Part shown: piece after piece, positions 1 to 64,000 of the stretch
Numbering within the stretch: the stretch's first letter is position 1
How the letters are laid out: the number at the start of each line of letters is the position of its first letter
DNA from: Myxococcota bacterium
GTDB taxonomy: Bacteria > Myxococcota_A > UBA9160 > UBA4427
Reading direction: 5' to 3'
Length of the DNA stretch: 64,000 nucleotides
Assembly: GCA_965250285.1 (NCBI GenBank)
Contig: OZ252299.1
Coordinates: 4,160,001 to 4,224,000 of the forward strand
Notes under the pieces: generated by a model
The model's input: only the letters and a program-made list of their open reading frames with translations
Told to the model about the DNA's origin: nothing
Database searches by the model: none
Program-made: the position numbers and the translations under genes

Positions 1-1359
1 ATGAGCTTCGTCCCGATCAAGGCCATCGCGCACATGGGGGCCTACAGCGCCTTCGGCGTGATGGCCGCGTTCGTTCTCTCGGTCACGCTGTTGATGTCGT
101 TTCTCTCGTTCGGTCCGCGCGAGCCGACGGCGCGCCAGCGAGCCCGCGTCGACCGAAGCGACGAGGGGCGCACGATGCGCCCGATGCTGCACGCAGCAGC
201 CAGCGCTGCCATCCGCTGGCGCCGCGCCATCCTGGTGTTGGCCGCGGGCGTCTTCGTCTTTGCGTTCGTCGGCATCTCTCAGATCCACGTCGACTCGAAC
301 TGGATGGACGACTTCCGCGACGAGGTCGAGCTGAAGCAGATCACACAGCGCGTCGATGACGTCATGGGCGGCACGGCCAACTTCATCTACCTCTTCGAGA
401 CCGAAGAAGCAGACGGGATCAAGGAGCCCGCGGCGCTCCACGAGATCGACCGGATCCAGACCTTCGTCGAGCGCAACCCCGACCTGGTACGCAAGACGTA
501 CTCGATCGTCGACATCTTGAAGGACATCAACCGCGCCTTTCACGGGGACGACCCGGCCTACTACCGGATCCCCGAGTCGCGCGAGCTCGTCGCGCAGTAC
601 CTGCTGCTCTACGAGATGTCGGGGGGCGAGGAGACCGAGAAGATGGTCTCGCCGGACTACCGCCGCGCGGGGCTCGAGCTGCGCATTCGACTCGGTCCGA
701 CGAGTGAGATCGCCGGTCTGCACCGCGAAGTGATGGCCGAGGTCGAAGCCCACCCACTCGAAGCGACGCAGATGTCGCCCACGGGCATCGGCGCGCTGTG
801 GCTGCGCCTGATGGACTACATCGTCTCGAGCCAGGTCGAGGGCTTTCTCATCGCCTTCTGCGTGATCGCGGCGATGATGGTGGGCGTCTTCAGCTCGTGG
901 AAGGTGGGGTTGATCTCGATGGTGCCCAACCTGGCACCGGTCTTTCTCGCGCTCGCTGCGCTCGGCTGGCTCGGGCTGCCCCTCGACTACTCGAAGATCA
1001 GCATTGCGGGCGTGGCCATGGGCATCGCCGTCGACGACACGATCCACCTCGTCTCGCGCTTCAAGCGCGAGTTCGAGCGGCTCGGCCGCTATCACGATGC
1101 GCTCTATGCGGCGATGGGTGACGTCGGTCGCGCGCTCGTCATCACCTCGGTCGCGCTGGTCGCTGGCTTTCTGGTGACGACCCGGTCCGAGCTCGCGAGT
1201 CAGGAGGTGCAGGGCTACCTGCTCGCCGGGACGATCGTCGTCGCCCTCATCGCGGATTTCCTCTTGATGCCCGCGCTGATTCTGACCTTCCGCCCGTTCG
1301 GCCCGGAGACCGCGCAGACGACCCAGTCGACCCAGGCCGAGTTCCACGAGGCCGCCTGA
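1..1359 (+). CDS. MMPL/RND-family (Patched/HpnN-like) lipid transporter, C-terminal part, probably truncated at the window edge
   Basis: Many TM helices, a periplasmic loop and the GIAVDDTIH motif typical of MMPL/SSD RND exporters. Confidence 0.85.
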   Translation: MSFVPIKAIAHMGAYSAFGVMAAFVLSVTLLMSFLSFGPREPTARQRARVDRSDEGRTMRPMLHAAASAAIRWRRAILVLAAGVFVFAFVGISQIHVDSNWMDDFRDEVELKQITQRVDDVMGGTANFIYLFETEEADGIKEPAALHEIDRIQTFVERNPDLVRKTYSIVDILKDINRAFHGDDPAYYRIPESRELVAQYLLLYEMSGGEETEKMVSPDYRRAGLELRIRLGPTSEIAGLHREVMAEVEAHPLEATQMSPTGIGALWLRLMDYIVSSQVEGFLIAFCVIAAMMVGVFSSWKVGLISMVPNLAPVFLALAALGWLGLPLDYSKISIAGVAMGIAVDDTIHLVSRFKREFERLGRYHDALYAAMGDVGRALVITSVALVAGFLVTTRSELASQEVQGYLLAGTIVVALIADFLLMPALILTFRPFGPETAQTTQSTQAEFHEAA

Positions 1360-1489
1360 GGCCCGAGCGCCGAAGAATTCTACTCACGCGGTGCGGCGTC
1401 GCTTATCATGAGCGGGCCCGTCCCCGATCCGCTCGCGGCACCGACCGAGCGGGCTCGCGCCTTCACCCAACCCCCCGCGACGAGATCGC

Positions 1490-1825
1490 ATGACCGACGA
1501 ACGCGGACCGGGCGACGCACTCGCGGCGCCCGCCCCTCTCGGCGAGGCAGAGCGCGCGCTGATCGATCGCTATTGGCGGCGCAACGTCGCCTTGATGTCG
1601 GGGCTCCTCGCCATCTGGGCCTTCGTCAGCCTCGGCTGTGGCGTGCTCTTCGCCGACCGTCTCAACCCCTGGCACATCGGCGGTTTCCCGCTCGGCTTCT
1701 GGTTCGCGCAGCAGGGCAGCATCATCGTCTTCGTGCTGCTGATCTTCGTCTATGCCTGGGCGATGACGCGGCTCGATCGCGCCCACCATGCCGAGCTCGA
1801 TGCGATGAAGGGGCACGGCGCGTGA
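1490..1825 (+). CDS. DUF4212 small membrane subunit of a solute:sodium symporter
   Basis: YW..N, GGFPLGFWFAQQGSI motif and two TM helices; its TGA overlaps the symporter start (GTGA). Confidence 0.9.
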   Translation: MTDERGPGDALAAPAPLGEAERALIDRYWRRNVALMSGLLAIWAFVSLGCGVLFADRLNPWHIGGFPLGFWFAQQGSIIVFVLLIFVYAWAMTRLDRAHHAELDAMKGHGA

Positions 1826-3654
1826 GCATCCAGACCTGGACCTTCGTGTTCGTCGGGCTGTCGTTCTCGCTGTATCTCTTCATCGCCTGGCGCTCGCGCG
1901 TGGCCGACACCAAGGGGTTCTACGTCGCCGGCCAAGGCGTGCCCGCGTCGGCGAACGGCATGGCGACGGCCGCCGACTGGATGAGCGCCGCTTCGTTCAT
2001 CTCGATGGCCGGCATCATCTCGTTCATGGGGTACGCCGGTGGCGTCTACCTCATGGGCTGGACGGGCGGCTACGTGCTGCTCGCGCTGCTCCTCGCACCC
2101 TACCTGCGCAAGTTCGGCCACTTCACGGTGCCGGACTTCGTCGGGGACCGATTCGAGTCGAACGTCGCGCGGGTCGTCGCGGTGTGCTGCGCCATCTTCG
2201 TCAGCTTCACCTACGTCGCCGGACAGATGCGCGGGGTCGGCATCGTCTTCTCGAGGTTCCTCGAGGTCGACGTCACGGTGGGCGTCGTCATCGGCATGGC
2301 CATCGTGTTCGTCTACGCCACGCTCGGGGGGATGAAGGGCATCACCTGGACCCAGGTCGCGCAGTACTGGGTGCTGATCACCGCCTTCCTGGTGCCCGCC
2401 ATCGCGATCAGCATCAAGCTGACGGGCCAGCCGCTACCGCAGATCGGGATGGGATCGGACTTGATCGAGGGCGGTATGCCGCTGCTCGACAAGCTCGACG
2501 CGATCCATGAAGACCTCGGCTTCGACCCCTATACCGAGGCGTTCGTCGGCCGATGGGATCGCATCAACGTGCTGTGCACGACCCTCGCCCTGATGGTCGG
2601 CACCGCGGGCCTGCCCCACGTGATCGTTCGCTTCTATACGGTGAAGACCGTCGACGCCGCGCGCTGGAGCGGCTTCTGGGCGCTGCTCTTCATCGCGGCG
2701 CTCTATCTCACGGCACCGGCGACGGCGGCCTTCGCCCGGTACTACATGATCGACAGCCTGAACGACAAGCAGGTGCACGAGCTGCCGGCCTGGTACCGAA
2801 GCTGGAGCCAGACGGGCCTCATCCTCTGGCTCGACGATGGCGACGGTCGCGTGCGCTACACCGGCGGCGAGCGGTCGGCCGAGAACGAGCTGTTTCGAAG
2901 CGGTGGTCTGGGGGCCGCCGAGCTCGCCGAAATTCGCAGCGAGCACCGCGCGTGGATCGAGAGCGGCGGCACGAACGGCGCGGACGGTCGGGAGGAGATG
3001 CGCGCGCTCGGCCTCACGGGCCCCGACCGAGACATCATCGTGCTCGCGACCCCCGAGATGGCCGGCCTCGCGAGCTGGATCATCGCGCTGATGGCGGCCG
3101 GCGGGCTGGCCGCGGCGCTCTCGACGGCGTCGGGGCTGCTGCTCGTCATCTCCTCGAGCGTGGCCCACGACCTCTACTACCGCGTGCTGAAACCCGAGGC
3201 CAGCGAGAGCCAGCGCCTGCTCGTCGGCCGCGCGGTGATCGGCGTGGCCGTCGTCGTCGCCGGACTCTTCGGCATCTTTCCACCCGGCTTCGTCAGCCAG
3301 GTCGTCGCGTTCGCGTTCGGTCTCGCAGCGGCCAGCTTCTTTCCGGTCATCGTGCTCGGAATCTTCTCGAAGCGGGTCTCGACGATTCCCGCAGTGGCGG
3401 GCATGGTCGCGGGCATCGGCTTCACCGCGACGTACATCCTCGGTGCGGTCTACGGCGGCATGCCGCACTGGTGCTTCGGGATCGGACCCCAGGGCATTGG
3501 CACGATCGGGATGCTCGTGAACTTCGCGGTCACGCTGGGGCTGACGCCGCTCTTCCCGCCGCCATCCGAAGAGGTGAAGCGGATGGTCGACGCGATCCGC
3601 GAGCCCGAAGGCGTGGGCCCGGCGGTCGACATCGAGGCCGCGATCGACCACTGA
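1822..3654 (+). CDS. Sodium:solute symporter, ActP/VC_2705-like (monocarboxylate uptake)
   Basis: NGMATAADWMSAASFISMAG, LMVGTAGLPHVIVRFYTV and AALSTASGLLL motifs; GTG start at 1822 coupled to the DUF4212 stop. Confidence 0.92.
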   Translation: MSIQTWTFVFVGLSFSLYLFIAWRSRVADTKGFYVAGQGVPASANGMATAADWMSAASFISMAGIISFMGYAGGVYLMGWTGGYVLLALLLAPYLRKFGHFTVPDFVGDRFESNVARVVAVCCAIFVSFTYVAGQMRGVGIVFSRFLEVDVTVGVVIGMAIVFVYATLGGMKGITWTQVAQYWVLITAFLVPAIAISIKLTGQPLPQIGMGSDLIEGGMPLLDKLDAIHEDLGFDPYTEAFVGRWDRINVLCTTLALMVGTAGLPHVIVRFYTVKTVDAARWSGFWALLFIAALYLTAPATAAFARYYMIDSLNDKQVHELPAWYRSWSQTGLILWLDDGDGRVRYTGGERSAENELFRSGGLGAAELAEIRSEHRAWIESGGTNGADGREEMRALGLTGPDRDIIVLATPEMAGLASWIIALMAAGGLAAALSTASGLLLVISSSVAHDLYYRVLKPEASESQRLLVGRAVIGVAVVVAGLFGIFPPGFVSQVVAFAFGLAAASFFPVIVLGIFSKRVSTIPAVAGMVAGIGFTATYILGAVYGGMPHWCFGIGPQGIGTIGMLVNFAVTLGLTPLFPPPSEEVKRMVDAIREPEGVGPAVDIEAAIDH

Positions 3655-3684
3655 GGGGCGGCGCGCCGCCCTCGGCCGCGCCGC

Positions 3685-5685
3685 TCAGCCTTCGAAGACG
3701 GCCTGCAGCTCGTCGAGCGCCTGCTGCTCGACCGCCGAGACGTGGGGGCTGCGCTCGAGCGCATCGCCCGCCGCCTTCGCCACGCGTTCGGCACGACCGA
3801 GCAGGTTGCGGGCGAGGTTCTCGGCCTCGCCGTCCTTGAGCTCGTGCTTCAGCGCGCCGACGAAGGCCTTCCAGGCGATCAGCAGATCCTCGGGCGGTCG
3901 CTCGAGGGTCCAGATCTCGAGCAAGCGATAGGGGATGCTGTCGCTCTCGAGACCCGCAACCGCGGCGGCCTCGAGCACGGCGGCCCGTTCTCGGACGTCC
4001 ATCTCGCCGTCTGACCAGGCGACGTGCACCAGCGGGAAGAGCGACAGCGCCGACAACGTCTCGACGCGAATCCCGAGGCCCGCCAGCTCGGCCAGCACGG
4101 CCTCGTCGCGAATCCCCGTCGCCTCGGCGATGTGATCGCGCGCCTCGAGCTCTTCGAGCGCCAGCTTCAGGCGCTCGCGCTCGGCGTCGGCCTCACCCGA
4201 GAAGAACGCGTCGCCAAGACGCGCCTGCTCCGAGTCGAGGCCGCCCTGCTCCGCAGTCGGCGCATCGGCGCTCTCGCACGCCGACTGCAGGGCGTCGAAC
4301 GAATCCTGCAGGCACTGCGCGTAGAAGCCCGGGTCGGGCATCATCTCACGGCAGCACGTGATCGCGATGCTGATCTGGCCCGAGTAGCTGAACACCGGGT
4401 GGATCAACCCCATGCCGTCCATGATCGGCCCCATCCCGTGGAGGGCGACCATCTTGGCACCGGTGAAGTAGAGGGGGATCTGCGGCCCGGGCACGTTCGT
4501 GATGATCGTATTGCCGATCGGCTTGATGCGCGTCGCGAGGCCGAGTCGGGTGTACACGCGAGCGGCGAGTCCGGCCAGCATGCCGGGCATGAACTGAGTC
4601 GCGTCGGTCATCGTGCGGGCACCGACGGCCTCCGACGTCGCCTTCGACGCCTTCGTTGAGGCATGGATGCGGCGAAGACGCTCGAGCGGATCGGCGAGAT
4701 CGCTGTGCAGCCCGACGCCCATCATCGAGATCTTGTTGCCCGCGGTGCCCTTCTCTTCTTCGGTGCGCACCGAGATCGGCGCCAGGGCCTTGAGGGGCTC
4801 GCGCGGCAGCTCGCCGTGATGCTCGAGGTATTGGCGCATGGCTCCGCTGCAGATCGCGAGCACGACGTCGTTGACCGTCGCGCCCGGCACACGCTTTCGA
4901 ATGTCGCGGATGTCCTGCAGCGAGAACGACCGGCCCTCGACGACGCGATACGACGACACCCGGCCGTTGAAGCGCGTGCGCGGCACCTCCTCGTCTTCTT
5001 CGTGGTCGACCTCGGCCGTCGGATCGGATCTGAAGAACGTCGACAGCCCGACCGCATTGCGCGTGAGCATGCGAGCGAAGCGGAACGGCGAGCGGACGTT
5101 GTTGGCCGTGGCGCGAATCGTCAACTCGAGCATGCTCGGATCGCGCTCGGGCACCCAGGGCCGCTCGGGCGGCACCACCGTCGCCTCGGGCTCGATGTCG
5201 TGGATCGCCGTCGCGAGCTCGGCGCCCGATACGCCGTCGATGGCCGCGTGGTGGATCTTCGTCATGACCGCAAAGCTGCCCGGCGGCGCGCCCTCGACAT
5301 TGTCGAGGCCCTCGATCACGTACATCTCCCACAGCGGCTTCGACAGATCGAGCGGGCGCGCGTGCAGGCGCGCCACCTGGATGCAGAGCTGTCGCCAGTC
5401 GCCCGGGTGCGGCAACGCGATGTGGCGGATGTGGAACTCGATGTCGAAGTCGGGGTCTTCGATCCAGTACGGGTGGTCGAGGTCGAAGGGCGAGTGGACC
5501 AGCTTCTGCCGGAAGCAGCGCGCCAGATGAAGGCGGCTCTCGACGTTCCTCAGGATGCCCGTGAAGGTGACCTGGCCACCCGGGGCGGTCGACTGATCGT
5601 AGATCGCGAACGAACCGATGTGCGTCGGCGCGTTCGCGGTCTCGAAGTAAAGGAAGGATGCGTCGAGTCCGCTGAGCTGCTCCAC
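3685..5685 (-). CDS. Wax ester synthase/diacylglycerol acyltransferase (WS/DGAT) with a fused ~190-aa C-terminal TerB-like domain
   Basis: LSGLDASFLY start, catalytic HHAAIDGVSG and ITNVPGP; the extra C-terminal domain contains VAWSDGEMDVRERAAV. Confidence 0.9.
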   Translation of the reverse strand: MEQLSGLDASFLYFETANAPTHIGSFAIYDQSTAPGGQVTFTGILRNVESRLHLARCFRQKLVHSPFDLDHPYWIEDPDFDIEFHIRHIALPHPGDWRQLCIQVARLHARPLDLSKPLWEMYVIEGLDNVEGAPPGSFAVMTKIHHAAIDGVSGAELATAIHDIEPEATVVPPERPWVPERDPSMLELTIRATANNVRSPFRFARMLTRNAVGLSTFFRSDPTAEVDHEEDEEVPRTRFNGRVSSYRVVEGRSFSLQDIRDIRKRVPGATVNDVVLAICSGAMRQYLEHHGELPREPLKALAPISVRTEEEKGTAGNKISMMGVGLHSDLADPLERLRRIHASTKASKATSEAVGARTMTDATQFMPGMLAGLAARVYTRLGLATRIKPIGNTIITNVPGPQIPLYFTGAKMVALHGMGPIMDGMGLIHPVFSYSGQISIAITCCREMMPDPGFYAQCLQDSFDALQSACESADAPTAEQGGLDSEQARLGDAFFSGEADAERERLKLALEELEARDHIAEATGIRDEAVLAELAGLGIRVETLSALSLFPLVHVAWSDGEMDVRERAAVLEAAAVAGLESDSIPYRLLEIWTLERPPEDLLIAWKAFVGALKHELKDGEAENLARNLLGRAERVAKAAGDALERSPHVSAVEQQALDELQAVFEG

Positions 5686-5942
5686 GTTGGTGCCTCCGTC
5701 ACTCCCCCAGGCCCCACGACACTACCGCGGACTGCGCGCTCTGGCCCGGCATCCGACGGTGGCAGGCGCGGACGGGCTCGGAGCCGCTCTCGGGCGGAAA
5801 GGCGCGTGTCGCCACCCCCTCGCCTTGATCGCGACGCTGGCCCGGCAGGCGGTGCGCAGGCCGCGTGCGGAGGCGGACCGGCAGCGCACGTGCAGGCCGC
5901 GAGATCCAACCGACCCCCGCGCCGGCGCGTGCCTGAGCGGCG

Positions 5943-6407
5943 TCAGCGGGCCGCCGCGCGAACGAGCTCGTCGACCAGCGCATCGCCGGCCATGTGTCGG
6001 ATGCAGCGCTCCGAAGCGTAGACACGCTCACCGCCGAGGCGTGGATCGGTCGCAGCGCGTGCCGGGTCGTCGATGAAGAGCACACCGATCACCCGAAACG
6101 CTTCGTCCCGTCCCTCGACGTCGACCACGATCTCGTACTCCTGCGCCACCGAGGTGAGGCTCACCCACTCGTCGAGCAACGTGTAGCCACGGATCGACGG
6201 CATGAACGTCCCGAACAGATGCTCGTAGTAGCGCCGCGCATTCTCCATTCCCTGCATGCGGAGGCCCACCGGCCAGAACTCGTAGACGGGGTCGTCGACG
6301 AGGGTGGCGAGCGTACCGTCGAAGTCGCCCTCGTCTTCGAGCCGCGCGTGCCGCGAGCCGAGCTCGAGCATCCGCTCCACCGTCCAGGCCTGCTGGGCAT
6401 TCGACAC
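5943..6407 (-). CDS. SnoaL/NTF2-like small protein
   Basis: GTG at 6407 after GGAGGG; H.RLEDEGDFDGTLATLVDDPVYEF...RYYE and ERVY pattern resembles the NTF2 fold. Confidence 0.65.
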   Translation of the reverse strand: MSNAQQAWTVERMLELGSRHARLEDEGDFDGTLATLVDDPVYEFWPVGLRMQGMENARRYYEHLFGTFMPSIRGYTLLDEWVSLTSVAQEYEIVVDVEGRDEAFRVIGVLFIDDPARAATDPRLGGERVYASERCIRHMAGDALVDELVRAAAR

Positions 6408-6592
6408 GCGGATCCCTCCCTGGCCGTTTCGAGGAGGCGTCTGAAGCACGCCCTCGTCGACGGCCGCGGCGCGAGCATAACCGGGTGAGAGCGCAGGGGC
6501 CGGGTCTTTGCGAACCTCGACCGCCTCGACGCGACGCCAGCCAACCCGGTGAGCGTCACCGCCACCGATCGACGAAGAGGAGATTCGAAGAC

Positions 6593-7681
6593 ATGGCCAG
6601 CGACGCACTCGGCGCGATCGTCGTCGGCACCGGCTTCGGTGTCATCACGCATCTGCGCGCGCTGCGGGCGGCGGGCTTCGAGGTGCACGCCCTCGTCGGA
6701 CGCGACCCCGACAAGACCGCGCAACGCGCTGCCGACTTCGGCGTGGCGGCCGGGCTCACGTCGTTGAGCGAGGCCCTCGCGCTGCCAGGGGTCGATGCCG
6801 TGGCCGTGGCGACGCCCCCGCACACGCATGCCGCGATCGTGCTCGAGGCGATCGAAGCCGGGAAGCACGTCGTGTGCGAGAAGCCCTTTGCCCGCAACGC
6901 CGACGAGGGCCGGCAGATGCTCGAGGCAGCCGAGCGGGCCGGCATCGTTCACATGCTCGGAACCGAGTTCCGTTGGTCGACGGGTCAAGCGCTCGCGACG
7001 CGCGCCGTGCATGCGGGTGAGATCGGTGATCCGCGCCTCGCGACCTTCATGCTCCACGTGCCGGCGCTCGCCGAGCCGAGCGGCGAGGTCCCGGCGTGGT
7101 GGGGCCGAGCAGAGGACGGGGGCGGCTGGCTCGGCGCGTACGCCTCGCATGTCATCGATCACATGCGCACGATGTTCGGAGAGATCGTCGGCGTCAGTGC
7201 ATCGCTTCAGCTCATGTCGGCGCGCGACTGGTCGGCCGAGGATACGTACACCGTTCACTTTCGCACCGAACGCGGCGTCGAGGGGGTGCTGCAGAGCTCG
7301 GCCGGCGCGTGGGGGCCGCCGCTCGTCTGTGCCCGCGTCGCGGGATCGAAAGGCACGCTCTGGATCGAAGGCGACCGCGTCCATGTCGGCGATGCAGCGG
7401 GCGCACGCGAGATCGAGTGCCCCGAGGAGCTGAAGCTCGCCGCGCCGATCCCGCCCGATGCTTCGCTGCTGCACACCGCCTACGACATGCTGCACTCCGG
7501 CGGCATCGATCTCGCGCCGTACACGCGACTCTTCGAGATCTTCGCGGCACGCATCCGGGGCGAAGGCGGCGGGGAAGACCCTGCACCCGCCACGTTCGTC
7601 GACGGTCTCGAGGGTCAGCGCGTGCTGGATGCGATTCGTCGTGCGTCGAACGAACGCACATGGATCACGATCGAGCGCTGA
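6593..7681 (+). CDS. Gfo/Idh/MocA family NAD(P)-dependent oxidoreductase
   Basis: VGTGFG, VATPPHTH, GKHVVCEKP and GGGWL motifs; AGGAG RBS. Confidence 0.92.
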   Translation: MASDALGAIVVGTGFGVITHLRALRAAGFEVHALVGRDPDKTAQRAADFGVAAGLTSLSEALALPGVDAVAVATPPHTHAAIVLEAIEAGKHVVCEKPFARNADEGRQMLEAAERAGIVHMLGTEFRWSTGQALATRAVHAGEIGDPRLATFMLHVPALAEPSGEVPAWWGRAEDGGGWLGAYASHVIDHMRTMFGEIVGVSASLQLMSARDWSAEDTYTVHFRTERGVEGVLQSSAGAWGPPLVCARVAGSKGTLWIEGDRVHVGDAAGAREIECPEELKLAAPIPPDASLLHTAYDMLHSGGIDLAPYTRLFEIFAARIRGEGGGEDPAPATFVDGLEGQRVLDAIRRASNERTWITIER

Positions 7682-7799
7682 GCGAGCGCGCCCGAGCGTA
7701 GGCCGCGCCCGAAGCGCGCCCGGCGAGTCGGGCGGGCGAGCGGCGCGTTTGGCCCCGCGCGACCCCGACGAGCGGGGCCGCGCGGAGCCGGGGTGGGTC

Positions 7800-9389
7800 C
7801 TACGCGAGATCGTCGCCGCGGCTCGGGAGCATCAGCCCCCCGGCGGCCAGCAGCAGCAGTCCGAGGGCAAATGCGCCCCACGGACCGACACCCGGCACGA
7901 GGATCTCGATCTCACAGGTGGACGAGCAGCCGTCTTCGTCCGCCGTGTTGCCGTCGTCGCAGACCTCGCCCGGATCGAGCACGCCGTTGCCGCAGACCTC
8001 GGGCTGGCAGACGGCCGAACAGCCGTCGCCGTCGTCGACGTTGCCGTCGTCGCAGCCCTCGCCCGAGTCGATGACGCCATTGCCGCAGCTCTCGAGCTGA
8101 CAGGTCTCGGAGCAGCCATCGCCCCCGATCGCGTTGCCGTCGTCGCAGCTCTCGCCGACGTCGACGATGCTGTTGCCGCAGGCTTCGACGGCGCAAATGG
8201 CCGAGCAGCCATCGCCGCCCATCGTATTGCCGTCATCGCACGCTTCGCCTGGATCGAGCACTGCGTTGCCGCAGACCTCGAGCTGACAGACGGCCGAGCA
8301 GCCATCGCCCCCGGCCGTGTTGCCGTCGTCGCAGGTCTCGCCCACGTCGACGACGTCGTTGCCACAGGCCTCGGCCTGGCACGTGTCGGAGCAGCCGTCG
8401 CCGCCCACCGTGTTGCCGTCGTCACAGGTCTCCCCGACGTCGACCACGCTGTTGCCGCAGGCTTCGATCTCGCAGGTCGCCGAGCAGCCGTCACCGCCAA
8501 CGGTGTTGCCGTCGTCGCACGCCTCGCCTGCATCGACGTTGCCGTCGCCGCACACCTCACCGAGCGAAGGTGCCGTGCCCACGAGCGTCATCTGCACGTC
8601 GTTGTAGACGAGGCTGGTGACGGTGATCTCGACCGTCGTCACGAAGAACAGGCAGCCGATGAAGGTCACCGCGCACTCGTTCACGTCGGTGACGACCGTC
8701 GGCGAGCTGCCCAGGTCGATCAGCATCTGATTGGCCGAGATGTCGAGGATGGTGTCGCCACCGGCCTGGCTGAGCGTGCCCGAGAGCGGCAGATCGCCCG
8801 AGCTGCTGAACGGCTCGGCCCCGATGCCGTAACTGATGATGCCGGTGACGGCGCCGTCCGAGACGCCGGTGAACTCGAAGTTCGGGGTGCCCGAGAAGGC
8901 CCCACCCGCGAGCGGCATCGTCAGCGGTGCATTCAGCTCGAGGCCCTGTTCCACGATGTTGTAGACGAGGTTCAGCGTGAGCAGGTTCGCCCACACCATC
9001 TGCCCCGTGCCCGACTGACCGACGAGCCCGCCAATGCTGAGATCCTCGAGCGTGACCTCGCCGGTCTGCGTATCGAGCGTGACCGTCCCATCGGCGGCGT
9101 AGCCCGGATTCATGACCGTCGCGCTGCCGGTCGTGAACTGCGCTCCGAGCAGTCCGTCGCTGTTCGCGATCACGTCGAAGTTCACCGTGATCGAACCCGA
9201 AGTGAACGTACTCTGCGTCTCGTCTACGTCGAAGACCTGCTGCGCTGCCCCCGCCGACCCCGTGAGGCCAATGCTGGCCAGGGCGACGAGGAACGCAGTG
9301 ACCAGGGCCCCCTTGCCCCGAGCGCTGCGACGCCGCGATCTGCCCAACTGATTCCACTGACTTGCCAACGTCAACATCCGATTCTCCAT
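7800..9389 (-). CDS. Secreted/surface protein with 7 Myxococcus Cys-rich (DUF4215) repeats and a C-terminal IPTL-CTERM-like anchor
   Basis: Signal peptide, beta-rich N-domain, 7 x CG(N/D)xxxDxGExCDDGNxxxxDGCSxxC and C-terminal [21 protein letters not shown]. Confidence 0.85.
7903..8556 (-). repeat. Seven tandem 93-bp coding repeats (31-aa Cys-rich units)
   Basis: Recurring ttgccgtcgtcgca...gagcagccg units at 93-bp period inside the CDS; boundaries approximate. Confidence 0.9.
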
Positions 9390-9813
9390 TCGACCCGGTC
9401 GATCAGCCCACTTCTCGACCGGAGATCAAGATCAGTACCCGGTTCTGCACTGTTCGTCGTTTGCCGTTCGTTCTGGTGCTCGGCTCGAGTCGCGTTCGTG
9501 GTGTCGTCAAAACGCGCGTTCGAACCGCTGTCGATCCTACGCACGCTCGTCGCCGAAGTGGAAAGAAAGCGATCGAACGATCTGCATTCGCTCGACTTGC
9601 CTACCCGATGCGAGTGCGGTCGTTTCATGCGAGAAGCATGCGTTGAACGCACTCGTGTGTTCGTGTCGCCATTCAGGCATCGAAAACCGGCCGATCGGCG
9701 TTCGTGGTACGGTTCTGTCGATGAGCCAGTCCCGCTGGCGTTGTCACACGCCAGCTCGACCCGCACCGATCACACGTGATGTCAGATTCGAAACGCAAAG
9801 GAGATCGTGCGAA

Positions 9814-10767
9814 ATGGCGAGTGACGCAGAAGAAGCCGTGGCGCCGAGGCGGCGCACGCTGACGCGAGCCGAGCGCATCGTCGCCGTCGTCGGCTTTCCG
9901 CTGCTCATCACCGTCGACGTCACGGTGTACATCGCCGCCATCGAGCGCGGCGTCGACGCGAACCTCGCCGCCACCGCGCTGATCGTGATCAGCTTCGCAG
10001 CCATCGCGGTGACGGAGCGTTTCTTTCCATGGCAGCGCAGCTGGCTCAGAGCCCAGGGCGACGTCTTGACCGACATCGGGCTCGCGCTCTCGAACAACGT
10101 CGTGGTCAGCATCGGGGGACCGGCCGTGCTCGCCATCGTGGCGACGCTCGGCGCCGCGGCGTCGGAGGCGATCGGCGCGGGCCTCTGGCCGAGTGCGTGG
10201 CCGTGGGTCGGGCAGCTCGCGCTGGCACTCGTGCTCGCAGAGCTGGGCGAGTATTCGTTTCACCGCGCCATGCACGAGATCCCGTGGCTGTGGCGCCTGC
10301 ACGCGACGCACCACAGCGCGCCGCGGCTCTATTGGCTGAACGCCGCGCGATTCCATCCGCTCGACCTGTTCGTCGTCACGGTTCTAAAAGGGATCCCGCT
10401 GATCCTGCTCGGCGCGCCGCTCGAGGTCTTCGCGCTCGTGAACCTCTTCTCGGCCGTGCACGGCGCGTATCAGCACGCCAACCTGCCGGTGCGGCTCGGA
10501 CCGCTCAACTGGGTCTTCAGCCTCACCGAGCTGCATCGCTGGCATCACTCGCGGCGCATGGAAGAAGCCAACCACAACTACGGCGGCAATCTCATCATCT
10601 GGGACGTCGTCTTCGGCACGCGCTGGCTGCCCGACGACCGCGATCCCCCCGAAGAGATCGGCATCGAGGCCCTGCCCGCGTTTCCGAAGGGCTTCTTCGC
10701 GAACCTGCTGGTGCCCTTCCGGTGGAAGCAGGTCGAGGCCGATGCTTCGCGCGACGCCGCGGGCTGA
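9814..10767 (+). CDS. Sterol desaturase / fatty acid hydroxylase family protein
   Basis: His boxes YSFHRAMH, LHATHHS, HANL, HRWHHS and the NYGG..IWD.VFGT motif. Confidence 0.92.
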   Translation: MASDAEEAVAPRRRTLTRAERIVAVVGFPLLITVDVTVYIAAIERGVDANLAATALIVISFAAIAVTERFFPWQRSWLRAQGDVLTDIGLALSNNVVVSIGGPAVLAIVATLGAAASEAIGAGLWPSAWPWVGQLALALVLAELGEYSFHRAMHEIPWLWRLHATHHSAPRLYWLNAARFHPLDLFVVTVLKGIPLILLGAPLEVFALVNLFSAVHGAYQHANLPVRLGPLNWVFSLTELHRWHHSRRMEEANHNYGGNLIIWDVVFGTRWLPDDRDPPEEIGIEALPAFPKGFFANLLVPFRWKQVEADASRDAAG

Positions 10768-10882
10768 GGACGCGCCGCAAGGGTCGGGCACCCGCCCGCC
10801 GACAGCCGGCTCATCGACCGTGCCGGCCGACGACGGTCGGAGGGAGCCGATCGGAATGGGCGACTCCGCGCGGCGGCGTCGG

Positions 10883-12400
10883 TCAGCTCGGGCTCGACAC
10901 CTCTTCGAGCCCACCGGTCTGAATCTGCTCGACGAGCAGCGCGCGCTGCACCTGACCGGTGGCGGCCGTGCGCGGCAGCGCGTCGATCAGGAAGAGCCGG
11001 CGCGGCTTCTTGAAGCCGGCGAGCTTGCCTTCGAGCGCCGCAGACAGGGCCTCGAGCGAAAGCGCAGCGCCGCCGCGCGCGACCGCCACGGCGCAGACCA
11101 CCTCGCCCCAGTCGACGTCGGGCACACCGACGACGGCGATCTCGTCGACGCCCGGTGCGCCCGCCAGGGCCGCTTCGACCTCGCTCGGCGAGATGCTCTC
11201 GCCCCCACTGCGAATCAGCTCCTTCTTGCGGCCGACGATCGAGAGGTACCCCTCGTCGTCGAACGCCCCGAGGTCGCCGGTGTAGTACCAGCCGTCGCGC
11301 AGGCTGTGGGCCGTCGCGTCGGCATCGTCGAAGTAGCCATCCATGAGAAAGGCGCTGCGGCAGCGAATCTCGCCTTCGTCGGTGAGCTCGACGTCGACGC
11401 CGATCGATGCCGGCCCGACGCTGCCGGGCTTCCGAAGCACGTCTTCGTCGGCGAGGTTCGTCGCCGACCCGCACTCGGTCGAGCCGTAGTAGATGCGCGT
11501 CACGGTGTCTGGGAACCGATCCTTGAGCGACCGCACCAGCTCGATCGGCACTGCCGACGTACCCGTGTCGAGCTCGCGCAGCGCGGATAGATCCCAGCGA
11601 TTCGTATCGAGCGCGAGGATGCGGTTCCACACGAGCGGGATGCAGTAGATGCGATTCGATCGATGACGCTCGGCCGCATCGAGGATCGCCTCGGCCGTCG
11701 CCTGCTCGACGAAGGCGATGTCGCCGCGCGTCTGCCAGGCCGCGAGCGCGAGCGTGAACGCCGCCATGTGAAAGAGCGGAAACATGCAGACGGTCTTCTC
11801 GGGCGCATCTCGAAAGACGCCCTGGAACGTCCGTAGATGATTCGCACGGTGGGAGAGCACGACGCCCTTCGGGCGACCGGTGCTCCCGCTCGTGAAGAAG
11901 ACGACGTGCGGGTCACCCTCGCGCAGGGCCGGCTCGTCGAGATCGCGCGCGTCGTCGAAGCGCGCTGGCTCGAGGATCGGGTCGAAGCCCGAGGCTGCGC
12001 CCGGATAGAACGCAACGCGCTCGATCCCGGCGACCTGTGCGACGCGTTCGGCGTCGCTGGCGCGCACCGCGTCGACCACCAGGAGGGTCGCGCGAGCCAG
12101 CCGGGCGACCTCGGCCGCCTCGTCGGCGCCGAGGCGCGCGTTGAGCGGCGCAAACACCGCGCCGAGCTTCGCGAGCGCGACGAACAGCGGCAGCACGTCG
12201 AGCGAGGTGTCGGCCCACGACACGACGCGGTCGCCGTGCCCGACGCCGAGGGCCCGCAGCGCCCAGGCGAGGCGGTTGCCATTCGCGTCGAGCTCACCGT
12301 GCGTGACGACGCGGTCACCCAGCGAAGCCGCAGGGCGGTCGGGGACGACCCGCGCGTTGCGCCGGAAGAGATCGCCGATGAGGAGCGGTCGGGTTGCCAT
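10883..12400 (-). CDS. Acyl-CoA synthetase (class I adenylate-forming enzyme)
   Basis: FTSGSTGRPKG, YYGSTE, WYYTGDLG and GRKKELIRSGGE motifs. Confidence 0.93.
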   Translation of the reverse strand: MATRPLLIGDLFRRNARVVPDRPAASLGDRVVTHGELDANGNRLAWALRALGVGHGDRVVSWADTSLDVLPLFVALAKLGAVFAPLNARLGADEAAEVARLARATLLVVDAVRASDAERVAQVAGIERVAFYPGAASGFDPILEPARFDDARDLDEPALREGDPHVVFFTSGSTGRPKGVVLSHRANHLRTFQGVFRDAPEKTVCMFPLFHMAAFTLALAAWQTRGDIAFVEQATAEAILDAAERHRSNRIYCIPLVWNRILALDTNRWDLSALRELDTGTSAVPIELVRSLKDRFPDTVTRIYYGSTECGSATNLADEDVLRKPGSVGPASIGVDVELTDEGEIRCRSAFLMDGYFDDADATAHSLRDGWYYTGDLGAFDDEGYLSIVGRKKELIRSGGESISPSEVEAALAGAPGVDEIAVVGVPDVDWGEVVCAVAVARGGAALSLEALSAALEGKLAGFKKPRRLFLIDALPRTAATGQVQRALLVEQIQTGGLEEVSSPS

Positions 12401-12412
12401 GAGCCGAGATCC

Positions 12413-12446
12413 AGAATACCATTCTACGCTCTGGGAACAATGTTCT
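12413..12446. promoter_or_regulatory. Two related 13-bp palindromes in the divergent ligase/TetR intergenic region (candidate TetR operators)
   Basis: AGAATACCATTCT (12413-12425) and GGAACAATGTTCT (12434-12446), 21 bp apart and AT-rich against the GC background. Confidence 0.6.
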
Positions 12447-12507
12447 CTCGCGAGATCTCGGGCGCGCCCGGCCGAATGGGCCGCCGACGCCCGATCAGGA
12501 GTCCACC

Positions 12508-13158
12508 TTGGCCGATGCCCTGCCCGCCGCTTCCGCCGTGGTCGAGCGCTCGCTCGCGAGCCGTCGCGCGGCCGCCGAAGCCGAGGTGGGCCGGCTGATC
12601 GAGGCCGCGCTCTCGGTCATCCAGCGTACGGGGCAGCTCGAGCCCCGGGTCGGCGAGATCGTGCGCGAGGCGGGTCTGCACAATCAGGCCTTCTACCGGC
12701 ACTTTCGCTCGAAGCACGAGCTGCTCGCCGCGGTGCTCGATCACGGCATCGCCGTGCTGGCGAGCTACGTCGACCACCGAATGGCCGCCGCCGAGACACC
12801 GAGCGACCGAGTCGAGGCGTGGCTATCGGGGGTACTCGAGCAGGCCCTCGACCCGTCGGGCGCCGACGCGACCCGGCCCTTCGCGCTCGCGCGTGGACGC
12901 CTCGCCGAGGTCTGCCCCGACGAGGTGCGAGAGTCGGAGCGCCGACTCACGGCGCTGCTCGCCCACGCGATCGAAGCAGGTCGCATGTCGGGCGACTTCC
13001 TCGAGGCCGATGCCGAGGGGGATGCCGAGCTCCTCTACACCCTGGCCATGGGCTTCGTCGAGCGCGCACTCGCGGCGAACGCGACGCCGTCACGAGACGA
13101 TGCCGCGCGACTCGTCGACTTCGCGCTGGCCGGTCTGTCGCGCAGCGGCGGTCGGTAA
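12508..13158 (+). CDS. TetR/AcrR family transcriptional regulator
   Basis: HTH VGEIVREAGLHNQAFYRHFRSKHELL; TTG start after AGGAG. Confidence 0.9.
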   Translation: MADALPAASAVVERSLASRRAAAEAEVGRLIEAALSVIQRTGQLEPRVGEIVREAGLHNQAFYRHFRSKHELLAAVLDHGIAVLASYVDHRMAAAETPSDRVEAWLSGVLEQALDPSGADATRPFALARGRLAEVCPDEVRESERRLTALLAHAIEAGRMSGDFLEADAEGDAELLYTLAMGFVERALAANATPSRDDAARLVDFALAGLSRSGGR

Positions 13159-13161
13159 CCG

Positions 13162-13734
13162 ATGGAACGCGAGGTCTTTCTCACCGGCATCGGCGGCCAG
13201 GGCGTCCAGCTCGCCGCGCGCATCCTCGCGCTCGCCGCGATGGAAGAAGGCCGCGAGGTGATGTCGCTCGGGACGTACGGCGGCACGATGCGCGGCGGCA
13301 ACACCGACTCGACCGTCGTCGTCGCCGACACGGGCATCGGCGCGCCCCCGATCGTTGCGCGGGGCTGGTCGGCGCTCGTGATGCACCCGCGCTACTTCGA
13401 GCCGCTGCGCGCGAAGCTGCGCGCCGGCGGCGTGGTCGTCTACGACGCCGGCCTCGTCGAGGGCGAGCTCGACGTCGGCGATGCACGCGCGTTCGGCGTC
13501 GATGCCGGCGCGCTCGCCAAGCAGGCCGACGCCCGCGGCGCAGGCTCGATCGCGCTGCTCGGTGCGTACTGCGGCCTCACGGGTCTCGTCGGGCTCGACG
13601 CGCTTCGCTCGGCCATGAAGGCGGCGGTGCCGCCCTACCGCCACGACCGACTCGAGGCGAACGAACGCGCCCTCGCGCTGGGCTTCGAGACCTTGCCGGC
13701 TGCGCAGATGCCCGCCTGGGAGGACGCCGCATGA
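13162..13734 (+). CDS. 2-oxoacid:ferredoxin oxidoreductase gamma subunit
   Basis: TGIGGQGVQL, YGGTMRGG and N..AL..G motifs. Confidence 0.92.
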   Translation: MEREVFLTGIGGQGVQLAARILALAAMEEGREVMSLGTYGGTMRGGNTDSTVVVADTGIGAPPIVARGWSALVMHPRYFEPLRAKLRAGGVVVYDAGLVEGELDVGDARAFGVDAGALAKQADARGAGSIALLGAYCGLTGLVGLDALRSAMKAAVPPYRHDRLEANERALALGFETLPAAQMPAWEDAA

Positions 13735-13772
13735 GCCATCGACTCAGCCCCGCGGAAGGAGTCGGCGCATGA
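13731..13772 (+). other. 13-codon bridging micro-ORF (MSHRLSPAEGVGA)
   Basis: ATGA overlap with the gamma stop and ATGA overlap with the delta start; GGAGG upstream. Confidence 0.45.
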
Positions 13773-14017
13773 GCGAGATCGAGTCGCGCGGCACGGTTCG
13801 GATCGCGACTGAGCGCTGCAAGGGCTGCGAGCTCTGCGTGCCCGCCTGTCCGCCGAAGGTGCTCTCGATGTCGGCGACCCAGAACGACGCGGGCTACGCC
13901 GTGCCCGAGCTCGCGCCCGGCTGCACGGGCTGCGGCGCCTGCCTGCTCGTGTGCCCCGACTTCTGCTTCGAGATCTACCGGTACGAGACGCCCATCCGGC
14001 ACGAGGTGAGCTCGTGA
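13769..14017 (+). CDS. 2x[4Fe-4S] ferredoxin, oxidoreductase delta subunit
   Basis: CKGCELCVPACP and CTGCGACLLVCP motifs. Confidence 0.93.
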   Translation: MSEIESRGTVRIATERCKGCELCVPACPPKVLSMSATQNDAGYAVPELAPGCTGCGACLLVCPDFCFEIYRYETPIRHEVSS

Positions 14018-14055
14018 CCCCGCGATCCACAGCGCGCGACGAGGTGAGCCGATGA
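14014..14055 (+). other. 13-codon bridging micro-ORF (MTPRSTARDEVSR, GTG start)
   Basis: GTGA overlap with the delta stop and ATGA overlap with the alpha start; GAGGTG upstream. Confidence 0.45.
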
Positions 14056-15152
14056 CGCGACGACTCATGGAGGGCAGCGAGGCGATGGCCGAGGCCGCGA
14101 TCGCGGCCGGCTGTCGTTTCTTCGCAGGCTATCCGATGACGCCCTTCACCGAGCTGCTCGAGGCCTTCGCGAAGCGACTGCCCGAAGAAGGCGGTGCGTG
14201 CATCAACGCCGAGAGCGAGCTCGAGGCGATCGGCCAGGCGTGGGGCGCCGCCGCGACCGGGTCTCGCGCCGCGACCGGCTCGACGGGCCAGGGGCTCTCG
14301 CTCATGCAGGAGTCGATGTCGGAGATCACGCGCGCCGAGATCCCCATCGTGTTCTTCAACATGGCGCGCGGTCAGGGCGACTACTTTCAAGCGACGCGGG
14401 GCGGCGGACACGGCGATTATCGGCACATCGTGCTCGCGCCGATCGACGTGCGCGAAGGCGTCGAGCTCACGCAGCTCGCCTTCCACCTGGCCGATCGCTG
14501 GCGCCACCCCGTGCTGCTGCTGGGCGACTACCTGCTCGCGCATACGGCCGAAGCCGTCGACGTGACACCGATCGAGTTCGACCCGCTGCCCGAGAAGGAT
14601 TGGGCCGTCGACGGGTCGCTCGGCGGCACGGGTCGATCGCGCAACTTGAACCCGATCGGCATGGTCAAGGGCACGAAGGGCATCGACCCCGACGCGTTCT
14701 GGCGGAAGCTGCAGCAGAAGCAGGACCACATCGAGGCGAGTGAGCAGCGCTTCGAAGCCGAGCACACCGAAGACGCCGAGATCCTGATCGTCGCCTACGG
14801 CACGCTCGCCCGGTTCGCGCGGCACGCCGTGCGCGAGCTCCGCGCGGAGGGTATCCGCGCCGGCTACTTCCGACCGATCTCGCTTTGGCCCTTCCCGAGC
14901 GCCGCGCTCGCCGAAGCCGCGCGCGGCGTGGCCCGGGTCGCTTGCCTCGAGCAGAACGCGGGACAGATGATCGACGACGTGCGGCTCTCGGTACTCGGCG
15001 AAGCGCCCGTCGTCCCGATCGGCGGCATCTCGACCGACGCGGCCGGCTTCGGCATCGGACCCCTGCTCGACCCCGAGGTCGTTCGCTCTCGCATCGAGGC
15101 CGCCATCGAAGGCCGGGCCGTCGACGGTGTACTCGGAGGCGCCATCGCATGA
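14052..15152 (+). CDS. 2-oxoacid:ferredoxin oxidoreductase alpha subunit (Vor/Kor-like)
   Basis: FFAGYPMTP, AESELEA, GLSLMQE, DYFQATRGGGHGDY and EQNAGQM motifs. Confidence 0.93.
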   Translation: MTRRLMEGSEAMAEAAIAAGCRFFAGYPMTPFTELLEAFAKRLPEEGGACINAESELEAIGQAWGAAATGSRAATGSTGQGLSLMQESMSEITRAEIPIVFFNMARGQGDYFQATRGGGHGDYRHIVLAPIDVREGVELTQLAFHLADRWRHPVLLLGDYLLAHTAEAVDVTPIEFDPLPEKDWAVDGSLGGTGRSRNLNPIGMVKGTKGIDPDAFWRKLQQKQDHIEASEQRFEAEHTEDAEILIVAYGTLARFARHAVRELRAEGIRAGYFRPISLWPFPSAALAEAARGVARVACLEQNAGQMIDDVRLSVLGEAPVVPIGGISTDAAGFGIGPLLDPEVVRSRIEAAIEGRAVDGVLGGAIA

Positions 15153-15937
15153 AGATCGATACGAAGACCCAGCCCGAGAACGCCGAGCGCCGCGGAGATT
15201 TCGCGTCGCCGCTGCAGCTGACGACCGACCACGACCTGTGTCCGGGCTGCGGCGAACCGGTCGCGCTGCGCGCCATGCTCGATGCCGTCGAGAAGCTCGA
15301 TCTGCAGCGGCGCACGATCGGCGTGATCGGCATCGGCTGCTACACCGCGCTCACGTCTCTGATCGATCTCGACCTGATCCAGGCGCTGCACGGCCGCGCC
15401 CCGTCGGTCGCGACCGGGGCCAAGCGCATGCGGCCCGACCGGCTCGTCTTCACGCTGCAGGGCGACGGCGACATGGTGAACGAAGGCCTGCAAGAGGTGA
15501 TTCACACCGCGGCACGCGGCGAGAGCGTGACCTGCGTGTTGCTCAACAACGGCGTGTTCGGCGAGACGGGAGGTCACATGACCGCGACCACCGTGATCGG
15601 CCAGCGAACGAAGAACTCGCTCGAGGGCCGCGACCCGAGCTATCACGGACATCCGATCCTGATCTCGGACATGCTCGCCGGGCTGGGGGGGGTCGGCTAC
15701 GTCGCACGAGGTTCGGTGCACGACGCCGCTGGGGTGACGAAGACCCGTCGCTATCTCGAGCGCGCCTTCGAGAGTCAGATGAAGGGCGAGGGCTTCTCGT
15801 TCGTCGAGATCCTCACCATGTGCCCGACGGGCTGGTTCATCGGCACGCCCGAAGGACCGGGCTATCTCGATGAGGTCATGGGCAGCGTGCACGTGACGGG
15901 CGAGCTCAAGGTCGGCGGCGAGCTACAGCCACGCTGA
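15149..15937 (+). CDS. 2-oxoacid:ferredoxin oxidoreductase beta (TPP-binding) subunit
   Basis: CPGCG, GIGC, HGRAPSVATG, QGDGD...NNGVFGETGG and SFVEILTMCP; ATGA overlap with alpha. Confidence 0.93.
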   Translation: MKIDTKTQPENAERRGDFASPLQLTTDHDLCPGCGEPVALRAMLDAVEKLDLQRRTIGVIGIGCYTALTSLIDLDLIQALHGRAPSVATGAKRMRPDRLVFTLQGDGDMVNEGLQEVIHTAARGESVTCVLLNNGVFGETGGHMTATTVIGQRTKNSLEGRDPSYHGHPILISDMLAGLGGVGYVARGSVHDAAGVTKTRRYLERAFESQMKGEGFSFVEILTMCPTGWFIGTPEGPGYLDEVMGSVHVTGELKVGGELQPR

Positions 15938-16037
15938 ACACCGAATCTCCACACCTGTCTACAGACGGATCCTCGTCCGGACGAAAGCGTCCGAAGCGGT
16001 GCACGCCGGCATCGCCGGCCGATCGAGGATCTCGACG

Positions 16038-16859
16038 ATGGATGTGAACGCGTACTACAGCCATTCGGGCCGATTCAACCCGGCCGGCGTCGTGCTGATG
16101 ATCGCGGCGGCGCTCGTCGTCGGCCCGCTCCTCGGTGTCGTGTACGGGTACGTCGTCGCGTTCAATCCGTTCATCTACATCAACTTCCTGGCCACCCTCT
16201 TCGCGGGCGGCATCGCCGGCATGCTCGTGGGCAAGATGTCGCGTCCGGGCAAGGTGCGCAGCCTGGGTGTGTGCGCCGTCGCAGGCGTCGTCGCGGGCAT
16301 CGGGTTTCAGTACACGCAGTGGTGGGCGACCCTGCACTACTACGGCGCCGAAGTGGCGATCGATCAGCCGGCGGCGATCTGGTCCTTCATCGGCGAGCTC
16401 GCCGAGCTCGAGCCGTGGACGCTCATGGGCATCTCGCTCGGCTCGACAGGCTTCATGATCCTCTGGGCCATCGAAGGGCTGATCCTGATGGTCGCACCGG
16501 TGACGCTCGCCTGTGCCGAAGGATCGACGCCGTACTGCGAGCGCTGCGACACCTGGGCGGTCGATGCGGAGCCGCTCGGCCCCTTCGACTTCGTGAGCGA
16601 CGTCGACACGCTCAAGGCCCGCGTCGATCGGCGCGACCACGAGCCGCTCAAGGGCTTCGGACGCCCCGAAGCGACCGAGGATCGCTTCAGCACGATCACG
16701 CTGGCCTCGTGTACCGGTTGCCTGGGCCTGCGTCTCGCCACGATCAAGAACGTCGAGATCGAAGTCGAGAAGGACGGCGACACCAAACAGAACGAGTCCG
16801 AGATCTTGACCCACATCGTGCTCGACTCGCCCACCTACGACGCCCTCGCCAAGCTCTAG
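16038..16859 (+). CDS. Hypothetical membrane protein with two C-terminal CxxC motifs
   Basis: About 4 TM helices followed by YCERC and CTGC; coding-like GC3 bias. Confidence 0.7.
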   Translation: MDVNAYYSHSGRFNPAGVVLMIAAALVVGPLLGVVYGYVVAFNPFIYINFLATLFAGGIAGMLVGKMSRPGKVRSLGVCAVAGVVAGIGFQYTQWWATLHYYGAEVAIDQPAAIWSFIGELAELEPWTLMGISLGSTGFMILWAIEGLILMVAPVTLACAEGSTPYCERCDTWAVDAEPLGPFDFVSDVDTLKARVDRRDHEPLKGFGRPEATEDRFSTITLASCTGCLGLRLATIKNVEIEVEKDGDTKQNESEILTHIVLDSPTYDALAKL

Positions 16860-16968
16860 TCGCCCCGTCGTGGGGCCCCCAACTCGGCGAGACGGCGAGC
16901 CCCGAAGCGCTTATGATCGAAGGGGGCGGCCGGCGACCCCGCCGGCCTGCCCGCGACGAGGTGCTTCC

Positions 16969-17304
16969 GTGATTGATGATCCCTGGCGCGTCTTCCACGT
17001 TCGCGAGCTGCTCGAGAAGCAGCGAAGCGCCGGGACGCCCTACCTCGAGTTTCTGCGCGTCCCGAACCTGAGCTGCGGGCTCTATGAGCTGAAGGCCGGA
17101 TCCAAGGATCTCCAGAGCCCCCACGACGAGGACGAGGTCTACTTCATCATCGAGGGGCGCGGCCGGCTGCGGGTCGGAGACCACGAACAGGCCGTCGAGC
17201 GCGGCTCCGTGCTCTTCGTCGGCGCGAGCGAAGAGCACAGCTTCTTCGAGATCGAAGAAGACATGACCCTCCTCGTCTTCTTCGCGTCGGGTGGCCCCGA
17301 GTAG
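16969..17304 (+). CDS. Cupin domain protein
   Basis: QSPHDEDEVYFIIEGRG...G.VLFV...EEHSF cupin motif; GTG start after GAGGTG. Confidence 0.85.
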   Translation: MIDDPWRVFHVRELLEKQRSAGTPYLEFLRVPNLSCGLYELKAGSKDLQSPHDEDEVYFIIEGRGRLRVGDHEQAVERGSVLFVGASEEHSFFEIEEDMTLLVFFASGGPE

Positions 17305-17403
17305 CCCCGAGCCCACGCCGTCTGGCGAACGTCGCCGGGATTCTCGATGCTCCCGCTCCACGCAGCGCTCAGCTTCGGGCGCGCGAAGGACGGAGTGACG
17401 GGC

Positions 17404-17988
17404 ATGGCCGACAACGAGCGCGGCGAGGGTGTGGACACGGTCGAGCAGCCCCTGCCTTCGGAGACCGAGGCCGCGCGAGGCGGCTTCTTCCAGCGCCTCG
17501 GCCTCACTTTGCTCCTCGGCTTCGTGCTCTGGGTCGTCGGCGCCTGCGCCGTGCTCTGGTGGCAGCCGAATCGCTTCATCCAGCTCGGCGTCATCGCCGT
17601 CGCCGTCGTCGCAGCGCTGCTGATCCCGAAGCGGCACTTCGACCGCATCCTCGCGGCCTTCGCCTGCCTGCTGCTGATCGGCGCGCTCTTCTACCTGCCT
17701 TCGTATCTGATGACGACGGTGGTCGAGTTTCAGATTCGCAACACCGACCGCGACGCGGCCCGCGAGACCTACCTCATTCACACGAATCGCGGCGCCAAGA
17801 CCCCGAGCGACCCCGGCGAGACGTTCGAGAACATCGATGCGCCGCTCTTGTGGAAGGTGAACTCGTCCGACGTACAGGGGCAGGCCGAGAGCCTGAAGGG
17901 GCAGCGCGTGCGTGCGCGCGTGTTCGGCATTCGCTTCGCCGACTTCAGTCAGTACCGCAACGTGATCTGGCTCGAGCCCGCGACCTGA
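17404..17988 (+). CDS. Membrane protein with a DUF1523-like C-terminal domain
   Basis: 3 TM helices then FENID....KVNSSDVQ..A.......FGIRF..FSQYRN, resembling DUF1523. Confidence 0.6.
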   Translation: MADNERGEGVDTVEQPLPSETEAARGGFFQRLGLTLLLGFVLWVVGACAVLWWQPNRFIQLGVIAVAVVAALLIPKRHFDRILAAFACLLLIGALFYLPSYLMTTVVEFQIRNTDRDAARETYLIHTNRGAKTPSDPGETFENIDAPLLWKVNSSDVQGQAESLKGQRVRARVFGIRFADFSQYRNVIWLEPAT

Positions 17989-17998
17989 CCCACATGCG

Positions 17999-18844
17999 CT
18001 AGTCCGATTCGTCGCGCTCGGCGTCGGCCCGCGGCCAGGCCGGCCAGTCTTTCGCCACCGAGCCCTGCCACTTGGGCGGTCGTCGCTCGACGTACGCGAG
18101 GCCGCCCTCGATGGCGTCGGGCGCCCCCATCAGCACATGGTGCAGCTCGGTCTCGAAGCGCTCGACCTCGTCTCGACTGAGATTCGGGCTCTGCCACAGC
18201 AACCGCTTCGTGATCGCCGCGGAGAGGGGCGCGGTGTTCACCGCGACGTCGCGTGCCATCTCGAGGGCCGCGGGCAGCACCTCGTCGGCGGGCAACGAAC
18301 GCAGGGCGAGGCCCATCGCCGCCGCTTCAGCACCCTTCACTCGCGTGCCCGTCAGCATCAGCCACGCCGCCCGCTCGAAGCCGACGATGCGCGGCAGCGT
18401 GAAGTGACAGCACGCATCGGGCATCACGCCCCGCCGCACCTGCAGGACGCCGTACTTGCCCTCGTCGGCGACGATGCGCACGTCACACTGAAGCGCGAGG
18501 GTCAGCCCGAGCCCCACCGCGTGGCCGTTCACCGCGGCGATGACCGGCTTTCGGACGTCCCAGGGCGCGGGATGAACGGGCGTGGCGCTGAAGCCCGATG
18601 CGTCCTGCTTCGCGAACGTCTCTTCGCCTCCGCTCATGTCTGCGCCGGCACAGAACGCACGCCCCGCCCCCGTCAACACCACGGCGCGCACCGCGTCGTC
18701 GGCATCGCAACGGGCGAGCGCGTCGCCGAGCTCGTCGCCCATGCGACCGCTGAAGCTGTTCATCGCCTCGGGTCGGTCGAGAGTGACGACCGCGACGCCG
18801 TCTTCGAGCTCGAAGCGGATGTCGTCGTAGGTGTCGTCGCTCAT
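17999..18844 (-). CDS. Enoyl-CoA hydratase/isomerase (crotonase) family protein
   Basis: TLDRPEAMN, AFCAGADM and KPVIAAVNGHAVG motifs. Confidence 0.92.
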   Translation of the reverse strand: MSDDTYDDIRFELEDGVAVVTLDRPEAMNSFSGRMGDELGDALARCDADDAVRAVVLTGAGRAFCAGADMSGGEETFAKQDASGFSATPVHPAPWDVRKPVIAAVNGHAVGLGLTLALQCDVRIVADEGKYGVLQVRRGVMPDACCHFTLPRIVGFERAAWLMLTGTRVKGAEAAAMGLALRSLPADEVLPAALEMARDVAVNTAPLSAAITKRLLWQSPNLSRDEVERFETELHHVLMGAPDAIEGGLAYVERRPPKWQGSVAKDWPAWPRADAERDESD

Positions 18845-18868
18845 GCGCTTGGCCGTCCCCGTCGCCGC

Positions 18869-19723
18869 TCAGTAGGGCGCTTCGCCGTCGATCGTCACGC
18901 GATGGATCGTACGCGGCGCATCCCCATAGTCGGCGACGGCGTAGTGATGCGTCGAGCGATTGTCCCAGATCGCGACGTCGCCCTGGCTCCATCGCCAGCG
19001 GCACTGCAGCTCGGGCTGATTCTGATGCTCGAAGAGGAACGCGAGCACGGCGTCGGCCTCGCCCGGCGGCAGCCCTTCGATGTGTGCGGTGAACGTCGGG
19101 TTGACGAAGAGGATCTTTCGCCCCGTCACCGGATGCGTACGCACGACGGGGTGGATCGCGTGGGGCAGGCTCGACGTGTCGGGCACCTGCCCACCGGGAG
19201 CCTTCGTCTGCTGCGAACGCTCACGCACGATGTTGCGCACGGTTCCGTTCAGATCGTGCAACGCAGTCAGACCCTCGAGGTAGGCCTTCATCCGGTCGGA
19301 GAGCAGGTCGTACGCCGCGGCCATGTCGGCCCACATCGTGTCGCCGCCGTACGGTGGACACTCGACCATGTAGAGCACCGACCCCATCGGCGGCTCGGGC
19401 GAGATCGTGACGTCGCTGTGCCAGACGTTGGCGCGGCCGCCCTTCTGACCTTCGAGCACCACGATCTCACGGTGATCGGGGTGCGTCGGAAGGTACGCGG
19501 GATGGTCGGTGAAGATCGAGCCGAGCTTCGCGCTGAATGCGATCTGCTGCTCGGGCGTGAGCTTCTGGTCGCGGAAGAAGAGCACCTTGTGCTCACACAG
19601 CGCGGCGAGGATCGACTCGGACACGGTGTCGTTCTGATCTTCGCCGACGAGACCGAGGTCGATGTCGCGCACTTCGGCGCCGAGTGCGCCGGATACGGGG
19701 AGGAGGTCGAGCGGGGAGGTCAT
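18869..19723 (-). CDS. TauD/TfdA family 2-oxoglutarate-dependent dioxygenase
   Basis: WHSDVT, GGDT, HPVVRTHPVTGRK and WDNRSTHH...HR motifs. Confidence 0.93.
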   Translation of the reverse strand: MTSPLDLLPVSGALGAEVRDIDLGLVGEDQNDTVSESILAALCEHKVLFFRDQKLTPEQQIAFSAKLGSIFTDHPAYLPTHPDHREIVVLEGQKGGRANVWHSDVTISPEPPMGSVLYMVECPPYGGDTMWADMAAAYDLLSDRMKAYLEGLTALHDLNGTVRNIVRERSQQTKAPGGQVPDTSSLPHAIHPVVRTHPVTGRKILFVNPTFTAHIEGLPPGEADAVLAFLFEHQNQPELQCRWRWSQGDVAIWDNRSTHHYAVADYGDAPRTIHRVTIDGEAPY

Positions 19724-19780
19724 GTCGTCTCTCCAGGATCGAGGGGCGGGGCCCCGTGTGGGTGGGTTGCGGCGCAGCGT

Positions 19781-20401
19781 TCAGGCGCCAGGCGCCGGCG
19801 GGGCGACCGGGGCGCTCATGCCCCCGGTCACGAATTCGAGCAGCTCGGACACGTAGGCGTCGAGCCCCTCGCCGAAGGTCGATGGGCCCTGGGCGAGGCT
19901 GAACAGCATCACGTCGATCGCCCACTTGGCCCGCAGCAACAGCAGCGGTTCGGGGACGTCGGGCAACGCGGCGCGCATCAGCGGGCCGAGACGTTCGACC
20001 CCGCCCGCATGCCGGCCGATCACCCATTCGCGGTCGATGTCGCCCTCGGCGTGGAGACGCGAGATCAAACGCAGATAGCGGAGCCCGGCCGGGCCCTGCT
20101 CGCGCAGCAGCTCGGCCATGGGCTGGAGCAGGGTCGACAACACCTGGCGTGCCGTCGGCGGTGTGTCGGCGGCCTCGAGCGCGTCGAGCAGCTCGGCCCG
20201 GCGGCCCATCAGCGCCGGCATGCGCCGCTCGAGCAGCGCCTCGACGAGTGCCTCCTGGGTTCCGAAGTGGTAGTGGAGCGCCGCGGGCGAGAGACCGGCC
20301 TCGGCGTTGATCGCGCGCAGGGAAACGCCCCTCAGGCCGCGCGCGGCGAAGAGGTTCTCGGCGCAGTCGAGGAGGCGCTCTCGCGCAGAGGGGCGGGCCA
20401 T
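19781..20401 (-). CDS. TetR/AcrR family transcriptional regulator
   Basis: RERLLDCAENLFA.RG..VSLRAINAEAG.SPAALHYHFG HTH. Confidence 0.9.
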   Translation of the reverse strand: MARPSARERLLDCAENLFAARGLRGVSLRAINAEAGLSPAALHYHFGTQEALVEALLERRMPALMGRRAELLDALEAADTPPTARQVLSTLLQPMAELLREQGPAGLRYLRLISRLHAEGDIDREWVIGRHAGGVERLGPLMRAALPDVPEPLLLLRAKWAIDVMLFSLAQGPSTFGEGLDAYVSELLEFVTGGMSAPVAPPAPGA

Positions 20402-20416
20402 GGCTCGGAACCTAGC

Positions 20417-20445
20417 CTTATCACTTGATTCAATCAAGCGATAAG
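20417..20445. promoter_or_regulatory. 29-bp near-perfect palindrome, likely TetR operator
   Basis: CTTATCACTTGATT-C-AATCAAGCGATAAG with 13 of 14 arm positions paired, in the divergent intergenic region. Confidence 0.8.
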
Positions 20446-20559
20446 TTACTCTGAATCGGCCTTCTGGGGCGGGTGCGCCCGCTCGGGCGGGCCACCATCG
20501 ACCGTCGACCCAGCGCCGGCCTCGCCGCCGGCCCCTGCCCGAAGAGGGAGCGCCCCGAC

Positions 20560-22143
20560 ATGAGCGAGTTCGCACCGGACGTCGTCGTCATTGGAGCCGG
20601 CCACAACGGCCTGGCCACCGCCGCCCTGCTGGCCGACCGCGGCCAACGCGTGCTCGTGCTCGAGAAGAACCGCTACGTCGGCGGGATGGCCGGGACGCGC
20701 GAGATTCTGAAGGGCTGCCGAAACGACGTCGGCGCTTCGCTCCTGTTCCCGCTCGCGAAAGAAGTCACGGACGCGCTCGAACTCGATCGTTGGGGCGTTG
20801 AGCTGCTCGACCTCGACGTCATGTCGTGCACGCTCTCGAGCAAGGACGACCCGCCCGTCGTCTTCTACTCGAACCCGCTCAAGCTCGCCCTCGGCATCCT
20901 GAAGCGATTCGGCTTCAAGGCCTTCGTCGGGTTCGCCAAGCTCGTCGCGTTCACGCGCTACCCCGCCAAGGCCATCGCGCGCTACGCCGCCTGCACCGAA
21001 CCGAAGTCGTACGAGACGCTGCTCGCCGAGGCCCCTAACGAAAAGGCGCGCGAGGCGCTGCGGCTCACGTTCGAGGGCAGCGCGATGGATCTCATCGATC
21101 GCTTCTTCCCCGACGAAGAGCGACATCGCCCGCTGCGAGCCCTGCTGGCGTTCGCAGCCGTGCAGTCGACCTACAAGGGCCCCTACACGCCGGGCAGCGC
21201 CTTCTGCCTCGTCTACACCCTGTCGCCGAACGATTCGGGCGGCATCATGAAGCGCGTCCGCGGCGGAATGGGCTCGCTCAGCGAGGCGCTCGTGCGATCG
21301 ATCGAGGCGAAGGGCGGCGAGGTCCGGCTCGGCCAACCTGCCCGTCGCATCGTCGTCGAGGATGGACGCGCTACGGGCGTCGAGCTGAAGAACGGCCAGG
21401 TCGTGCACGCCCGGCACATCGTCTCGAACCTCGACAAGCAGGCGACGTTCTTCGGCCTCGTCGGCGAAGACGACACGCCCGCCGGCGTCGCCGAGACGAT
21501 CTCGGCGATCGATCATCGCGCGGCCTACGTCCACCTGCTCTTCAAGCTGAAGGGGCTTCCCGAGTACGGGGGTGCGCTCGCGTGGATGAACGACGACCCG
21601 GCCACACGCTTCAACATGTCGCTCTTCGCCGAGCCGCGCGATCTGCAGGCGAGCTACGAGGCGAGCCTCGCCGGTGAGCTGCCCACGAACCCGCCGGCGG
21701 CGCTGCAGATCCCGACCGTGGTCGACCCGACGCTCGCGCCCGAGGGCTTCCACATCGGCACGACCTACGGCTTCTACTTTCCGTTCGACGCCCACAAGGA
21801 CGTGCGCGGCAAGCTGCGCGACGAGATGGCGGAGCGCATCATCAACCGCATCGAGGGCGTGTACCCCGGCTTTCGCGAGCTGATCGTCGAGCAGGCGATC
21901 TTCTCGGCCGACCACTTCGCCACCATGCAGGGCGCGACCGGCGGCGACTTCACGCATGGCCTGCTCCACCCCGACCAGATGCTCGGGGCGCGGACGCTCG
22001 TCGAAGGCTCGGCCCATCGCACCCCCATCGAGGGCCTCTGGCTCTGCGGCGCGAGCTGCCACCCGGGGCCGGGGGTCACGTTCCTCCCAGGCTTCGGCTG
22101 CGCCGCCGAGATCGGCGAGACGCTCGATTCGAGCGACGGCTGA
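20560..22143 (+). CDS. Phytoene-dehydrogenase-like FAD-dependent oxidoreductase
   Basis: VIGAGHNGL, VLEK...GG, GGMGSLSEAL and TPIEGLWLCGASCHPGPGV motifs. Confidence 0.9.
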   Translation: MSEFAPDVVVIGAGHNGLATAALLADRGQRVLVLEKNRYVGGMAGTREILKGCRNDVGASLLFPLAKEVTDALELDRWGVELLDLDVMSCTLSSKDDPPVVFYSNPLKLALGILKRFGFKAFVGFAKLVAFTRYPAKAIARYAACTEPKSYETLLAEAPNEKAREALRLTFEGSAMDLIDRFFPDEERHRPLRALLAFAAVQSTYKGPYTPGSAFCLVYTLSPNDSGGIMKRVRGGMGSLSEALVRSIEAKGGEVRLGQPARRIVVEDGRATGVELKNGQVVHARHIVSNLDKQATFFGLVGEDDTPAGVAETISAIDHRAAYVHLLFKLKGLPEYGGALAWMNDDPATRFNMSLFAEPRDLQASYEASLAGELPTNPPAALQIPTVVDPTLAPEGFHIGTTYGFYFPFDAHKDVRGKLRDEMAERIINRIEGVYPGFRELIVEQAIFSADHFATMQGATGGDFTHGLLHPDQMLGARTLVEGSAHRTPIEGLWLCGASCHPGPGVTFLPGFGCAAEIGETLDSSDG

Positions 22144-22228
22144 TCCGACACCCACCGCGAGTACACGCTCGTCGAGTGCGACGATCCGTGAGACGACACC
22201 GAGAGAAAGAGAAGAGGACGCAGGTTCG

Positions 22229-23242
22229 ATGAAGATCGATGGAAACATGCTGGTCGACGACCCCGCCGAAGCCGGCCCGATCGCAGCGACGCTCGAGAGC
22301 AAGGGCTACCACGGCGCGTTCACCTACGAGGGCCGCCACGACCCGTTCTTTCCGCTGGTGGTCGCGGCTCAGTCGACCTCGCGCATCGAGCTGATGACGG
22401 CGATCGCGATCGGCTTCGCGCGCAATCCGATGACCCTCGCAAACATCGGCTACGACCTGCAGCTGATGTCGAAGGGGCGCTTCGTGCTCGGGCTCGGCAC
22501 GCAGATCAAGCCCCATATCGAGCGACGCTTCAGCATGACCTGGTCGAAGCCCGCGGCCCGCATGCGCGAGATGATCCTCGCGATTCGGGCCATCTGGTCG
22601 TGCTGGCAAGAGGACGAGCGACTCGAGTTTCGCGGCGAATTCTACGAGCACACGCTGATGACGCCCGTCTTCAATCCCGGCCCGAATCCATTCGGTGTAC
22701 CGAAGATCTTCGCTGCCGGCGTCGGTCCGCGCATGACCGAGGCCGTCGGCGAGGTGGCCGATGGCTTCTTCGTGCACCCGTTCCACACGACCGACTTCCT
22801 GCGCACGCAGACGACGGCCTGGCTGAGTGCGGGGCTCGAGACCTCTGGGCGGACGCGAAGCGACTTCGAGATCGCCGGCCAGTGCATCATCGTGACCGGC
22901 CGCACCGACGAAGAGTTCGAGACGGCGCGCAACGGTGCTCGCGCCCAGCTCAGCTTCTACGGTTCGACCCCGGCGTACCGGCCGGTGCTCGACCACATCG
23001 GCATGGGCGATCTGCAAGAAGAGCTGAACCGGCTGTCGAAACAGGGCAAGTGGCTCGAGATGGCCGGTCTGATCGACGACGATCTGCTCGCTCAGCTCGC
23101 CGTCGTAGCGCCCCGCGACGGTCTCGCCGAAGAGCTGCGCAAGCGTTACGCCGGCGTCGTCGATCGACTGAGCCTCGTCTCCCACACATCCCCCGACCCC
23201 GATCTGTGGGCCGACGTCGTGCAGGCGCTCGCCGACGCATGA
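22229..23242 (+). CDS. LLM-class, probably F420-dependent oxidoreductase (TIGR03617-like)
   Basis: E..HDPF, IAIGFARNPM, GLGTQIKPHIERRFS, FYEHTLMTP and FYGSTPAY motifs. Confidence 0.88.
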   Translation: MKIDGNMLVDDPAEAGPIAATLESKGYHGAFTYEGRHDPFFPLVVAAQSTSRIELMTAIAIGFARNPMTLANIGYDLQLMSKGRFVLGLGTQIKPHIERRFSMTWSKPAARMREMILAIRAIWSCWQEDERLEFRGEFYEHTLMTPVFNPGPNPFGVPKIFAAGVGPRMTEAVGEVADGFFVHPFHTTDFLRTQTTAWLSAGLETSGRTRSDFEIAGQCIIVTGRTDEEFETARNGARAQLSFYGSTPAYRPVLDHIGMGDLQEELNRLSKQGKWLEMAGLIDDDLLAQLAVVAPRDGLAEELRKRYAGVVDRLSLVSHTSPDPDLWADVVQALADA

Positions 23243-23295
23243 CGGTCGCTGCGCGCAGGGGCGGCCGAGCGGCCCCTGCGGAGCCCTCCCGATGA
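23239..23295 (+). other. 18-codon bridging micro-ORF (MTVAARRGGRAAPAEPSR)
   Basis: ATGA overlap with the LLM stop and ATGA overlap with the kinase start. Confidence 0.35.
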
Positions 23296-24527
23296 GAGAC
23301 CAGTTGATCCTCACGCGAGCCCTCACGCGTGCGCTCGTCGACGTCGGCGTCGATGCGTGCAGCGATCCCTTCGGAGGGGCGCTGCCCCTCACCCCGGCGC
23401 CCTTCACCGACCCGAGCGTGCTCGCGAACCTGTTGCAAGCGCACGGGGTCACACCGTGGCCCGTCGACGAACGCCCCGAACGCATCCGTGAGACAGCGCG
23501 CGAGGCACCGAGCAGCAACTGCCGCAACTCGGTCCTCACGCTCGATTGGGCGAATTCGGCCGGCGCGGACGCACCGGCGTCGATCTTCGTGAAGCAACCG
23601 TCTCCCGATCGACCGACGCGTGTGTTCGCGAACCTGATCGGTTTCTGGAAGATCGAGTGTGCCGTGTGCCGCCACCTCTCTCGACAGCTGCCGATCGCAT
23701 CGCCCCGAATCTGGGCCGTCGACGAGCGACGAAGCCGATTCGTGATCGTGATGGAAGACCTCGCCACGCGACCGAGCGCCCGGCTCTTCGTGAACCGCGC
23801 GATGCTCGAAGGCATCGACATCGAGCTTGCCCGACGGTGCGTGCGCACGCTCGCCAAGCTGCATGCCGGGTTCGAGGGCTGGCCGAGCGAGCGCCGCGAA
23901 GCAGCATTGCCGCTCGCCCTGCATCCCTTCCTCTCGCCGTCGCTCGAGCCCATCATGCTCGCCGTGAATCGCCTCGCCGTTCCGCGCTGCGCAGAACGAT
24001 CGAATGGGATGGTCGGAGACAGCGAAGCCACCCTCGCACACCGCGCCTTCGCACACTGGCCGGCCCTGCAGCGCGCGTGGTACGGCGAACCCTGGACGCT
24101 CGTTCACGGCGACAGCCACATCGGCAACTTCTTCGAGGTCGGTGGCGAGCTGGGCATGCTCGACTTTCAGGGGGCCCACTGGGGGCGGGGGACACGCGAC
24201 GTCGCCTATTTCCTGATGAACTCGATGCGTGCCGACGTGCTCGCCGAGCACGAGCGCTCCATCGTCGAGACCTACTGCGAAGCGCGCGCCGAGCACGGGG
24301 CGCCGCTCGACCCCGAGACCGCGTGGCACGAGTACCGCGGCTTCTCGTTCCAGACGCTGATGACGTCTGTCGTCTCGCTCGGCCTCGGCTCGTTCACGGA
24401 CAGCGACGCCGTCATCGACGCCATGCTCGAACGATCGGTCGCGGCCGTGCGTCGACTCCGGTTCGCCGATTGGCTCGACGAGGCGATCGATCGCGACGCC
24501 TCGGCTCACGAAGGCCTCGCGGCATGA
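23292..24527 (+). CDS. Ecdysteroid-kinase-like / APH-fold phosphotransferase
   Basis: FVK, MEDL, TLVHGDSHIGNFF, LDFQ and DVAYFL motifs. Confidence 0.85.
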   Translation: MRDQLILTRALTRALVDVGVDACSDPFGGALPLTPAPFTDPSVLANLLQAHGVTPWPVDERPERIRETAREAPSSNCRNSVLTLDWANSAGADAPASIFVKQPSPDRPTRVFANLIGFWKIECAVCRHLSRQLPIASPRIWAVDERRSRFVIVMEDLATRPSARLFVNRAMLEGIDIELARRCVRTLAKLHAGFEGWPSERREAALPLALHPFLSPSLEPIMLAVNRLAVPRCAERSNGMVGDSEATLAHRAFAHWPALQRAWYGEPWTLVHGDSHIGNFFEVGGELGMLDFQGAHWGRGTRDVAYFLMNSMRADVLAEHERSIVETYCEARAEHGAPLDPETAWHEYRGFSFQTLMTSVVSLGLGSFTDSDAVIDAMLERSVAAVRRLRFADWLDEAIDRDASAHEGLAA

Positions 24528-24670
24528 GCGATCGCGTCGAATCCGAGAGCGAGATCGTCGGGGCGCGCATGCAGACGCGAGCACCCGGGTTCAGCGCACC
24601 CAACCCTGCGTCGCCGCACCGCCTGCGGCGCGCCCCATCACCCCCGGTCGAGTCAGGAGAATCCGAATGA
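24524..24670 (+). other. 48-codon bridging ORF (MSDRVESESEIVG...ESGESE)
   Basis: ATGA overlap with the kinase stop and ATGA overlap with the sulfatase start. Confidence 0.35.
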
Positions 24671-26331
24671 ACGCCCAACCCACCGCGCGACGCACGGGTC
24701 GCACGGCGCAGATCGCCCGCGTCGTCTGTGGCGCTCTCGGGCTCGCCTCGGCGCCCTTCGCCGCGATGCCCGCCATGGCGGCTCCCGATCAGCCGAACGT
24801 GATCATCTTTCTTGCGGACGATCTCGGCTGGTCGGACGTCGGCTACCACGGCGAAGAGGTGATCGAGACGCCTTCGCTCGATCGGCTCGCGGCAGAGGGT
24901 GTTCAGCTCGATCGCTTCTACACAACGCCGATCTGCTCCCCCACGCGCGCGGCGCTGATGACGGGGCGCGACCCCATTCGACTCGGCGTCGCCTACGGCG
25001 TGATCATGCCCTGGCACACCAACGGCATTCACCCCGACGAACGCTTCATGCCCGAGAGCTTCCGCGATGCGGGCTATCAGACGGCCATGGTCGGCAAGTG
25101 GCACCTGGGCCATGCGCAAAGCACCTATCACCCGAACGAGCGCGGGTTCGAGCACTTCTATGGCCACCTCCACACCGAGGTCGGGTACTTCCCGCCCTTC
25201 GCGAATCAGGGCGGTAAGGACTTTCAGCGCAACGGCGAGTCGATCAGCGACGAGGGCTATGAGACGTTCCTGCTGGCCGACGAAGCTTCTCGCTATATCC
25301 GTGAACGAGACCCCGAGAAGCCCTTCTTTCTGTACGTGCCCTTCATCGCACCGCATACGCCACTCGACGCGCCCGACGATCTGAAGGCGAAGTACGCCGA
25401 CATGGACGACGACCGCAAGGCGGCGCGCAGCAAGAACACCGACCAGTCACGCCAGATCGCCAAGCTGATGATGCGCCCGAGCGCCCGGCCGATGTACGCA
25501 GCCGTCGTCGACGCGATGGATCAGGCCGTCGGCCGAGTGCTCGACACGCTCGATGAGCAGGGGATCGCCGACGACACGATCGTCCTCTTCTTCAGCGACA
25601 ACGGCGGCGCAGCCTACGCGACCGGCGGCGCCGACAACGTGCCGCTGCGGGGTGGCAAGGGCGAGACCTTCGAGGGCGGCATCCGCGTCGTTTCGGTCAT
25701 GCGCTGGCCCGATCAGCTCGAAGCAGGAACGAAATTCGAGAGCATCATGAGCGTGATGGACGTCTTCCCGACTCTGGCTGCCGCGGCCGGCGTCGACCCG
25801 CAGCCGAACTTCGAGCTCGATGGGAACGACCTCTGGGCCGCCATTCGGGAGGGCGAACCGGCGCCGCGCGACGAATACGTCTTCTTTGCGTCAGAGACCC
25901 CGATCCATGGGCGCTTCAGCATCACGGCCTTCGACGACGAGTGGAAGCTCGTTCAGCAGATCGAGCAGGGCCTGCTGTCGGCCGACGTCGAGAATTACCT
26001 GTTCCGCATCTCCGACGATCCGAACGAGCACAACAACCTCGCCGACAAACACCCCGAGGTCGTGCAGAAGATGGCGGAGGCCATTCACCACTGGCGAACC
26101 ATGTACCCGGTGGCCGGCACCCGGCACGAGCTCGTACCGCCGCCGGGCTGGCGAGCCCCGAAGGACTGGGTCGACTATCCCGTGCCCGTCGAGGATCTCC
26201 AGGATACGCCCGCCCCCGGCATGCCCCCGCCGTATGCCCTGCGGCCGCTCGACTGGCAGCACGGAGAGGTCGGGCGTCTCATCTACGACTGCGAGCCCTA
26301 CGCCTGGATCGGTGGCGGCCTCTGCAAGTAG
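24667..26331 (+). CDS. Secreted Cys-type arylsulfatase (sulfatase family S1)
   Basis: Signal peptide, PNVIIFLADDLG, formylglycine motif CSPTRAALMTGR, GKWHLG and SDNGG. Confidence 0.93.
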   Translation: MNAQPTARRTGRTAQIARVVCGALGLASAPFAAMPAMAAPDQPNVIIFLADDLGWSDVGYHGEEVIETPSLDRLAAEGVQLDRFYTTPICSPTRAALMTGRDPIRLGVAYGVIMPWHTNGIHPDERFMPESFRDAGYQTAMVGKWHLGHAQSTYHPNERGFEHFYGHLHTEVGYFPPFANQGGKDFQRNGESISDEGYETFLLADEASRYIRERDPEKPFFLYVPFIAPHTPLDAPDDLKAKYADMDDDRKAARSKNTDQSRQIAKLMMRPSARPMYAAVVDAMDQAVGRVLDTLDEQGIADDTIVLFFSDNGGAAYATGGADNVPLRGGKGETFEGGIRVVSVMRWPDQLEAGTKFESIMSVMDVFPTLAAAAGVDPQPNFELDGNDLWAAIREGEPAPRDEYVFFASETPIHGRFSITAFDDEWKLVQQIEQGLLSADVENYLFRISDDPNEHNNLADKHPEVVQKMAEAIHHWRTMYPVAGTRHELVPPPGWRAPKDWVDYPVPVEDLQDTPAPGMPPPYALRPLDWQHGEVGRLIYDCEPYAWIGGGLCK

Positions 26332-26370
26332 CCGAGCGACGGCGCGCGGCGCCGAGTCAAGGGAGACGAC

Positions 26371-27141
26371 ATGGCTTCACTGCAGCGAGAGACGAGCACG
26401 GACGGGGTCTGCACGCTGACCCTCGACCGCCCCGAGCGCAAGAACGCAATCGACTTCGACCTGGCCGACGAGCTCGATAGGGCGCTGCATCAGGCCGAGG
26501 CCGATGCGGGCGTGCGCGTCGTCGTACTGACGGGCGCGAACGAGACGTTCAGCGCCGGGGGCGATCTGGGAGGCGGCGGCGACGAGGGCCACATGATGTC
26601 GACGATGCGTCGCATCACGGCGCCCGCCCTCACGCTCCATCACTTCTCGAAGCCGACGATCGCGAAGGTCGACGGCACCGCGGCCGGGGCCGGGTGGAAC
26701 ATCGCACTCGGCTGCGATCTCGTCGTTGCGAGCGACCGCGCTCGCTTCTGCCAGATCTTCGCGAAGCGAGCGCTCTCGGTGGACTACGGAGGCACGTGGC
26801 TCTTGCCGCGGCTCGTCGGCCTCCACAAGGCCAAAGAGCTCGCGATGCTCGCCGAGTTCGTCCCGGCCGAAGAGGCACATCGCCTCGGGCTCGTCAATCG
26901 AGTCGTGCCCGCTGCCGAGCTCGACGCCTTCGTCGACGACTGGGCGAGCCGACTCGCCGCCGGCCCACCCATCGCTCTGTCGCTCACGAAGCGCATGCTG
27001 ACCGATGCTTCGTCGCGCACGTTCGACGATGCGATCGACGCCGAGAACGTCTCGCAATCGGTGAACATCGCGACCGAGGATACGCGCGAAGGCCTCACCG
27101 CGTTCTTTCAGAAGCGCGCGCCCGTCTTCAAGGGGCGCTGA
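26371..27141 (+). CDS. Enoyl-CoA hydratase/isomerase (PaaG-like)
   Basis: LDRPERKNA, FSAGGDL, KPTIAKVDGTAAGAG and EG..AF.QKR.P.FKGR motifs. Confidence 0.9.
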   Translation: MASLQRETSTDGVCTLTLDRPERKNAIDFDLADELDRALHQAEADAGVRVVVLTGANETFSAGGDLGGGGDEGHMMSTMRRITAPALTLHHFSKPTIAKVDGTAAGAGWNIALGCDLVVASDRARFCQIFAKRALSVDYGGTWLLPRLVGLHKAKELAMLAEFVPAEEAHRLGLVNRVVPAAELDAFVDDWASRLAAGPPIALSLTKRMLTDASSRTFDDAIDAENVSQSVNIATEDTREGLTAFFQKRAPVFKGR

Positions 27142-27186
27142 AGCCGAGCGGTGCTCGTCTCGAGCCGCGCCCGAGCTCGGCTCGGA

Positions 27187-27822
27187 TCACATCGCGGGCA
27201 CAGCTCGCAGGATGATCTCGGTGCGACGGTTGCGTGCACGGTTCTCGGGCGAATCGTTCGGCACGAGCGGGGCGAAGGGACCGCGCGAGACCGCGCGCAG
27301 TCGCGTCGGATCGACACCGTTCTCGGAGAGCTCACGCACGACCAGGGCAGCGCGTGCGCCCGCAAGCTCCCAGTTCGTGGGGTAGCGAGCGCGCAGGCTC
27401 TTGCCCACCGGCACGTCGTCGGTGTGACCCTCGACGAAGATGATCGCGTCTTCGTCCTTGATCTGACCGGCGACGCGCGCGATCAACGAGGTCCCGGTCT
27501 CACCGATCGTCGTGCCGCCCGAGCTGAACAGCAGCTCGTCGGAGACACCCAGGCGGATCCCGTCGACGACCTCCTGGATCGTGATCTGACCGGCTTCGAC
27601 CTCCGACTGCAGCTCGCGGACGAGCTCACCGTAGGTGCTCTTCATCTCTTCGTTCTCGGCCCGCAGGCTCTCGAGCTGACCCGCGATCTCGGTCTGCTCC
27701 GCGGCGAGCGCATCGCGCTCGGCTTCGAGCTCGTTGTACTTGCCCGAGGAAACGCAGCCGATGGACGTCACGGCCGTCAGCGCCACGGCGAAAGCGAGAG
27801 AAAGGATCTTTCGATGATGCAT
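27187..27822 (-). CDS. OmpA/MotB-family peptidoglycan-binding lipoprotein with coiled coil
   Basis: Lipobox SIGC, coiled coil, VEGHTD..P, NWELAGARA and RNRRTEI motifs. Confidence 0.88.
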   Translation of the reverse strand: MHHRKILSLAFAVALTAVTSIGCVSSGKYNELEAERDALAAEQTEIAGQLESLRAENEEMKSTYGELVRELQSEVEAGQITIQEVVDGIRLGVSDELLFSSGGTTIGETGTSLIARVAGQIKDEDAIIFVEGHTDDVPVGKSLRARYPTNWELAGARAALVVRELSENGVDPTRLRAVSRGPFAPLVPNDSPENRARNRRTEIILRAVPAM

Positions 27823-27989
27823 GTCAGGACCTCCAGGCCGGGACGATGCCACTCCTCCAATCGAGCGCAACGCCGGTGGGTGTTGATCGTGACCCGAGTC
27901 ACCCCCGACTGCATCACGTCGATCTCTGAGTGGGGGCGTTTCGCGTCGCCCGCGTGGGCCGCGCTAGGCTCTTTTGCCCTGGAGGCTTC

Positions 27990-29195
27990 ATGCAAGACCC
28001 GATCGAGCGCTGTTTCTCGCCCGCCCGTGTGCGCGGTCTCACGCTGCGCAATCGCCTGATCAAGGCCGCCACCTCGCTCGGCATGAGTGAGAACGGGATC
28101 CCCGGTGATCAGCTGACGCGAGTCCACGAACGCATCGGCGAGGGCGGGATCGGGATGACGACCCTCGCATACTGCGCGGCCGAGAACGATGGGCGGCTGC
28201 ATGAACACATGCTCTACATGCACGAAGGCATCCGCCCCGAGCTCGAACGCCTGATCGGCCGAGTGCATGCGACGGGCGCAGCCGTCTCGGGCCAGCTCGG
28301 TCACGCAGGTGCATTCACGAAGAACAAGCAGCTCGACGGCCGCCGGCCGCTCGGCCCGAGCCGCGGTCTGAACAGCCTCGGGGTCGCGGCGGGCATGCCC
28401 TTCGCCGGTGCGCTCACGATCCCGCAGATTCGCGAGCGGGTCGCGGTGTTCGCCGAGGCCGCGCGCTTCATGAAGAGCGTCGGGTTCGACGCGATCGAGA
28501 TTCACTTCGGCCACGGCTACGGAATCAGCCAGTTCATCAGCCCCCGCACGAACAGGCGCAAGGATGCCTACGGGGGCTCGCTCACGAACCGCATGCGCTT
28601 TCCCCTCGAGGTGCTCGAAGCGGTGCGCGGCGCTGTGGGCGACGACTTCCCCCTGCTGGGCAAGATCAGCATGCACGACGGTGTGAGCGGCGGCATCGAC
28701 TGGGACGACTCGGTCGAGATCGCGGCCTTGCTCGAGCAGAGCTCGCTCGATGTCATCGTCTGCAGCGGCGGCACGAGCAGCATGAACCCGATGATGCTGT
28801 TTCGCGGCGACTCGCTGTACCAGGGGATGCTCGAGAACGAGACGAACCCGATCATGCGCCTCGGCCTGCGCCTCGTCGGGCCGCGCCTCTTTCGCGACTA
28901 CCCCTACGAAGAGCTCTTCTTCTTCGATCACGCCCGCCGCATTCGCGACCGGGTGCAGTGTGGGGTCTGCTACATCGGTGGCGTGTGCAGCACCGAGAGC
29001 ATCGCGAACGTCATGCAAGCCGGCTTCGACTTCATCCAGCTCGGACGCCCGCTGATCTACGACCCCGACTTCCCGAAGCGCGCCGAGGCCGACCCAAAGC
29101 ACGTGAACGGATGCAGCCACTGCAACCGCTGCGCCACGCTGATCGAGGCCCCGGGCGGCGTGCACTGTGTCGAGCGCCCACGCAGCCTCGAGTAG
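27990..29195 (+). CDS. NADH:flavin oxidoreductase (Old Yellow Enzyme family)
   Basis: LRNRLIKAAT, GFDAIEIHFGHGYGISQFISP, NRR.DAYGGSL.NR and C-terminal CSHCNRC motifs. Confidence 0.92.
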   Translation: MQDPIERCFSPARVRGLTLRNRLIKAATSLGMSENGIPGDQLTRVHERIGEGGIGMTTLAYCAAENDGRLHEHMLYMHEGIRPELERLIGRVHATGAAVSGQLGHAGAFTKNKQLDGRRPLGPSRGLNSLGVAAGMPFAGALTIPQIRERVAVFAEAARFMKSVGFDAIEIHFGHGYGISQFISPRTNRRKDAYGGSLTNRMRFPLEVLEAVRGAVGDDFPLLGKISMHDGVSGGIDWDDSVEIAALLEQSSLDVIVCSGGTSSMNPMMLFRGDSLYQGMLENETNPIMRLGLRLVGPRLFRDYPYEELFFFDHARRIRDRVQCGVCYIGGVCSTESIANVMQAGFDFIQLGRPLIYDPDFPKRAEADPKHVNGCSHCNRCATLIEAPGGVHCVERPRSLE

Positions 29196-29242
29196 AGCTT
29201 CGACGGGCGATTCGTCGGCGCCGCGCGACCGTGTCACCCCGC

Positions 29243-30130
29243 TCAGGCGTCATCGCGGACGCGCTCGAGCGTGGACCGACCGATCTCGGCGTGGGCGGGA
29301 TGATCGACGAGTCCGGTGTCGAGGAGCACGGCCCCGAAGAGGACGGCCCAGCCCCTGGCCCGCGCAACGGTGGCGGCGTCGACGCCACCCGCGGATGCGA
29401 TCGCGCGCTCGCGCGCGCGACGCGTCCCAAGGAGCATCCAGATCGACGCGAGATCGGTCGCACGGTCTCCGGCCGCAAGGTCTCCCCAATCGATCACCGC
29501 CCGCAGTCGACCATCGGTCACGAGGACGTTTCGAGGGTGGAGATCGCCGTGCAGCCAGGTGCGCACGGTATCGACCGGGGCCGCGAGCGCGTCGCGCCAC
29601 ACGCGACCGACCGCCTCGTCGACACACTCGACTCTTTCGGCCAGCCGCGCGAGCCGCTCTTCGACGGCGTCGCGACGCGCGGCGAGCGGAACGCCCCGAA
29701 CCGGGTTGAACGGAGCATCCGCAGGCGCCGCGACGTGCAGCGCGGCGAGGAGGGCACCGAGACGCTCCGCCTCTTCGTCTGCGAGGGGTGCGATGTTCGC
29801 CGTCTGCCCCTCGAACCAGGGCACGATGCTCCAGCGCCACGGGTGTGCGGCGTCGCCTTGGCCGACCCGCACCGGCGCAGGCACGTCGACGGGGAGCATC
29901 GACGCGAGCACGGGCAGCCAGCGCTGCTCGTGCTCGATCAGCTTCGCGGCCGCCGCTCGGCGCGGAATGCGCATCACGAGCCCATCGCCGACGCGCACCA
30001 TCGCGTTGTCCCAGCCCTCGCCCGCGAGGGCCAGCGGCATCTCGGCCAGGTCGGGGTGTTGACGCTCGAGGAGCGTGCGCGCCAAGTCGGTGTCGACGTC
30101 GATCTCGGCTTCGGGCGTGCCGCGGGTCAT
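29243..30130 (-). CDS. Aminoglycoside-phosphotransferase-family kinase
   Basis: GWDN, RIPRR, HGDLHPRN and VIDWGD motifs. Confidence 0.88.
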   Translation of the reverse strand: MTRGTPEAEIDVDTDLARTLLERQHPDLAEMPLALAGEGWDNAMVRVGDGLVMRIPRRAAAAKLIEHEQRWLPVLASMLPVDVPAPVRVGQGDAAHPWRWSIVPWFEGQTANIAPLADEEAERLGALLAALHVAAPADAPFNPVRGVPLAARRDAVEERLARLAERVECVDEAVGRVWRDALAAPVDTVRTWLHGDLHPRNVLVTDGRLRAVIDWGDLAAGDRATDLASIWMLLGTRRARERAIASAGGVDAATVARARGWAVLFGAVLLDTGLVDHPAHAEIGRSTLERVRDDA

Positions 30131-30261
30131 GGCCAAAGGTTGCCACGTCCCTGTACGAGTTCCATCCAGCTGGAGGCGAGGCGCGCGTGCGACACCCAAC
30201 GGTGTGCAAACTCACGCAGTTCGCGCGATTCGCCGATGAACGGTGCAGGGAGGAGCCTGGC

Positions 30262-31383
30262 ATGGTGCCTGGGTCCGACACGTCACCGCCTCGTTCTGGA
30301 GGCGAGCCCTGGCGCTCGAGCGACGTCACGCAGCTCGAGCCCGGGATGGATGCGCGCCTGCGCCGGATCGTGCTGCTCACGGCGGCATGTGTCGCGACCG
30401 CCCTGTCGGGCACCTTCTGGCTGATCGGCGCCGCCAAGGACGTATCGTCCTCTGAGCGCGTGATCGTGCCGATGCTCACGCTGCTCTTCGGCACCGTCGG
30501 TCTCATCACCTGGCGCGGCCATCTTCGCCACGCCGAGCTGCTGCTGCTCTCGGTCGGCGGTGGCGTCCTGATCGAGCGAGTCCACTTCACGACGATGCAG
30601 GGCCGACCCGGCCTGATGCCGATCACCGACGCCTACGAGCTCTTCATCTGGTTCCCGTGCGTGTTCGTCTTCGCATTCCTGCTGCTCGAGCGGCGGGAGG
30701 CCATCCTCTTCAATCTCGCCGTGCTGGGCGGCGGCATCTTCGTCGTTCGAGACTGGCTCGTGCCCGGCGGCGAGATCTACCACGCCGATCTGAGCGAGTT
30801 CTTCATCGGCCTGCTCGGGTGCGCGGGCATCCTCTACGCGTTCGCCTACATGCGCGAGCGCTTGATCGACACCCACCGGATGGCCGTCGACCTACGCGCA
30901 TTCGCCGAGACCGACTTTCTGACGGGCATCGCGAATCGGCGCGCCATCACGACCCACCTGGAGCGCGAGATCAAGCGGGCGTCGCGCGATGCGACACCGC
31001 TCGCCGTCCTGCTCTTCGATCTCGACCGGTTCAAGCGGATCAACGACGGGTACGGCCATGACGAGGGCGATCGCGCGCTGCGGCGGGTGAGCCTCGTCGT
31101 CGACCGTGCGCGGCGCGACACCGACTTCTTCGGCCGCTGGGGCGGCGAGGAGTTTCTGATCGTGGCGCCGGGCCTCGATCTCGATCGGGGCGAGCAGGTC
31201 GCCGAGCGCCTGCGCGGCGTGATCGAGGCAAGCGCAGCTGGCGGCGCCATCGCCGTCACCGCCAGCTTCGGGGTGAGCGAGTACCGCTTCGGCGACGATG
31301 GCGCCAGCATGGTGAAGCGGGCCGACGAGGCGATGATTCGCGCCAAGGAATCGGGGCGAAACCGCGTCTGCCGCGAAGCGTGA
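30262..31383 (+). CDS. Membrane-bound diguanylate cyclase (GGDEF)
   Basis: About 6 TM helices; TDFLTGIANRR, DLDRFKRINDGYGH, RDTD I-site and RWGGEEF. Confidence 0.92.
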   Translation: MVPGSDTSPPRSGGEPWRSSDVTQLEPGMDARLRRIVLLTAACVATALSGTFWLIGAAKDVSSSERVIVPMLTLLFGTVGLITWRGHLRHAELLLLSVGGGVLIERVHFTTMQGRPGLMPITDAYELFIWFPCVFVFAFLLLERREAILFNLAVLGGGIFVVRDWLVPGGEIYHADLSEFFIGLLGCAGILYAFAYMRERLIDTHRMAVDLRAFAETDFLTGIANRRAITTHLEREIKRASRDATPLAVLLFDLDRFKRINDGYGHDEGDRALRRVSLVVDRARRDTDFFGRWGGEEFLIVAPGLDLDRGEQVAERLRGVIEASAAGGAIAVTASFGVSEYRFGDDGASMVKRADEAMIRAKESGRNRVCREA

Positions 31384-31486
31384 CGAGCCTCGCCGAGACG
31401 AACGCGCAGCGAGTCAGCTCGCCATCAGGTGAAGCGTGACGAGCCTCGCCGAGACGAACGCGCAGCGAGTCAGCTCGCCATCAGGT
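31375..31486. repeat. Perfect 56-bp tandem duplication at a convergent gene junction
   Basis: 31375-31430 is identical to 31431-31486. Confidence 0.95.
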
Positions 31487-32801
31487 CCCGAATCATCGCG
31501 ATCGTGTCGCCGACGGTAAACCAGAGGATCGCGACCAGGATCGCCGGGACGACGAAGCGCAACAGCACGCGCCAACCGAAGAGCAAAGACGCGAAGCTCG
31601 ACCCCTCTGACGCCTCTTCGAGGGCGTTCGGCATGAACCAGCCGACGAAGAGGGAGAGCATCAACCCACCGAGGATCAGCAGAAGGTTGCCGCCGATCTG
31701 ATCCATCAGGCCGAGCACGTCCAGTGAGAACGCCGCCGGCACACCGAGCAGCGCAATGCCCGCGCCACACGCGATCGCGGCACTGCGTCGGCTCACACCG
31801 AGCGAGTCGATGGCCGACGAAACGACGACCTCGAGCAGCGAGATCGCGCTCGTGAGGCCGCCAACGAGCAGGGCGAAGAAGAACGCAACGCCCACGAAGG
31901 CGCCCACGCCGCCCATCTGACCGAAGGCGCCCGGCAGCGTGATGAAGAGCGCGCCCAGCGTGCTCGCACCGACGTCTTCTTGCAGGCCGAGCGCGAACAA
32001 CAGCGGAAACACCACGAGGCCGGCGATGAAGGCGACGCCGAAATCCGAGATTGCGATCGTCACCGACTCGAGGGGCAAGTCGGTGTTGCGGTCGAGGTAG
32101 CTCGCATAGGTGAGGATCGCGCCCATGCCGAGGCTCAGGCTGAAGAAGGCCTGGCCCGCCGCGTCGCGCAGCACGTCGCGACTCCAGATCGCGCCAAAGT
32201 CGGTGTTGAAGTAGTAGGCGTACCCCTCGGAGGCGCCCGGGAGCGTGCTCGCGTAGATCGCGAGACCGACGACGATCAGAGCGAGCAGAGGCATCAGAAT
32301 GATCGAGGCGCGCTCGATGCCCGACCGGATCCCGCCCGAGACGACTGCGACGGTGATCGTCATGAAGAGCAGGTGCCAGCCGAGCGCCGGCCAGCCGCTC
32401 GCGATGGACGTGAAATGCCCACCGGCGTCGGCGGGAAAGCCGACCATGACCGACTCGACCGCGTATCGGAAGGTCCAGCCGGCGATCACGCTGTAGTACG
32501 CGAGGATCAAGAGACCGGCGAGTACGAAGACGCCACCGAGGGGACGCCAGGCCGGGCCGCCGTAGTGCGCGAGCGCCTGGATCGGGCTGCGCCGCGCCCC
32601 CCGGCCGAGTGTGAGCTCGGCGAGCATGACGGGCAGCCCCACGATCAGGGTCATCACGACGTAGAGCGAGACGAAGGCGGCGCCGCCGTTCTCGGCGGCC
32701 ATGTACGAGAACCGCCACATGTTGCCGAGGCCCACGGCCGAGCCGACGGCCGCGAGCGTGAAACCCAGCCGACCAGACCAGTTCTCTCGTGCGTTCTCCA
32801 C
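31470..32801 (-). CDS. Sodium-dependent transporter (NSS/SNF, LeuT family)
   Basis: RENW, GSAVGLGNMWRF, NGGAAF and QAFFSLSLGMG..TYASY motifs. Confidence 0.95.
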   Translation of the reverse strand: MENARENWSGRLGFTLAAVGSAVGLGNMWRFSYMAAENGGAAFVSLYVVMTLIVGLPVMLAELTLGRGARRSPIQALAHYGGPAWRPLGGVFVLAGLLILAYYSVIAGWTFRYAVESVMVGFPADAGGHFTSIASGWPALGWHLLFMTITVAVVSGGIRSGIERASIILMPLLALIVVGLAIYASTLPGASEGYAYYFNTDFGAIWSRDVLRDAAGQAFFSLSLGMGAILTYASYLDRNTDLPLESVTIAISDFGVAFIAGLVVFPLLFALGLQEDVGASTLGALFITLPGAFGQMGGVGAFVGVAFFFALLVGGLTSAISLLEVVVSSAIDSLGVSRRSAAIACGAGIALLGVPAAFSLDVLGLMDQIGGNLLLILGGLMLSLFVGWFMPNALEEASEGSSFASLLFGWRVLLRFVVPAILVAILWFTVGDTIAMIRDLMAS

Positions 32802-32864
32802 CCCCCGCCCCCCTCTCGGGCGCGATGATACCGGCCGCGCGCGACCGCAGAAACAGGGGGGCTG

Positions 32865-34481
32865 TCAGGGGAGAACGCCGGCGTACTCGATCCCCGTGAG
32901 GTGATGCATTTCGCGGTCGAACGTGGCGAGGTCATCGACGGCGAACTGATCGAGGTGATCGTGACCGCACGCGCGAGCCATGACGCGCATGAGCTCGGTC
33001 GATGAATCGAGGAAGCGCGTCAGCCGCCTCGCTGCGAGCTCGATGTTCAACCGAGCGCGCAGGTGATCCTGCTGGGTGGCGATCCCGACAGGGCAGTTGT
33101 CGGTGTGGCATGCGCGCATGGCGATGCACCCGATCGCTTGCATCGCCGAGTTCGACAGCGCGATGGCGTCGGCGCCGAGCGCCAGCGCCTTCACGAAGTC
33201 GGAGGGCACCCGCAGGCCACCTGTGATGACCAGGGTGATGTCGCCGCGGCCCGTGCGATCGAGGTGGCGACGCGCACGCGCGAGCGCCGGGATCGTCGGA
33301 ACGCTGATGTTGTTGCGAAAGATGAGCGGCGCCGCGCCCGTGCCACCGCCGCGACCATCGAGGATCACGTAGTCGGCGCCCCCCCGGATCGCCGCCTCGA
33401 CGTCGCGCTCGACATGCTGGGCCGAGAGCTTGAAGCCAATCGGGATCCCCCCGGTCGCCTCGCGGACCTCGTCGCCGAATCGCCGGTAGTCGTCGAGGTT
33501 GTCCCAGTCGGGAAATCGCGGCGGCGAGATCGCGGGGGTGCCTTCCGGGATCCCGCGCACCTCGGCGATCTTCCCCCTCACCTTGTGCCCGGGCAGGTGG
33601 CCCCCCGTGCCCGTCTTCGCCCCCTGCCCGCACTTGAAGTGAAAGGCCTGGACGCGCGCGAGCTTGTCCATCGAGAAGCCGAAGCGCCCCGATGCCAGCT
33701 CATAGAGATAGCGGTCGTTCTCGGCCTGCTCCTCGGGCAGCATGCCGCCCTCCCCAGAACAGATGCCGGTGCCGGCTGCCTGTGCGCCGCGGGCGAGCGC
33801 GACCTTGGCCTCCTCCGACAGCGCGCCGTAGCTCATGTCCGACACGAAGAGCGGCGTCTCGAGCACGAGTGGCTTCTTCGCATTGGGCCCGATCACCACC
33901 CGCGCGCCGACCTCGTGGTCGTCGAGCAGCGGCGGACGATGCAGCTGGGCCGTCATGATCTGGATGGACTCCCACTGCGGCAGCTCACCGCGGGGTACCC
34001 CCATCGCGTCGACGCGGCCGTGGTGGCCGGCGCGTTCGAGCCCGTGCTCGGCGAGCTCCTGAATCCAGTGATTGAAGGGCTCGTCCGGGGTGCCGTGTGG
34101 ATCGGCGTAGGTGCCGAGGTCGGCCTCGCGGTCGTAGGGCTGGGGATGACAGCGCTCCCACTCGCGGATCTCGTCGGCATCGACGAATACGCCGTCGTCC
34201 TCGACCCAGTGGGTGAACTTCTCGAGACGCTCGCTGTTCGTGTACGCGCTGACGCCCGTGCGAAAGCGGTAGTCCCAGTTGTGCAGCCCGCAGATGAGAT
34301 CCTCGCCGTCGACGTGACCATCCGAGAGCAGCGCGCCGCGATGAAGGCATCGCCCATAGAGCACCGACACGTCATCGGCGCCGGGCCAGCGAACGATCAC
34401 GAGATCGACGTCCTCGACCAGCGCGTGCTCGGGCTTCGAAGGTTCGAGCTCGCTGAAGGTGGCGATCCGGACACGTTGCAT
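32865..34481 (-). CDS. Rieske [2Fe-2S] + FMN-binding glutamate-synthase-like protein
   Basis: N-terminal CLH...CGLH; MSYGALS, SGEGG, GQGAKTGTGGHLPG and CIAMRACHTDNCP. Confidence 0.9.
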   Translation of the reverse strand: MQRVRIATFSELEPSKPEHALVEDVDLVIVRWPGADDVSVLYGRCLHRGALLSDGHVDGEDLICGLHNWDYRFRTGVSAYTNSERLEKFTHWVEDDGVFVDADEIREWERCHPQPYDREADLGTYADPHGTPDEPFNHWIQELAEHGLERAGHHGRVDAMGVPRGELPQWESIQIMTAQLHRPPLLDDHEVGARVVIGPNAKKPLVLETPLFVSDMSYGALSEEAKVALARGAQAAGTGICSGEGGMLPEEQAENDRYLYELASGRFGFSMDKLARVQAFHFKCGQGAKTGTGGHLPGHKVRGKIAEVRGIPEGTPAISPPRFPDWDNLDDYRRFGDEVREATGGIPIGFKLSAQHVERDVEAAIRGGADYVILDGRGGGTGAAPLIFRNNISVPTIPALARARRHLDRTGRGDITLVITGGLRVPSDFVKALALGADAIALSNSAMQAIGCIAMRACHTDNCPVGIATQQDHLRARLNIELAARRLTRFLDSSTELMRVMARACGHDHLDQFAVDDLATFDREMHHLTGIEYAGVLP

Positions 34482-34525
34482 GACGGGCTCCTGACGCGCG
34501 GCTGGGGACCAATGGGCCCCCTAGC

Positions 34526-35365
34526 CTAGCCTCGCTCGCCCTTGTTGCGACGGTTCGCCAGATCCCAGACCGAGTCGAGGGCGCCATCGCCCCCGAGCAG
34601 GAAGTCGGGGCTGCGCTTCTCGATGTGGCCGATCAGGTGGTTGTACACGCCATAGCCGACGAGCTCGCGCAGCCGCTTCGAAAAGCCACGCACGACGGCG
34701 GGCGAAATCCCCAGCTGCTGATTCTCCTGCTGTCGAATGAAGCCCGCACAGTAGTTCATCGCGATGCCGACCCGGCGATCACGCGTCGCGTTTGCGCCGC
34801 CCCCGTGCCAGAGACTGCCGTTCCAGACGAGCACGCTGCCGCGCTTCATTTCGGCGGCGATGCTCTCGACGGCTTGATCGGGTCGCGGCGCGTGGTCGGC
34901 GAGGTGGCTGCCCGGCACCAGCCGGGTCGCTCCATTCGCCTCGGTGAAATCGGTGAGCGCCCACATCGTGTTGCAGACCAGTGCGTCGTGCGGGCGGCGA
35001 ATCGGCAGCAGCTGGTCGTCGGCGTGGAGCATCTGCGCCTTCTCGCCCGGCGCGATGTCGATGGACGACAGAGAAGAGATCAAGCACCCGCGATCGAGCA
35101 CGGCTTCGACGAGCGGCAGCACGGCGTCGTCCGTGGGGATCGGCTCGAACGTGCGGTCGTGGGCGAGCAGGTTGTAGACGCGCGTCGTCGAGAAGCCCTC
35201 GAAGTCGTTCGGCCCGCGACCGATCCCGAGCTCATCGACCAGCCGATCGAGCGTCGCGAGCCAGCCCGCCGCGGCGTCGGCGTCGAAGACGTCCTCGATG
35301 ACGGTGAAGCCGTCGGTCTCGATGCGCTCGAGATGCTTGTCGAGCCCGCCTTGATTGGTCGCCAT
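34526..35365 (-). CDS. Phytanoyl-CoA dioxygenase (PhyH) family Fe/2OG oxygenase
   Basis: QMLHADD, WALTDFTEANGATRLVPGSH, WHGGGAN and RQQENQ motifs. Confidence 0.92.
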   Translation of the reverse strand: MATNQGGLDKHLERIETDGFTVIEDVFDADAAAGWLATLDRLVDELGIGRGPNDFEGFSTTRVYNLLAHDRTFEPIPTDDAVLPLVEAVLDRGCLISSLSSIDIAPGEKAQMLHADDQLLPIRRPHDALVCNTMWALTDFTEANGATRLVPGSHLADHAPRPDQAVESIAAEMKRGSVLVWNGSLWHGGGANATRDRRVGIAMNYCAGFIRQQENQQLGISPAVVRGFSKRLRELVGYGVYNHLIGHIEKRSPDFLLGGDGALDSVWDLANRRNKGERG

Positions 35366-35462
35366 GGCCTCTTCCCGCGTCGAGTATCCCCGGCCTCTCC
35401 CGCCGAGCGTGACAGAGCGCCGAGCTGCGCGCCACGCAGGCCTCGCGCGGAGCGAAACCGGC

Positions 35463-36776
35463 TCAGAGGTCGATCACGCCGCGCAGACCGATGGCCACGG
35501 CATTGCGCCCACTGAAATGGGGATCGATCACCAGCTGCAGGTCGGGCTGCACCGCGAACCAGCGAAAGACCTGGGCGCGGTAGCTCAGCTCGATGATCGA
35601 CTCGTCCGAAGTCACGTTCTGGCCCGAAGCACGGACGAAGTCGAGGTAATCCTTGCCGAAGCGCTGATACGAGAAGCCAACGACCATCGCGTCTTCGTCA
35701 CGGCCGGGGAACGGGGTGCGCAATGCGAAGCCACCGCTCAGGTACCAGTCCGTGGCTGACGTCCCGACCTCCGGCGTGCCGAAGACACGCGCGAAGAAGT
35801 CCAAGCCCGGGCTCCACTCGCCCGGCTGAACGATCTGGAGGTCTGTGACGCCATAGAGCGAGGCTCGGCGACCGACCCGGTCGCCGGTGCTCAGGTCGAC
35901 GAGTTCGGTCCGAACACCGACGACGCCGATCGAGAACGAGGCCAATCGACCAAAGAGGCGCGGCCTCGCGATCGCCTCACCAAAAACGGTGAAACCGTCG
36001 TCGAACGACCAGTCGAAGCCGATGTTCTCTCGCGTATCGTCGCCCGCCGATGCGGTGTAGATCGCCGATCGAAGCTCGAAGCGTCGATCACTCGTCCGAA
36101 CACTGACGAGGACGCCGGGGGCTGCGACCGGATAGAAGGGTGTCAGCTGCCGGGCAAATGCCAGAAAGCCGAACGTGCCGTTCAGCAGCAGTGAGGAGGT
36201 GCTCGACTGGTAGAACTCGCCATCCGACGTGAGCTGACCGACGTCGATGCGGATGCGGTCGTTCCAGAGTTCCTGACGCAGGGCGATCTCGAAGAAGCGG
36301 ACACCGACCGCCGCCTCCCACCCCGAGAGGGTCTCACTCGGGAATTGACCGATCAGCTCCTGCGAAGGCTGCCCACCGTGGTACGAGTTCCAGTTCATCC
36401 GGAACGAGGCCCCCGGCCAGTGCACGATGCGTTCGAGGTCGAGCCCGAAGCCCCAGGTGGCGAAGCCCTCGTAGCGAATGCCGGTGTCGAAGCCGCCCTT
36501 CGTGTTCGCCCAGAAGCCGGTGGTGTACTGCGCGAAGACGTCGACACCCCGCCCGGCGAGCTTCGAGCGAAAACCACCCCAGCCGCCGGTGGCGCCCGGC
36601 CACTGCGTCCAGCGAAGCTCGGGCGCAGCCGCGCCCTGATCTTCGGCCAGTGCGCCCGCTGGGAAGAGCAACGAAGCCACGGCGAGGGCCGCCGCAGCAG
36701 CGCGCCGCGCGCGCGTGCCCCTGCGCCGACGTGCGGCCGGGGTTCGATGGGATCGGGCCCCGAGGCCGTCGCGCAT
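35463..36776 (-). CDS. Carbohydrate-selective porin (OprB family)
   Basis: Signal peptide, TGGWGG.R..L..RG and ELSYRAQV..WFAVQPDLQ.V..P...GLR C-terminal strand. Confidence 0.85.
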   Translation of the reverse strand: MRDGLGARSHRTPAARRRRGTRARRAAAAALAVASLLFPAGALAEDQGAAAPELRWTQWPGATGGWGGFRSKLAGRGVDVFAQYTTGFWANTKGGFDTGIRYEGFATWGFGLDLERIVHWPGASFRMNWNSYHGGQPSQELIGQFPSETLSGWEAAVGVRFFEIALRQELWNDRIRIDVGQLTSDGEFYQSSTSSLLLNGTFGFLAFARQLTPFYPVAAPGVLVSVRTSDRRFELRSAIYTASAGDDTRENIGFDWSFDDGFTVFGEAIARPRLFGRLASFSIGVVGVRTELVDLSTGDRVGRRASLYGVTDLQIVQPGEWSPGLDFFARVFGTPEVGTSATDWYLSGGFALRTPFPGRDEDAMVVGFSYQRFGKDYLDFVRASGQNVTSDESIIELSYRAQVFRWFAVQPDLQLVIDPHFSGRNAVAIGLRGVIDL

Positions 36777-36780
36777 GGCG

Positions 36781-38751
36781 TCACGGCGCAGCGCAGGTGC
36801 TCTCGAGCTCGTGGAGCAGAAGAATGCGGCGCACCTCCTCGATCGTCTTGGGGTGCGCCTGCGACGAGTGACTCACCCGCACGACGAGCTCTGACTGAGC
36901 CTCTTCGATGTGCGCGCTGCGGTACTTCACGACGCCATCATCGCCCGTCTCGATGTCTTGCCCGGGCTTGACCGAGATGATCGAGTGCGCAGGCACGCTC
37001 GGCGCGACCGGGATCGAAGACAGCACCTGGATGAACTCGTCGTTCGGCGACATGTTGTCGATGCTGGTGCGCACGCGCACCCCGCGGTAGACCGACTGCG
37101 GGTCGTCGCTGATCCCCGACGCATCGGCGGCCACCTGAGCCAGGTCGGCGGGGAACCGGATCGCCCAGCTCGAGAGCCGCCGCAGGATGTCGGACGACGC
37201 GATGTAGCTGCCACGATGGGGCGTCGAGATGAAGATCACCCGCCCGACGGCTTCGTCGGGCTCGATGAACACGGCCTCTCGCAGCAGGGCCTTCGTCGCG
37301 TCGCTGAACCGCGTTTCTTCGAGGGGCTCGTCGAAGAACGAATCCCAGATCGTGTCGCCGCTCTCGATCGAGATGCCCTTGGCGAGGAGCCCCCCCTGGC
37401 TGTGGCCGATGATCACGGCGTCTCGGAGGCAGGCGTCGGTGCCTTCGGGGTCGAGGCTCGTGATTGCCCGATCGAGCGACCGACGCAAGAGCATCGACGA
37501 GTAGAGGATCGGGTTGCCCGACTCGTAGCGGAAGAACAAGAACTGATAGCGATCGCGAATGATCGGGTCGTTCTGAAGGTCGTTCACCATGTCGGCCCAG
37601 ATGACTGGCGTCGACATCGTGCCGTGCACGAAGACCACGGGGATCTGCCCTGACCGGCGCGGCTCCCAGCCGAAGAACCGATTGTCTTCGTTCACCTTGG
37701 TGAGCCGACCGAAGAAGACGCCGAGGCGGCCCTCCCAGACGTCGGATTCCTCGAGCGAGGCCGCGAGCGCGACCGAGGGCTGAATCTCGAGCGGCAGGGG
37801 CTCACCGTCGATAACCACGGGCTCGGACTCGGCCGCCGGCGTGATCAGCAGCCGCGACTCGATGACTCCGGTTTGCAGCTGCGCGCGGGGATCGGGGATC
37901 AGCAGCAGCGCATTCACCGCCACCACCGCCTTGTGCGCGACGAGGTATCCAGCCGGGTCGTTCGGGTCGAGCGGACGCGTGCGCGCAGCGAGCGGCGCGC
38001 CGACGCCCGAGCGGCGATAGCGATTGCGCAGACCCTCGATCTCGAACTCGTGGGCCGGGAGGAAGTCGATGAGCAGCCGGTTCTGCCAGCGCAGCTCCGT
38101 CTCGTCGAATGCGACGTCGAGCTCGCCGAAGGGCAACTCGAAGCGCCCGCCCGTGAACTGCTGGTACTCGTCGAGGTCTCGGAACGATTCGACCAGCCCC
38201 CGCGCGTAGAGATCGGCCGCGACGCGCACGCGCGGATCGATCAGCGTGACGGTCGACGCCTCGTCGTCCGAGAAGAGGAACGTGTAGGCGTAGACGACGG
38301 CGGCCCGGTAGTACTTGTTCGCCTCGCTGATCAGCGGGGCTTCGTCCGACGTGTAGATGGGGTCCTTGCGGACCATGCCCCGGTTGATGCGCTTCTCACG
38401 CGCCCGCGCACGCCGCCACGCCTTCCGCTCGAGGCCCTCGGCATAGAAGAACGAGAGCTCGGCCAGAGCGAAGTACTCGTCCGAGCCACCCCGGCCTTCG
38501 AGGACCTCCTCGTGGAGCGCGACGATGGCTTCGGGCGGCGACTCGTCGTAGCGCTTCAACAGCTCGTGGTTGCGGAGGACGATCTTGCTGTAGTCGCTCA
38601 AGTCGCCCGTCGCGGCCACGTTGGTGTGCGTCGCGCGTCGTGCCGCGTCGGTCGAGGCATGCTCGACGCGCAGGGGCGAGCCCCCGGCGCACGCGATCGC
38701 GCTCATCCAGACGGCCAGGCACCCTGCGGCGATCGCTCGCGCACTTCGCAT
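36781..38751 (-). CDS. Exported alpha/beta hydrolase (esterase/lipase), possible lipoprotein
   Basis: IPVVFVHGTMS, GHSQGG nucleophile elbow, FISTPHRGS and DGVVKY.SAH; N-terminal AIAC. Confidence 0.85.
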   Translation of the reverse strand: MRSARAIAAGCLAVWMSAIACAGGSPLRVEHASTDAARRATHTNVAATGDLSDYSKIVLRNHELLKRYDESPPEAIVALHEEVLEGRGGSDEYFALAELSFFYAEGLERKAWRRARAREKRINRGMVRKDPIYTSDEAPLISEANKYYRAAVVYAYTFLFSDDEASTVTLIDPRVRVAADLYARGLVESFRDLDEYQQFTGGRFELPFGELDVAFDETELRWQNRLLIDFLPAHEFEIEGLRNRYRRSGVGAPLAARTRPLDPNDPAGYLVAHKAVVAVNALLLIPDPRAQLQTGVIESRLLITPAAESEPVVIDGEPLPLEIQPSVALAASLEESDVWEGRLGVFFGRLTKVNEDNRFFGWEPRRSGQIPVVFVHGTMSTPVIWADMVNDLQNDPIIRDRYQFLFFRYESGNPILYSSMLLRRSLDRAITSLDPEGTDACLRDAVIIGHSQGGLLAKGISIESGDTIWDSFFDEPLEETRFSDATKALLREAVFIEPDEAVGRVIFISTPHRGSYIASSDILRRLSSWAIRFPADLAQVAADASGISDDPQSVYRGVRVRTSIDNMSPNDEFIQVLSSIPVAPSVPAHSIISVKPGQDIETGDDGVVKYRSAHIEEAQSELVVRVSHSSQAHPKTIEEVRRILLLHELESTCAAP

Positions 38752-38783
38752 TCGATCTCTCCCCCGGCCGGGCGGCCGCGCGC

Positions 38784-39749
38784 TCAGATACCGAGCGCCC
38801 AGCCGACCTTCGCCTGCAGCCGCTCGAACCACTCCTTCTCGTAGGCGTTCTCGGGCTCGGCGCGGACCATCTCGTCCATCACCTTCGCGTCTTCGCCGAC
38901 GAGGATCCGCCAGCGGCCCTCGCGCACGCCCGTGAGGATCACCTCGGCCGCCTCGGCTGCGGTCATCGGCGCCTGCGTCTCGAACGCTTCGCCGCGGGCG
39001 ATCAGAATCTGACGGATCTGATCGGTCGTCCAACCCGACGTGTCGACGCCCATCGCCGAGATGCGCTCGCGCGCCTGCTCGATCCCCTCGTCGTCGAGCT
39101 CCTTCGGATCGAAGCCGAGGATCTTGCCCGAGTTCTTCACGATCGCCGTGCCGATGTGGCCGGGCATCACGACCGAGACCTTCACGTGCGGGGCGTTGTT
39201 GCGCAGGTCGTTGACCAGGGCCTCGCTGAAGCCCTTCACTGCGAACTTGGCCGCCGAGTACGCCGTGTGACCGGTGGAGGGCCCGATCGACGCCCAGAAG
39301 CCGTTGACGCTGCTCGTGTTGATCAAGTGGCCTTCCTCGGCCGCGATCAGCATCGGCAGGAAGGCGCGCGTCGAGTAGTAGACACCACCCCAGCACACGT
39401 CGAACGTCTTGTCCCACTCTTCTCGGCCGTCGATGATCATGCTGCCGCCACCGCCGATGCCCGCGTTGTTGAACACGAGGTGGACGTGATCGGTCTCGTG
39501 CGCATCGGCCACGGCCGACTGGAACGAGACGACGTCGGCCTCGTCCGAGACGTCGGCGACGTGAGTCGTGACGCGCGTCCCTGCCGGCGCGGCTTCTTCA
39601 CACAGCGCCTTCGTCTGCGCCATGTTCTCTTCGGACAGGTCGCACATCGCGACGTGGCACCCCTCGGCCGTGAGCTGCCGACTCAGCTCTCGTCCCATGC
39701 CCGTGCCGCCCCCCGTGATGACGGCGATCTTGCCTTCGAACCGCTCCAT
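38784..39749 (-). CDS. Short-chain dehydrogenase/reductase
   Basis: TGGGTGMG, NNAGIG, NTSS and YSAAK motifs. Confidence 0.95.
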   Translation of the reverse strand: MERFEGKIAVITGGGTGMGRELSRQLTAEGCHVAMCDLSEENMAQTKALCEEAAPAGTRVTTHVADVSDEADVVSFQSAVADAHETDHVHLVFNNAGIGGGGSMIIDGREEWDKTFDVCWGGVYYSTRAFLPMLIAAEEGHLINTSSVNGFWASIGPSTGHTAYSAAKFAVKGFSEALVNDLRNNAPHVKVSVVMPGHIGTAIVKNSGKILGFDPKELDDEGIEQARERISAMGVDTSGWTTDQIRQILIARGEAFETQAPMTAAEAAEVILTGVREGRWRILVGEDAKVMDEMVRAEPENAYEKEWFERLQAKVGWALGI

Positions 39750-39863
39750 GCCTTCCTCCTAGACGAACGACGAGGGTACCGCGAACGCGCGCATCGTGGA
39801 GCGGGGGATTCGGCACGCAGAAGTGCTTCGGCCGGAGATCCGGCGCAATTGGAAGAGCGAGAT

Positions 39864-40427
39864 TCAGGTCGACTGGAGGGTGTGTTCGGCGACGATCTCG
39901 AAGAGGCGCTCGCGCCGGTCGGGCGCCCACGTGTAGAGCGCGAGGCGGTCGAGGCGAACCCTCGGCGAACCGAGATCGAGCGCCTCGGCCCAGTCCAGCG
40001 CGGCGCGTCGCTGCCGCGCGTCGGCGCGGCGCCCGATGCGCGCCAGCGTCACGTGGGGCAGCGGCGGTCGATCGTCGGGCCGGGCCCCAGCGGCCGCGAG
40101 CATCGGCGCGCGGACCGCCGCGATCCCATCGGCGACGCGCTCGGCGTTCGCCTCGAGCAGCGCCGACAGCGCCGACGGCTTGCGCCGCGCGCCCAGCCCA
40201 CGAACCCCGCCCAGCCGCACGCCGAGCGGGCCCGTCGGCCACGACGGCGCGAGCGCGAAGGCCCGACGCGCAGCGCGCTCCTGGACGCCACCGAGGAACG
40301 CGACCGTGGCGTGCAGGTCGCTGGCCGCAAAGAGCCGCACCTCGGGCGGCGCAGGCGAGAGGGCTTCGAGCCACGGCCCGGCCGCGACCGGCAGCGCGAT
40401 GAACCAGTTGGGTCTGGCGGCGGCCAC
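39864..40427 (-). CDS. 2H phosphoesterase, RNA 2',3'-cyclic phosphodiesterase (ThpR/LigT-like)
   Basis: FIAL, LHATVAFLG and PHVTLAR (two HxT motifs). Confidence 0.85.
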   Translation of the reverse strand: MAAARPNWFIALPVAAGPWLEALSPAPPEVRLFAASDLHATVAFLGGVQERAARRAFALAPSWPTGPLGVRLGGVRGLGARRKPSALSALLEANAERVADGIAAVRAPMLAAAGARPDDRPPLPHVTLARIGRRADARQRRAALDWAEALDLGSPRVRLDRLALYTWAPDRRERLFEIVAEHTLQST

Positions 40428-40562
40428 GCGTTCAGTCCGCCCCGCGAAGGACGCGGTGTCCGACGTGCCCGGGTCGCAGCGACGCCAGGCCGACGCTCGC
40501 AGACGCGGGTGCGCGCACGGCCGCGAGCGAAGCCCGCATCGCGCGACGACAGACGAGCGACG

Positions 40563-41711
40563 TCAGCGCTGCAGCACCGTCACGGCGGACACGCCCGGAA
40601 AGCCGTAGACCTGCGTGAAGCCGGTCTTCGGATCGCCCGGGACCTGGCGCTCACCCGCCTCCCCCCGCAGCTGCGTCGCGATTTCGTAGACCTGCCGAAG
40701 GCCCGACGCGCCGATCGGCTCGCCGTTCGCAAGCAGACCGCCGTCGGTGTTGACCGGCAGGCGGCCGCCGATCTCGGTCTCTCCGGCGGCGATCCAGGCC
40801 TCCTGCTCACCGTCTTCGCAGAAGCCGCACTCGGCCATGTGCATGATCTCGTGACCGACCTCGGTGTCCTGCAGCTGAGCCACGTCGACGTCCTCGGGCC
40901 CGACGCCGGCCTGCTCGAACGCGACCTGCGCCGCGAGCACGGCCGGGCTCGACGTCATCGTCGCCGGCGTCGACGGCGAGAGCGTCTCGAACGAGCCGTA
41001 CTGCCGCGTCTTGAAGACGGCGCTCTTCACGTAGATCGGCTTGTCGGTGTAGCGCTTCGCGTCCTCCGCCCGACACAACACCATGGCGGCCGCGCCTTCC
41101 GAAGGCGAGCAGAAGTGAAACTTGCGCAGCGGATCGCAGACGAAGTCGGACTGCGCGATCTCGTCGTACGAGAGCGCCTTGCGGCGCCACGCCTGCGGGT
41201 TGCGCGCGCCGTTCGCGAACGCCTTGACCGCCACCCGATTCAGGCAGTCTTCGGTGATCCCGTGATCGTGCATGTAGCGCCGGGTCTTCATCGAGAAGTA
41301 CTGGGGATTCAGCGCCAGACCGGTCTCGCCGTACCATTGGCCGAGACCGATCGCCTCGAGCGTGTCCCCCACCGAGAACGCACCGCGCGGATGCTTGTCG
41401 AGGCCGACGGCGAGCGCGAGATCGCCGACGCCCGCCGTGATCGCGTTGGCGGCCGAGATCAGCAGATTGCCGCCGGTCGCGCAGCCGTTGTAGAGCGTCG
41501 TGAACGGGATCCCGGTCAGGCCCAACCACTTGTTCATCGTGTCGGGCTGAAGCACCTCGAGGCTGCCCGCGTAGGCGGTGTCGATCTCTTCCCACCGCAC
41601 GCCCGCATCGTTCAGGGCGTGGCGCGCGGCCGCCGCCCCCATGTCGAGGGCCGACACGCCGTCATGGCGGCCGAACGGGTAGAGCCCGATGCCAACGATC
41701 GCGACGTCCAT
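40563..41711 (-). CDS. SCP-x-type thiolase family protein
   Basis: NGCATG, NGARNP.A, PVNTDGGLLANGEPIGASGL and QLRGEAGERQV motifs. Confidence 0.92.
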   Translation of the reverse strand: MDVAIVGIGLYPFGRHDGVSALDMGAAAARHALNDAGVRWEEIDTAYAGSLEVLQPDTMNKWLGLTGIPFTTLYNGCATGGNLLISAANAITAGVGDLALAVGLDKHPRGAFSVGDTLEAIGLGQWYGETGLALNPQYFSMKTRRYMHDHGITEDCLNRVAVKAFANGARNPQAWRRKALSYDEIAQSDFVCDPLRKFHFCSPSEGAAAMVLCRAEDAKRYTDKPIYVKSAVFKTRQYGSFETLSPSTPATMTSSPAVLAAQVAFEQAGVGPEDVDVAQLQDTEVGHEIMHMAECGFCEDGEQEAWIAAGETEIGGRLPVNTDGGLLANGEPIGASGLRQVYEIATQLRGEAGERQVPGDPKTGFTQVYGFPGVSAVTVLQR

Positions 41712-41724
41712 GATGCGGGCGCTC

Positions 41725-42168
41725 CTATTCCGAAACCGGCGCAAAGGCGAAGGTCATGAGCGACTCACCGCCCTCGCCTTCGGCGAACTTCTCGATCACG
41801 AGCTCCATCGTCTGGCCGATCGCGAGCGCGTCGGGGTCCGCCGTCGTCAGACGCCCCTCGACCCGCACGCCTTCGGGCAGCTCGACGTAGCCGACGCCGA
41901 AGGGCTCGAAGGTCTTCGGGTCGCCGATGTACGGGTGCGGCGGCGGAAACCGCTGGATCGTCCAGGTCCACAGCACCCCCCGCGGCGAGAGCAGGATCTC
42001 TTCGATCGACTCGCTGGCGCACGCCGGGCAGCTCGACTGCGCAGGGAACGCCACCTCGCCGCAGCTCTGGCACCGGCTCGCGATCAGCCGGGGCGAGGCG
42101 CTCGGCCAGGTGTAGAGCCCCTCGGCGATCGGGCGCTCAGCAGGCGGATTCAGGGCTTGCTCGGGCAT
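41725..42168 (-). CDS. DUF35 Zn-ribbon/OB-fold partner of the thiolase
   Basis: CQSCG..FP...CPAC, G.LWTWT and PFGVGYVELPEG motifs. Confidence 0.92.
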   Translation of the reverse strand: MPEQALNPPAERPIAEGLYTWPSASPRLIASRCQSCGEVAFPAQSSCPACASESIEEILLSPRGVLWTWTIQRFPPPHPYIGDPKTFEPFGVGYVELPEGVRVEGRLTTADPDALAIGQTMELVIEKFAEGEGGESLMTFAFAPVSE

Positions 42169-42340
42169 ATTTGACGCTCCGTCAGATTTGGCAGACTAGC
42201 ACGATTCCGGTGCAGCGAGTCGATCGTCGCGGCCCGAAACGGCCCGCTCCCGGGTTGCCCGCGCGCGCCGACCGGGCGACGTTGGCGCGCGCCCGCTCGA
42301 CCGCCCCGGCGCGCTCGGCGGCAGAGCAGACAGGACGCAC

Positions 42341-44278
42341 ATGCGAGTCACGCTCAAGGATCGGATCCGCTTCGCGCTCGAGGGCTGGCTGCTCGGCGGC
42401 CTCGGCCATCGGCTCCTCTTCGCGGCCGCAATCGTGCTCGGCGTCGCCGTCGGCGCGGGGCTGCTGCTCTCGACGGTCGATCCCGAGTTCACGCCCGACG
42501 CAGCGATCTGGTGGGCGTTCCTTCGACTCACCGACCCCGGCTATCTCGGCGACGATCAGGGCGTCGCGCGGCGCATCATCGCAACGGTGGTGACGGTGCT
42601 CGGCTATCTGCTCTTTCTGGGCCTGCTGATCGCGATCCTCACCCAGTGGCTCGACGACATGATCGAACGGCTCGAGGCCGGCGTCACGCCGGTCGGCATG
42701 AGCGACCACGTGCTCGTGCTCGGCTGGAGCCAGCGCACGCCGACGATCGTCCGGCACCTGCTCGAAACGCGGAATCGTGTCGCCCGGTTTCTCGCGCGCC
42801 ACGGCGCCAGTCAGCTTCGTATCGTCGTGCTCGCCGAGAGCGTCGACGCCGAGATCTCGCGCGAGCTGCGTGAGCGCGTCGGCGCGGCGTGGGACGATCG
42901 CCAGGTCACGCTGCGCGCCGGCAGCCCGCTGCGACTCGACCACCTCGAACGCGTCGCGTTCGCCGAGGCCGCCGTGATCATCGTGCCGCGGGGTGACGAT
43001 CGCGACGCACCGCTGCGCATCCTCGACGCCGAGACCGTCAAGACGCTGCGCGCGCTTGCCGTGCACGGGCACGGGGGCCCTGCCGAGCTGCCTGCGGTCG
43101 TCGCCGAGCTCGGCTCGGGCCAGAGCGCGCCCGTGGCTCGCAGTGCGTACGCGGGCCGCTGCGAGACCATCGCGGCCGACGAGATCGTCGGGCACCTGAT
43201 CGCCCAGAGCGTGATCCAGCACGGCGTCTTCCACGTCCTGCGCGAGCTGCTGACGCTGAATACGGGCAACGCGATCTTCGTGCGTCGCTTCGAGGGCGAC
43301 CGGGCGACCGACATCGACGAGCTTCGCCGCGACGTCGAGCGCGCGATCCCGATCGGCTTCGTTCGGGCAGGGGAGCGCGAGCCGTGCCTGAATCCTCCCG
43401 GTGACGTACCGATCCAGCCGAGCGACACCGTCGTGTACGTCGCGCGGCACCACGAAGACTGCACCCTGAAGCCGAGCGATCGCCCGCTCGTGCATCACGT
43501 GGGGCGCACGCTCTCCGTGCCCGAAGCCGACGAGACGTGTCGCATCCTGATCCTCGGCTGGAGCCGCAAGGTGCCGGCCCTGCTCTACGAGCTCGCCCGC
43601 TACGGCTCGGAGGTGTTCGACGTGCACATCGTCTCGTCGAAACCGATCGAAGAGCGCGAGCAGACGCTCGAAGCCTATGGCGCGACGATGGCCCGCGAAC
43701 GGGTACGGCACTCGCAGCTCAGCACGATCGCCATCAGCACCCTCAACGCGCTCGAGCCCGAGCACTACGATCACATCATCATGATGGCGAGCGAGCAGCT
43801 CGACGGATCCGATCAGACCGACGCTGCGACCGTCTTCGCGCACCAGGTGCTCTCGACCCGGCTGCCCGATGGCCCCGATCGACCGCACGTCTTCATCGAG
43901 CTGCTCGGCGAGGCCGACCTCTTTCTGTTCGATCGCGACGTCGACGACGTCATCGTGAGCCCGAGCGTGGCCAGCTACCTGGTCTCGCAGGTCGCGCTGC
44001 GACCCGAGCTGCGCGGCATCTTCAACCATCTGACCGAGCCGTGGGGCTCCCAGATCGTCGAGCATCGCGCCGACAGCTGGCTCGCGTGCGATGGCGCGGA
44101 GACGGCGTTCAGCGACATCGAGCGCATCGCGGCCGAGCGGGGGCAGATCGCGCTGGGGGTGCACCTCGAGCGTGACGGTCTGCAGCTGAACCCCGATCGC
44201 GACTCGACCTGGGCGCTGCGACCGACCGACCACATCGTCACGCTCGCGACCTTCCTCGAGCCCGACGCGCCGACCTGA
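42341..44278 (+). CDS. CASTOR/POLLUX-related ion channel with RCK domains
   Basis: TM-pore-TM (WWAFLRLTDPGYLGDD), then HVLVLGW, ILILGWS and LNP motifs. Confidence 0.85.
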   Translation: MRVTLKDRIRFALEGWLLGGLGHRLLFAAAIVLGVAVGAGLLLSTVDPEFTPDAAIWWAFLRLTDPGYLGDDQGVARRIIATVVTVLGYLLFLGLLIAILTQWLDDMIERLEAGVTPVGMSDHVLVLGWSQRTPTIVRHLLETRNRVARFLARHGASQLRIVVLAESVDAEISRELRERVGAAWDDRQVTLRAGSPLRLDHLERVAFAEAAVIIVPRGDDRDAPLRILDAETVKTLRALAVHGHGGPAELPAVVAELGSGQSAPVARSAYAGRCETIAADEIVGHLIAQSVIQHGVFHVLRELLTLNTGNAIFVRRFEGDRATDIDELRRDVERAIPIGFVRAGEREPCLNPPGDVPIQPSDTVVYVARHHEDCTLKPSDRPLVHHVGRTLSVPEADETCRILILGWSRKVPALLYELARYGSEVFDVHIVSSKPIEEREQTLEAYGATMARERVRHSQLSTIAISTLNALEPEHYDHIIMMASEQLDGSDQTDAATVFAHQVLSTRLPDGPDRPHVFIELLGEADLFLFDRDVDDVIVSPSVASYLVSQVALRPELRGIFNHLTEPWGSQIVEHRADSWLACDGAETAFSDIERIAAERGQIALGVHLERDGLQLNPDRDSTWALRPTDHIVTLATFLEPDAPT

Positions 44279-44284
44279 CCCGAG

Positions 44285-45325
44285 CTAGACCGCCGTCGTT
44301 CGCGACGTCACGGGGCCGGCGATGCCACGCAGCAGCCGGCCGAGGATGTCCGAACCGGTGATGATGCGGCGATCCTCGGTCCATACCAGGATCACGTCGT
44401 GATCGACCACGTCATCGCCCTCGTACTCGCGGTCGACCCGAAACGCCGGCAGCGCGTCTTCGAGGGTGGCGCGCGGATCGTCGACCACGATCGGTACGTG
44501 ACAGAACGCTTCGACCGGACGCGGTGAGGGACGAAGCAGCGCTTCGCGCAAGAAGCCATCCGCATCGAGGATGCGCAGCGGTCGACCCGCCGTCGACGTC
44601 ACGACGACCCACTTCTGGCCCGACGCCTCGAGCTGCTGCAGGAACGGATCGTTCGCGACGTGTGCGTAGCTCGGGAACACCGGCGCGCCGTTCTCCGCGG
44701 GCAGCTCGATCACGCTCATCGGGTCGAGGGGCTCGCCCTCCTCGGTCACGTGCAGGTCATCGAGCGCCATGAAGTTGAGCGCGCCGATGCCCTCGACGCG
44801 CGACACCTCGCTCTCGGACGAAGCGATGAAGCGCTTGACCGTCTCGCGCAGCTCGTTCTCGGTCATGTAGTCGATGCTCTCGCCCCCGATCCAAGCGTCG
44901 AGAAAGAGCGCCGTGGGCTTCGCGATTGGAAACAGCATCAGCTGCCAGAAGCGCAGAAACGGTCGCGTGAGCGTCGCCATTCGGAGCGCGTGCCGCGAGA
45001 AGTAGGCCTGGGGGATGATCTCACCCCCGAACGTGATCGCGAAGGTCGAGAAGAAGAAGCTCGCCGCCCCCGCGAGCACCGACTCGGTGAGCAGGGTCAG
45101 CATGACGTTCGTCGCGACGTTGCCCCAGAGCACGGTCGCGAGCAGGAAGTTCGAGTCGCGGCGCAGCTCGAGCAGCCGGGCGGCGTCGGCGTTGCCGGCG
45201 GCCGCGAGCGCCTCGAGCTGGAGGGCGCTGATGCCGAAGAGCGAGATGTTCAGCCCCGAGAAGCCTCCCGACTGCAGCACGCACAGCACGATCCCGCCCC
45301 AAGTCAACGCGGTCGTCGCGTCCAT
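44285..45325 (-). CDS. DUF21 (CNNM) domain metal-transport membrane protein
   Basis: SGGFSGLN, LLATVLWGNV..N, FGGEIIPQA and FPIAKP..LD motifs. Confidence 0.88.
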   Translation of the reverse strand: MDATTALTWGGIVLCVLQSGGFSGLNISLFGISALQLEALAAAGNADAARLLELRRDSNFLLATVLWGNVATNVMLTLLTESVLAGAASFFFSTFAITFGGEIIPQAYFSRHALRMATLTRPFLRFWQLMLFPIAKPTALFLDAWIGGESIDYMTENELRETVKRFIASSESEVSRVEGIGALNFMALDDLHVTEEGEPLDPMSVIELPAENGAPVFPSYAHVANDPFLQQLEASGQKWVVVTSTAGRPLRILDADGFLREALLRPSPRPVEAFCHVPIVVDDPRATLEDALPAFRVDREYEGDDVVDHDVILVWTEDRRIITGSDILGRLLRGIAGPVTSRTTAV

Positions 45326-45526
45326 TCGAGCACCTCCTGGCCCCAGACCCTGCCGGGGGGCTCCCGCCCCCGCAAGCCGACCCCTGCTCGCACGCGGCGC
45401 GGCCGGCCGCACACCTACGGGGCCCCGCGACGATGGGCGATGCGAGCACTAGAATGGGCGCCTCGCCGGCGGGCGCCGCCCCCGGCCTCTCGGTCCACTT
45501 CGACGCAACCCCAGGAGCCCGCCCCC

Positions 45527-46039
45527 ATGCCCACCGCCACCGAGCAGGAAGCCCTCGACACGTACGCCCGCTTCGTCGCCCAGCGCGACGAGGTCGATGA
45601 GGGCACACGCGGCTGGGCCGATCTCGCCGACTTCTTCACCGAGGACGCCGCCTACATCGATCCGGCGTGGGGACGCATCGAAGGCCGCGAGGGCATCCGG
45701 AAGTTCTTCGTCGACTCGATGGCCGGGCTGACCGGCCACGGCTGGGAGACACCCGAGAACTGGACGATGGTCGACGGCCACCGCCTCGTCAGTCAGTGGG
45801 ATCAGATCCTCGGTCGAAAGGAGAGCGGCGAGCCGTGGCTCGTGCCGGGCCTGTCGATCCTCTACTACGCCGGCGACGGCCTCTTCTGCTACAGCCACGA
45901 CATGCTGAACATGACGCACATCGGGCAGACGATGCGCGACATGCAGTGGCGTCCGCCCACCGAGATGGTCTTCCCGCCCAAGGTCGTGAACCGCGACGTG
46001 TCGCTGCCCGAGGCATGGGCGCACCTGGCGAAGGGCTAG
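45527..46039 (+). CDS. SnoaL/NTF2-like protein
   Basis: [22 protein letters not shown]...S.L.YAGDGLF; AGGAG RBS. Confidence 0.8.
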
Positions 46040-46049
46040 TGCCCGCCTG

Positions 46050-47384
46050 ATGTCGCACCCGAGCAAAGACAAGGCAGCGCCGAAGATCGGCTTCGCGAGC
46101 CTCGGCTGCCCGAAGGCCCTCGTCGACAGCGAGCGCATCCTGACGCAACTGCGCGCCGAAGGGTACGAGACCGTCGGTGGCTTCGAAGAGGCCGATCTCG
46201 TCGTGGTCAACACGTGCGGGTTCATCACGAGCGCCGTCGAAGAGAGCCTCGAAACCATCGGCGAGGCGATCGCCGAGAACGGCCGCGTCGTCGTGACCGG
46301 CTGCCTCGGCGCCGAACCCGAGAAGATCGAAGCGATCCACCCGAGCGTGCTGTCGATCAGCGGCCCGGCCGACTACGAGTCGGTGATCGGCGCAGTGCAC
46401 GAGCACTTGCCGCCGGCGCACGACCCCTTTCTCGACCTGCTGCCGCCCCAGGGCGTGAAGCTCACGCCGAAGCACTACGCCTACGTGAAGATCAGCGAAG
46501 GCTGCAACCATCGCTGTCGCTTCTGCATCATCCCTTCGATGCGCGGCGATCTCGTGAGCCGCCCGATCGACGACGTGATGCGCGAGGCCGAGCGCCTCGT
46601 CGCGGGCGGCGTGCGTGAGCTGCTCGTGATCTCGCAGGACACGAGCGCGTACGGCGTCGACGTGAAGCACACCGAGCACGAGTGGGGCGGACGCGCGTGG
46701 CGCACCCACGTGGTCGATCTCGCCGAAGCGCTCGGCGAGCTCGGCGTGTGGGTGCGACTGCACTACGTCTACCCGTATCCGCACGTCGATCGATTGATCC
46801 CGCTGATGGCCGAGCAGCGGATCCTGCCCTACCTCGACATTCCGTTTCAGCACGCGAGCCCCGCTGTGCTCGCACGGATGCGCCGCCCGGCGCACGCCGC
46901 GAAGACCCTCGAGCGCATCCACGCATGGCGGGCCGAGGTGCCCGAGCTCTCGATTCGCAGCACGTTCATCGTCGGCTTCCCCGGCGAGACCGACGCCGAC
47001 TTCGAGCTGCTGCTCGAATGGCTCGACGAGGCGCAGCTCGACCGGGTCGGCTGCTTCCCCTACTCACCGGTCGACGGCGCAGCGGCGAACGATCTCGACG
47101 GCGCCGTCCCCGAAGCGCTCAGACAGGAGCGCTGGGAGCGCTTCATGGAGCGCGCTTCGGCGATCAGCGCCGCGCGACTCGGCGCGAAGGTCGGGCAGAC
47201 GATGCAGGTGCTCGTCGATGGCCGCGAGGGCGACGTCGTGGTCGCCCGGACGCCCGGCGACGCGCCCGAGATCGACGGCATCGTCCGGATCCGCGGCGAC
47301 GAAGAGCTGGGTGCCGGTGACTTCGTCGACGTCGAGATCACCGGCAGCGACACCTACGACCTCGACGCACGCATCATCGACTGA
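46050..47384 (+). CDS. rimO: Ribosomal protein S12 methylthiotransferase RimO
   Basis: [18 protein letters not shown], radical-[11 protein letters not shown] and TRAM DAPEIDG motifs. Confidence 0.97.
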
Positions 47385-47401
47385 AAGCGAAGCCCGCGGG
47401 C

Positions 47402-47821
47402 TCAACGCCGGGCGTCTGGCTTGGCCAGGATCACGCTTCGCACGGCCGCCGGGTCGCGCAGCGGCTTCACGCGCGCGGCACCGACTTCTTCACGCGTGAT
47501 CGGGGGCACCACCTCGACGCCGCCATACGTCGCGACGACCCAGTTGAGCAGCCTGGCCAGGCGCGCATCGTCGAGTGGCGCCTGGGCCGCACCCGGGACG
47601 CGCATCAGATAGTCACGGCCGCCCGGTCGCGTCGCGATCTCGCCGACGGCGCCGAGCCCCGGCACCACGCCGCCTACCCCTGCGCCATCGGATCCGTGAC
47701 AGGCCGAGCAATGGAGCACGTAATCCTCGTCGACCGGGGGCGACTCGGCCGCGGCGACCCAGGGCATGAGCCCCACCATCACGCCGAGAAGAGCGCGGGC
47801 GCAGCGCCCGAGCCGCGTCAC
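47402..47821 (-). CDS. Periplasmic monoheme cytochrome c at the end of the amine dehydrogenase operon
   Basis: GTG overlapping the mauA stop, signal peptide, CSACH heme motif and GRDYLMRVPG. Confidence 0.85.
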   Translation of the reverse strand: MTRLGRCARALLGVMVGLMPWVAAAESPPVDEDYVLHCSACHGSDGAGVGGVVPGLGAVGEIATRPGGRDYLMRVPGAAQAPLDDARLARLLNWVVATYGGVEVVPPITREEVGAARVKPLRDPAAVRSVILAKPDARR

Positions 47822-48369
47822 TTCTCGGGCTGCCCTTCGGTCGCGACCCCGAGCACGATCGCCACCGAGCAGTGGTAGGTCTGCACCTCGGCACCCGCGC
47901 ACCAGTTGATGTCGTTGCTGCGGAACCAGTGGTAGTCGGGCCGCTCGCCCTCGTTGCGGTTGCACATGCAGCGACCGCAGAACGACTTGCCGCAGCAGTC
48001 GTTGTACGAGATCAGGTAGTCGCGATCGTCGGCCGGATTGCGGCACGTGCCGACCCACGTCACCGGGCTCGTCTCGGTGCCGGGCGGACACTGACTGGCG
48101 CTGCCACCGCAGCACGCGCACGCGAAGCCGTCGATGCCGCAGTGGCGCCAGTAGTCGCAGCGCGTCTCGTCCCCGGCGTCGCCGTCCGGCTCTGGGGCAT
48201 CGACGCTCGCTGGCGCCGAGCCCCCGGCTCGCGCCACGGGCAACATCGGCATCACCGTGCCGCCGGCCATCACCGCGCCCAGCCGCGCGAGAAAGCTCCG
48301 TCGTCCGAGTCCGCGCGCGAGCCCACGCGACGATCGCTCGACCCACACGTCCAGTCGGCTGCGCTTCAT
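47818..48369 (-). CDS. mauA: TTQ amine dehydrogenase light (beta) chain, AADH/MADH family
   Basis: Tat motif GRRSFL; CDYWRHC.IDG; TTQ-forming Trp in SPVTWVGTC and NDINWC; 14 Cys. Confidence 0.95.
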   Translation of the reverse strand: MKRSRLDVWVERSSRGLARGLGRRSFLARLGAVMAGGTVMPMLPVARAGGSAPASVDAPEPDGDAGDETRCDYWRHCGIDGFACACCGGSASQCPPGTETSPVTWVGTCRNPADDRDYLISYNDCCGKSFCGRCMCNRNEGERPDYHWFRSNDINWCAGAEVQTYHCSVAIVLGVATEGQPEK

Positions 48370-49052
48370 TCGACCTTCTCCTGTCGCCGGGGCATCTCGT
48401 GCAGCGAGATCACCCGGCCGGGCTCGTCTTCGACTCGGCCCGATTCGTCGCTCGACCCCGCGAGGCTGCGCTCGGCCATGTGATCCTGGATCGTGGCGAC
48501 GCCCGTATCGTCGGCGACGAAGAGGCTCTCGAGGTGCTCGCGCGAGTTCACGAGCCCGCGCGAGCGCAGCGTGCCCTGCCCGTCGATCAACACCGCCGTC
48601 GGGAGCTTGGCGACCTGATACGCCAGACCGAGATCGGTCGAGACGAGATAGGGGATGCCCTCGAGACCATGCGACTCGACAAACGCCCGGTGCGACGCGA
48701 GCGTGCCCCCGTCGCTCGCGAGCAGCAGACGCACCTCGTTCGCCTCGTCGCGCACGACCTTGCGAAGCGTCGGCAGCAGCGAGTCACAGACCGGACAGGT
48801 GGGCGAGAGAAAGAAGAGCAGCGTCCGCGGGCCTGCGCCGCCGACCCGCACCGGCTGCCCATCGAGGTCGGTTACCTCGAGCTCGGGCGCGGGCTCACCG
48901 ACCTGCGGCCCCTGCGCGTGCATCAGCGCCCCGACCGGCGCGATGCGCTCGTGGAGCAGACCGATCTGCCGCGCGAGCGCCGCGACGACGCAGCCGAGGA
49001 CGACCACGATCAGCCAGAGCAGCCCATTCGAGACGAGGATCGCTTCGTTCAT
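48366..49052 (-). CDS. mauD: Amine dehydrogenase accessory thioredoxin-like protein MauD
   Basis: LARQIGLLHERIAPVGAL, SPTCPVC and GLVNSREHLESL motifs. Confidence 0.95.
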   Translation of the reverse strand: MNEAILVSNGLLWLIVVVLGCVVAALARQIGLLHERIAPVGALMHAQGPQVGEPAPELEVTDLDGQPVRVGGAGPRTLLFFLSPTCPVCDSLLPTLRKVVRDEANEVRLLLASDGGTLASHRAFVESHGLEGIPYLVSTDLGLAYQVAKLPTAVLIDGQGTLRSRGLVNSREHLESLFVADDTGVATIQDHMAERSLAGSSDESGRVEDEPGRVISLHEMPRRQEKVE

Positions 49053-49627
49053 CGCAAACCGCCCCGCTGTGCCGGCGCGACCGGGGTCGCGGCGAGCGTG
49101 TGAATCGACGTCCAGACGAGGGCGAGGGCCGCCCAGCCGCCGACGAGAGAGAGCGCGTCGAACCAGTGGAGGGCGCGCCCCGACGCCGGGAGCACCGCGA
49201 GGCTCGTCGCGGCGAAGGCCAGCACCGCGTTGCGCACGAGCAGCCAGGGGCCGATCCGCACCGAGCCGCCAGCGGGGCCCAGGCACCCGCAGTCGATGTC
49301 GCGGCGACCGCGGGCGAGATTGATCGAGATGGCCGTCGCGTACAGCGCGAGCAGGCCGACGGCGACGCACGCCGTCACCACGCCTCCCACCGAAGCCGGG
49401 CCGAAGCCCGTGAGGACGAAGCCGACGGCCACGGTGGCCTCGGCCCCCGATACGCCGAGTGCGACGCCCCGCGCCCAGCCCGTCGGCACCACTGCGTAGT
49501 CGGCGATCGTCTGCGCCGCCGCGCCGAGGTCGCTCGCCTTGTGCCACGCGGCCTGGGCGAAGACGCCGGCCAGAGCCAGCCGCAGCAGCCAGCCGATCAT
49601 CGGGTCGAGGTCGATGGGCGGCGTCAC
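49049..49627 (-). CDS. mauE: Methylamine utilisation membrane protein MauE
   Basis: AAWHK, INLARGRRDIDCGC.G and LVRN motifs; GTGA overlap with mauB. Confidence 0.93.
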   Translation of the reverse strand: MTPPIDLDPMIGWLLRLALAGVFAQAAWHKASDLGAAAQTIADYAVVPTGWARGVALGVSGAEATVAVGFVLTGFGPASVGGVVTACVAVGLLALYATAISINLARGRRDIDCGCLGPAGGSVRIGPWLLVRNAVLAFAATSLAVLPASGRALHWFDALSLVGGWAALALVWTSIHTLAATPVAPAQRGGLR

Positions 49628-50982
49628 GGCGTCTCCAATCGAGAGCCGCCGAGGCCCACCTGCGACAGGTCGCGTAGATGCTCGCCGGTCAGGCCGTCGA
49701 GCACCGAGACCGAGCCGCGCTCCGAGTTGCGCACGAACACGCGCGGCGCGTCGTCGCTCGAGACGGTGATCGTATCGGCACCTTCGCGGGGGATCAGCGT
49801 CTGCAGCAGCCAGGGCACGAAGCCATCCGGACCGATCTCGAGCATGTCGATCAGGAACGCCGCGGTGAAGTTCGGCAGCTCGACGCGCGCGACCCGCTCG
49901 CGGCCGACCGTGTCGAAGATCCACATCTCGGGCCCGGGATCCTTATGGGTGCCCGGCCCCCCCTGATGGAAGAGCACGTAGAGACGACCGGTCGGGGCGT
50001 TTGCCGCCAGCAGCTGGCGTCCGCCGGGCCGCCAACCGGCCTTCGCCTCGGCCTCGTCGACGAGCGACCAGCTGTCGACGGTCGGCGCGCGCCCCGGTGC
50101 GCCGGCGAAGTCGACGCCGTGAATCGCACCCGAGAAGGTCGGGAAGTACCAGACGTCGCCGATGCGGCCGGCGGCGAGCATCGCCGGATCGTTCACCGCG
50201 TCGAAGAAGGGCTCGCTCGCGACGTCGGCGACGAGCTGGCCGGCTTCGTCGAATGCATAGACGTGCACGGTGCCATTGCCGCAGAGCATCGCGAAGGCCC
50301 GCGGGCCGACGGGATAGATGCCAGCACAGCCGGCGGTCGGCAGCTGGTTCAGGTAGGCCCGCTGCTCGAGGTCGATGATCGTGACACCGGTGACCGGAAA
50401 CTGGTTGAACACCGCCAGGTAGCGATCGCCGTCGAGCAGCGCGGTGTAGGCCAGCGACGCGGCGCTCTCGCTCGCGCGCGTCGGAAAGACGATGTCGCCC
50501 TTCACCTCGAGGGTCTCGTCGTCGTAGATCGTCACGAAGTCGGTGCGGCGACCGCGGCGACCGCGGTCGTAGACGATCTCGACCGAGTAGAACTCGCGCC
50601 GGTCGGGCGCATAGAGCGGCGGCTTCGGCGAGAGGGTCGTCCCGCTGTCGATGGTGGCGACCATTTCACCGCTGTCGCCGTCGTAGAGCTGGGCGTGCAG
50701 AAGGACGGCGTCGACCACCCACACGAAGTGCGGGCCGACCGGCGGCAGCGTCGCCGAATCGAGCCGACCCACCGACGCGGCGGCGGTGCGCTCGGCGTCG
50801 GAGGCACGAGCGTTCGCAGCGAAGAACAAGAGGGCGAAGAAGAGGGCGAGGCCGACGAGCAGCCACATGAACACCCGAAGCAGACTCGGGCCGTTCGATG
50901 GCGGCCGCTTCGCCAGGCGCCCCGTCGCCCCGGAGCGGAGGTACGGCGGGCACGCGAACTCGGTGCCGGAGGGCTCGATCAC
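49624..50982 (-). CDS. mauB: Amine dehydrogenase heavy (alpha) chain, beta-propeller
   Basis: RG.RTDFVTIYD..TL, P.AGC..IYP, LCGNG, WRPGG.Q and GTHKDPG motifs; GAGGAG RBS before the GTG. Confidence 0.92.
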   Translation of the reverse strand: MIEPSGTEFACPPYLRSGATGRLAKRPPSNGPSLLRVFMWLLVGLALFFALLFFAANARASDAERTAAASVGRLDSATLPPVGPHFVWVVDAVLLHAQLYDGDSGEMVATIDSGTTLSPKPPLYAPDRREFYSVEIVYDRGRRGRRTDFVTIYDDETLEVKGDIVFPTRASESAASLAYTALLDGDRYLAVFNQFPVTGVTIIDLEQRAYLNQLPTAGCAGIYPVGPRAFAMLCGNGTVHVYAFDEAGQLVADVASEPFFDAVNDPAMLAAGRIGDVWYFPTFSGAIHGVDFAGAPGRAPTVDSWSLVDEAEAKAGWRPGGRQLLAANAPTGRLYVLFHQGGPGTHKDPGPEMWIFDTVGRERVARVELPNFTAAFLIDMLEIGPDGFVPWLLQTLIPREGADTITVSSDDAPRVFVRNSERGSVSVLDGLTGEHLRDLSQVGLGGSRLETP

Positions 50983-51175
50983 GGACCGGTCTCCTCACGT
51001 CGGCGCACCGCGGGACGCGCGGCTCTACGGCCGGCGGCCGGGGGGCGCCTCGACCCGAGTCTAGAGCCGCGAGGCGGGCACTGCATCGCGTGCGATCGGC
51101 CCCATGAGACCCCTCGACGAGACCCGGTGCGGCCCGGCTAGACTCGGTCGCAGCTCAGACACGAGGAAGGGGGCC

Positions 51176-51856
51176 ATGGAAGCCACTGCCAACACGACAC
51201 GCCGTCCCAGGCTCAGGCATCGCGCCGCGCGAACGGCGATCGCCTGCGCGTGCGCCGCGGCTACGCTCGGCCTGCTGTGCGCGGGCGTCGCCGTCGCGCA
51301 GGACGACGCCAACCCGCCGCCGCGGGGTCCATCGGGCTACGCCCGCCCGGGCATCTACCTCGCCGTCGCCGGCGGCGCGCTGATCAAGACGTTCGACCTG
51401 CCCGACGGCATCACCGATCAGATCGGCGAGAGCGCGTACATCGGGGGCAAGATCGGCTCGCGTCACAACCGCTGGATCGCCACCGAGACGAGCGTCGACT
51501 ACGGCCTGAAGGCCTTCGAGCTCGACGATTCGAACGACTTTATCCCCGGCGTGCCCGTCGAGATGAATCCCCTCTACGTGTCGGGCAACGTGAAGCTCTA
51601 CGCGCTCGATGGTCGCTGGCAGCCATGGGTGGCCGGCGGGATCGGCGGCGCCTGGGCGTTCTTCGAGGCCCGCGTCGCCGGATCGACGGTCAACGTAACG
51701 CGCGGCTCGTTCCTCGGACGCGTCGGCGGCGGGCTCGACTTCTACATCAACCGAAGCATCGTGATCGGCCCCGAGCTGTACTGGAACGCCACGACCGGCG
51801 ACCTGCAGGATCTGCGCACCCTCTCGATCGGCGCGAACGTCTACTTCCGCTTCTGA
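51176..51856 (+). CDS. Outer-membrane beta-barrel protein (OmpA/porin-like)
   Basis: Signal peptide, amphipathic strands, QPWVAGGIG, GGGLDFY and terminal YFRF. Confidence 0.85.
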   Translation: MEATANTTRRPRLRHRAARTAIACACAAATLGLLCAGVAVAQDDANPPPRGPSGYARPGIYLAVAGGALIKTFDLPDGITDQIGESAYIGGKIGSRHNRWIATETSVDYGLKAFELDDSNDFIPGVPVEMNPLYVSGNVKLYALDGRWQPWVAGGIGGAWAFFEARVAGSTVNVTRGSFLGRVGGGLDFYINRSIVIGPELYWNATTGDLQDLRTLSIGANVYFRF

Positions 51857-51886
51857 CCGCGTCCGACGTCATGACCCCGAAGAACA

Positions 51887-51920
51887 GAACCCCGGTCGAG
51901 CAGCCGCTCGACCGGGGTTC
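51887..51920. terminator. Perfect 15-bp hairpin between convergent genes (probable bidirectional terminator)
   Basis: GAACCCCGGTCGAGC-agcc-GCTCGACCGGGGTTC. Confidence 0.75.
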
Positions 51921-51949
51921 GTCGTGTTCAGCAGCGTCGAAGCCCGTGC

Positions 51950-52714
51950 CTAGCTGCGGCGGCGCCCCGCCACGCCGAGCCCCGCGAGACCCAGGCCCAT
52001 CAGCAGCGCCGTCGTGGGCTCGGGGACGATCTCGATGTTGTCGATCGCGCCCGAGCCGCCCAGCAGGAACTCCGCCTTGACGAACTCGCCGAGGCCGAGC
52101 TCCTTCGAGGCGTACGGAGTGATGCGGTTGGCCGTGTTGTCGCCGATGTCGAGGCCCGCGAGCACGACGTCGAAGTCGATGCGGACCGAGGCGCCCGAGG
52201 CGTCCCAGAGCGTGAGCGCGCCGTTCTCGGCGACCGCGCTGTCGATGTCGATCAGGTCGAAGCCAAAGATCGACGTCGGCGTCGAGAACTCGAGGGTCAG
52301 CGTGCCCGCCGGGCGCCGGCCTTCGTCATCGGGCCGGCTGCAGACGCCGCTCTCACAGCCCGCGTCGTTCTCCTGGAGGATCAGCAGATTGCCGAGCACT
52401 TCGCCGACGAGGTTGCCACCGGCCCAGTCGTCCTCGAGGTCGCTGTCTTCGGTGCCGGTGGCGGTCGAGTCGAACGCCACCGCGTAGTCGAAGTCGCGCT
52501 GGAAGCTCTCGGCGATGATGGTGACACCCGAGACGTTCGTGACGACCTCGCCGTTCGCGAGCCCTTCGAAGTCGATCGTCAGGGCCGAGGCCGGGAGCGC
52601 CCCGAACACGAGAGACAGAAAGAGGATCGCGGGAGCCGCGATCACGGGGTGGAGCCGGTCACCGGCTCGGGGGGGTGTGGTTCGCATCGGTCGCATCCGC
52701 CTGAGAGCATCCAT
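51950..52714 (-). CDS. PEP-CTERM exosortase-target surface protein (start uncertain: 52714, 52696 or 52687)
   Basis: Signal peptide ...PASA, TIDFE and C-terminal VPEPTTALLMGLGLAGLGVAGRRRS. Confidence 0.92.
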   Translation of the reverse strand: MDALRRMRPMRTTPPRAGDRLHPVIAAPAILFLSLVFGALPASALTIDFEGLANGEVVTNVSGVTIIAESFQRDFDYAVAFDSTATGTEDSDLEDDWAGGNLVGEVLGNLLILQENDAGCESGVCSRPDDEGRRPAGTLTLEFSTPTSIFGFDLIDIDSAVAENGALTLWDASGASVRIDFDVVLAGLDIGDNTANRITPYASKELGLGEFVKAEFLLGGSGAIDNIEIVPEPTTALLMGLGLAGLGVAGRRRS

Positions 52715-53105
52715 TGGAGTAGGCCGGCCCCCGAAACCAGGGGGTGGGCACACAGGGAAGTGGCGCGAGCGGGCGGTTTGTGGCTCACAATATGTCGATA
52801 GTCTTCGCGCCCGAGCGGAACCCGGTACGGGCTTGGGACGGGCGGCCAGCGGCAGACGACTTCGCGCGCGACGACGGGTTTGCCACCCACGTGGCGCCCG
52901 ACCGCGGCCGAGCGGAGGTGTCGGCTCGGCGGCACGGGCAGATCTTCCCATCCTCGGGCGTCGCCCCCCGCGGCCCGGTCGCCGGGCGATGGTCGCGAAA
53001 CCCCCAACTCGGTTATTGCTACCGAAATCGAAGCGAATGTGCTCGTCCGGGCTCACGGGGTCGGCTCGCTCGATCGACCAGAGGTGGCCGGGTAGACTGC
53101 CCGCG

Positions 53106-55145
53106 ATGGCCCCTCCCCCCTCCCCCGGACGCCTACTGAATCGCGAGCTGTCGTGGCTGGACTTCGACCGCCGTGTGCTCGCGCTCGCGTCCGATCTGCG
53201 GCGGCCGCTGCTCGAGCGCCTGAAGTTCGTCGCGATCTATGCGCAGAACCTCGACGAGTTCTTCCAGGTGCGAGTCGCCGACTTGCAGGACCAGTACGAA
53301 GCCGAGCCCGGGCGCACGTCGGCCGACGGCCTGACGCCCGGCGAGCAGCTCGATGAGATCCGGGCCCGCGTCTCGGCCCTCGCCAGCGAGGCGCACGCGC
53401 TCTTCGAGCACGAGCTGCGGCCCGCCCTCGGCGAGGCGGGCATCGGCCTGGTGTCTTGGCGCGACCTGACGCCGACCGAGCGACGCGAGGCCAAGCGCCG
53501 ATTCGATGTCGAGGTGATGCCGGTGCTGATCCCGCTGGCCGTCGACTCGGCGCACCCGTTCCCGTACCTCTCGGGCCTCTCGCTCTCGGTCGGCGCCGTC
53601 GTCTGCCATACGCCCACCGGCGAGGAGCGCTTCGCGCGCATCAAGGTGCCGTCGTTCGTGCCACGCTTCTTCCGGGTTGGCCGCGACCGCTGGGTGCCGA
53701 TCGAAGAGATGATCCAGGCGAGCTTCCGACGCTTCTTTCCCGAAGACGAGATCCTCGAGCTCGGCTGCTTCCGCGTGACCCGCGACGCCGACCTCGACGT
53801 CGACGACCGCGACACCGTCGATCTCGCGAGCGAGATCGAGCACGAGCTGCGGCGGCGCACCCGGCAGAGCGACGCCGTCCGCCTCGAGGTCGACAAGGGT
53901 GTCGGCCGGCTCATGCGCGAGTACCTGATGAGCGAGCTCGTCCTCGACGACGACGACGTCTATGTCGCGCCGGGCATGCTCGACTGGTCGGCGCTCTTCG
54001 AGCTGGTGAAGCTCGATCGCCCCGAGCTGAAGGATCCGCCGTGGCAGCCGCGACGGATCCGCGCGCTGACGAGCGAGCGACCCGCCGACTTCTTCCAGGC
54101 GCTGCGCGAGCGCGACTTTCTCGTGCACCATCCCTACCAGAGCTTCGAAGGCTCGGTCGAAGAGCTGGTGCGCGCGGGCGCCGAAGATCCGCACGTGCGG
54201 CTCGTGATGTGCACGCTCTATCGCACGGGCGGCCCCGAGAGCGGGATCATGCGCGCACTCGAGCTCGCGGCGGCGCGCGGCAAGCAGGTGCTGGTGCTCG
54301 TCGAGCTGAAGGCCCGCTTCGAAGAGGCCGCCAACCTCGAGCGTGCACGCCACCTCGAGAAGGCCGGCGCCCACGTCGTGTACGGCGTGATGGGTCTCAA
54401 GACGCACGCGAAGATCGCGCTCGTGATCCGCGCCGAGCCCGACGGCCTGCGGCGCTACTGCCATGTCGGCACCGGCAACTACAACCCGGTCACCGCGCGC
54501 CTCTACGAGGACATCGGCATCCTCACGTCGGCCCCCGAGATCACCCTCGACGTCGCCGAGGTCTTCCAGCGACTCACGAGTGGCAGCGGCGCTCGCGACT
54601 ACGCCCGGCTGTTGATCGCGCCGGAGCGCCTGCGCGAGGGCCTGCTCACGCGCATTCGAGAGCAGACGCACCGCCACGGTCGCATCGTGTTCAAGATGAA
54701 CAGCCTCGCCGACCCCACCATCATCGAGGCGCTCTACGAGGCGTCGCGGGCCGGCGCACAGATCGATCTGATCGTGCGCGGCATCTGCTGCCTGCGCCCA
54801 GGGGTCGACGGCCTCTCGGAGCGCATTCGTGTGCGGTCGATCGTCGGGCGCTTCCTCGAGCACTCGCGCATCTTCCGCTTCGGTGACCCGGTCGACGGCG
54901 CCGAGTACTGGCTCGGCTCGGCCGATCTCATGCCTCGCAATCTCGATCTCCGGGTCGAGACGCTCGTCCCGGTCGACGACCCTGCGCTGCGGTCGCGCCT
55001 CGACCGCGTACTGGCCGTCTACCTGCAGCCCGATATTCGCGCCTGGGAGCTGGGCGCCGACGGCCGCTGGAAGGAGACGGGCGGCCAGCGCGACGCGCAA
55101 GAGGTCTTCGTGCGCGCCATTGAGCGCCAGGACGCCACGCGCTGA
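53106..55145 (+). CDS. ppk1: Polyphosphate kinase 1
   Basis: NRELSWLDF, NLDEFFQVRVA, HHPY.SF, ELKARF.E, KTHAK, GTGNYN and GRFLEHSR motifs. Confidence 0.97.
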   Translation: MAPPPSPGRLLNRELSWLDFDRRVLALASDLRRPLLERLKFVAIYAQNLDEFFQVRVADLQDQYEAEPGRTSADGLTPGEQLDEIRARVSALASEAHALFEHELRPALGEAGIGLVSWRDLTPTERREAKRRFDVEVMPVLIPLAVDSAHPFPYLSGLSLSVGAVVCHTPTGEERFARIKVPSFVPRFFRVGRDRWVPIEEMIQASFRRFFPEDEILELGCFRVTRDADLDVDDRDTVDLASEIEHELRRRTRQSDAVRLEVDKGVGRLMREYLMSELVLDDDDVYVAPGMLDWSALFELVKLDRPELKDPPWQPRRIRALTSERPADFFQALRERDFLVHHPYQSFEGSVEELVRAGAEDPHVRLVMCTLYRTGGPESGIMRALELAAARGKQVLVLVELKARFEEAANLERARHLEKAGAHVVYGVMGLKTHAKIALVIRAEPDGLRRYCHVGTGNYNPVTARLYEDIGILTSAPEITLDVAEVFQRLTSGSGARDYARLLIAPERLREGLLTRIREQTHRHGRIVFKMNSLADPTIIEALYEASRAGAQIDLIVRGICCLRPGVDGLSERIRVRSIVGRFLEHSRIFRFGDPVDGAEYWLGSADLMPRNLDLRVETLVPVDDPALRSRLDRVLAVYLQPDIRAWELGADGRWKETGGQRDAQEVFVRAIERQDATR

Positions 55146-55171
55146 GCGCCAGGACGCCACGCGCTGAGCGC
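55121..55171. repeat. 22-bp tandem duplication spanning the ppk1 stop codon
   Basis: TGAGCGCCAGGACGCCACGCGC x2 plus a partial TGAGCGC. Confidence 0.9.
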
Positions 55172-55323
55172 GATCCGGTGTGCGCAAGGTTTCGCACACC
55201 CACCCCAACGAACCGGCGACGACGCGGCGCCTGCGACCTTCGATTGGGCAGCGCCTGACCCCCGCGTGCGCACGCACGCGCCGGCTGCGTGCTCTCGAGG
55301 CCCTTCGCGCTTCGGTATTCGAC

Positions 55324-55347
55324 ACAATCGTTGGCACGATTGTTGGA
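55324..55347 (+). promoter_or_regulatory. Sigma-54-like -24/-12 element embedded in an 8-bp inverted repeat
   Basis: TTGGCACG-attg-TTGGA (GG instead of GC at -12), overlapping ACAATCGT-tggc-ACGATTGT. Confidence 0.5.
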
Positions 55348-55408
55348 GTGTGATCTCCCATGCGCCCGAGGCTCGATCCTGCGAGCGGGGGCGCCCGGGG
55401 GATTCACC

Positions 55409-56686
55409 ATGGAGATCGTCACCGAAGCCAAGCTCGACCCGCCGCGCCTCAATGTGGCGCCGCCGCTCTTTCGCCGGCTGCCCGACCCGCTCGACCTGCG
55501 CGACGAGGTGCAGCTCGAGTGCCTCCTCGCCGCTGCCGACGAGCTGCTCGCACGCGCCGACGACGCCGCGACCCTCGACCAGCTCGACTGGATGGCGCAC
55601 GCCTCTCCCGAGCGCTGGTCGATTGCCGCGCGCCTGGTCGTCAAGCTCGCTCGCTCGAAGCAGGCGGTGCAGCGTCGCGTCGGTCCCCTGCACCTCTCGG
55701 TCATCGTGCCGCTCTACAAGGAACACGAGCGCATGCTGCGCCCCGAGTCACATCCGAACGGCGAGGCGTTCATCGATCGCAAGATTCGCCAGCTCGACTG
55801 GCTGCTCGCCTCGAAGCCCGGGGCCGAGTGGGAGCTCTGCCTCGTCGATGACGGCTGTCCGTTCGACAGCGGTCGACTCGCCGAAGCCTGGCTCGCCGAA
55901 CGCCACCCCGACGCGAACGCGCGAGTGCTCTTTCTCGAAGAAGCGATCCGCGACGGCGTCGCGCCCGTGCGCGATCTCGGCGGCGTCGACGAGAGCCGCA
56001 AGGGCGGTTCGATCCATCTGGGGCTCCACGACGTCACGCGCGTCAAGCGGTCGGGGCACGTCGTCGTCTACACCGACGCCGATCTCTCGACGCATCTCGG
56101 ACAGACCGGTCTGCTGATCGAGGCGATCGACGAGCCCGGCACGCTGATGGCGGCCGGGTCGCGCCGACATCCGCTCTCGGTGGTCGCGAAGAGTGCGGCG
56201 CGAAGCGCCCGGGGGCGGCTCTTCATCTATCTCTGGAAGAAGCTGCTCCCCGAGCTCGCGTATCTCGACGACACCCAGTGCGGGTTCAAGGCGATGGCCG
56301 GAGGCACCGCGCGCCGACTCGTCGAGCGTCCGCTGCTCGAGCGCGGCTTCGCCTTCGACATCGAGCTGCTTCTGCGCGTCGAGCAGAATCTCGGTCGCGC
56401 GGTCGCCGACGTGCCGATCGCGTGGATCGACAGCGAGGCGGCGTCGACGACCACCGAGCTCGAACCGTATCTGCCGATGCTGCGCAGCGTCAGCGGGCTC
56501 TACCGCGCCCTGTGTCCGCCGCGCGATGTCTCGGATCGGTTCGCAGACGCCATCGAGTCGATGAGCGAGGCCGACTGGCGGCACGCGGTCGACGAGCTGG
56601 CGCCGCCGCTCGAGACCGTCGACACGGCGCTCGATCGATCGAGCACGCCGCTGCCGGCTTCGGCGCTGCTGCAGCAGGCGGCCTGA
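55409..56686 (+). CDS. Family 2 glycosyltransferase (dolichyl-phosphate glucosyltransferase-like)
   Basis: LSVIVPLYKE, VDDG, KGG, YTDADLS, GSRR, DTQCGFKA and FAFDIELL motifs. Confidence 0.85.
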   Translation: MEIVTEAKLDPPRLNVAPPLFRRLPDPLDLRDEVQLECLLAAADELLARADDAATLDQLDWMAHASPERWSIAARLVVKLARSKQAVQRRVGPLHLSVIVPLYKEHERMLRPESHPNGEAFIDRKIRQLDWLLASKPGAEWELCLVDDGCPFDSGRLAEAWLAERHPDANARVLFLEEAIRDGVAPVRDLGGVDESRKGGSIHLGLHDVTRVKRSGHVVVYTDADLSTHLGQTGLLIEAIDEPGTLMAAGSRRHPLSVVAKSAARSARGRLFIYLWKKLLPELAYLDDTQCGFKAMAGGTARRLVERPLLERGFAFDIELLLRVEQNLGRAVADVPIAWIDSEAASTTTELEPYLPMLRSVSGLYRALCPPRDVSDRFADAIESMSEADWRHAVDELAPPLETVDTALDRSSTPLPASALLQQAA

Positions 56687-56771
56687 CCCGCCGCACGCGG
56701 CGCGGCTGCAACAGGCGGCCCGAACCGCCATACGCGGCGCTGCTGCAACAGGCGGCCTGACCCGACGTACG
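56661..56771. repeat. Three 37-bp tandem repeats, the first overlapping the GT2 3' end
   Basis: CGGCGCTGCTGCARCAGGCGGCCTGACCCG... units starting at 56661, 56698 and 56735. Confidence 0.9.
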
Positions 56772-56850
56772 CGGCAGCGCCGCGTTTGTATGCCCCATCA
56801 GCGATTGACATCGCCGCTCCGCCTGCCATCGTCGCCGCCGGAGGGGCGAC

Positions 56851-57723
56851 ATGGTGGCGCCGAGGGCCGCGGCCCGACCCAGCGAAGGCAGCGGGCGAGG
56901 GGTCGACACGCGCGCGCCGTTTCGGGTGATCGCCCACCGCGGTGCATCGGCGCATGCGCCCGAGAACACGCTGCCCGCGTTCGAGCACGCCATCGAGCTC
57001 GGTGCGAAAGAAGTCGAGCTCGACGTTCGGTTCTCGGCCGACGACCAGATCGTCGTGTTTCACGACGACGCCCTCGATCGCAAGACCGACGGGTCGGGAC
57101 GCGTGCGCCACCACACCGCGGCAGCGCTACAGCGCGTCGACATCGGCACCTGGTTCGATGCCACGCACCCCGACGCCGCGCGAAGCTATGCGGGCACGCC
57201 GATCGTGCTGCTGGGTGCCGTGTTCGAACGGCTCGGCGGCCGCGTCCGGTATCACGTCGAAATGAAGGGCTTCGACGACCTGCTCCCGCTTCGACTCCTG
57301 CAGACGATCGATGCGTTCGGGCTGCGCGAACGGGTCACCGTCACCTCGTTCTCGCTGCGGCCGCTGCTGCAGATGCAGAGCCTGGCCCCCGAGCTGCCCC
57401 TGTGTCTGCTGCTGCGCGACGCCCACGATGCGCTTCGCAGCGCCGAGTTTCGTCCGCAGCTCGAAGGACGCAGCGCTGAGGAAGTGCACGACTACTGGAT
57501 CGACGTCGCCGCCGACTCGGGCTTCGCGCAGGTGGGCGTGCGCGCTGCCGACACGCAACCCCGCACCGTCGCCCGGGCCGCCGACCGCGGCGTCGACGTG
57601 CGCGGCTGGGGCGTGGGCGACGAAGCCGACCTGCGCCACCTGGTGCAACTCGGCGCCGTCGGCGCCACCGTCGACTGGCCGGGGCGCGCACTCGAGATCG
57701 TGGGGGAGATGGGGGCAGGCTGA
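56851..57723 (+). CDS. Glycerophosphodiester phosphodiesterase
   Basis: IAHRGAS..APENT, ELDV, HD..LDR.T and VEMK motifs. Confidence 0.93.
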   Translation: MVAPRAAARPSEGSGRGVDTRAPFRVIAHRGASAHAPENTLPAFEHAIELGAKEVELDVRFSADDQIVVFHDDALDRKTDGSGRVRHHTAAALQRVDIGTWFDATHPDAARSYAGTPIVLLGAVFERLGGRVRYHVEMKGFDDLLPLRLLQTIDAFGLRERVTVTSFSLRPLLQMQSLAPELPLCLLLRDAHDALRSAEFRPQLEGRSAEEVHDYWIDVAADSGFAQVGVRAADTQPRTVARAADRGVDVRGWGVGDEADLRHLVQLGAVGATVDWPGRALEIVGEMGAG

Positions 57724-57747
57724 ATCGAACGCCGCGCAGCGCCGGAC

Positions 57748-58776
57748 TCACGCCCTGTTCGGAGCGACGTCGAGAAAGCGGCCCCCGAGATCCTGATAGT
57801 CGGGGAACTTCTGCATGCGCTGCCACATCCAGTCGCCGTAGACGAAGGGCTCGAAGGGATGCGCGCTCAGCACCGGCTCGATCCGTGCATCGACGGCCGG
57901 CTCGAAGAAGAACGGGATCGAGGTGCGGCGGCGCGCCGTGCCGACCACGCGGTGCTCCGTCGCTCGGACGGCGCCACCCGTCCAGAGCTGCAGCAGCTTG
58001 CCGAAGTTCACGGCCAGCCAGCCGGGCCCGTGCGGCACCGGCGTCCAGTCGCCCTCGGCGGTGCGCGCCTCGAGCCCCGCACCCGCGTCCTGATTGACGA
58101 ACGTGACGCAGCCCGAATCGGTGTGTGGCAGCACGAGCTGCATCGAAGCAGCCGCGCCGCTCGACCCTTCGACGGCCAAGCGTGCGCACAACGCCTCGTC
58201 CCACTCGCCGGGCTCGGGGTGGCGCGCCAGCGTGAGGGTCGAATTGCCCCGTTCGAAGTGGCGGGTCAGCTGCCCGGCCTCGACCTGCAGCACGCGCTCG
58301 ATGGCCGCGACCACGCAACGCCCGAGGGCTTCGAAGCCGGCAAAGGTGCGCGCCGCTTCGTCGCGCCAGCCAGGCAGCGCCGCTTCGTCGGGCAGCGCGC
58401 TCGCCTCCTGCAGCACGTCACGCGCGTCGCCGAGGCGATCGGCCGAGACGACGTCCGGCCCGACATCGAGATTCTCCGTGCCGATGCCCGCGTCGGGCTT
58501 CATCGGCGCGAGGCCGCGATAGCGATTGGGGTTGGCCTGCACGAAACGCTGTCGATACAGACGCTGCTTCGCGCTCGGCGAGAGATCGAACACCGAGAGC
58601 AGCAGGTCTCGCCGCGCGGCATCGAGGCACGCGGCGCCGGGCGGGGGGACGACCGCCATGAAGCCCGTCTCGTGGCAGGCACGCTCGACGAGGCGGTCGA
58701 CCGCGTCCCGGTCGCGGCCGGGCGGGCCGCATAGCGCTGCGCCGTCGACCACCGGAATGTCGGCCGTATGCCTCAT
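57748..58776 (-). CDS. Isopenicillin-N-synthase-family 2OG-Fe(II) oxygenase
   Basis: IPVVD, AC..TGF, HTDSG, VNFGKLL..WT, H-R-V and RTSIPFF motifs. Confidence 0.9.
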   Translation of the reverse strand: MRHTADIPVVDGAALCGPPGRDRDAVDRLVERACHETGFMAVVPPPGAACLDAARRDLLLSVFDLSPSAKQRLYRQRFVQANPNRYRGLAPMKPDAGIGTENLDVGPDVVSADRLGDARDVLQEASALPDEAALPGWRDEAARTFAGFEALGRCVVAAIERVLQVEAGQLTRHFERGNSTLTLARHPEPGEWDEALCARLAVEGSSGAAASMQLVLPHTDSGCVTFVNQDAGAGLEARTAEGDWTPVPHGPGWLAVNFGKLLQLWTGGAVRATEHRVVGTARRRTSIPFFFEPAVDARIEPVLSAHPFEPFVYGDWMWQRMQKFPDYQDLGGRFLDVAPNRA

Positions 58777-58894
58777 GGACCGCACGCTATCACACGCCGC
58801 GAAGGCGACGCGCAAAGCCACCAAGCCCGATTGACTGATGCTCACCTGGCAACGCACCATATCGGGGCGAGGTCGATCCGGCCGGAGGTCCAGC

Positions 58895-59809
58895 GTGAAC
58901 GCCGAGCGCATCGCAGCGAACCCGATCCTGAGTGTCGATCCGACCGATCCGGGGATCGGTGACAACGTGAACGGGCCCTCACTCGTCAAGGTGCCCGACT
59001 GGATCGACGCGCCGCTCGGCCGCTACTACCTCTACTTCGCGCACCATCGCGACACCTTCATTCGCCTCGCGTTCGCCGATGCGCCCGAAGGGCCGTGGCA
59101 CGTGCATCGACGCGGCACGTTGCGGCTCGAAGACACGCCGTGCCTCGATCACATCGCGTCGCCCGATGTGCACGTGCTCGACGACGCGCGCGAGATCCGC
59201 CTCTACTACCACGGGGTCGTGCACCACGACGACGACGTGCCCGACCCGCACGCCAACGCAATCGACCTGACGCGACCGTTCGTGCAGCGCACGTTCTGGG
59301 CATCGTCTCGCGATGGCCTGCACTTCGAAGCAGGCCGAGAGCTCTGCGGGCCGTCGTACTTTCGTGTGGTTCGGCGAACCGATGCAACGTATGCGCTCGC
59401 GATGCCGGGCCTGCTCTACCGCTCGCCGGACGGGCTGACCGGCTGGGAGCGCGGCCCGCAGCTGCTCGACGACGCCACCCGCCACCACGCCCTGCTGCTG
59501 CGCGGATCGACGCTGCACGTGCTCTACACCCGCGCCGGCGATCGCCCCGAGCGCATCCTCCACACGCGCGTCGACACGCGCGGCGACTGGCGCGACTGGC
59601 GCACCGAGGGCGAGACGACGGTGCTCGAGCCCGAGGCGAGCTGGGAGGGCGCCGACCTGCCGCTGCACGCCTCGGAGCGGGGTCAGGTCATGGCGCCGGT
59701 GCGGCAGCTGCGCGATCCGTGCATCTTCGAGGACGAGGGCGCCCTCCACCTCGTGTACGCGATTGCCGGAGAGCAGGGCCTCGCGATGGCGCGCCTGCGG
59801 CTCGACTGA
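58895..59809 (+). CDS. Five-bladed beta-propeller glycoside-hydrolase-like protein
   Basis: NGPSL..VPDW, YYLYFAHH, GPW, HIASPDV, LYYHG and LRDP motifs; GGAGG RBS. Confidence 0.7.
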   Translation: MNAERIAANPILSVDPTDPGIGDNVNGPSLVKVPDWIDAPLGRYYLYFAHHRDTFIRLAFADAPEGPWHVHRRGTLRLEDTPCLDHIASPDVHVLDDAREIRLYYHGVVHHDDDVPDPHANAIDLTRPFVQRTFWASSRDGLHFEAGRELCGPSYFRVVRRTDATYALAMPGLLYRSPDGLTGWERGPQLLDDATRHHALLLRGSTLHVLYTRAGDRPERILHTRVDTRGDWRDWRTEGETTVLEPEASWEGADLPLHASERGQVMAPVRQLRDPCIFEDEGALHLVYAIAGEQGLAMARLRLD

Positions 59810-60018
59810 CCTGTGCGGCCACGCCGACGGCATCGCGCACACCTGCGGCGAAATCGACACGAATCGGACGAAAGATTTCTTCGGCCCGGGCGGGCGCGCG
59901 GCCTGCGCTCGTTTAGTCTCGGGCTTCGCCGCCCGGTGCGCGCCGGCCCGTCCAGGGACGCGCGCCGCGATCGGCCGACCTTCGCGGCCTGCAAAGGCCC
60001 GCCTTCGAGGAACCCGCG

Positions 60019-61227
60019 ATGAAGCCCGTCGAAGAATACGACCTCTACGACCCCGAGACCGTCGAGACACCCTGGGAATACTACGCCGCGCTGCGATCCC
60101 AGGCGCCCGTCCACCAGGTGCCTGGCGGCATGGTCATGGTGTCGACCTACGACCTCTGCGTCGAGGCGATCCGCGATCCCGAGACGTTCTCGAGCAAGTT
60201 CATCCAGAAGATGTCGGGGGGCACGGCGGGCGCCGACGGCAACTACATGGGGCCCGAGACCCTGCTCTCGAACGATCCGCCCGAGCACACGTACTTTCGC
60301 AAGCTCGTGAACAAGACCTTCTCGCCCACCCGCGTGAAGAAGATGCAGCCCTACATCGAGCAGATCACGAGCGATCTCATCGACCGGATCCTCGAAGGCC
60401 CGACGACGTTCAACGCAGTCGATGCCTTCGCCGTGCCCCTTCCGCTCACCGTGATCGCCGATCAGCTCGGCGTTCCGCGCAGTGACCTCGACAACTTCAA
60501 GATCTGGTCCGACGCCACCATCGTGCCGATCGGGGGCATGGCGACCCCCGAGCAGCTGATCGAGTCGCTCAAGCTGGTCGAGGAGCTCAAGGCCTATCTC
60601 GCCGAGCGATGCCGTGAGGCCAAGGCGAGCCCGCGGGACGACATGATCAGCGACCTGGTCACAGCCGACGTCGGTGGCGAGCGGCCGATCGAAGAGAAGG
60701 AGGTCATCAGTCTGCTTCAGCAGTTCCTGGTCGCGGGCAACGAGACGACGACCAACCTGATCAGCGCAACGCTGATGTTCCTCTTTCAGAACCCCGAAGA
60801 GTACGAGAAGCTGAAGGCCGACCCGACCCTGCTGCCGAACGCCATCGAAGAGGCTCTTCGGCTCGAGACGCCCACCTCGGGCATGTGGCGCGTCGCGACG
60901 CGCGACACCGAGCTCGGCGGCGTCGAGATCGCCGAGGGCAGCATGGTGATGCTGCGCTACGCGGCCGCCAACCGCGACGAGGCCGTGTTCGAAGACCCCG
61001 ACACCTTCAAGATCGACCGACCGAACGCCAAGGAGCATCTCGCGTTCGGCCTGGGCATCCACTTCTGCCCGGGCGCCGCGCTGTCGCGTGAAGAGGCACG
61101 CGCGGGGGTCGGGCGCATCCTCGAGCGATTGCCCAACCTGCGGCTCGCGCCCGGCAACGACTTCAAGCACCACCCCAGCGTCCTGCTGCGCGGGCTGATC
61201 CGGCTCGACGTCGAGTTCGACGGCTGA
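60019..61227 (+). CDS. Cytochrome P450
   Basis: DPPEH..R, AGNETT, EEALR and heme ligand HLAFGLGIHFCPG. Confidence 0.97.
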   Translation: MKPVEEYDLYDPETVETPWEYYAALRSQAPVHQVPGGMVMVSTYDLCVEAIRDPETFSSKFIQKMSGGTAGADGNYMGPETLLSNDPPEHTYFRKLVNKTFSPTRVKKMQPYIEQITSDLIDRILEGPTTFNAVDAFAVPLPLTVIADQLGVPRSDLDNFKIWSDATIVPIGGMATPEQLIESLKLVEELKAYLAERCREAKASPRDDMISDLVTADVGGERPIEEKEVISLLQQFLVAGNETTTNLISATLMFLFQNPEEYEKLKADPTLLPNAIEEALRLETPTSGMWRVATRDTELGGVEIAEGSMVMLRYAAANRDEAVFEDPDTFKIDRPNAKEHLAFGLGIHFCPGAALSREEARAGVGRILERLPNLRLAPGNDFKHHPSVLLRGLIRLDVEFDG

Positions 61228-61354
61228 GCCGCGACGCGGAGGTGGCGCTCCTCGCCCGGGGCGCCGGTTGCCTCTGCCGATCCCGCGTTCGCCCCGCTAG
61301 CTTCGAAGGGGCTCGCCGACCCGGCGGGCCCCTTCTTCGTTTCGAGGCGACGCC

Positions 61355-63709
61355 ATGACGCACCCCTATCAAGACCCCGCGCTCAGAATCGACGAGCGCG
61401 TCGACGATCTCGTCGGGCGCATGACGCTCACCGAGAAGCTCGTCCAGATCGGCTGCGTCTGGTCGACCCAGCTGGTGGACGACGAGGCCTTCTCGGCCGC
61501 GAAGGCCGCCGAGCAGATGCCTCACGGCACGGGCCACGTGACGCGGATCGCCGCATCGACCGGGCTGCGGCCGCGCGAGAACGCGGCGTTCATGAACGAC
61601 ATCCAGCGTTGGCTCGTCGAGGAGACACGGCTCGGCATCCCGGCCCTCGTGCATGAAGAGTCGGCGGCGGGCTTCTGCGCCCGCGACGCAACGCAGTTTC
61701 CGCAGGCCATCGGGCTGGCCGCGACGTGGGATCCCGAAGGTGCGCGGCGCATCGGCGAGGTGATCCGGGCGCAGATGTGTGCGGTGGGGGCCCGCCAGAC
61801 CCTGGCGCCCGTGCTCGACGTCACCCGCGAGCCACGCTGGGGCCGCACCGAGGAGACGTTCGGCGAGTGCCCCTACCTCGTGTCACGCATGGGCGTCGCC
61901 TACGTGCAGGGGGTGCAGGGCGACGACCTCTCACGCGGTGTCGCCGCCACGGGCAAGCACTTCCTCGGCTATGGGATGCCCGAGGGCGGTCTCAACCACG
62001 CTTCGGCGCGCATCGGTCCACGCGAGCTGCGCGAGGTGTACGCGCGCCCGTTCGAGGCGGCGATCCGAGAGGCAGGGCTTGCCTCGGTGATGAACGCCTA
62101 CAACGACGTCGACGGGCTGCCCTGCGGCGGCTCGCGCGCGATCCTCGATGATCTGCTGCGCGGTGAGCTCGGCTTCGAGGGCGTCGTCGTCGCCGACTAC
62201 TTCACGACCGGGCTGCTCATCCACTGGCACAAGGTCGCGGCCGACAAGGGCGAAGCGGGGCAGCGCGCGCTCGAGGCCGGGCTCGACGTCGAGCTGCCTG
62301 CGCTCGACTGCTACGGCGGGCCGCTCGAAGAGCGCGTCGAATCGGGCGCGCTCGACGAGGCCTACGTCGACCGGGCCGTGCGCCGGCTGCTGACGATGAA
62401 GTTCGAGCTCGGCCTGTTCGAGTCTCCGACCGTCGAGCTCGACGCGGTCGAGCCCGCGTACGACGATCCCCAGGCCGTCGAGCTCGCCCGAGATCTGGCG
62501 GCGCGCTCGACGGTGCTGCTGACGAACGACGGTGTGCTGCCGCTCTCGAACGAGACCGGCTCGATCGCGGTCATCGGTCCCTGCGCCGACGACATCCGGC
62601 TGCAGCTGGGCGACTACCACTACCCGTCGCACCTCGAGATGATCTTCAAGCGCAAAGCAGACGGCGAGCAGGGGATCCTGCCTTCGAGCGACGTCGTCGC
62701 CTTCGCGCCGGGGCCCTACTACCGCCCCTCGGTCTCCCTCATCGAGGGCATTCGCGCAGCCGCGGGAGAGACTTGCACGATTCGCACCGCGCCGGGCTGC
62801 GCGCTGAACGACGACGATCGCAGCGGCTTCGACGCGGCTGTCGAGGCCGCGCGCGCCAGCGAGGTCGCGATCGTCTGCGTCGGGGGCAAGTCGGGCCTGC
62901 TGCCCGAAGACACGAGCGGCGAGTTTCGCGATGCGTCCGACCTGTCGCTCACCGGCCAACAGCAGGCCCTCGTCGAGGCGATCGTCGCGACGGGCACCCC
63001 GACCGTGGTGATCCTCGTGGGCGGTCGCATCTTCTCGGTGCCCTGGATCGCCGAGCACGCGGCGGCGCTGGCCTTCGCCTTCTGTCCGGGCGAGCAGGGG
63101 GGGCATGGCGTGGCCGACGTGCTCTTCGGGCGCGTGAACCCGGCCGCCCGACTCCCGATCTCGATGCCGGTCTCGGTGGGTCAGGTGCCGGTCTACTACG
63201 ACCACCGTTCGGGAAGCGGGCGCTCGCAGATGCTCGGCGACTACATCGATGGACCCACGCGGCCGCTCTTCTCGTTTGGTCACGGGCTCTCGTACACCCG
63301 CTTCGAGTACGGCGCGCTCGAGCTATCGACGACGACCCCCGATGCACAGGGGGTCGTCACGGTCTCGCTCGACGTGACGAACACGGGGGACGTCGACGGC
63401 GACGAGGTCGTCCAGCTCTACGTGCGCGACGAGGTCGCGCGCTGTAGCCGCCCCAACAAGCAGCTCGCCGGGTTCGTACGAACAAACATCGAAGCCGGCC
63501 GCACCCGCCGCGTGCGTTTCGAGCTCGACGTCTCGCAGCTCGGCTACTACGACGAGGACATGCGCTTCGTGGTCGAGCCCGGGTTCGTGACGGTCGAGCT
63601 GGGCGCGAGCGCCACCGACGTGCGCCAGACCGCACGGTTCGAGATCGGTGGCGCGTTGCGGGTGCTGTCGACGGCCGAGATCGTGCCGACCGGGGTGCAC
63701 GTCGACTGA
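61355..63709 (+). CDS. GH3 beta-glucosidase/beta-xylosidase with FnIII-like C-domain
   Basis: TRLGIP, RWGRTEETFGE, KHF, VMNAYN, VADY nucleophile, FGHGLSYT and EVVQLY motifs. Confidence 0.95.
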   Translation: MTHPYQDPALRIDERVDDLVGRMTLTEKLVQIGCVWSTQLVDDEAFSAAKAAEQMPHGTGHVTRIAASTGLRPRENAAFMNDIQRWLVEETRLGIPALVHEESAAGFCARDATQFPQAIGLAATWDPEGARRIGEVIRAQMCAVGARQTLAPVLDVTREPRWGRTEETFGECPYLVSRMGVAYVQGVQGDDLSRGVAATGKHFLGYGMPEGGLNHASARIGPRELREVYARPFEAAIREAGLASVMNAYNDVDGLPCGGSRAILDDLLRGELGFEGVVVADYFTTGLLIHWHKVAADKGEAGQRALEAGLDVELPALDCYGGPLEERVESGALDEAYVDRAVRRLLTMKFELGLFESPTVELDAVEPAYDDPQAVELARDLAARSTVLLTNDGVLPLSNETGSIAVIGPCADDIRLQLGDYHYPSHLEMIFKRKADGEQGILPSSDVVAFAPGPYYRPSVSLIEGIRAAAGETCTIRTAPGCALNDDDRSGFDAAVEAARASEVAIVCVGGKSGLLPEDTSGEFRDASDLSLTGQQQALVEAIVATGTPTVVILVGGRIFSVPWIAEHAAALAFAFCPGEQGGHGVADVLFGRVNPAARLPISMPVSVGQVPVYYDHRSGSGRSQMLGDYIDGPTRPLFSFGHGLSYTRFEYGALELSTTTPDAQGVVTVSLDVTNTGDVDGDEVVQLYVRDEVARCSRPNKQLAGFVRTNIEAGRTRRVRFELDVSQLGYYDEDMRFVVEPGFVTVELGASATDVRQTARFEIGGALRVLSTAEIVPTGVHVD

Positions 63710-63751
63710 ACGCGTGACGTCGGCCGCCGAAGGGTCTCGCGTCCACGCACC

Positions 63752-64000
63752 TCAGTCGGCCTCGAAGCCGATCTCGGCGTGCTGGCCGTCACAGAAGGGT
63801 TTGTTCTTCGAGGCGCCGCACCGACAGAGCGCGGCACGGTCGCCCTGCCACGCGACTCGGCCGCTCGCCGCGACGATCGAGAAGGCGCCGCGCAGCAGAA
63901 TCGGCCCGTTCGGGATCTTCTTCACGCTCAGCGGGCCCCCTTCGGTCTCGATCCCGGGGCCGGTCTCACCGACCGCGCCGTAGTCGACGAAGCCCGCCTT
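63752..64000 (-). CDS. CDGSH iron-sulfur domain protein, C-terminal part (gene runs off the window; not in the ORF track)
   Basis: Manual translation of the minus strand gives ...PNGPILLRG...AALCRCGASKNKPFCDGQHAEIGFEAD*. Confidence 0.88.
   Translation of the reverse strand, partial: KAGFVDYGAVGETGPGIETEGGPLSVKKIPNGPILLRGAFSIVAASGRVAWQGDRAALCRCGASKNKPFCDGQHAEIGFEAD

Follow-up and report, generated by a model that had tools for sequence, protein, structure and literature searches.

Two 13-codon micro-ORFs bridge subunit genes of a 2-oxoacid oxidoreductase operon in a Myxococcota genome and may relay ribosomes between them

Organization of the operon and its two micro-ORFs

The window analyzed here is the whole stretch of 64,000 nt, and all coordinates are positions in it unless another locus is named; its own genome is referred to as G000 and the genome of a sister species of the same genus as G001. 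The window carries a four-gene operon, preceded by a regulator gene, in which two of the junctions between genes are occupied by very short open reading frames. The features of this region, including the Shine-Dalgarno (SD)-like sequences with their duplex energies, are as follows.

12553..13158, + strand: TetR-family regulator, first gene of the cluster; all NCBIfam matches below cut-off; start taken as the ATG at 12553
13162..13734, + strand: 2-oxoacid:acceptor oxidoreductase gamma-like subunit, 190 aa, NCBIfam match; stop TGA at 13732-13734
13719..13724, + strand: SD-like GGAGGA in the gamma tail, 6 nt 5' of the micro-ORF 1 start, -10.2 kcal/mol
13731..13772, + strand: micro-ORF 1, 42 nt, 13 codons, translated as MSHRLSPAEGVGA and a stop
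13756..13761, + strand: SD-like AAGGAG within micro-ORF 1, 7 nt 5' of the delta start, -11.9 kcal/mol
13769..14017, + strand: delta-like 4Fe-4S dicluster ferredoxin subunit, 82 aa, PF12838 at 40.2 bits (cut-off 27)
14003..14009, + strand: SD-like GAGGTGA in the delta tail, -11.8 kcal/mol
14014..14055, + strand: micro-ORF 2, 42 nt, 13 codons, GTG start, translated as VTPRSTARDEVSR and a stop
14041..14047, + strand: SD-like GAGGTGA within micro-ORF 2, in the second copy of an exact 11-nt repeat
14052..15152, + strand: alpha-like subunit, 366 aa, top match VorB NF005507
15149..15937, + strand: beta-like (TPP-binding) subunit, 262 aa, NCBIfam match

The regulator and gamma genes are separated by a gap of 3 nt, and the alpha and beta genes meet in a direct ATGA overlap. 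VorB/Kor-type four-subunit 2-oxoacid:ferredoxin oxidoreductases are likewise encoded as gamma, delta, alpha and beta in a single operon, but all four subunits in the window score below the NCBIfam cut-offs of the 2-oxoacid:acceptor oxidoreductase subunits that they match; for the alpha-like subunit, the match to VorB NF005507 (3-methyl-2-oxobutanoate dehydrogenase) reached 328.8 bits against a curated cut-off of 399. The sole sigma-70-like match within 12300-16100 lies at 12394-12422 (+), in the gap that separates the TetR gene from a divergent acyl-CoA synthetase gene. Downstream of the operon, 16038-16859 (+) encodes a 273-aa membrane protein with no match in NCBIfam or Pfam. Elsewhere in the window, 7800-9389 (-) encodes a secreted-looking protein of 529 aa that contains some seven Cys/Asp-rich repeats of 31 residues (DUF4215) and in which a C-terminal VPxxG-like motif precedes a hydrophobic tail.

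Micro-ORF 1 begins in the ATGA that ends the gamma gene (13731-13734) and ends in the ATGA that starts the delta gene (13769-13772), and micro-ORF 2 begins in the GTGA that ends the delta gene and ends in the ATGA that starts the alpha gene (14052-14055). Each shares 4 nt with the upstream stop and another 4 nt with the downstream start; the spacer is 34 nt long in both cases, and the shift from start to start is 38 nt. A preliminary description of this DNA had claimed that the 42-nt frames bridge the two junctions exactly and that an SD-like sequence precedes each of them, and both points were borne out by the coordinates, the translations and the duplex energies. With the tail of the genome's own 16S rRNA, these energies were -10.2, -11.9, -11.8 and -11.8 kcal/mol for the starts at 13731, 13769, 14014 and 14052, respectively, and the combination associated with termination-reinitiation, a -4 or -1 stop/start overlap with an upstream SD, was found at all four hand-over points. 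The micro-ORFs look non-coding, with a GC3 of 0.71 versus 0.88 and a dicodon score of -0.17 versus +0.09 to +0.23.

The predicted folding of the delta and alpha start regions was no better than that of shuffled sequences (z 0.07 to 2.4). Scanning of the junctions gave no terminator-like or promoter-like site, comparison with Rfam gave no match, and folding gave no stable hairpin; a structured RNA, a terminator or an internal promoter was rejected on these grounds. An assembly error was ruled out by contigs from three sequencing runs of the same study: a contig of run X1, which may be the source of the assembly, spans the whole stretch, a contig of X2 covers both bridges, and a contig of X3 covers the first, each with 0 differences.

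Genome-wide frequency of bridging frames

Bridges were counted genome-wide among 5,145 genes called with a self-trained model, with gene starts as given by that caller, and a bridge was defined as a spacer of 4-200 nt that has ATGA or GTGA on each side and is open in frame throughout. The frames of the two genes fix spacer length modulo 3, independently of start choice, and a bridge requires a remainder of 1. Bridged spacers amounted to 87/760 at this remainder, compared with 12/640 at remainder 0 and 17/657 at remainder 2 (p 2.6e-13), and to 56/482 versus 5/387 when only high-scoring genes were considered. Permutation of the stop contexts over 20,000 rounds gave 37.6 bridges on average and at most 59, so that the 87 bridges exceeded both the control frame and the permutation null.

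The excess was graded with the start codon embedded in the stop. Counts in the bridging frame and in the two others were 36:7:3 for ATGA, 46:10:17 for GTGA, 25:11:7 for TTGA, 79:62:60 for CTGA and 41:54:33 for TAG. Expressed as odds ratios, the excess was 6.8 overall, 10 among high-scoring genes, 12 for ATGA-ATGA spacers and 2.6 for TTGA, with a weak value of 1.4 (p 0.065) at CTGA stops. It recurred in the part of G001 that was covered (1.25 of about 5.8 Mb; 20/161, 2/114 and 4/90) and in 0.4 of the 5.0 Mb of another relative, G031 (4/60, 0/36 and 0/38). Pools of ortholog loci leaned the same way without being significant alone (4:2:1 and 4:2:0), and five proteobacterial loci showed no excess.

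These counts bear on two alternatives. Under the first, bridges would reflect how codons happen to fall in high-GC DNA rich in TGA, or a gene-caller bias. The 12/640 control-frame spacers that passed the same test do imply that roughly one bridge in six may be due to chance; the explanation itself is very improbable in view of the odds ratios overall, among high-scoring genes and for ATGA-ATGA spacers, the independence of spacer frame from start choice, and the duplication signal and strong SD present at both junctions of the window. Under the second, the micro-ORFs would belong to the neighboring proteins, as the true N-termini of delta and alpha or as C-terminal tails of gamma and delta, by way of a -1 frameshift or an assembly indel. 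Formally, a -1 shift at ATGA would bring the frames together, but the X1 and X2 contigs cross both bridges without an indel, all four subunits align with their orthologs from called start to called end, and a frameshift in the tail should also produce an excess at CTGA stops, where the one observed is weak; we give this explanation hardly any credence. An origin of bridges in upstream tail frameshifts or premature stops was likewise rejected, as the predicted excess at CTGA stops or in another frame was not seen.

Bridges are therefore a genome-wide class beyond chance and nothing special to the oxidoreductase operon. Two further ones lie in the window at 23239-23295 and 24524-24670 (18 and 48 codons), flanking an APH/EcKL kinase-like gene that sits between genes for a luciferase-like monooxygenase and a sulfatase.

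The same junctions in relatives and in a sister species

The gamma-delta-alpha-beta operon, with alpha subunits 63-72% identical, was present in Acidimicrobiia, Alphaproteobacteria, Halieaceae and Myxococcota records (loci L044-L110), and its distribution is patchy inside the organism's own family. The majority of the nearest ortholog records are titled as Myxococcota or Deltaproteobacteria metagenome-assembled genomes. The three junctions were classed in 80 genome loci and 80 metagenome loci, with duplicate junctions skipped and some loci occurring in both sets. Direct overlap prevailed throughout. In the genome loci, gamma-delta was direct in 70/77 cases (3 bridged, 2 other, 2 fused), delta-alpha in 68/77 (4 bridged, 5 other) and alpha-beta in 60/76 (4 bridged, 12 other); the respective metagenome counts were 62/68 (2 bridged, 4 other), 70/71 (1 bridged, 0 other) and 41/41 (0 bridged, 0 other). 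The two fused cases, L081 and one more genome locus, have gamma and delta in a single open frame.

A quick tree built from 80 alpha proteins places the window and its sister within lineages that have direct overlaps. Mapping the bridge label onto this tree takes 8 changes, and well-supported branches force 7 of them. Because direct overlap is the rule in orthologs and the bridged state changes repeatedly on the tree, direct overlap is likely the ancestral state, with bridges likely derived and arisen several times, as judged from these sequences.

The sister species G001 has a direct ATGA overlap at gamma-delta, with no micro-ORF 1; a 13-codon bridge of the same length and frame and another peptide (VTGRVMNTYEVTP and a stop) at delta-alpha; and, at alpha-beta, a 38-bp tandem array with four chained micro-ORFs of 13, 13, 13 and 14 codons. 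The delta-alpha bridges of window and sister are identical at 11 of the 14 bases of the 3' end and at 4 of 19 in the middle, compared with 203/300 third codon positions of alpha, and by eye their peptides have 5/13 residues in common. In the sister bridge (L031, 5121-5158), the middle is A/T-rich in a genome of 69% GC and lies just 5' of the SD, where it is possibly a translation enhancer. A relative recovered from run X4, of another study, has both bridges at unchanged net length with the differences clustered, namely at least 5 substitutions plus a one-base loss offset by a one-base gain in bridge 1 and at least 3 substitutions in bridge 2; by hand reading none of the listed differences creates a stop in the bridges, on a contig whose depth of 3.4-4.1 (below 5) makes this weak evidence.

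Across 351 syntenic junctions, 17 of the 25 that are bridged here were bridged (6) or direct (11) in G001, and the remaining 8/25 were plain gaps there; plain gaps here were bridged or direct in G001 at 25/227. The frame was retained in 7/10 versus 67/167, a comparison of few cases, and the other bridges common to both genomes kept their geometry at differing lengths.

The preliminary description had also proposed that the micro-ORF pair tunes the amount of the ferredoxin subunit that it flanks, and this proposal fared poorly. Genes flanked by bridges on both sides numbered 4 genome-wide versus 3.0 expected, the sister bridges another pair of junctions (delta-alpha and alpha-beta, not gamma-delta), and the peptides are not conserved. 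A special role around the ferredoxin was rejected because double flanking occurs at the chance rate and the bridged pair differs in the sister. The same evidence weighs on the broader reading of the micro-ORFs as dedicated regulatory uORFs, which would either adjust ferredoxin subunit levels or stall in response to a signal. What speaks for such regulation is that delta is bridged on both sides by frames of equal length with strong SDs. Besides the double-flanking count, the sister's junction pair and the limited similarity of its peptide, the conserved peptide or regulatory codons of a leader peptide or uORF were not found, the first ORF being missing in G001. The junctions also lack a terminator-like or promoter-like site, an Rfam match and a stable hairpin, and neither an attenuator nor a sequestering hairpin was seen at them. 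We consider regulatory uORFs very improbable.

Origin and length of the inserts

At each junction, the preliminary description had seen a degenerate 38-bp duplication of ribosome-binding site and start, and the similarity between junction copies, the orthologs and the sister species support this. In gapped alignments, the similarity of the first to the second junction copy was matched or exceeded by a fraction of 0.002 and 0.024 of mismatched bridges for the two inserts. Micro-ORF 1 resembles the delta start in its 5' part and the gamma tail in its 3' part, as a tandem copy across the overlap predicts, and the delta-alpha bridge of locus L269 reads, by hand, like a copy of the alpha start. Both bridges are thus likely decayed 38-bp tandem duplications of the old junction, to judge from the sequences compared. 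Neither was reported by Tandem Repeats Finder, because the copies are too decayed. Genome-wide, the duplication signal exceeded the 95th percentile in 23/79 bridges and the 99th in 14, and several bridges are near-perfect arrays with a period of 35, 41, 77, 80 or 83.

A mobile 38-bp family was rejected, as no common sequence exists among the inserts or among 133 tandem arrays. A second genome match for either window insert was absent at E 0.001, cross-matches among 122 inserts reached only 12-20 nt, 38-nt inserts from different junctions were unrelated (p 0.05-0.67), and none of the 133 arrays was related to another. The resemblance of inserts to their own flanks points to local duplication instead.

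Thirteen codons is the modal bridge length (8/87), within a peak at 9-16 codons where 41/146 spacers are bridged, and a second bump occurs at 23-28 codons (p 0.034, with bins chosen after looking). A length of 13 or 26 codons set by the ribosome was set aside, since both periods also appear in tandem repeats that have nothing to do with bridges. Tandem Repeats Finder reported 108 arrays of period 30-49 in the whole genome, 2 of 50-69 and 23 of 70-89; of the 108, 50 lie across a stop codon, where random placement predicts 10.7, and 11 lie across a start. The part of G001 that was covered held 24 arrays at period 35-44 and none at 50-84. As all tandem repeats of the genome share this length preference, bridge length looks mutational, and the equal 13-codon length of the two window bridges matches both the modal bridge length and the preferred duplication period.

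The locus-unique tandem repeats of the genome favor two period ranges, 33-46 and 70-84 bp, and hardly any fall at 47-69 bp; examples in the window lie at 56661-56775 (37 bp x 3.1), 31375-31486 and 55121-55171. In Ehrlichia ruminantium, non-coding tandem repeats at gene 3' ends are likewise locus-unique duplications concentrated at gene ends; the unit lengths in G000 are those just given.

The period of such a duplication would decide its consequence. One of period 3n+2 spanning a 4-nt overlap would create a bridge automatically, one of period 3n would lengthen the downstream protein, and one of period 3n+1 would carry restarted ribosomes past the true start out of frame, which selection likely disfavors. 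These differing consequences suggest that the length is a product of mutation and that translation acts as the filter on frame. The frame does look selected: among young duplications, the period was 3n+2 in 12/18 over ATGA/GTGA stops (11 before one array was re-assigned from period 82 to 41, 82 being 2 x 41) and in 6/32 over CTGA stops; one array of 43 bp, near 5.104 Mb, departs from this with a period of 3n+1. Three young arrays on contig C1 of G000, near 3,650-3,925 (80 x 3.5 bp), at 1,592,906-1,593,271 (77 x 4.8) and at 4,687,506-4,687,668 (41 x 4.0), each yield chains of 3-4 micro-ORFs linked by ATGA or GTGA. In G001, locus L296 (contig C84) holds a 38-bp tandem array of at least 4 units with a micro-ORF chain, and its G000 ortholog near 1,868,897 is a direct overlap.

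A proposed ribosome relay versus de novo initiation

Taken together, the two micro-ORFs are probably decayed 38-bp junction duplications that act as ribosome relays, a reading we favor with moderate confidence. A ribosome ending gamma would restart one base back with the help of the SD in the gamma tail, read 13 throw-away codons, terminate on the delta ATGA and restart there; after delta, the same relay would lead through micro-ORF 2 to the alpha ATGA. According to PMC10666635, a gap of 38 nt lowers reinitiation in E. coli by 80-90% or abolishes it, and in both Haloferax and E. coli little reinitiation is left at gaps of 20-38 nt; the genes would thus likely be uncoupled by a 34-nt gap that lacks a bridge. 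The same study reports short overlaps to be enriched among subunits of complexes (PMC10666635). The benefit would likely lie in the continued coupled synthesis of the subunits of one enzyme complex, not in the peptide or in a switch, and the genome-wide excess of bridges likely arises because they pass ribosomes on. The relay part of the preliminary description was strengthened by the ortholog comparison, the frame test and the sister species, as far as sequences can tell, and its ferredoxin-tuning part fell away.

The relay must be weighed against the view that bridges are a tolerated by-product, with most delta and alpha synthesis starting de novo at the genes' own SDs, only the harmful frame removed by selection, and the bridge itself harmless. 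As both genes have strong SDs of their own and starts that are not predicted to be hidden by a stable fold, de novo initiation could serve both, and in E. coli it occurs alongside coupling, according to PMC6728339. The SD is also weak at most micro-ORF starts genome-wide: mean SD energies were -5.7 at micro-ORF starts, -8.0 at direct overlaps and -4.6 at unbridged ATGA/GTGA stops, only somewhat better than the latter and weaker than the former. Bridges were not enriched beside direct overlaps (23/122, compared with 387/1937 for other gaps and 182/576 for direct junctions), and only 23/79 keep a duplication signal beyond the 95th percentile; all of these observations weigh on the relay. The absence of 8/25 bridges in G001 and the non-coding character of the micro-ORFs fit the by-product view as well. 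It accounts less readily for the delta-alpha bridge, which kept its length and frame between the sisters despite a middle identical at only 4/19, for the other bridges common with G001, which hold their geometry at differing lengths, and for the X4 relative with both bridges at unchanged net length, weak as that contig is. We regard a mere by-product as rather unlikely, if a serious contender.

Beyond this locus, the relay reading extends to a bolder picture that we put forward tentatively, at somewhat less than even chances: a mutational process of the lineage would generate tandem duplications, unique to each locus, of 33-46 and 70-84 bp over stops, reinitiating ribosomes would sort these by frame, and a standing class of some 75-100 translated relay ORFs, at about 2-3% of same-strand junctions, would flip with direct overlaps between sister species.

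Comparison with known systems

The closest parallel is with the MIRUs (mycobacterial interspersed repetitive units), reportedly described by Supply et al. in 1997. Both MIRUs and bridges form tandem arrays, and the bridge ORF overlaps both neighbors with a -4 spacing, like the MIRU ORF, which according to PMC12548453 and PMC3184786 is believed to keep the downstream gene expressed. PMC3184786 describes MIRUs as units of 40-100 bp that carry inverted repeats as well as 4-nt direct repeats and number 40-50 copies. The 4-nt direct repeat relative to an empty site has its counterpart at gamma-delta, where ATGA...ATGA faces a single ATGA in G001, and with one mismatch at delta-alpha (GTGA...ATGA). 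The bridge insert measures 38 bp, just under the MIRU size range. MIRUs, however, form a family of 40-50 related copies that is dispersed and believed to be mobile, whereas bridge inserts are locus-unique copies of their own junction and mutually unrelated; and the imperfect terminal and GC-rich internal inverted repeats of MIRUs were not found in the bridges, which, judged by folding only, fold no better than shuffled sequences. The hosts differ also, mycobacteria in one case and a Myxococcota-type genome in the other. By analogy, bridges would work like MIRUs, yet they are not a repeat family.

Termination-reinitiation at ATGA overlaps (PMC6728339, PMC10666635) likewise involves a -4 overlap, an intragenic SD and subunits of heteromeric complexes, but here two serial hand-overs would run through a throw-away ORF over a 34-nt gap, where the known cases have a single direct overlap. 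In the integron ORF-11 and attC short ORFs, a short ORF likewise delivers ribosomes to the next gene and its peptide matters little (PMC8876359); these are fixed parts of a recombination platform, whereas bridges appear to arise anew by local duplication at many junctions. Coupled uORFs are also reported in Sinorhizobium (PMC13285730). A published genome-wide frame test of bridging ORFs was not found within the literature covered, which was partial and had most subscription journals outside it.

Implications

The relay concept itself is already known from MIRUs and integron ORF-11. Operon predictions treat spacers of 30-80 nt as uncoupled; if bridges are translated, a few percent of these spacers would be coupled via hidden ORFs, and overlapping operons could gain spacers without losing the co-synthesis of their subunits. 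This locus provides a ready test case, as the sister species show junctions that are empty, singly filled and four-fold filled. Should the frame-filtering reading be true, the frame of spacers would let reinitiation in uncultured bacteria be read from the genome alone, with a grading of ATG > GTG > TTG > CTG.

Follow-up and report, generated by a model that had tools for sequence, protein, structure and literature searches.

How might the tryptophan-tryptophylquinone (TTQ) cofactor of an amine dehydrogenase of the aromatic amine dehydrogenase (AADH) type be completed without MauG, the dihaem enzyme of TTQ maturation? To our knowledge this is an open question, and a literature search covering few subscription journals found no account of MauG-independent TTQ formation in AADH-type enzymes; earlier AADH genetics or MauG mutant literature may already describe the haem or the role of orf-2, the monohaem cytochrome gene of the Alcaligenes faecalis cluster. 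The operon analyzed here, part of a stretch of 64,000 nucleotides (the window), offers one small candidate gene for such a route. It encodes a monohaem cytochrome c, which we call cX.

An operon for an AADH-type amine dehydrogenase

The operon is intact and consists of five open reading frames, all on the minus strand, in the order B-E-D-A-cytochrome:

49624..50982, minus strand: heavy (alpha) chain, AauB/MauB-like, 452 aa, with a predicted signal peptide; PF06433, E 3e-35
49049..49627, minus strand: MauE membrane protein, 192 aa; PF07291, E 5e-19; CxC motif CGC at 114-116
48366..49052, minus strand: MauD thioredoxin-like accessory protein, 228 aa; TIGR02661; CPVC at 86-89
47818..48369, minus strand: TTQ light (beta) chain, 183 aa; PF02975, E 8e-50
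47402..47821, minus strand: cX, monohaem cytochrome c, 139 aa; PF00034, 21.4 bits; CSACH at 38-42

As an earlier, sequence-only reading had described, the genes are chained by RTGA overlaps: the ORF coordinates give 4-bp overlaps at all four junctions, namely GTGA (B/E), ATGA (E/D), ATGA (D/A) and GTGA (A/C). Third-position GC is 0.83-0.92 in the five ORFs and 0.90 in rimO. Chance or shadow ORFs were rejected on the family matches and this GC pattern, and a degraded mau cluster was rejected because the overlaps are intact and dozens of genomes have the identical layout. MauD scores 199.2 bits against TIGR02661, above the cut-off of 188.6, and cX exceeds the PF00034 cut-off of 21.3 bits only marginally. 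MauE likely acts in disulfide formation in the light chain, according to a preprint (bioRxiv 10.64898/2026.03.05.709764). The heavy chain may start at GTG 50982, preceded by GAGGAG, or at ATG 50868, the first codon of a typical signal peptide. A promoter and terminator scan returned 0 sites. No conserved flanking gene that hints at a substrate was found; the recurrent flanking ORF clusters are either unannotated ORFs antisense to operon genes or generic families (short-chain dehydrogenases, P450s).

Both enzyme chains resemble AADH more closely than methylamine dehydrogenase (MADH). The light chain carries a twin-Arg motif (RRSF at 23), 14 Cys with CCGG at 86 and CGRC at 131, the TTQ tryptophans W105 (in TWVG) and W156 (in NDINWC), and the catalytic acidic residues D80 and D124. 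The two tryptophans, the two acidic residues and the 14 Cys all align with AADH, which shares the CCGG/CGRC cysteine pattern that the earlier reading had taken as AADH-like. AADH 2agl is the best PDB match at 168 bits, against 127-129 for P. denitrificans-type MADH chains; the 163 bits obtained with 3c75 come from an alignment spanning the 3c75 leader. For the heavy chain, AADH 2h3x leads with 129.7 bits, against 112.8 for MADH. Both chains score under the equivalog cut-offs for MADH, with 118 bits against 454 for the heavy chain and 170 against 197 for the light chain. In a light-chain tree, from which AADH itself is absent, MADH-type chains form their own branch (100/98) and the host chain falls outside it, in a separate clade whose closest relatives come from genomes labelled Myxococcota, Deltaproteobacteria or 'Spirochaetaceae'. 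A true MADH was rejected on these cut-offs and this separate branch. Together, the comparisons support assignment of the operon to a putative AADH-type TTQ amine dehydrogenase, AADH-like rather than MADH-like, as the sequence-only reading had held. Its further wording, an aromatic or other primary-amine dehydrogenase, fares less well on the first half. The alignment shows a heavy-chain active-site loop, presumably the one bearing MADH alpha-Phe55, that is shorter by about 5 residues and has Leu at the AADH Phe position; because this loop is remodelled, an aromatic amine is no more than a candidate substrate.

A cytochrome without an axial methionine

The AlphaFold model of cX (pLDDT 91) has the fold of c552. 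Structure alignment of the model with Thermus c552 gives Z 11.4, with an rmsd of 2.7 Å over 104 residues and 38% identity. In cX, V75-P76-G77 occupy the c552 Met-Pro site, and an 18-residue hairpin and the axial Met are absent. This difference is uniform across relatives. The segment from Y71 to L83 spans 13 residues in 356/356 cX domains and 31-32 in 28/28 c552 domains; Met-Pro is retained in all 28 of the latter, whereas Met stands at the axial column in 0/356 cX domains. That column holds V in 330, A in 22, I in 3 and L in 1, followed by Pro in 356/356. Past CxxCH, Met, His, Cys or Lys exceeds 20% only at helix position 95 (Met in 82/356), and no conserved sixth haem ligand was found among the 356 domains. 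No polar distal residue is invariant: position 80 holds Q in 166, N in 75, G in 30, H in 23 and S in 16 of the 356. Neither a second CxxCH nor a PF03150 domain was found in cX; among its relatives, PF03150 is seen solely as a fused domain. An ESM Atlas search returned generic cytochrome c clusters only.

cX follows mauA closely. Within the host phylum, the two occur in the identical 46/301 genomes, and in Pseudomonadota cX was matched in 11/401 genomes, all of which have mauA. mauA lies near cX in 78/80 cX loci; cX without any mau gene in view was seen at L089 and L242. This co-occurrence agrees with the earlier suggestion that the cytochrome is coupled to the enzyme as a dedicated partner. 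The same reading had placed the operon in a lineage not known for the enzyme, which no longer appears surprising: 36/57 other sampled genomes of the host class, in families f1-f9, have it. The cX-type layout is the majority type in the Pseudomonadota sample (11/12 genomes with full mauA), and 57/58 of the full-mauA genomes sampled carry cX. Because the cX type outnumbers classic MADH in this way, many environmental 'methylamine dehydrogenase' annotations likely mis-state the substrate. Achromobacter xylosoxidans has cX too, and loci L146, L150 and L152 carry it next to an AADH-like light chain.

Plasmid clusters were drawn from a tblastn search with MauD, 12 of its 29 matches being selected for taxonomic spread; a light-chain tblastn against plasmids gave no match. 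Four of the 12 clusters read F-B-E-D-A-J-G-M-N and have no cX; in the remaining 8, cX is present and mauG absent. None of the examined clusters of the classic mauF/J/G type contains cX. Around one mauF/J cluster (L156), both cX and any clear mauG are absent, and three loci (L170, L171, L176) hold second operon copies lacking an adjacent cX.

O2-binding class I cytochromes with an open haem site, paired with a dihaem cytochrome, are reported (PMC2909971), and cX could similarly be a gas- or peroxide-binding protective protein like the Sphaeroides haem protein, shielding the quinone or acting as a sensor of O2 or NO, with no role in cofactor synthesis or electron transfer. Such a role would leave unexplained both the near-exclusive linkage to mauA and the absence of cX from mauF/J/G clusters, whose cofactor is the same, and we consider it highly improbable.

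In some cases cX is accompanied by, or fused to, a normal His/Met cytochrome. A His/Met c552 gene sits between mauA and cX in 7/8 cX plasmid clusters and in 5/13 Pseudomonadota cX loci, a c552-cX fusion occurs in 22/145 newly listed representatives, and four proteins fuse cX to c2-type domains; the host locus has no such c552. A second kind of partner is a dihaem protein. In one marine clade, 32 proteins fuse cX to a dihaem domain, 26 of them with all three CxxCH motifs, and at 2 further loci cX and a dihaem protein are adjacent separate genes after B-E-D-A. mauA is directly upstream in 10/11 fusion loci; in the remaining one, the locus begins where the contig does. The fused dihaem groups in the clade that holds Paracoccus MauG (SH-aLRT 96), one of whose members (L257) lies at a distance from all mau genes. 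All 32 keep H35, W93, Q103, P107, E113, H205 and Y294, and all 32 are without the surface Trp199, a residue that Methylobacterium MauG and unlinked members of the Paracoccus MauG clade lack as well. cX thus occurs in three natural architectures: alone, with c552, and in fusion with a MauG-like dihaem.

The main alternative is that cX is a dedicated first electron acceptor which replaces amicyanin or azurin and passes electrons to a His/Met cytochrome, its sixth ligand perhaps being water or supplied by a partner, while TTQ forms autocatalytically or through an unlinked oxidant. Fusions to His/Met c552 (22) or c2-type domains (4) would then make a wire. In favour of this role are the c552 fold of cX, its place after mauA, as for amicyanin in Paracoccus, the 13 loci in which it occurs together with a MauG-like dihaem, and the lack of a PF00127 protein in the host genome. 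A pure carrier, however, gives little reason for selective loss of the Met loop, and many clusters encode an intact carrier as a separate gene. Alcaligenes reportedly keeps orf-2 even though azurin accepts the electrons, and fusion to a maturase-like dihaem would be awkward if the two share a docking site, their sites reportedly overlapping. The operon copies without adjacent cX suit a trans-acting catalytic helper, though a diffusible carrier could also act in this way. We regard an acceptor role as the less likely reading; if cX has no other role, what is left is an unexceptional AADH-like operon whose cytochrome is unusual.

The search for MauG in the host genome and the proposed role of cX

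The sequence-only reading had noted that no mauG, mauF, amicyanin or azurin lies in the window, and this extends to the host genome, a single 6.25-Mb contig that is 95.4% complete and has one mauA copy. At that completeness there is no PF00127 (amicyanin/azurin family) match, and P. denitrificans amicyanin, MauF, MauJ and MauM give no tblastn match at E<=1e-4; P. denitrificans MauN gives a match of only 49 bits. No MauG orthologue was found in the 95.4%-complete genome by the search for MauG- and CCP-type dihaem proteins that the earlier reading had called for. The best host match to P. denitrificans MauG has 35% identity and 104 bits (72% and 577 for an orthologue pair), and that to Methylobacterium MauG 36% and 144 bits (56% and 366), and matches so much weaker than orthologue pairs support the absence of MauG. 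Direct searches with P. denitrificans MauG supplement the family model TIGR03791, which is too narrow as a mauG test because it misses Paracoccus MauG: against a cut-off of 443.85 bits, this true MauG scores only 96.8, and the dihaem of the Indioceanicola cluster 398. Since TIGR03791 under-scores true MauGs, its 375-bit and 355-bit matches among cX genomes could be unlinked MauGs. Two cX genomes also have unlinked Paracoccus-type relatives at 53-54% identity, and the absence of MauG is not certain.

The host genome does contain three unlinked dihaem proteins of the bCCP/MauG family. The third keeps Tyr at the Y294 column and sits on a long branch of ambiguous position. Such proteins might divide the work with cX, which would carry out one part of maturation (e.g. 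the first hydroxylation, making the MauG substrate) or relay oxidizing equivalents that an unlinked dihaem peroxidase supplies, with a MauG-family protein encoded elsewhere needed for the final steps. The MauG substrate is an already hydroxylated precursor (PMC11951088). A shared task would fit the anti-correlation of cX with mauF/J/M/N rather than with mauG itself, the presence of one His/Tyr-like gene among the three host dihaems, and the occurrence of some family member in 41/50 cX genomes. The remaining 9/50 have no match at E<=1e-20, though many assemblies are incomplete. Against such sharing, no single dihaem clade tracks the operon, and the His/Tyr-like host gene is about 255 kb away, next to an unrelated 3,128-codon ORF. 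We judge this division of labour improbable.

We propose instead that cX is the haem catalyst that oxidizes the two light-chain tryptophans to TTQ, replacing MauG or acting alongside it, and we give this reading, drawn from sequence comparison, a probability of roughly 0.55. The light chain would be exported by the Tat pathway, with MauD and MauE forming its seven disulfides. The cX haem, five-coordinate with an open distal face, would bind H2O2 or O2 to give a high-valent species; cX would dock on the light chain near W156 and pull electrons from the precursor tryptophans. A second haem may assist where present, either a His/Met c552 that supplies or removes electrons or a His/Tyr MauG-like dihaem that supplies oxidizing power. 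The mature enzyme would then convert a primary amine to an aldehyde and ammonia, passing electrons to general His/Met cytochromes, of which the host genome has several candidates.

Maturation is favoured because the Met ligand has been lost cleanly and because, in MauG and bCCPs, peroxide binds at the five-coordinate haem (PMC6405878); it is favoured also because cX tracks mauA and, in the 12 plasmid clusters, is present in those that lack mauG and absent from those that have it. Counting against it are the lack of an invariant polar distal residue, the position of cX, which is that of the amicyanin gene in MADH clusters, the L156 cluster, the cX loci L089 and L242, and, for the fusions, the lack of Trp199 elsewhere in the MauG clade and its remote member L257. 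MauG needs its second, His/Tyr haem to attain bis-Fe(IV) (PMC6405878), and so it is a large assumption that a lone haem could do a roughly 1 V, six-electron job. Coexistence of cX with a MauG-like dihaem in 13 loci further means that cX is not a strict MauG replacement. The earlier reading had left the cytochrome as either electron acceptor or part of a MauG-independent maturation route. Three features tip the balance toward maturation without deciding the matter: the missing Met ligand, the His/Met partner that only some loci have, and the fusion of cX with a MauG-like dihaem.

Should cX prove catalytic, it would represent a new way of making a protein-derived cofactor and a minimal example of an electron carrier converted to an oxidant. 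A bolder version, which we put tentatively at a little under even odds, is that cX defines an undescribed class of monohaem c-type enzymes, derived from c552 by deletion of the Met loop, that would make TTQ by remote tryptophan oxidation; this would be the majority bacterial route to TTQ and MauG the minority one. In the trihaem fusions without Trp199, cX might serve as a docking and hole-relay module.

Comparison with known systems

The closest characterized enzyme is Alcaligenes faecalis AADH (2agl, 2h3x), the best PDB match for both chains, with CCGG/CGRC and 14 Cys common to the two light chains. Its cluster reportedly reads aauBEDA-orf2, with a monohaem cytochrome and without mauF, G, L, M or N; the B-E-D-A-monohaem cytochrome order without mauF/G/J recurs here. 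AADH in the strict sense (EC 1.4.9.2) oxidizes aromatic amines, and azurin is the electron acceptor of the Alcaligenes enzyme. In contrast, the host genome has no azurin-family gene, its heavy chain lacks about 5 loop residues and has Leu for the AADH Phe, and its light chain belongs to a separate Myxococcota-labelled clade. The Paracoccus denitrificans cluster, mauFBEDACJGMN, has homologous B, E, D and A in matching order and like TTQ residues, but its mauF, amicyanin, mauJ, mauG and mauM have no counterpart found in the host genome.

cX itself shares its fold and the GRxYL and L-x-D helix motifs with Thermus thermophilus c552 (1c52, 1dt1), from which it differs by the loss of the 18-residue hairpin and the axial Met, with Val-Pro-Gly instead of Met-Pro. 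Unlike MauG, cX is monohaem, folds as a class I c552 and has neither a His/Tyr second haem nor a conserved distal Gln/Glu pair. MauG is nonetheless its proposed functional counterpart: it has the open five-coordinate c-haem that cX probably shares, and in one clade a MauG-like dihaem is naturally fused to cX.

The amine dehydrogenase operon and its lineage

The five genes that the sequence-only reading had chained by RTGA overlaps are borne out, and Pfam and NCBIfam models identify their products as heavy chain (B), MauE, MauD, light chain (A, encoded by mauA) and a cytochrome c, the small monohaem protein cX.

50982 to 47402, minus strand: five-gene operon, intact genes with four 4-bp RTGA overlaps
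46050-47384, plus strand: rimO methylthiotransferase (TIGR01125, 539 bits), convergent on the operon across a 17-bp gap
51104-51856, plus strand: 250-aa gene, divergent from the operon, outer-membrane beta-barrel-like by eye; no Pfam or NCBIfam match found
51950-52870, minus strand: PEP-CTERM protein, beyond the 250-aa gene

The flanking rimO and 250-aa genes are not related to the operon, and comparison of the flanks of relative loci found no conserved substrate-related neighbour gene. Both chains score below the NCBIfam equivalog cut-offs for methylamine dehydrogenase (MADH). When the chains are compared with solved structures, Alcaligenes aromatic amine dehydrogenase (AADH) outscores MADH for both, at 168 bits versus 127-129 (P. 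denitrificans-type MADH) for the light chain and 129.7 bits versus 112.8 for the heavy chain, in agreement with the earlier view of an AADH-like rather than MADH-like enzyme. The light chain retains a twin-Arg leader, D80 and D124, along with the 14 Cys and both tryptophans (W105 and W156) of the tryptophan-tryptophylquinone (TTQ) cofactor that had been recognized before.

In a tree built on 114 columns from 80 of the fetched light chains, with AADH not among them, the host protein falls within a 10-row clade (99/87), its closest row being 91% identical. The clade's labels are Myxococcota, Deltaproteobacteria or uncultured Spirochaetaceae genomes, which would fit the earlier guess of a Myxococcota-like host. 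Heavy chains of this clade are ~5 residues short in the loop where MADH has alpha-Phe55. Because the light chain sits in its own clade, the operon occurs in 36/57 other genomes of the host's class and composition is flat across the whole window, these data suggest that the gene set is long resident in the lineage and not newly acquired. Elsewhere in the tree, a cX-type light chain (L162, G247:C3:1992294-1992623) emerges beside the MADH group (100/99), a placement relevant to which TTQ maturation route is older.

The haem site of cX and its association with mauA

The AlphaFold model of cX (pLDDT 91) resembles Thermus cytochrome c552 (Z 11.4, rmsd 2.7 Å, 104 residues), and the alignment skips in cX the c552 stretch holding the axial Met ligand. 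Among 384 related haem domains drawn from the fetched proteins, the Y71-L83 segment is exactly 13 residues long in 356 (the cX class) and 31-32 residues long in 28; Met-Pro is kept in 28/28 of the latter, and its site reads Val/Ala/Ile/Leu-Pro-Gly in the short class. No later conserved Met, His, Cys or Lys column was found in the 356 cX domains, the highest being Met in 82/356 at helix position 95. Given this loss of Met-Pro and of any later conserved ligand column, the cX haem is predicted from sequence to be five-coordinate, with an open face. A partner protein or solvent may instead supply the sixth ligand.

Within the host's phylum, mauA is present in 46/301 genomes and cX in the same 46, which are kin and so not independent trials. 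Full mauA occurs in 12/401 Pseudomonadota genomes (a 13th match is a 24.5-bit fragment); cX matched 11/401, all among those 12, and the profile was built from those loci, so that only the 390 negatives are independent. In a species-level genome collection, mauA lies near cX in 78 of the best 80 of 182 cX loci, one exception being at a contig edge and the other (L089) without a mau gene.

MauG and the architectures of related clusters

The host assembly, a single 6.25-Mb contig (95.4% complete), carries one mauA copy. Sequence searches of it matched no MauF, MauJ, MauM or amicyanin, and found no PF00127 copper protein (control positive in 3/14 genomes). The proposed genome search for mauG/CCP-type dihaems returned three bCCP/MauG-family members, all unlinked to the operon (~160 kb, 255 kb and 1.6 Mb away). 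These score 147-155 bits on TIGR03791, the NCBIfam model for MauG, against a cut-off of 443.85, which was passed in 0/45 and 0/50 cX genomes (top scores 355 and 375 bits). Genuine P. denitrificans MauG reaches only 96.8 bits, far under that cut-off; the model is thus too narrow, and we therefore compared sequences directly. Paracoccus-type and Methylobacterium-type MauG are themselves only ~34% identical. The host's best matches share 35% identity (104 bits) with Paracoccus MauG and 36% (144 bits) with Methylobacterium MauG; cluster-encoded MauG pairs of the two types reach 72% / 577 bits and 56% / 366 bits, respectively. With Paracoccus MauG as query, a 53-54% relative appeared in 1/53 and 1/5 genomes, each far from mauA.

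Tyr stands in the Tyr294 column of one of the three host dihaems, the other two having Met and a gap there. A quick 24-dihaem tree puts 0/3 in the Paracoccus-MauG clade; two, both long-branched, meet the Methylobacterium type at a fork whose order the tree does not settle, and a MauG orthologue among them is therefore no more than unlikely. The absence of mauG, mauF and amicyanin claimed for the window thus extends to the whole genome for the last two, and for MauG is qualified by these three distant dihaems. Also in the host genome are several ORFs of great length (1,100-3,500 codons), each with a pair of CxxCH motifs; three match the dihaem peroxidase family weakly, and one is divergent from the His/Tyr-like dihaem gene (C1:3951014-3952477).

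Very long CxxCH ORFs, host genome:
C1:3941446-3950829
C1:1744433-1754830
C1:4082791-4086039
C1:4228865-4232197
C1:4449556-4452876

Type 1 clusters, F-B-E-D-A-(amicyanin)-J-G-M-N without cX, account for 4 of the 12 plasmid clusters fetched, a subset of 29 matches. Their light chains form one branch (100/98) with that of L156, a Pseudomonadota MADH-type cluster (G531:C1:289500-305000) with F-B-E-D-A-J, a c552, a multihaem cytochrome and an ordinary peroxidase-like gene, in which neither cX nor a clear mauG was found. Type 2, the host operon's layout, is B-E-D-A-cX, in which a His/Met c552 gene may separate mauA from cX (as it does in 7/8 plasmid clusters and 5/13 Pseudomonadota loci); among 145 newly listed representatives, cX is fused to c552 in 22 and to a c2-type domain in 4. 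In type 3, B-E-D-A is followed by a cX::dihaem fusion, seen in 32 proteins (a first one and 31 from searching with it), one named member being from Pseudohongiella nitratireducens.

L177-L188 and L213 (metagenome loci), proteins P0163 and P0217-P0247: trihaem cX::MauG-like fusions, His/Tyr dihaem, directly after mauA

With numbering checked against the P. denitrificans sequence, MauG residues H35, W93, Q103, P107, E113, H205 and Y294 are kept in 32/32 fusions and Trp199 is absent in all; cX position 80 is His in many of them. The fusion dihaems group with Paracoccus MauG in the quick tree (SH-aLRT 96), in a clade that also includes relatives without mau context. The fusion occurs in 11 of 80 metagenome loci, with mauA directly upstream in 10/11; the other 69 comprise 2 with adjacent cX and dihaem genes, 3 with tandem cX (L229, L230 and L242, the last without a mau gene in 8 kb upstream) and 64 with a dihaem and no detected mau gene.

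Other layouts were also observed: B-A-cX without E-D (L025, L086, L090, L162), E-D apart from B-A (L075, where cX follows D, and L164) and A-cX with no B-E-D upstream (L029, L040). On a Pseudomonas aeruginosa plasmid (L136), B-E-D-A-c552-cX is flanked by genes for recombinase and Tn3 transposase, a setting suggesting that the operon is mobile.

The proposed role of cX in known and new systems

According to PMC11951088, MauG acts on a precursor that already carries a hydroxylation and completes TTQ by oxidising it remotely, a six-electron reaction that relies on H2O2 and a surface tryptophan. PMC6405878 describes the peroxide-binding site of MauG as a five-coordinate haem and its second haem as His/Tyr. 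AADH-type operons would likewise require some oxidant for TTQ. Because they almost always carry a haem protein distinguished by loss of its sixth ligand, because an intact electron carrier comes as a distinct component that may or may not be there, and because one clade has cX fused to a MauG-like dihaem, we propose that cX is a TTQ maturation catalyst or relay (probability roughly 0.55).

A serious but distinctly less probable rival is that cX serves as electron acceptor of the amine dehydrogenase: it takes amicyanin's place in the cluster, the host has no blue copper protein, and its fusions to His/Met domains would suit a wire. In favour of this rival, too, cX has no invariant polar distal residue and, as a single haem, does not have MauG's means of stabilising the oxidant. 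That cX divides TTQ maturation with a required, unlinked dihaem seems improbable.

The host operon type makes MauG-independent TTQ synthesis directly testable. It is already known, as A. faecalis aauBEDA-orf2, for which azurin is reportedly the acceptor and recombinant enzyme is said to have come from aauBEDA together with orf-2, in work ascribed to Chistoserdov in 2001 and Hothi in 2005.
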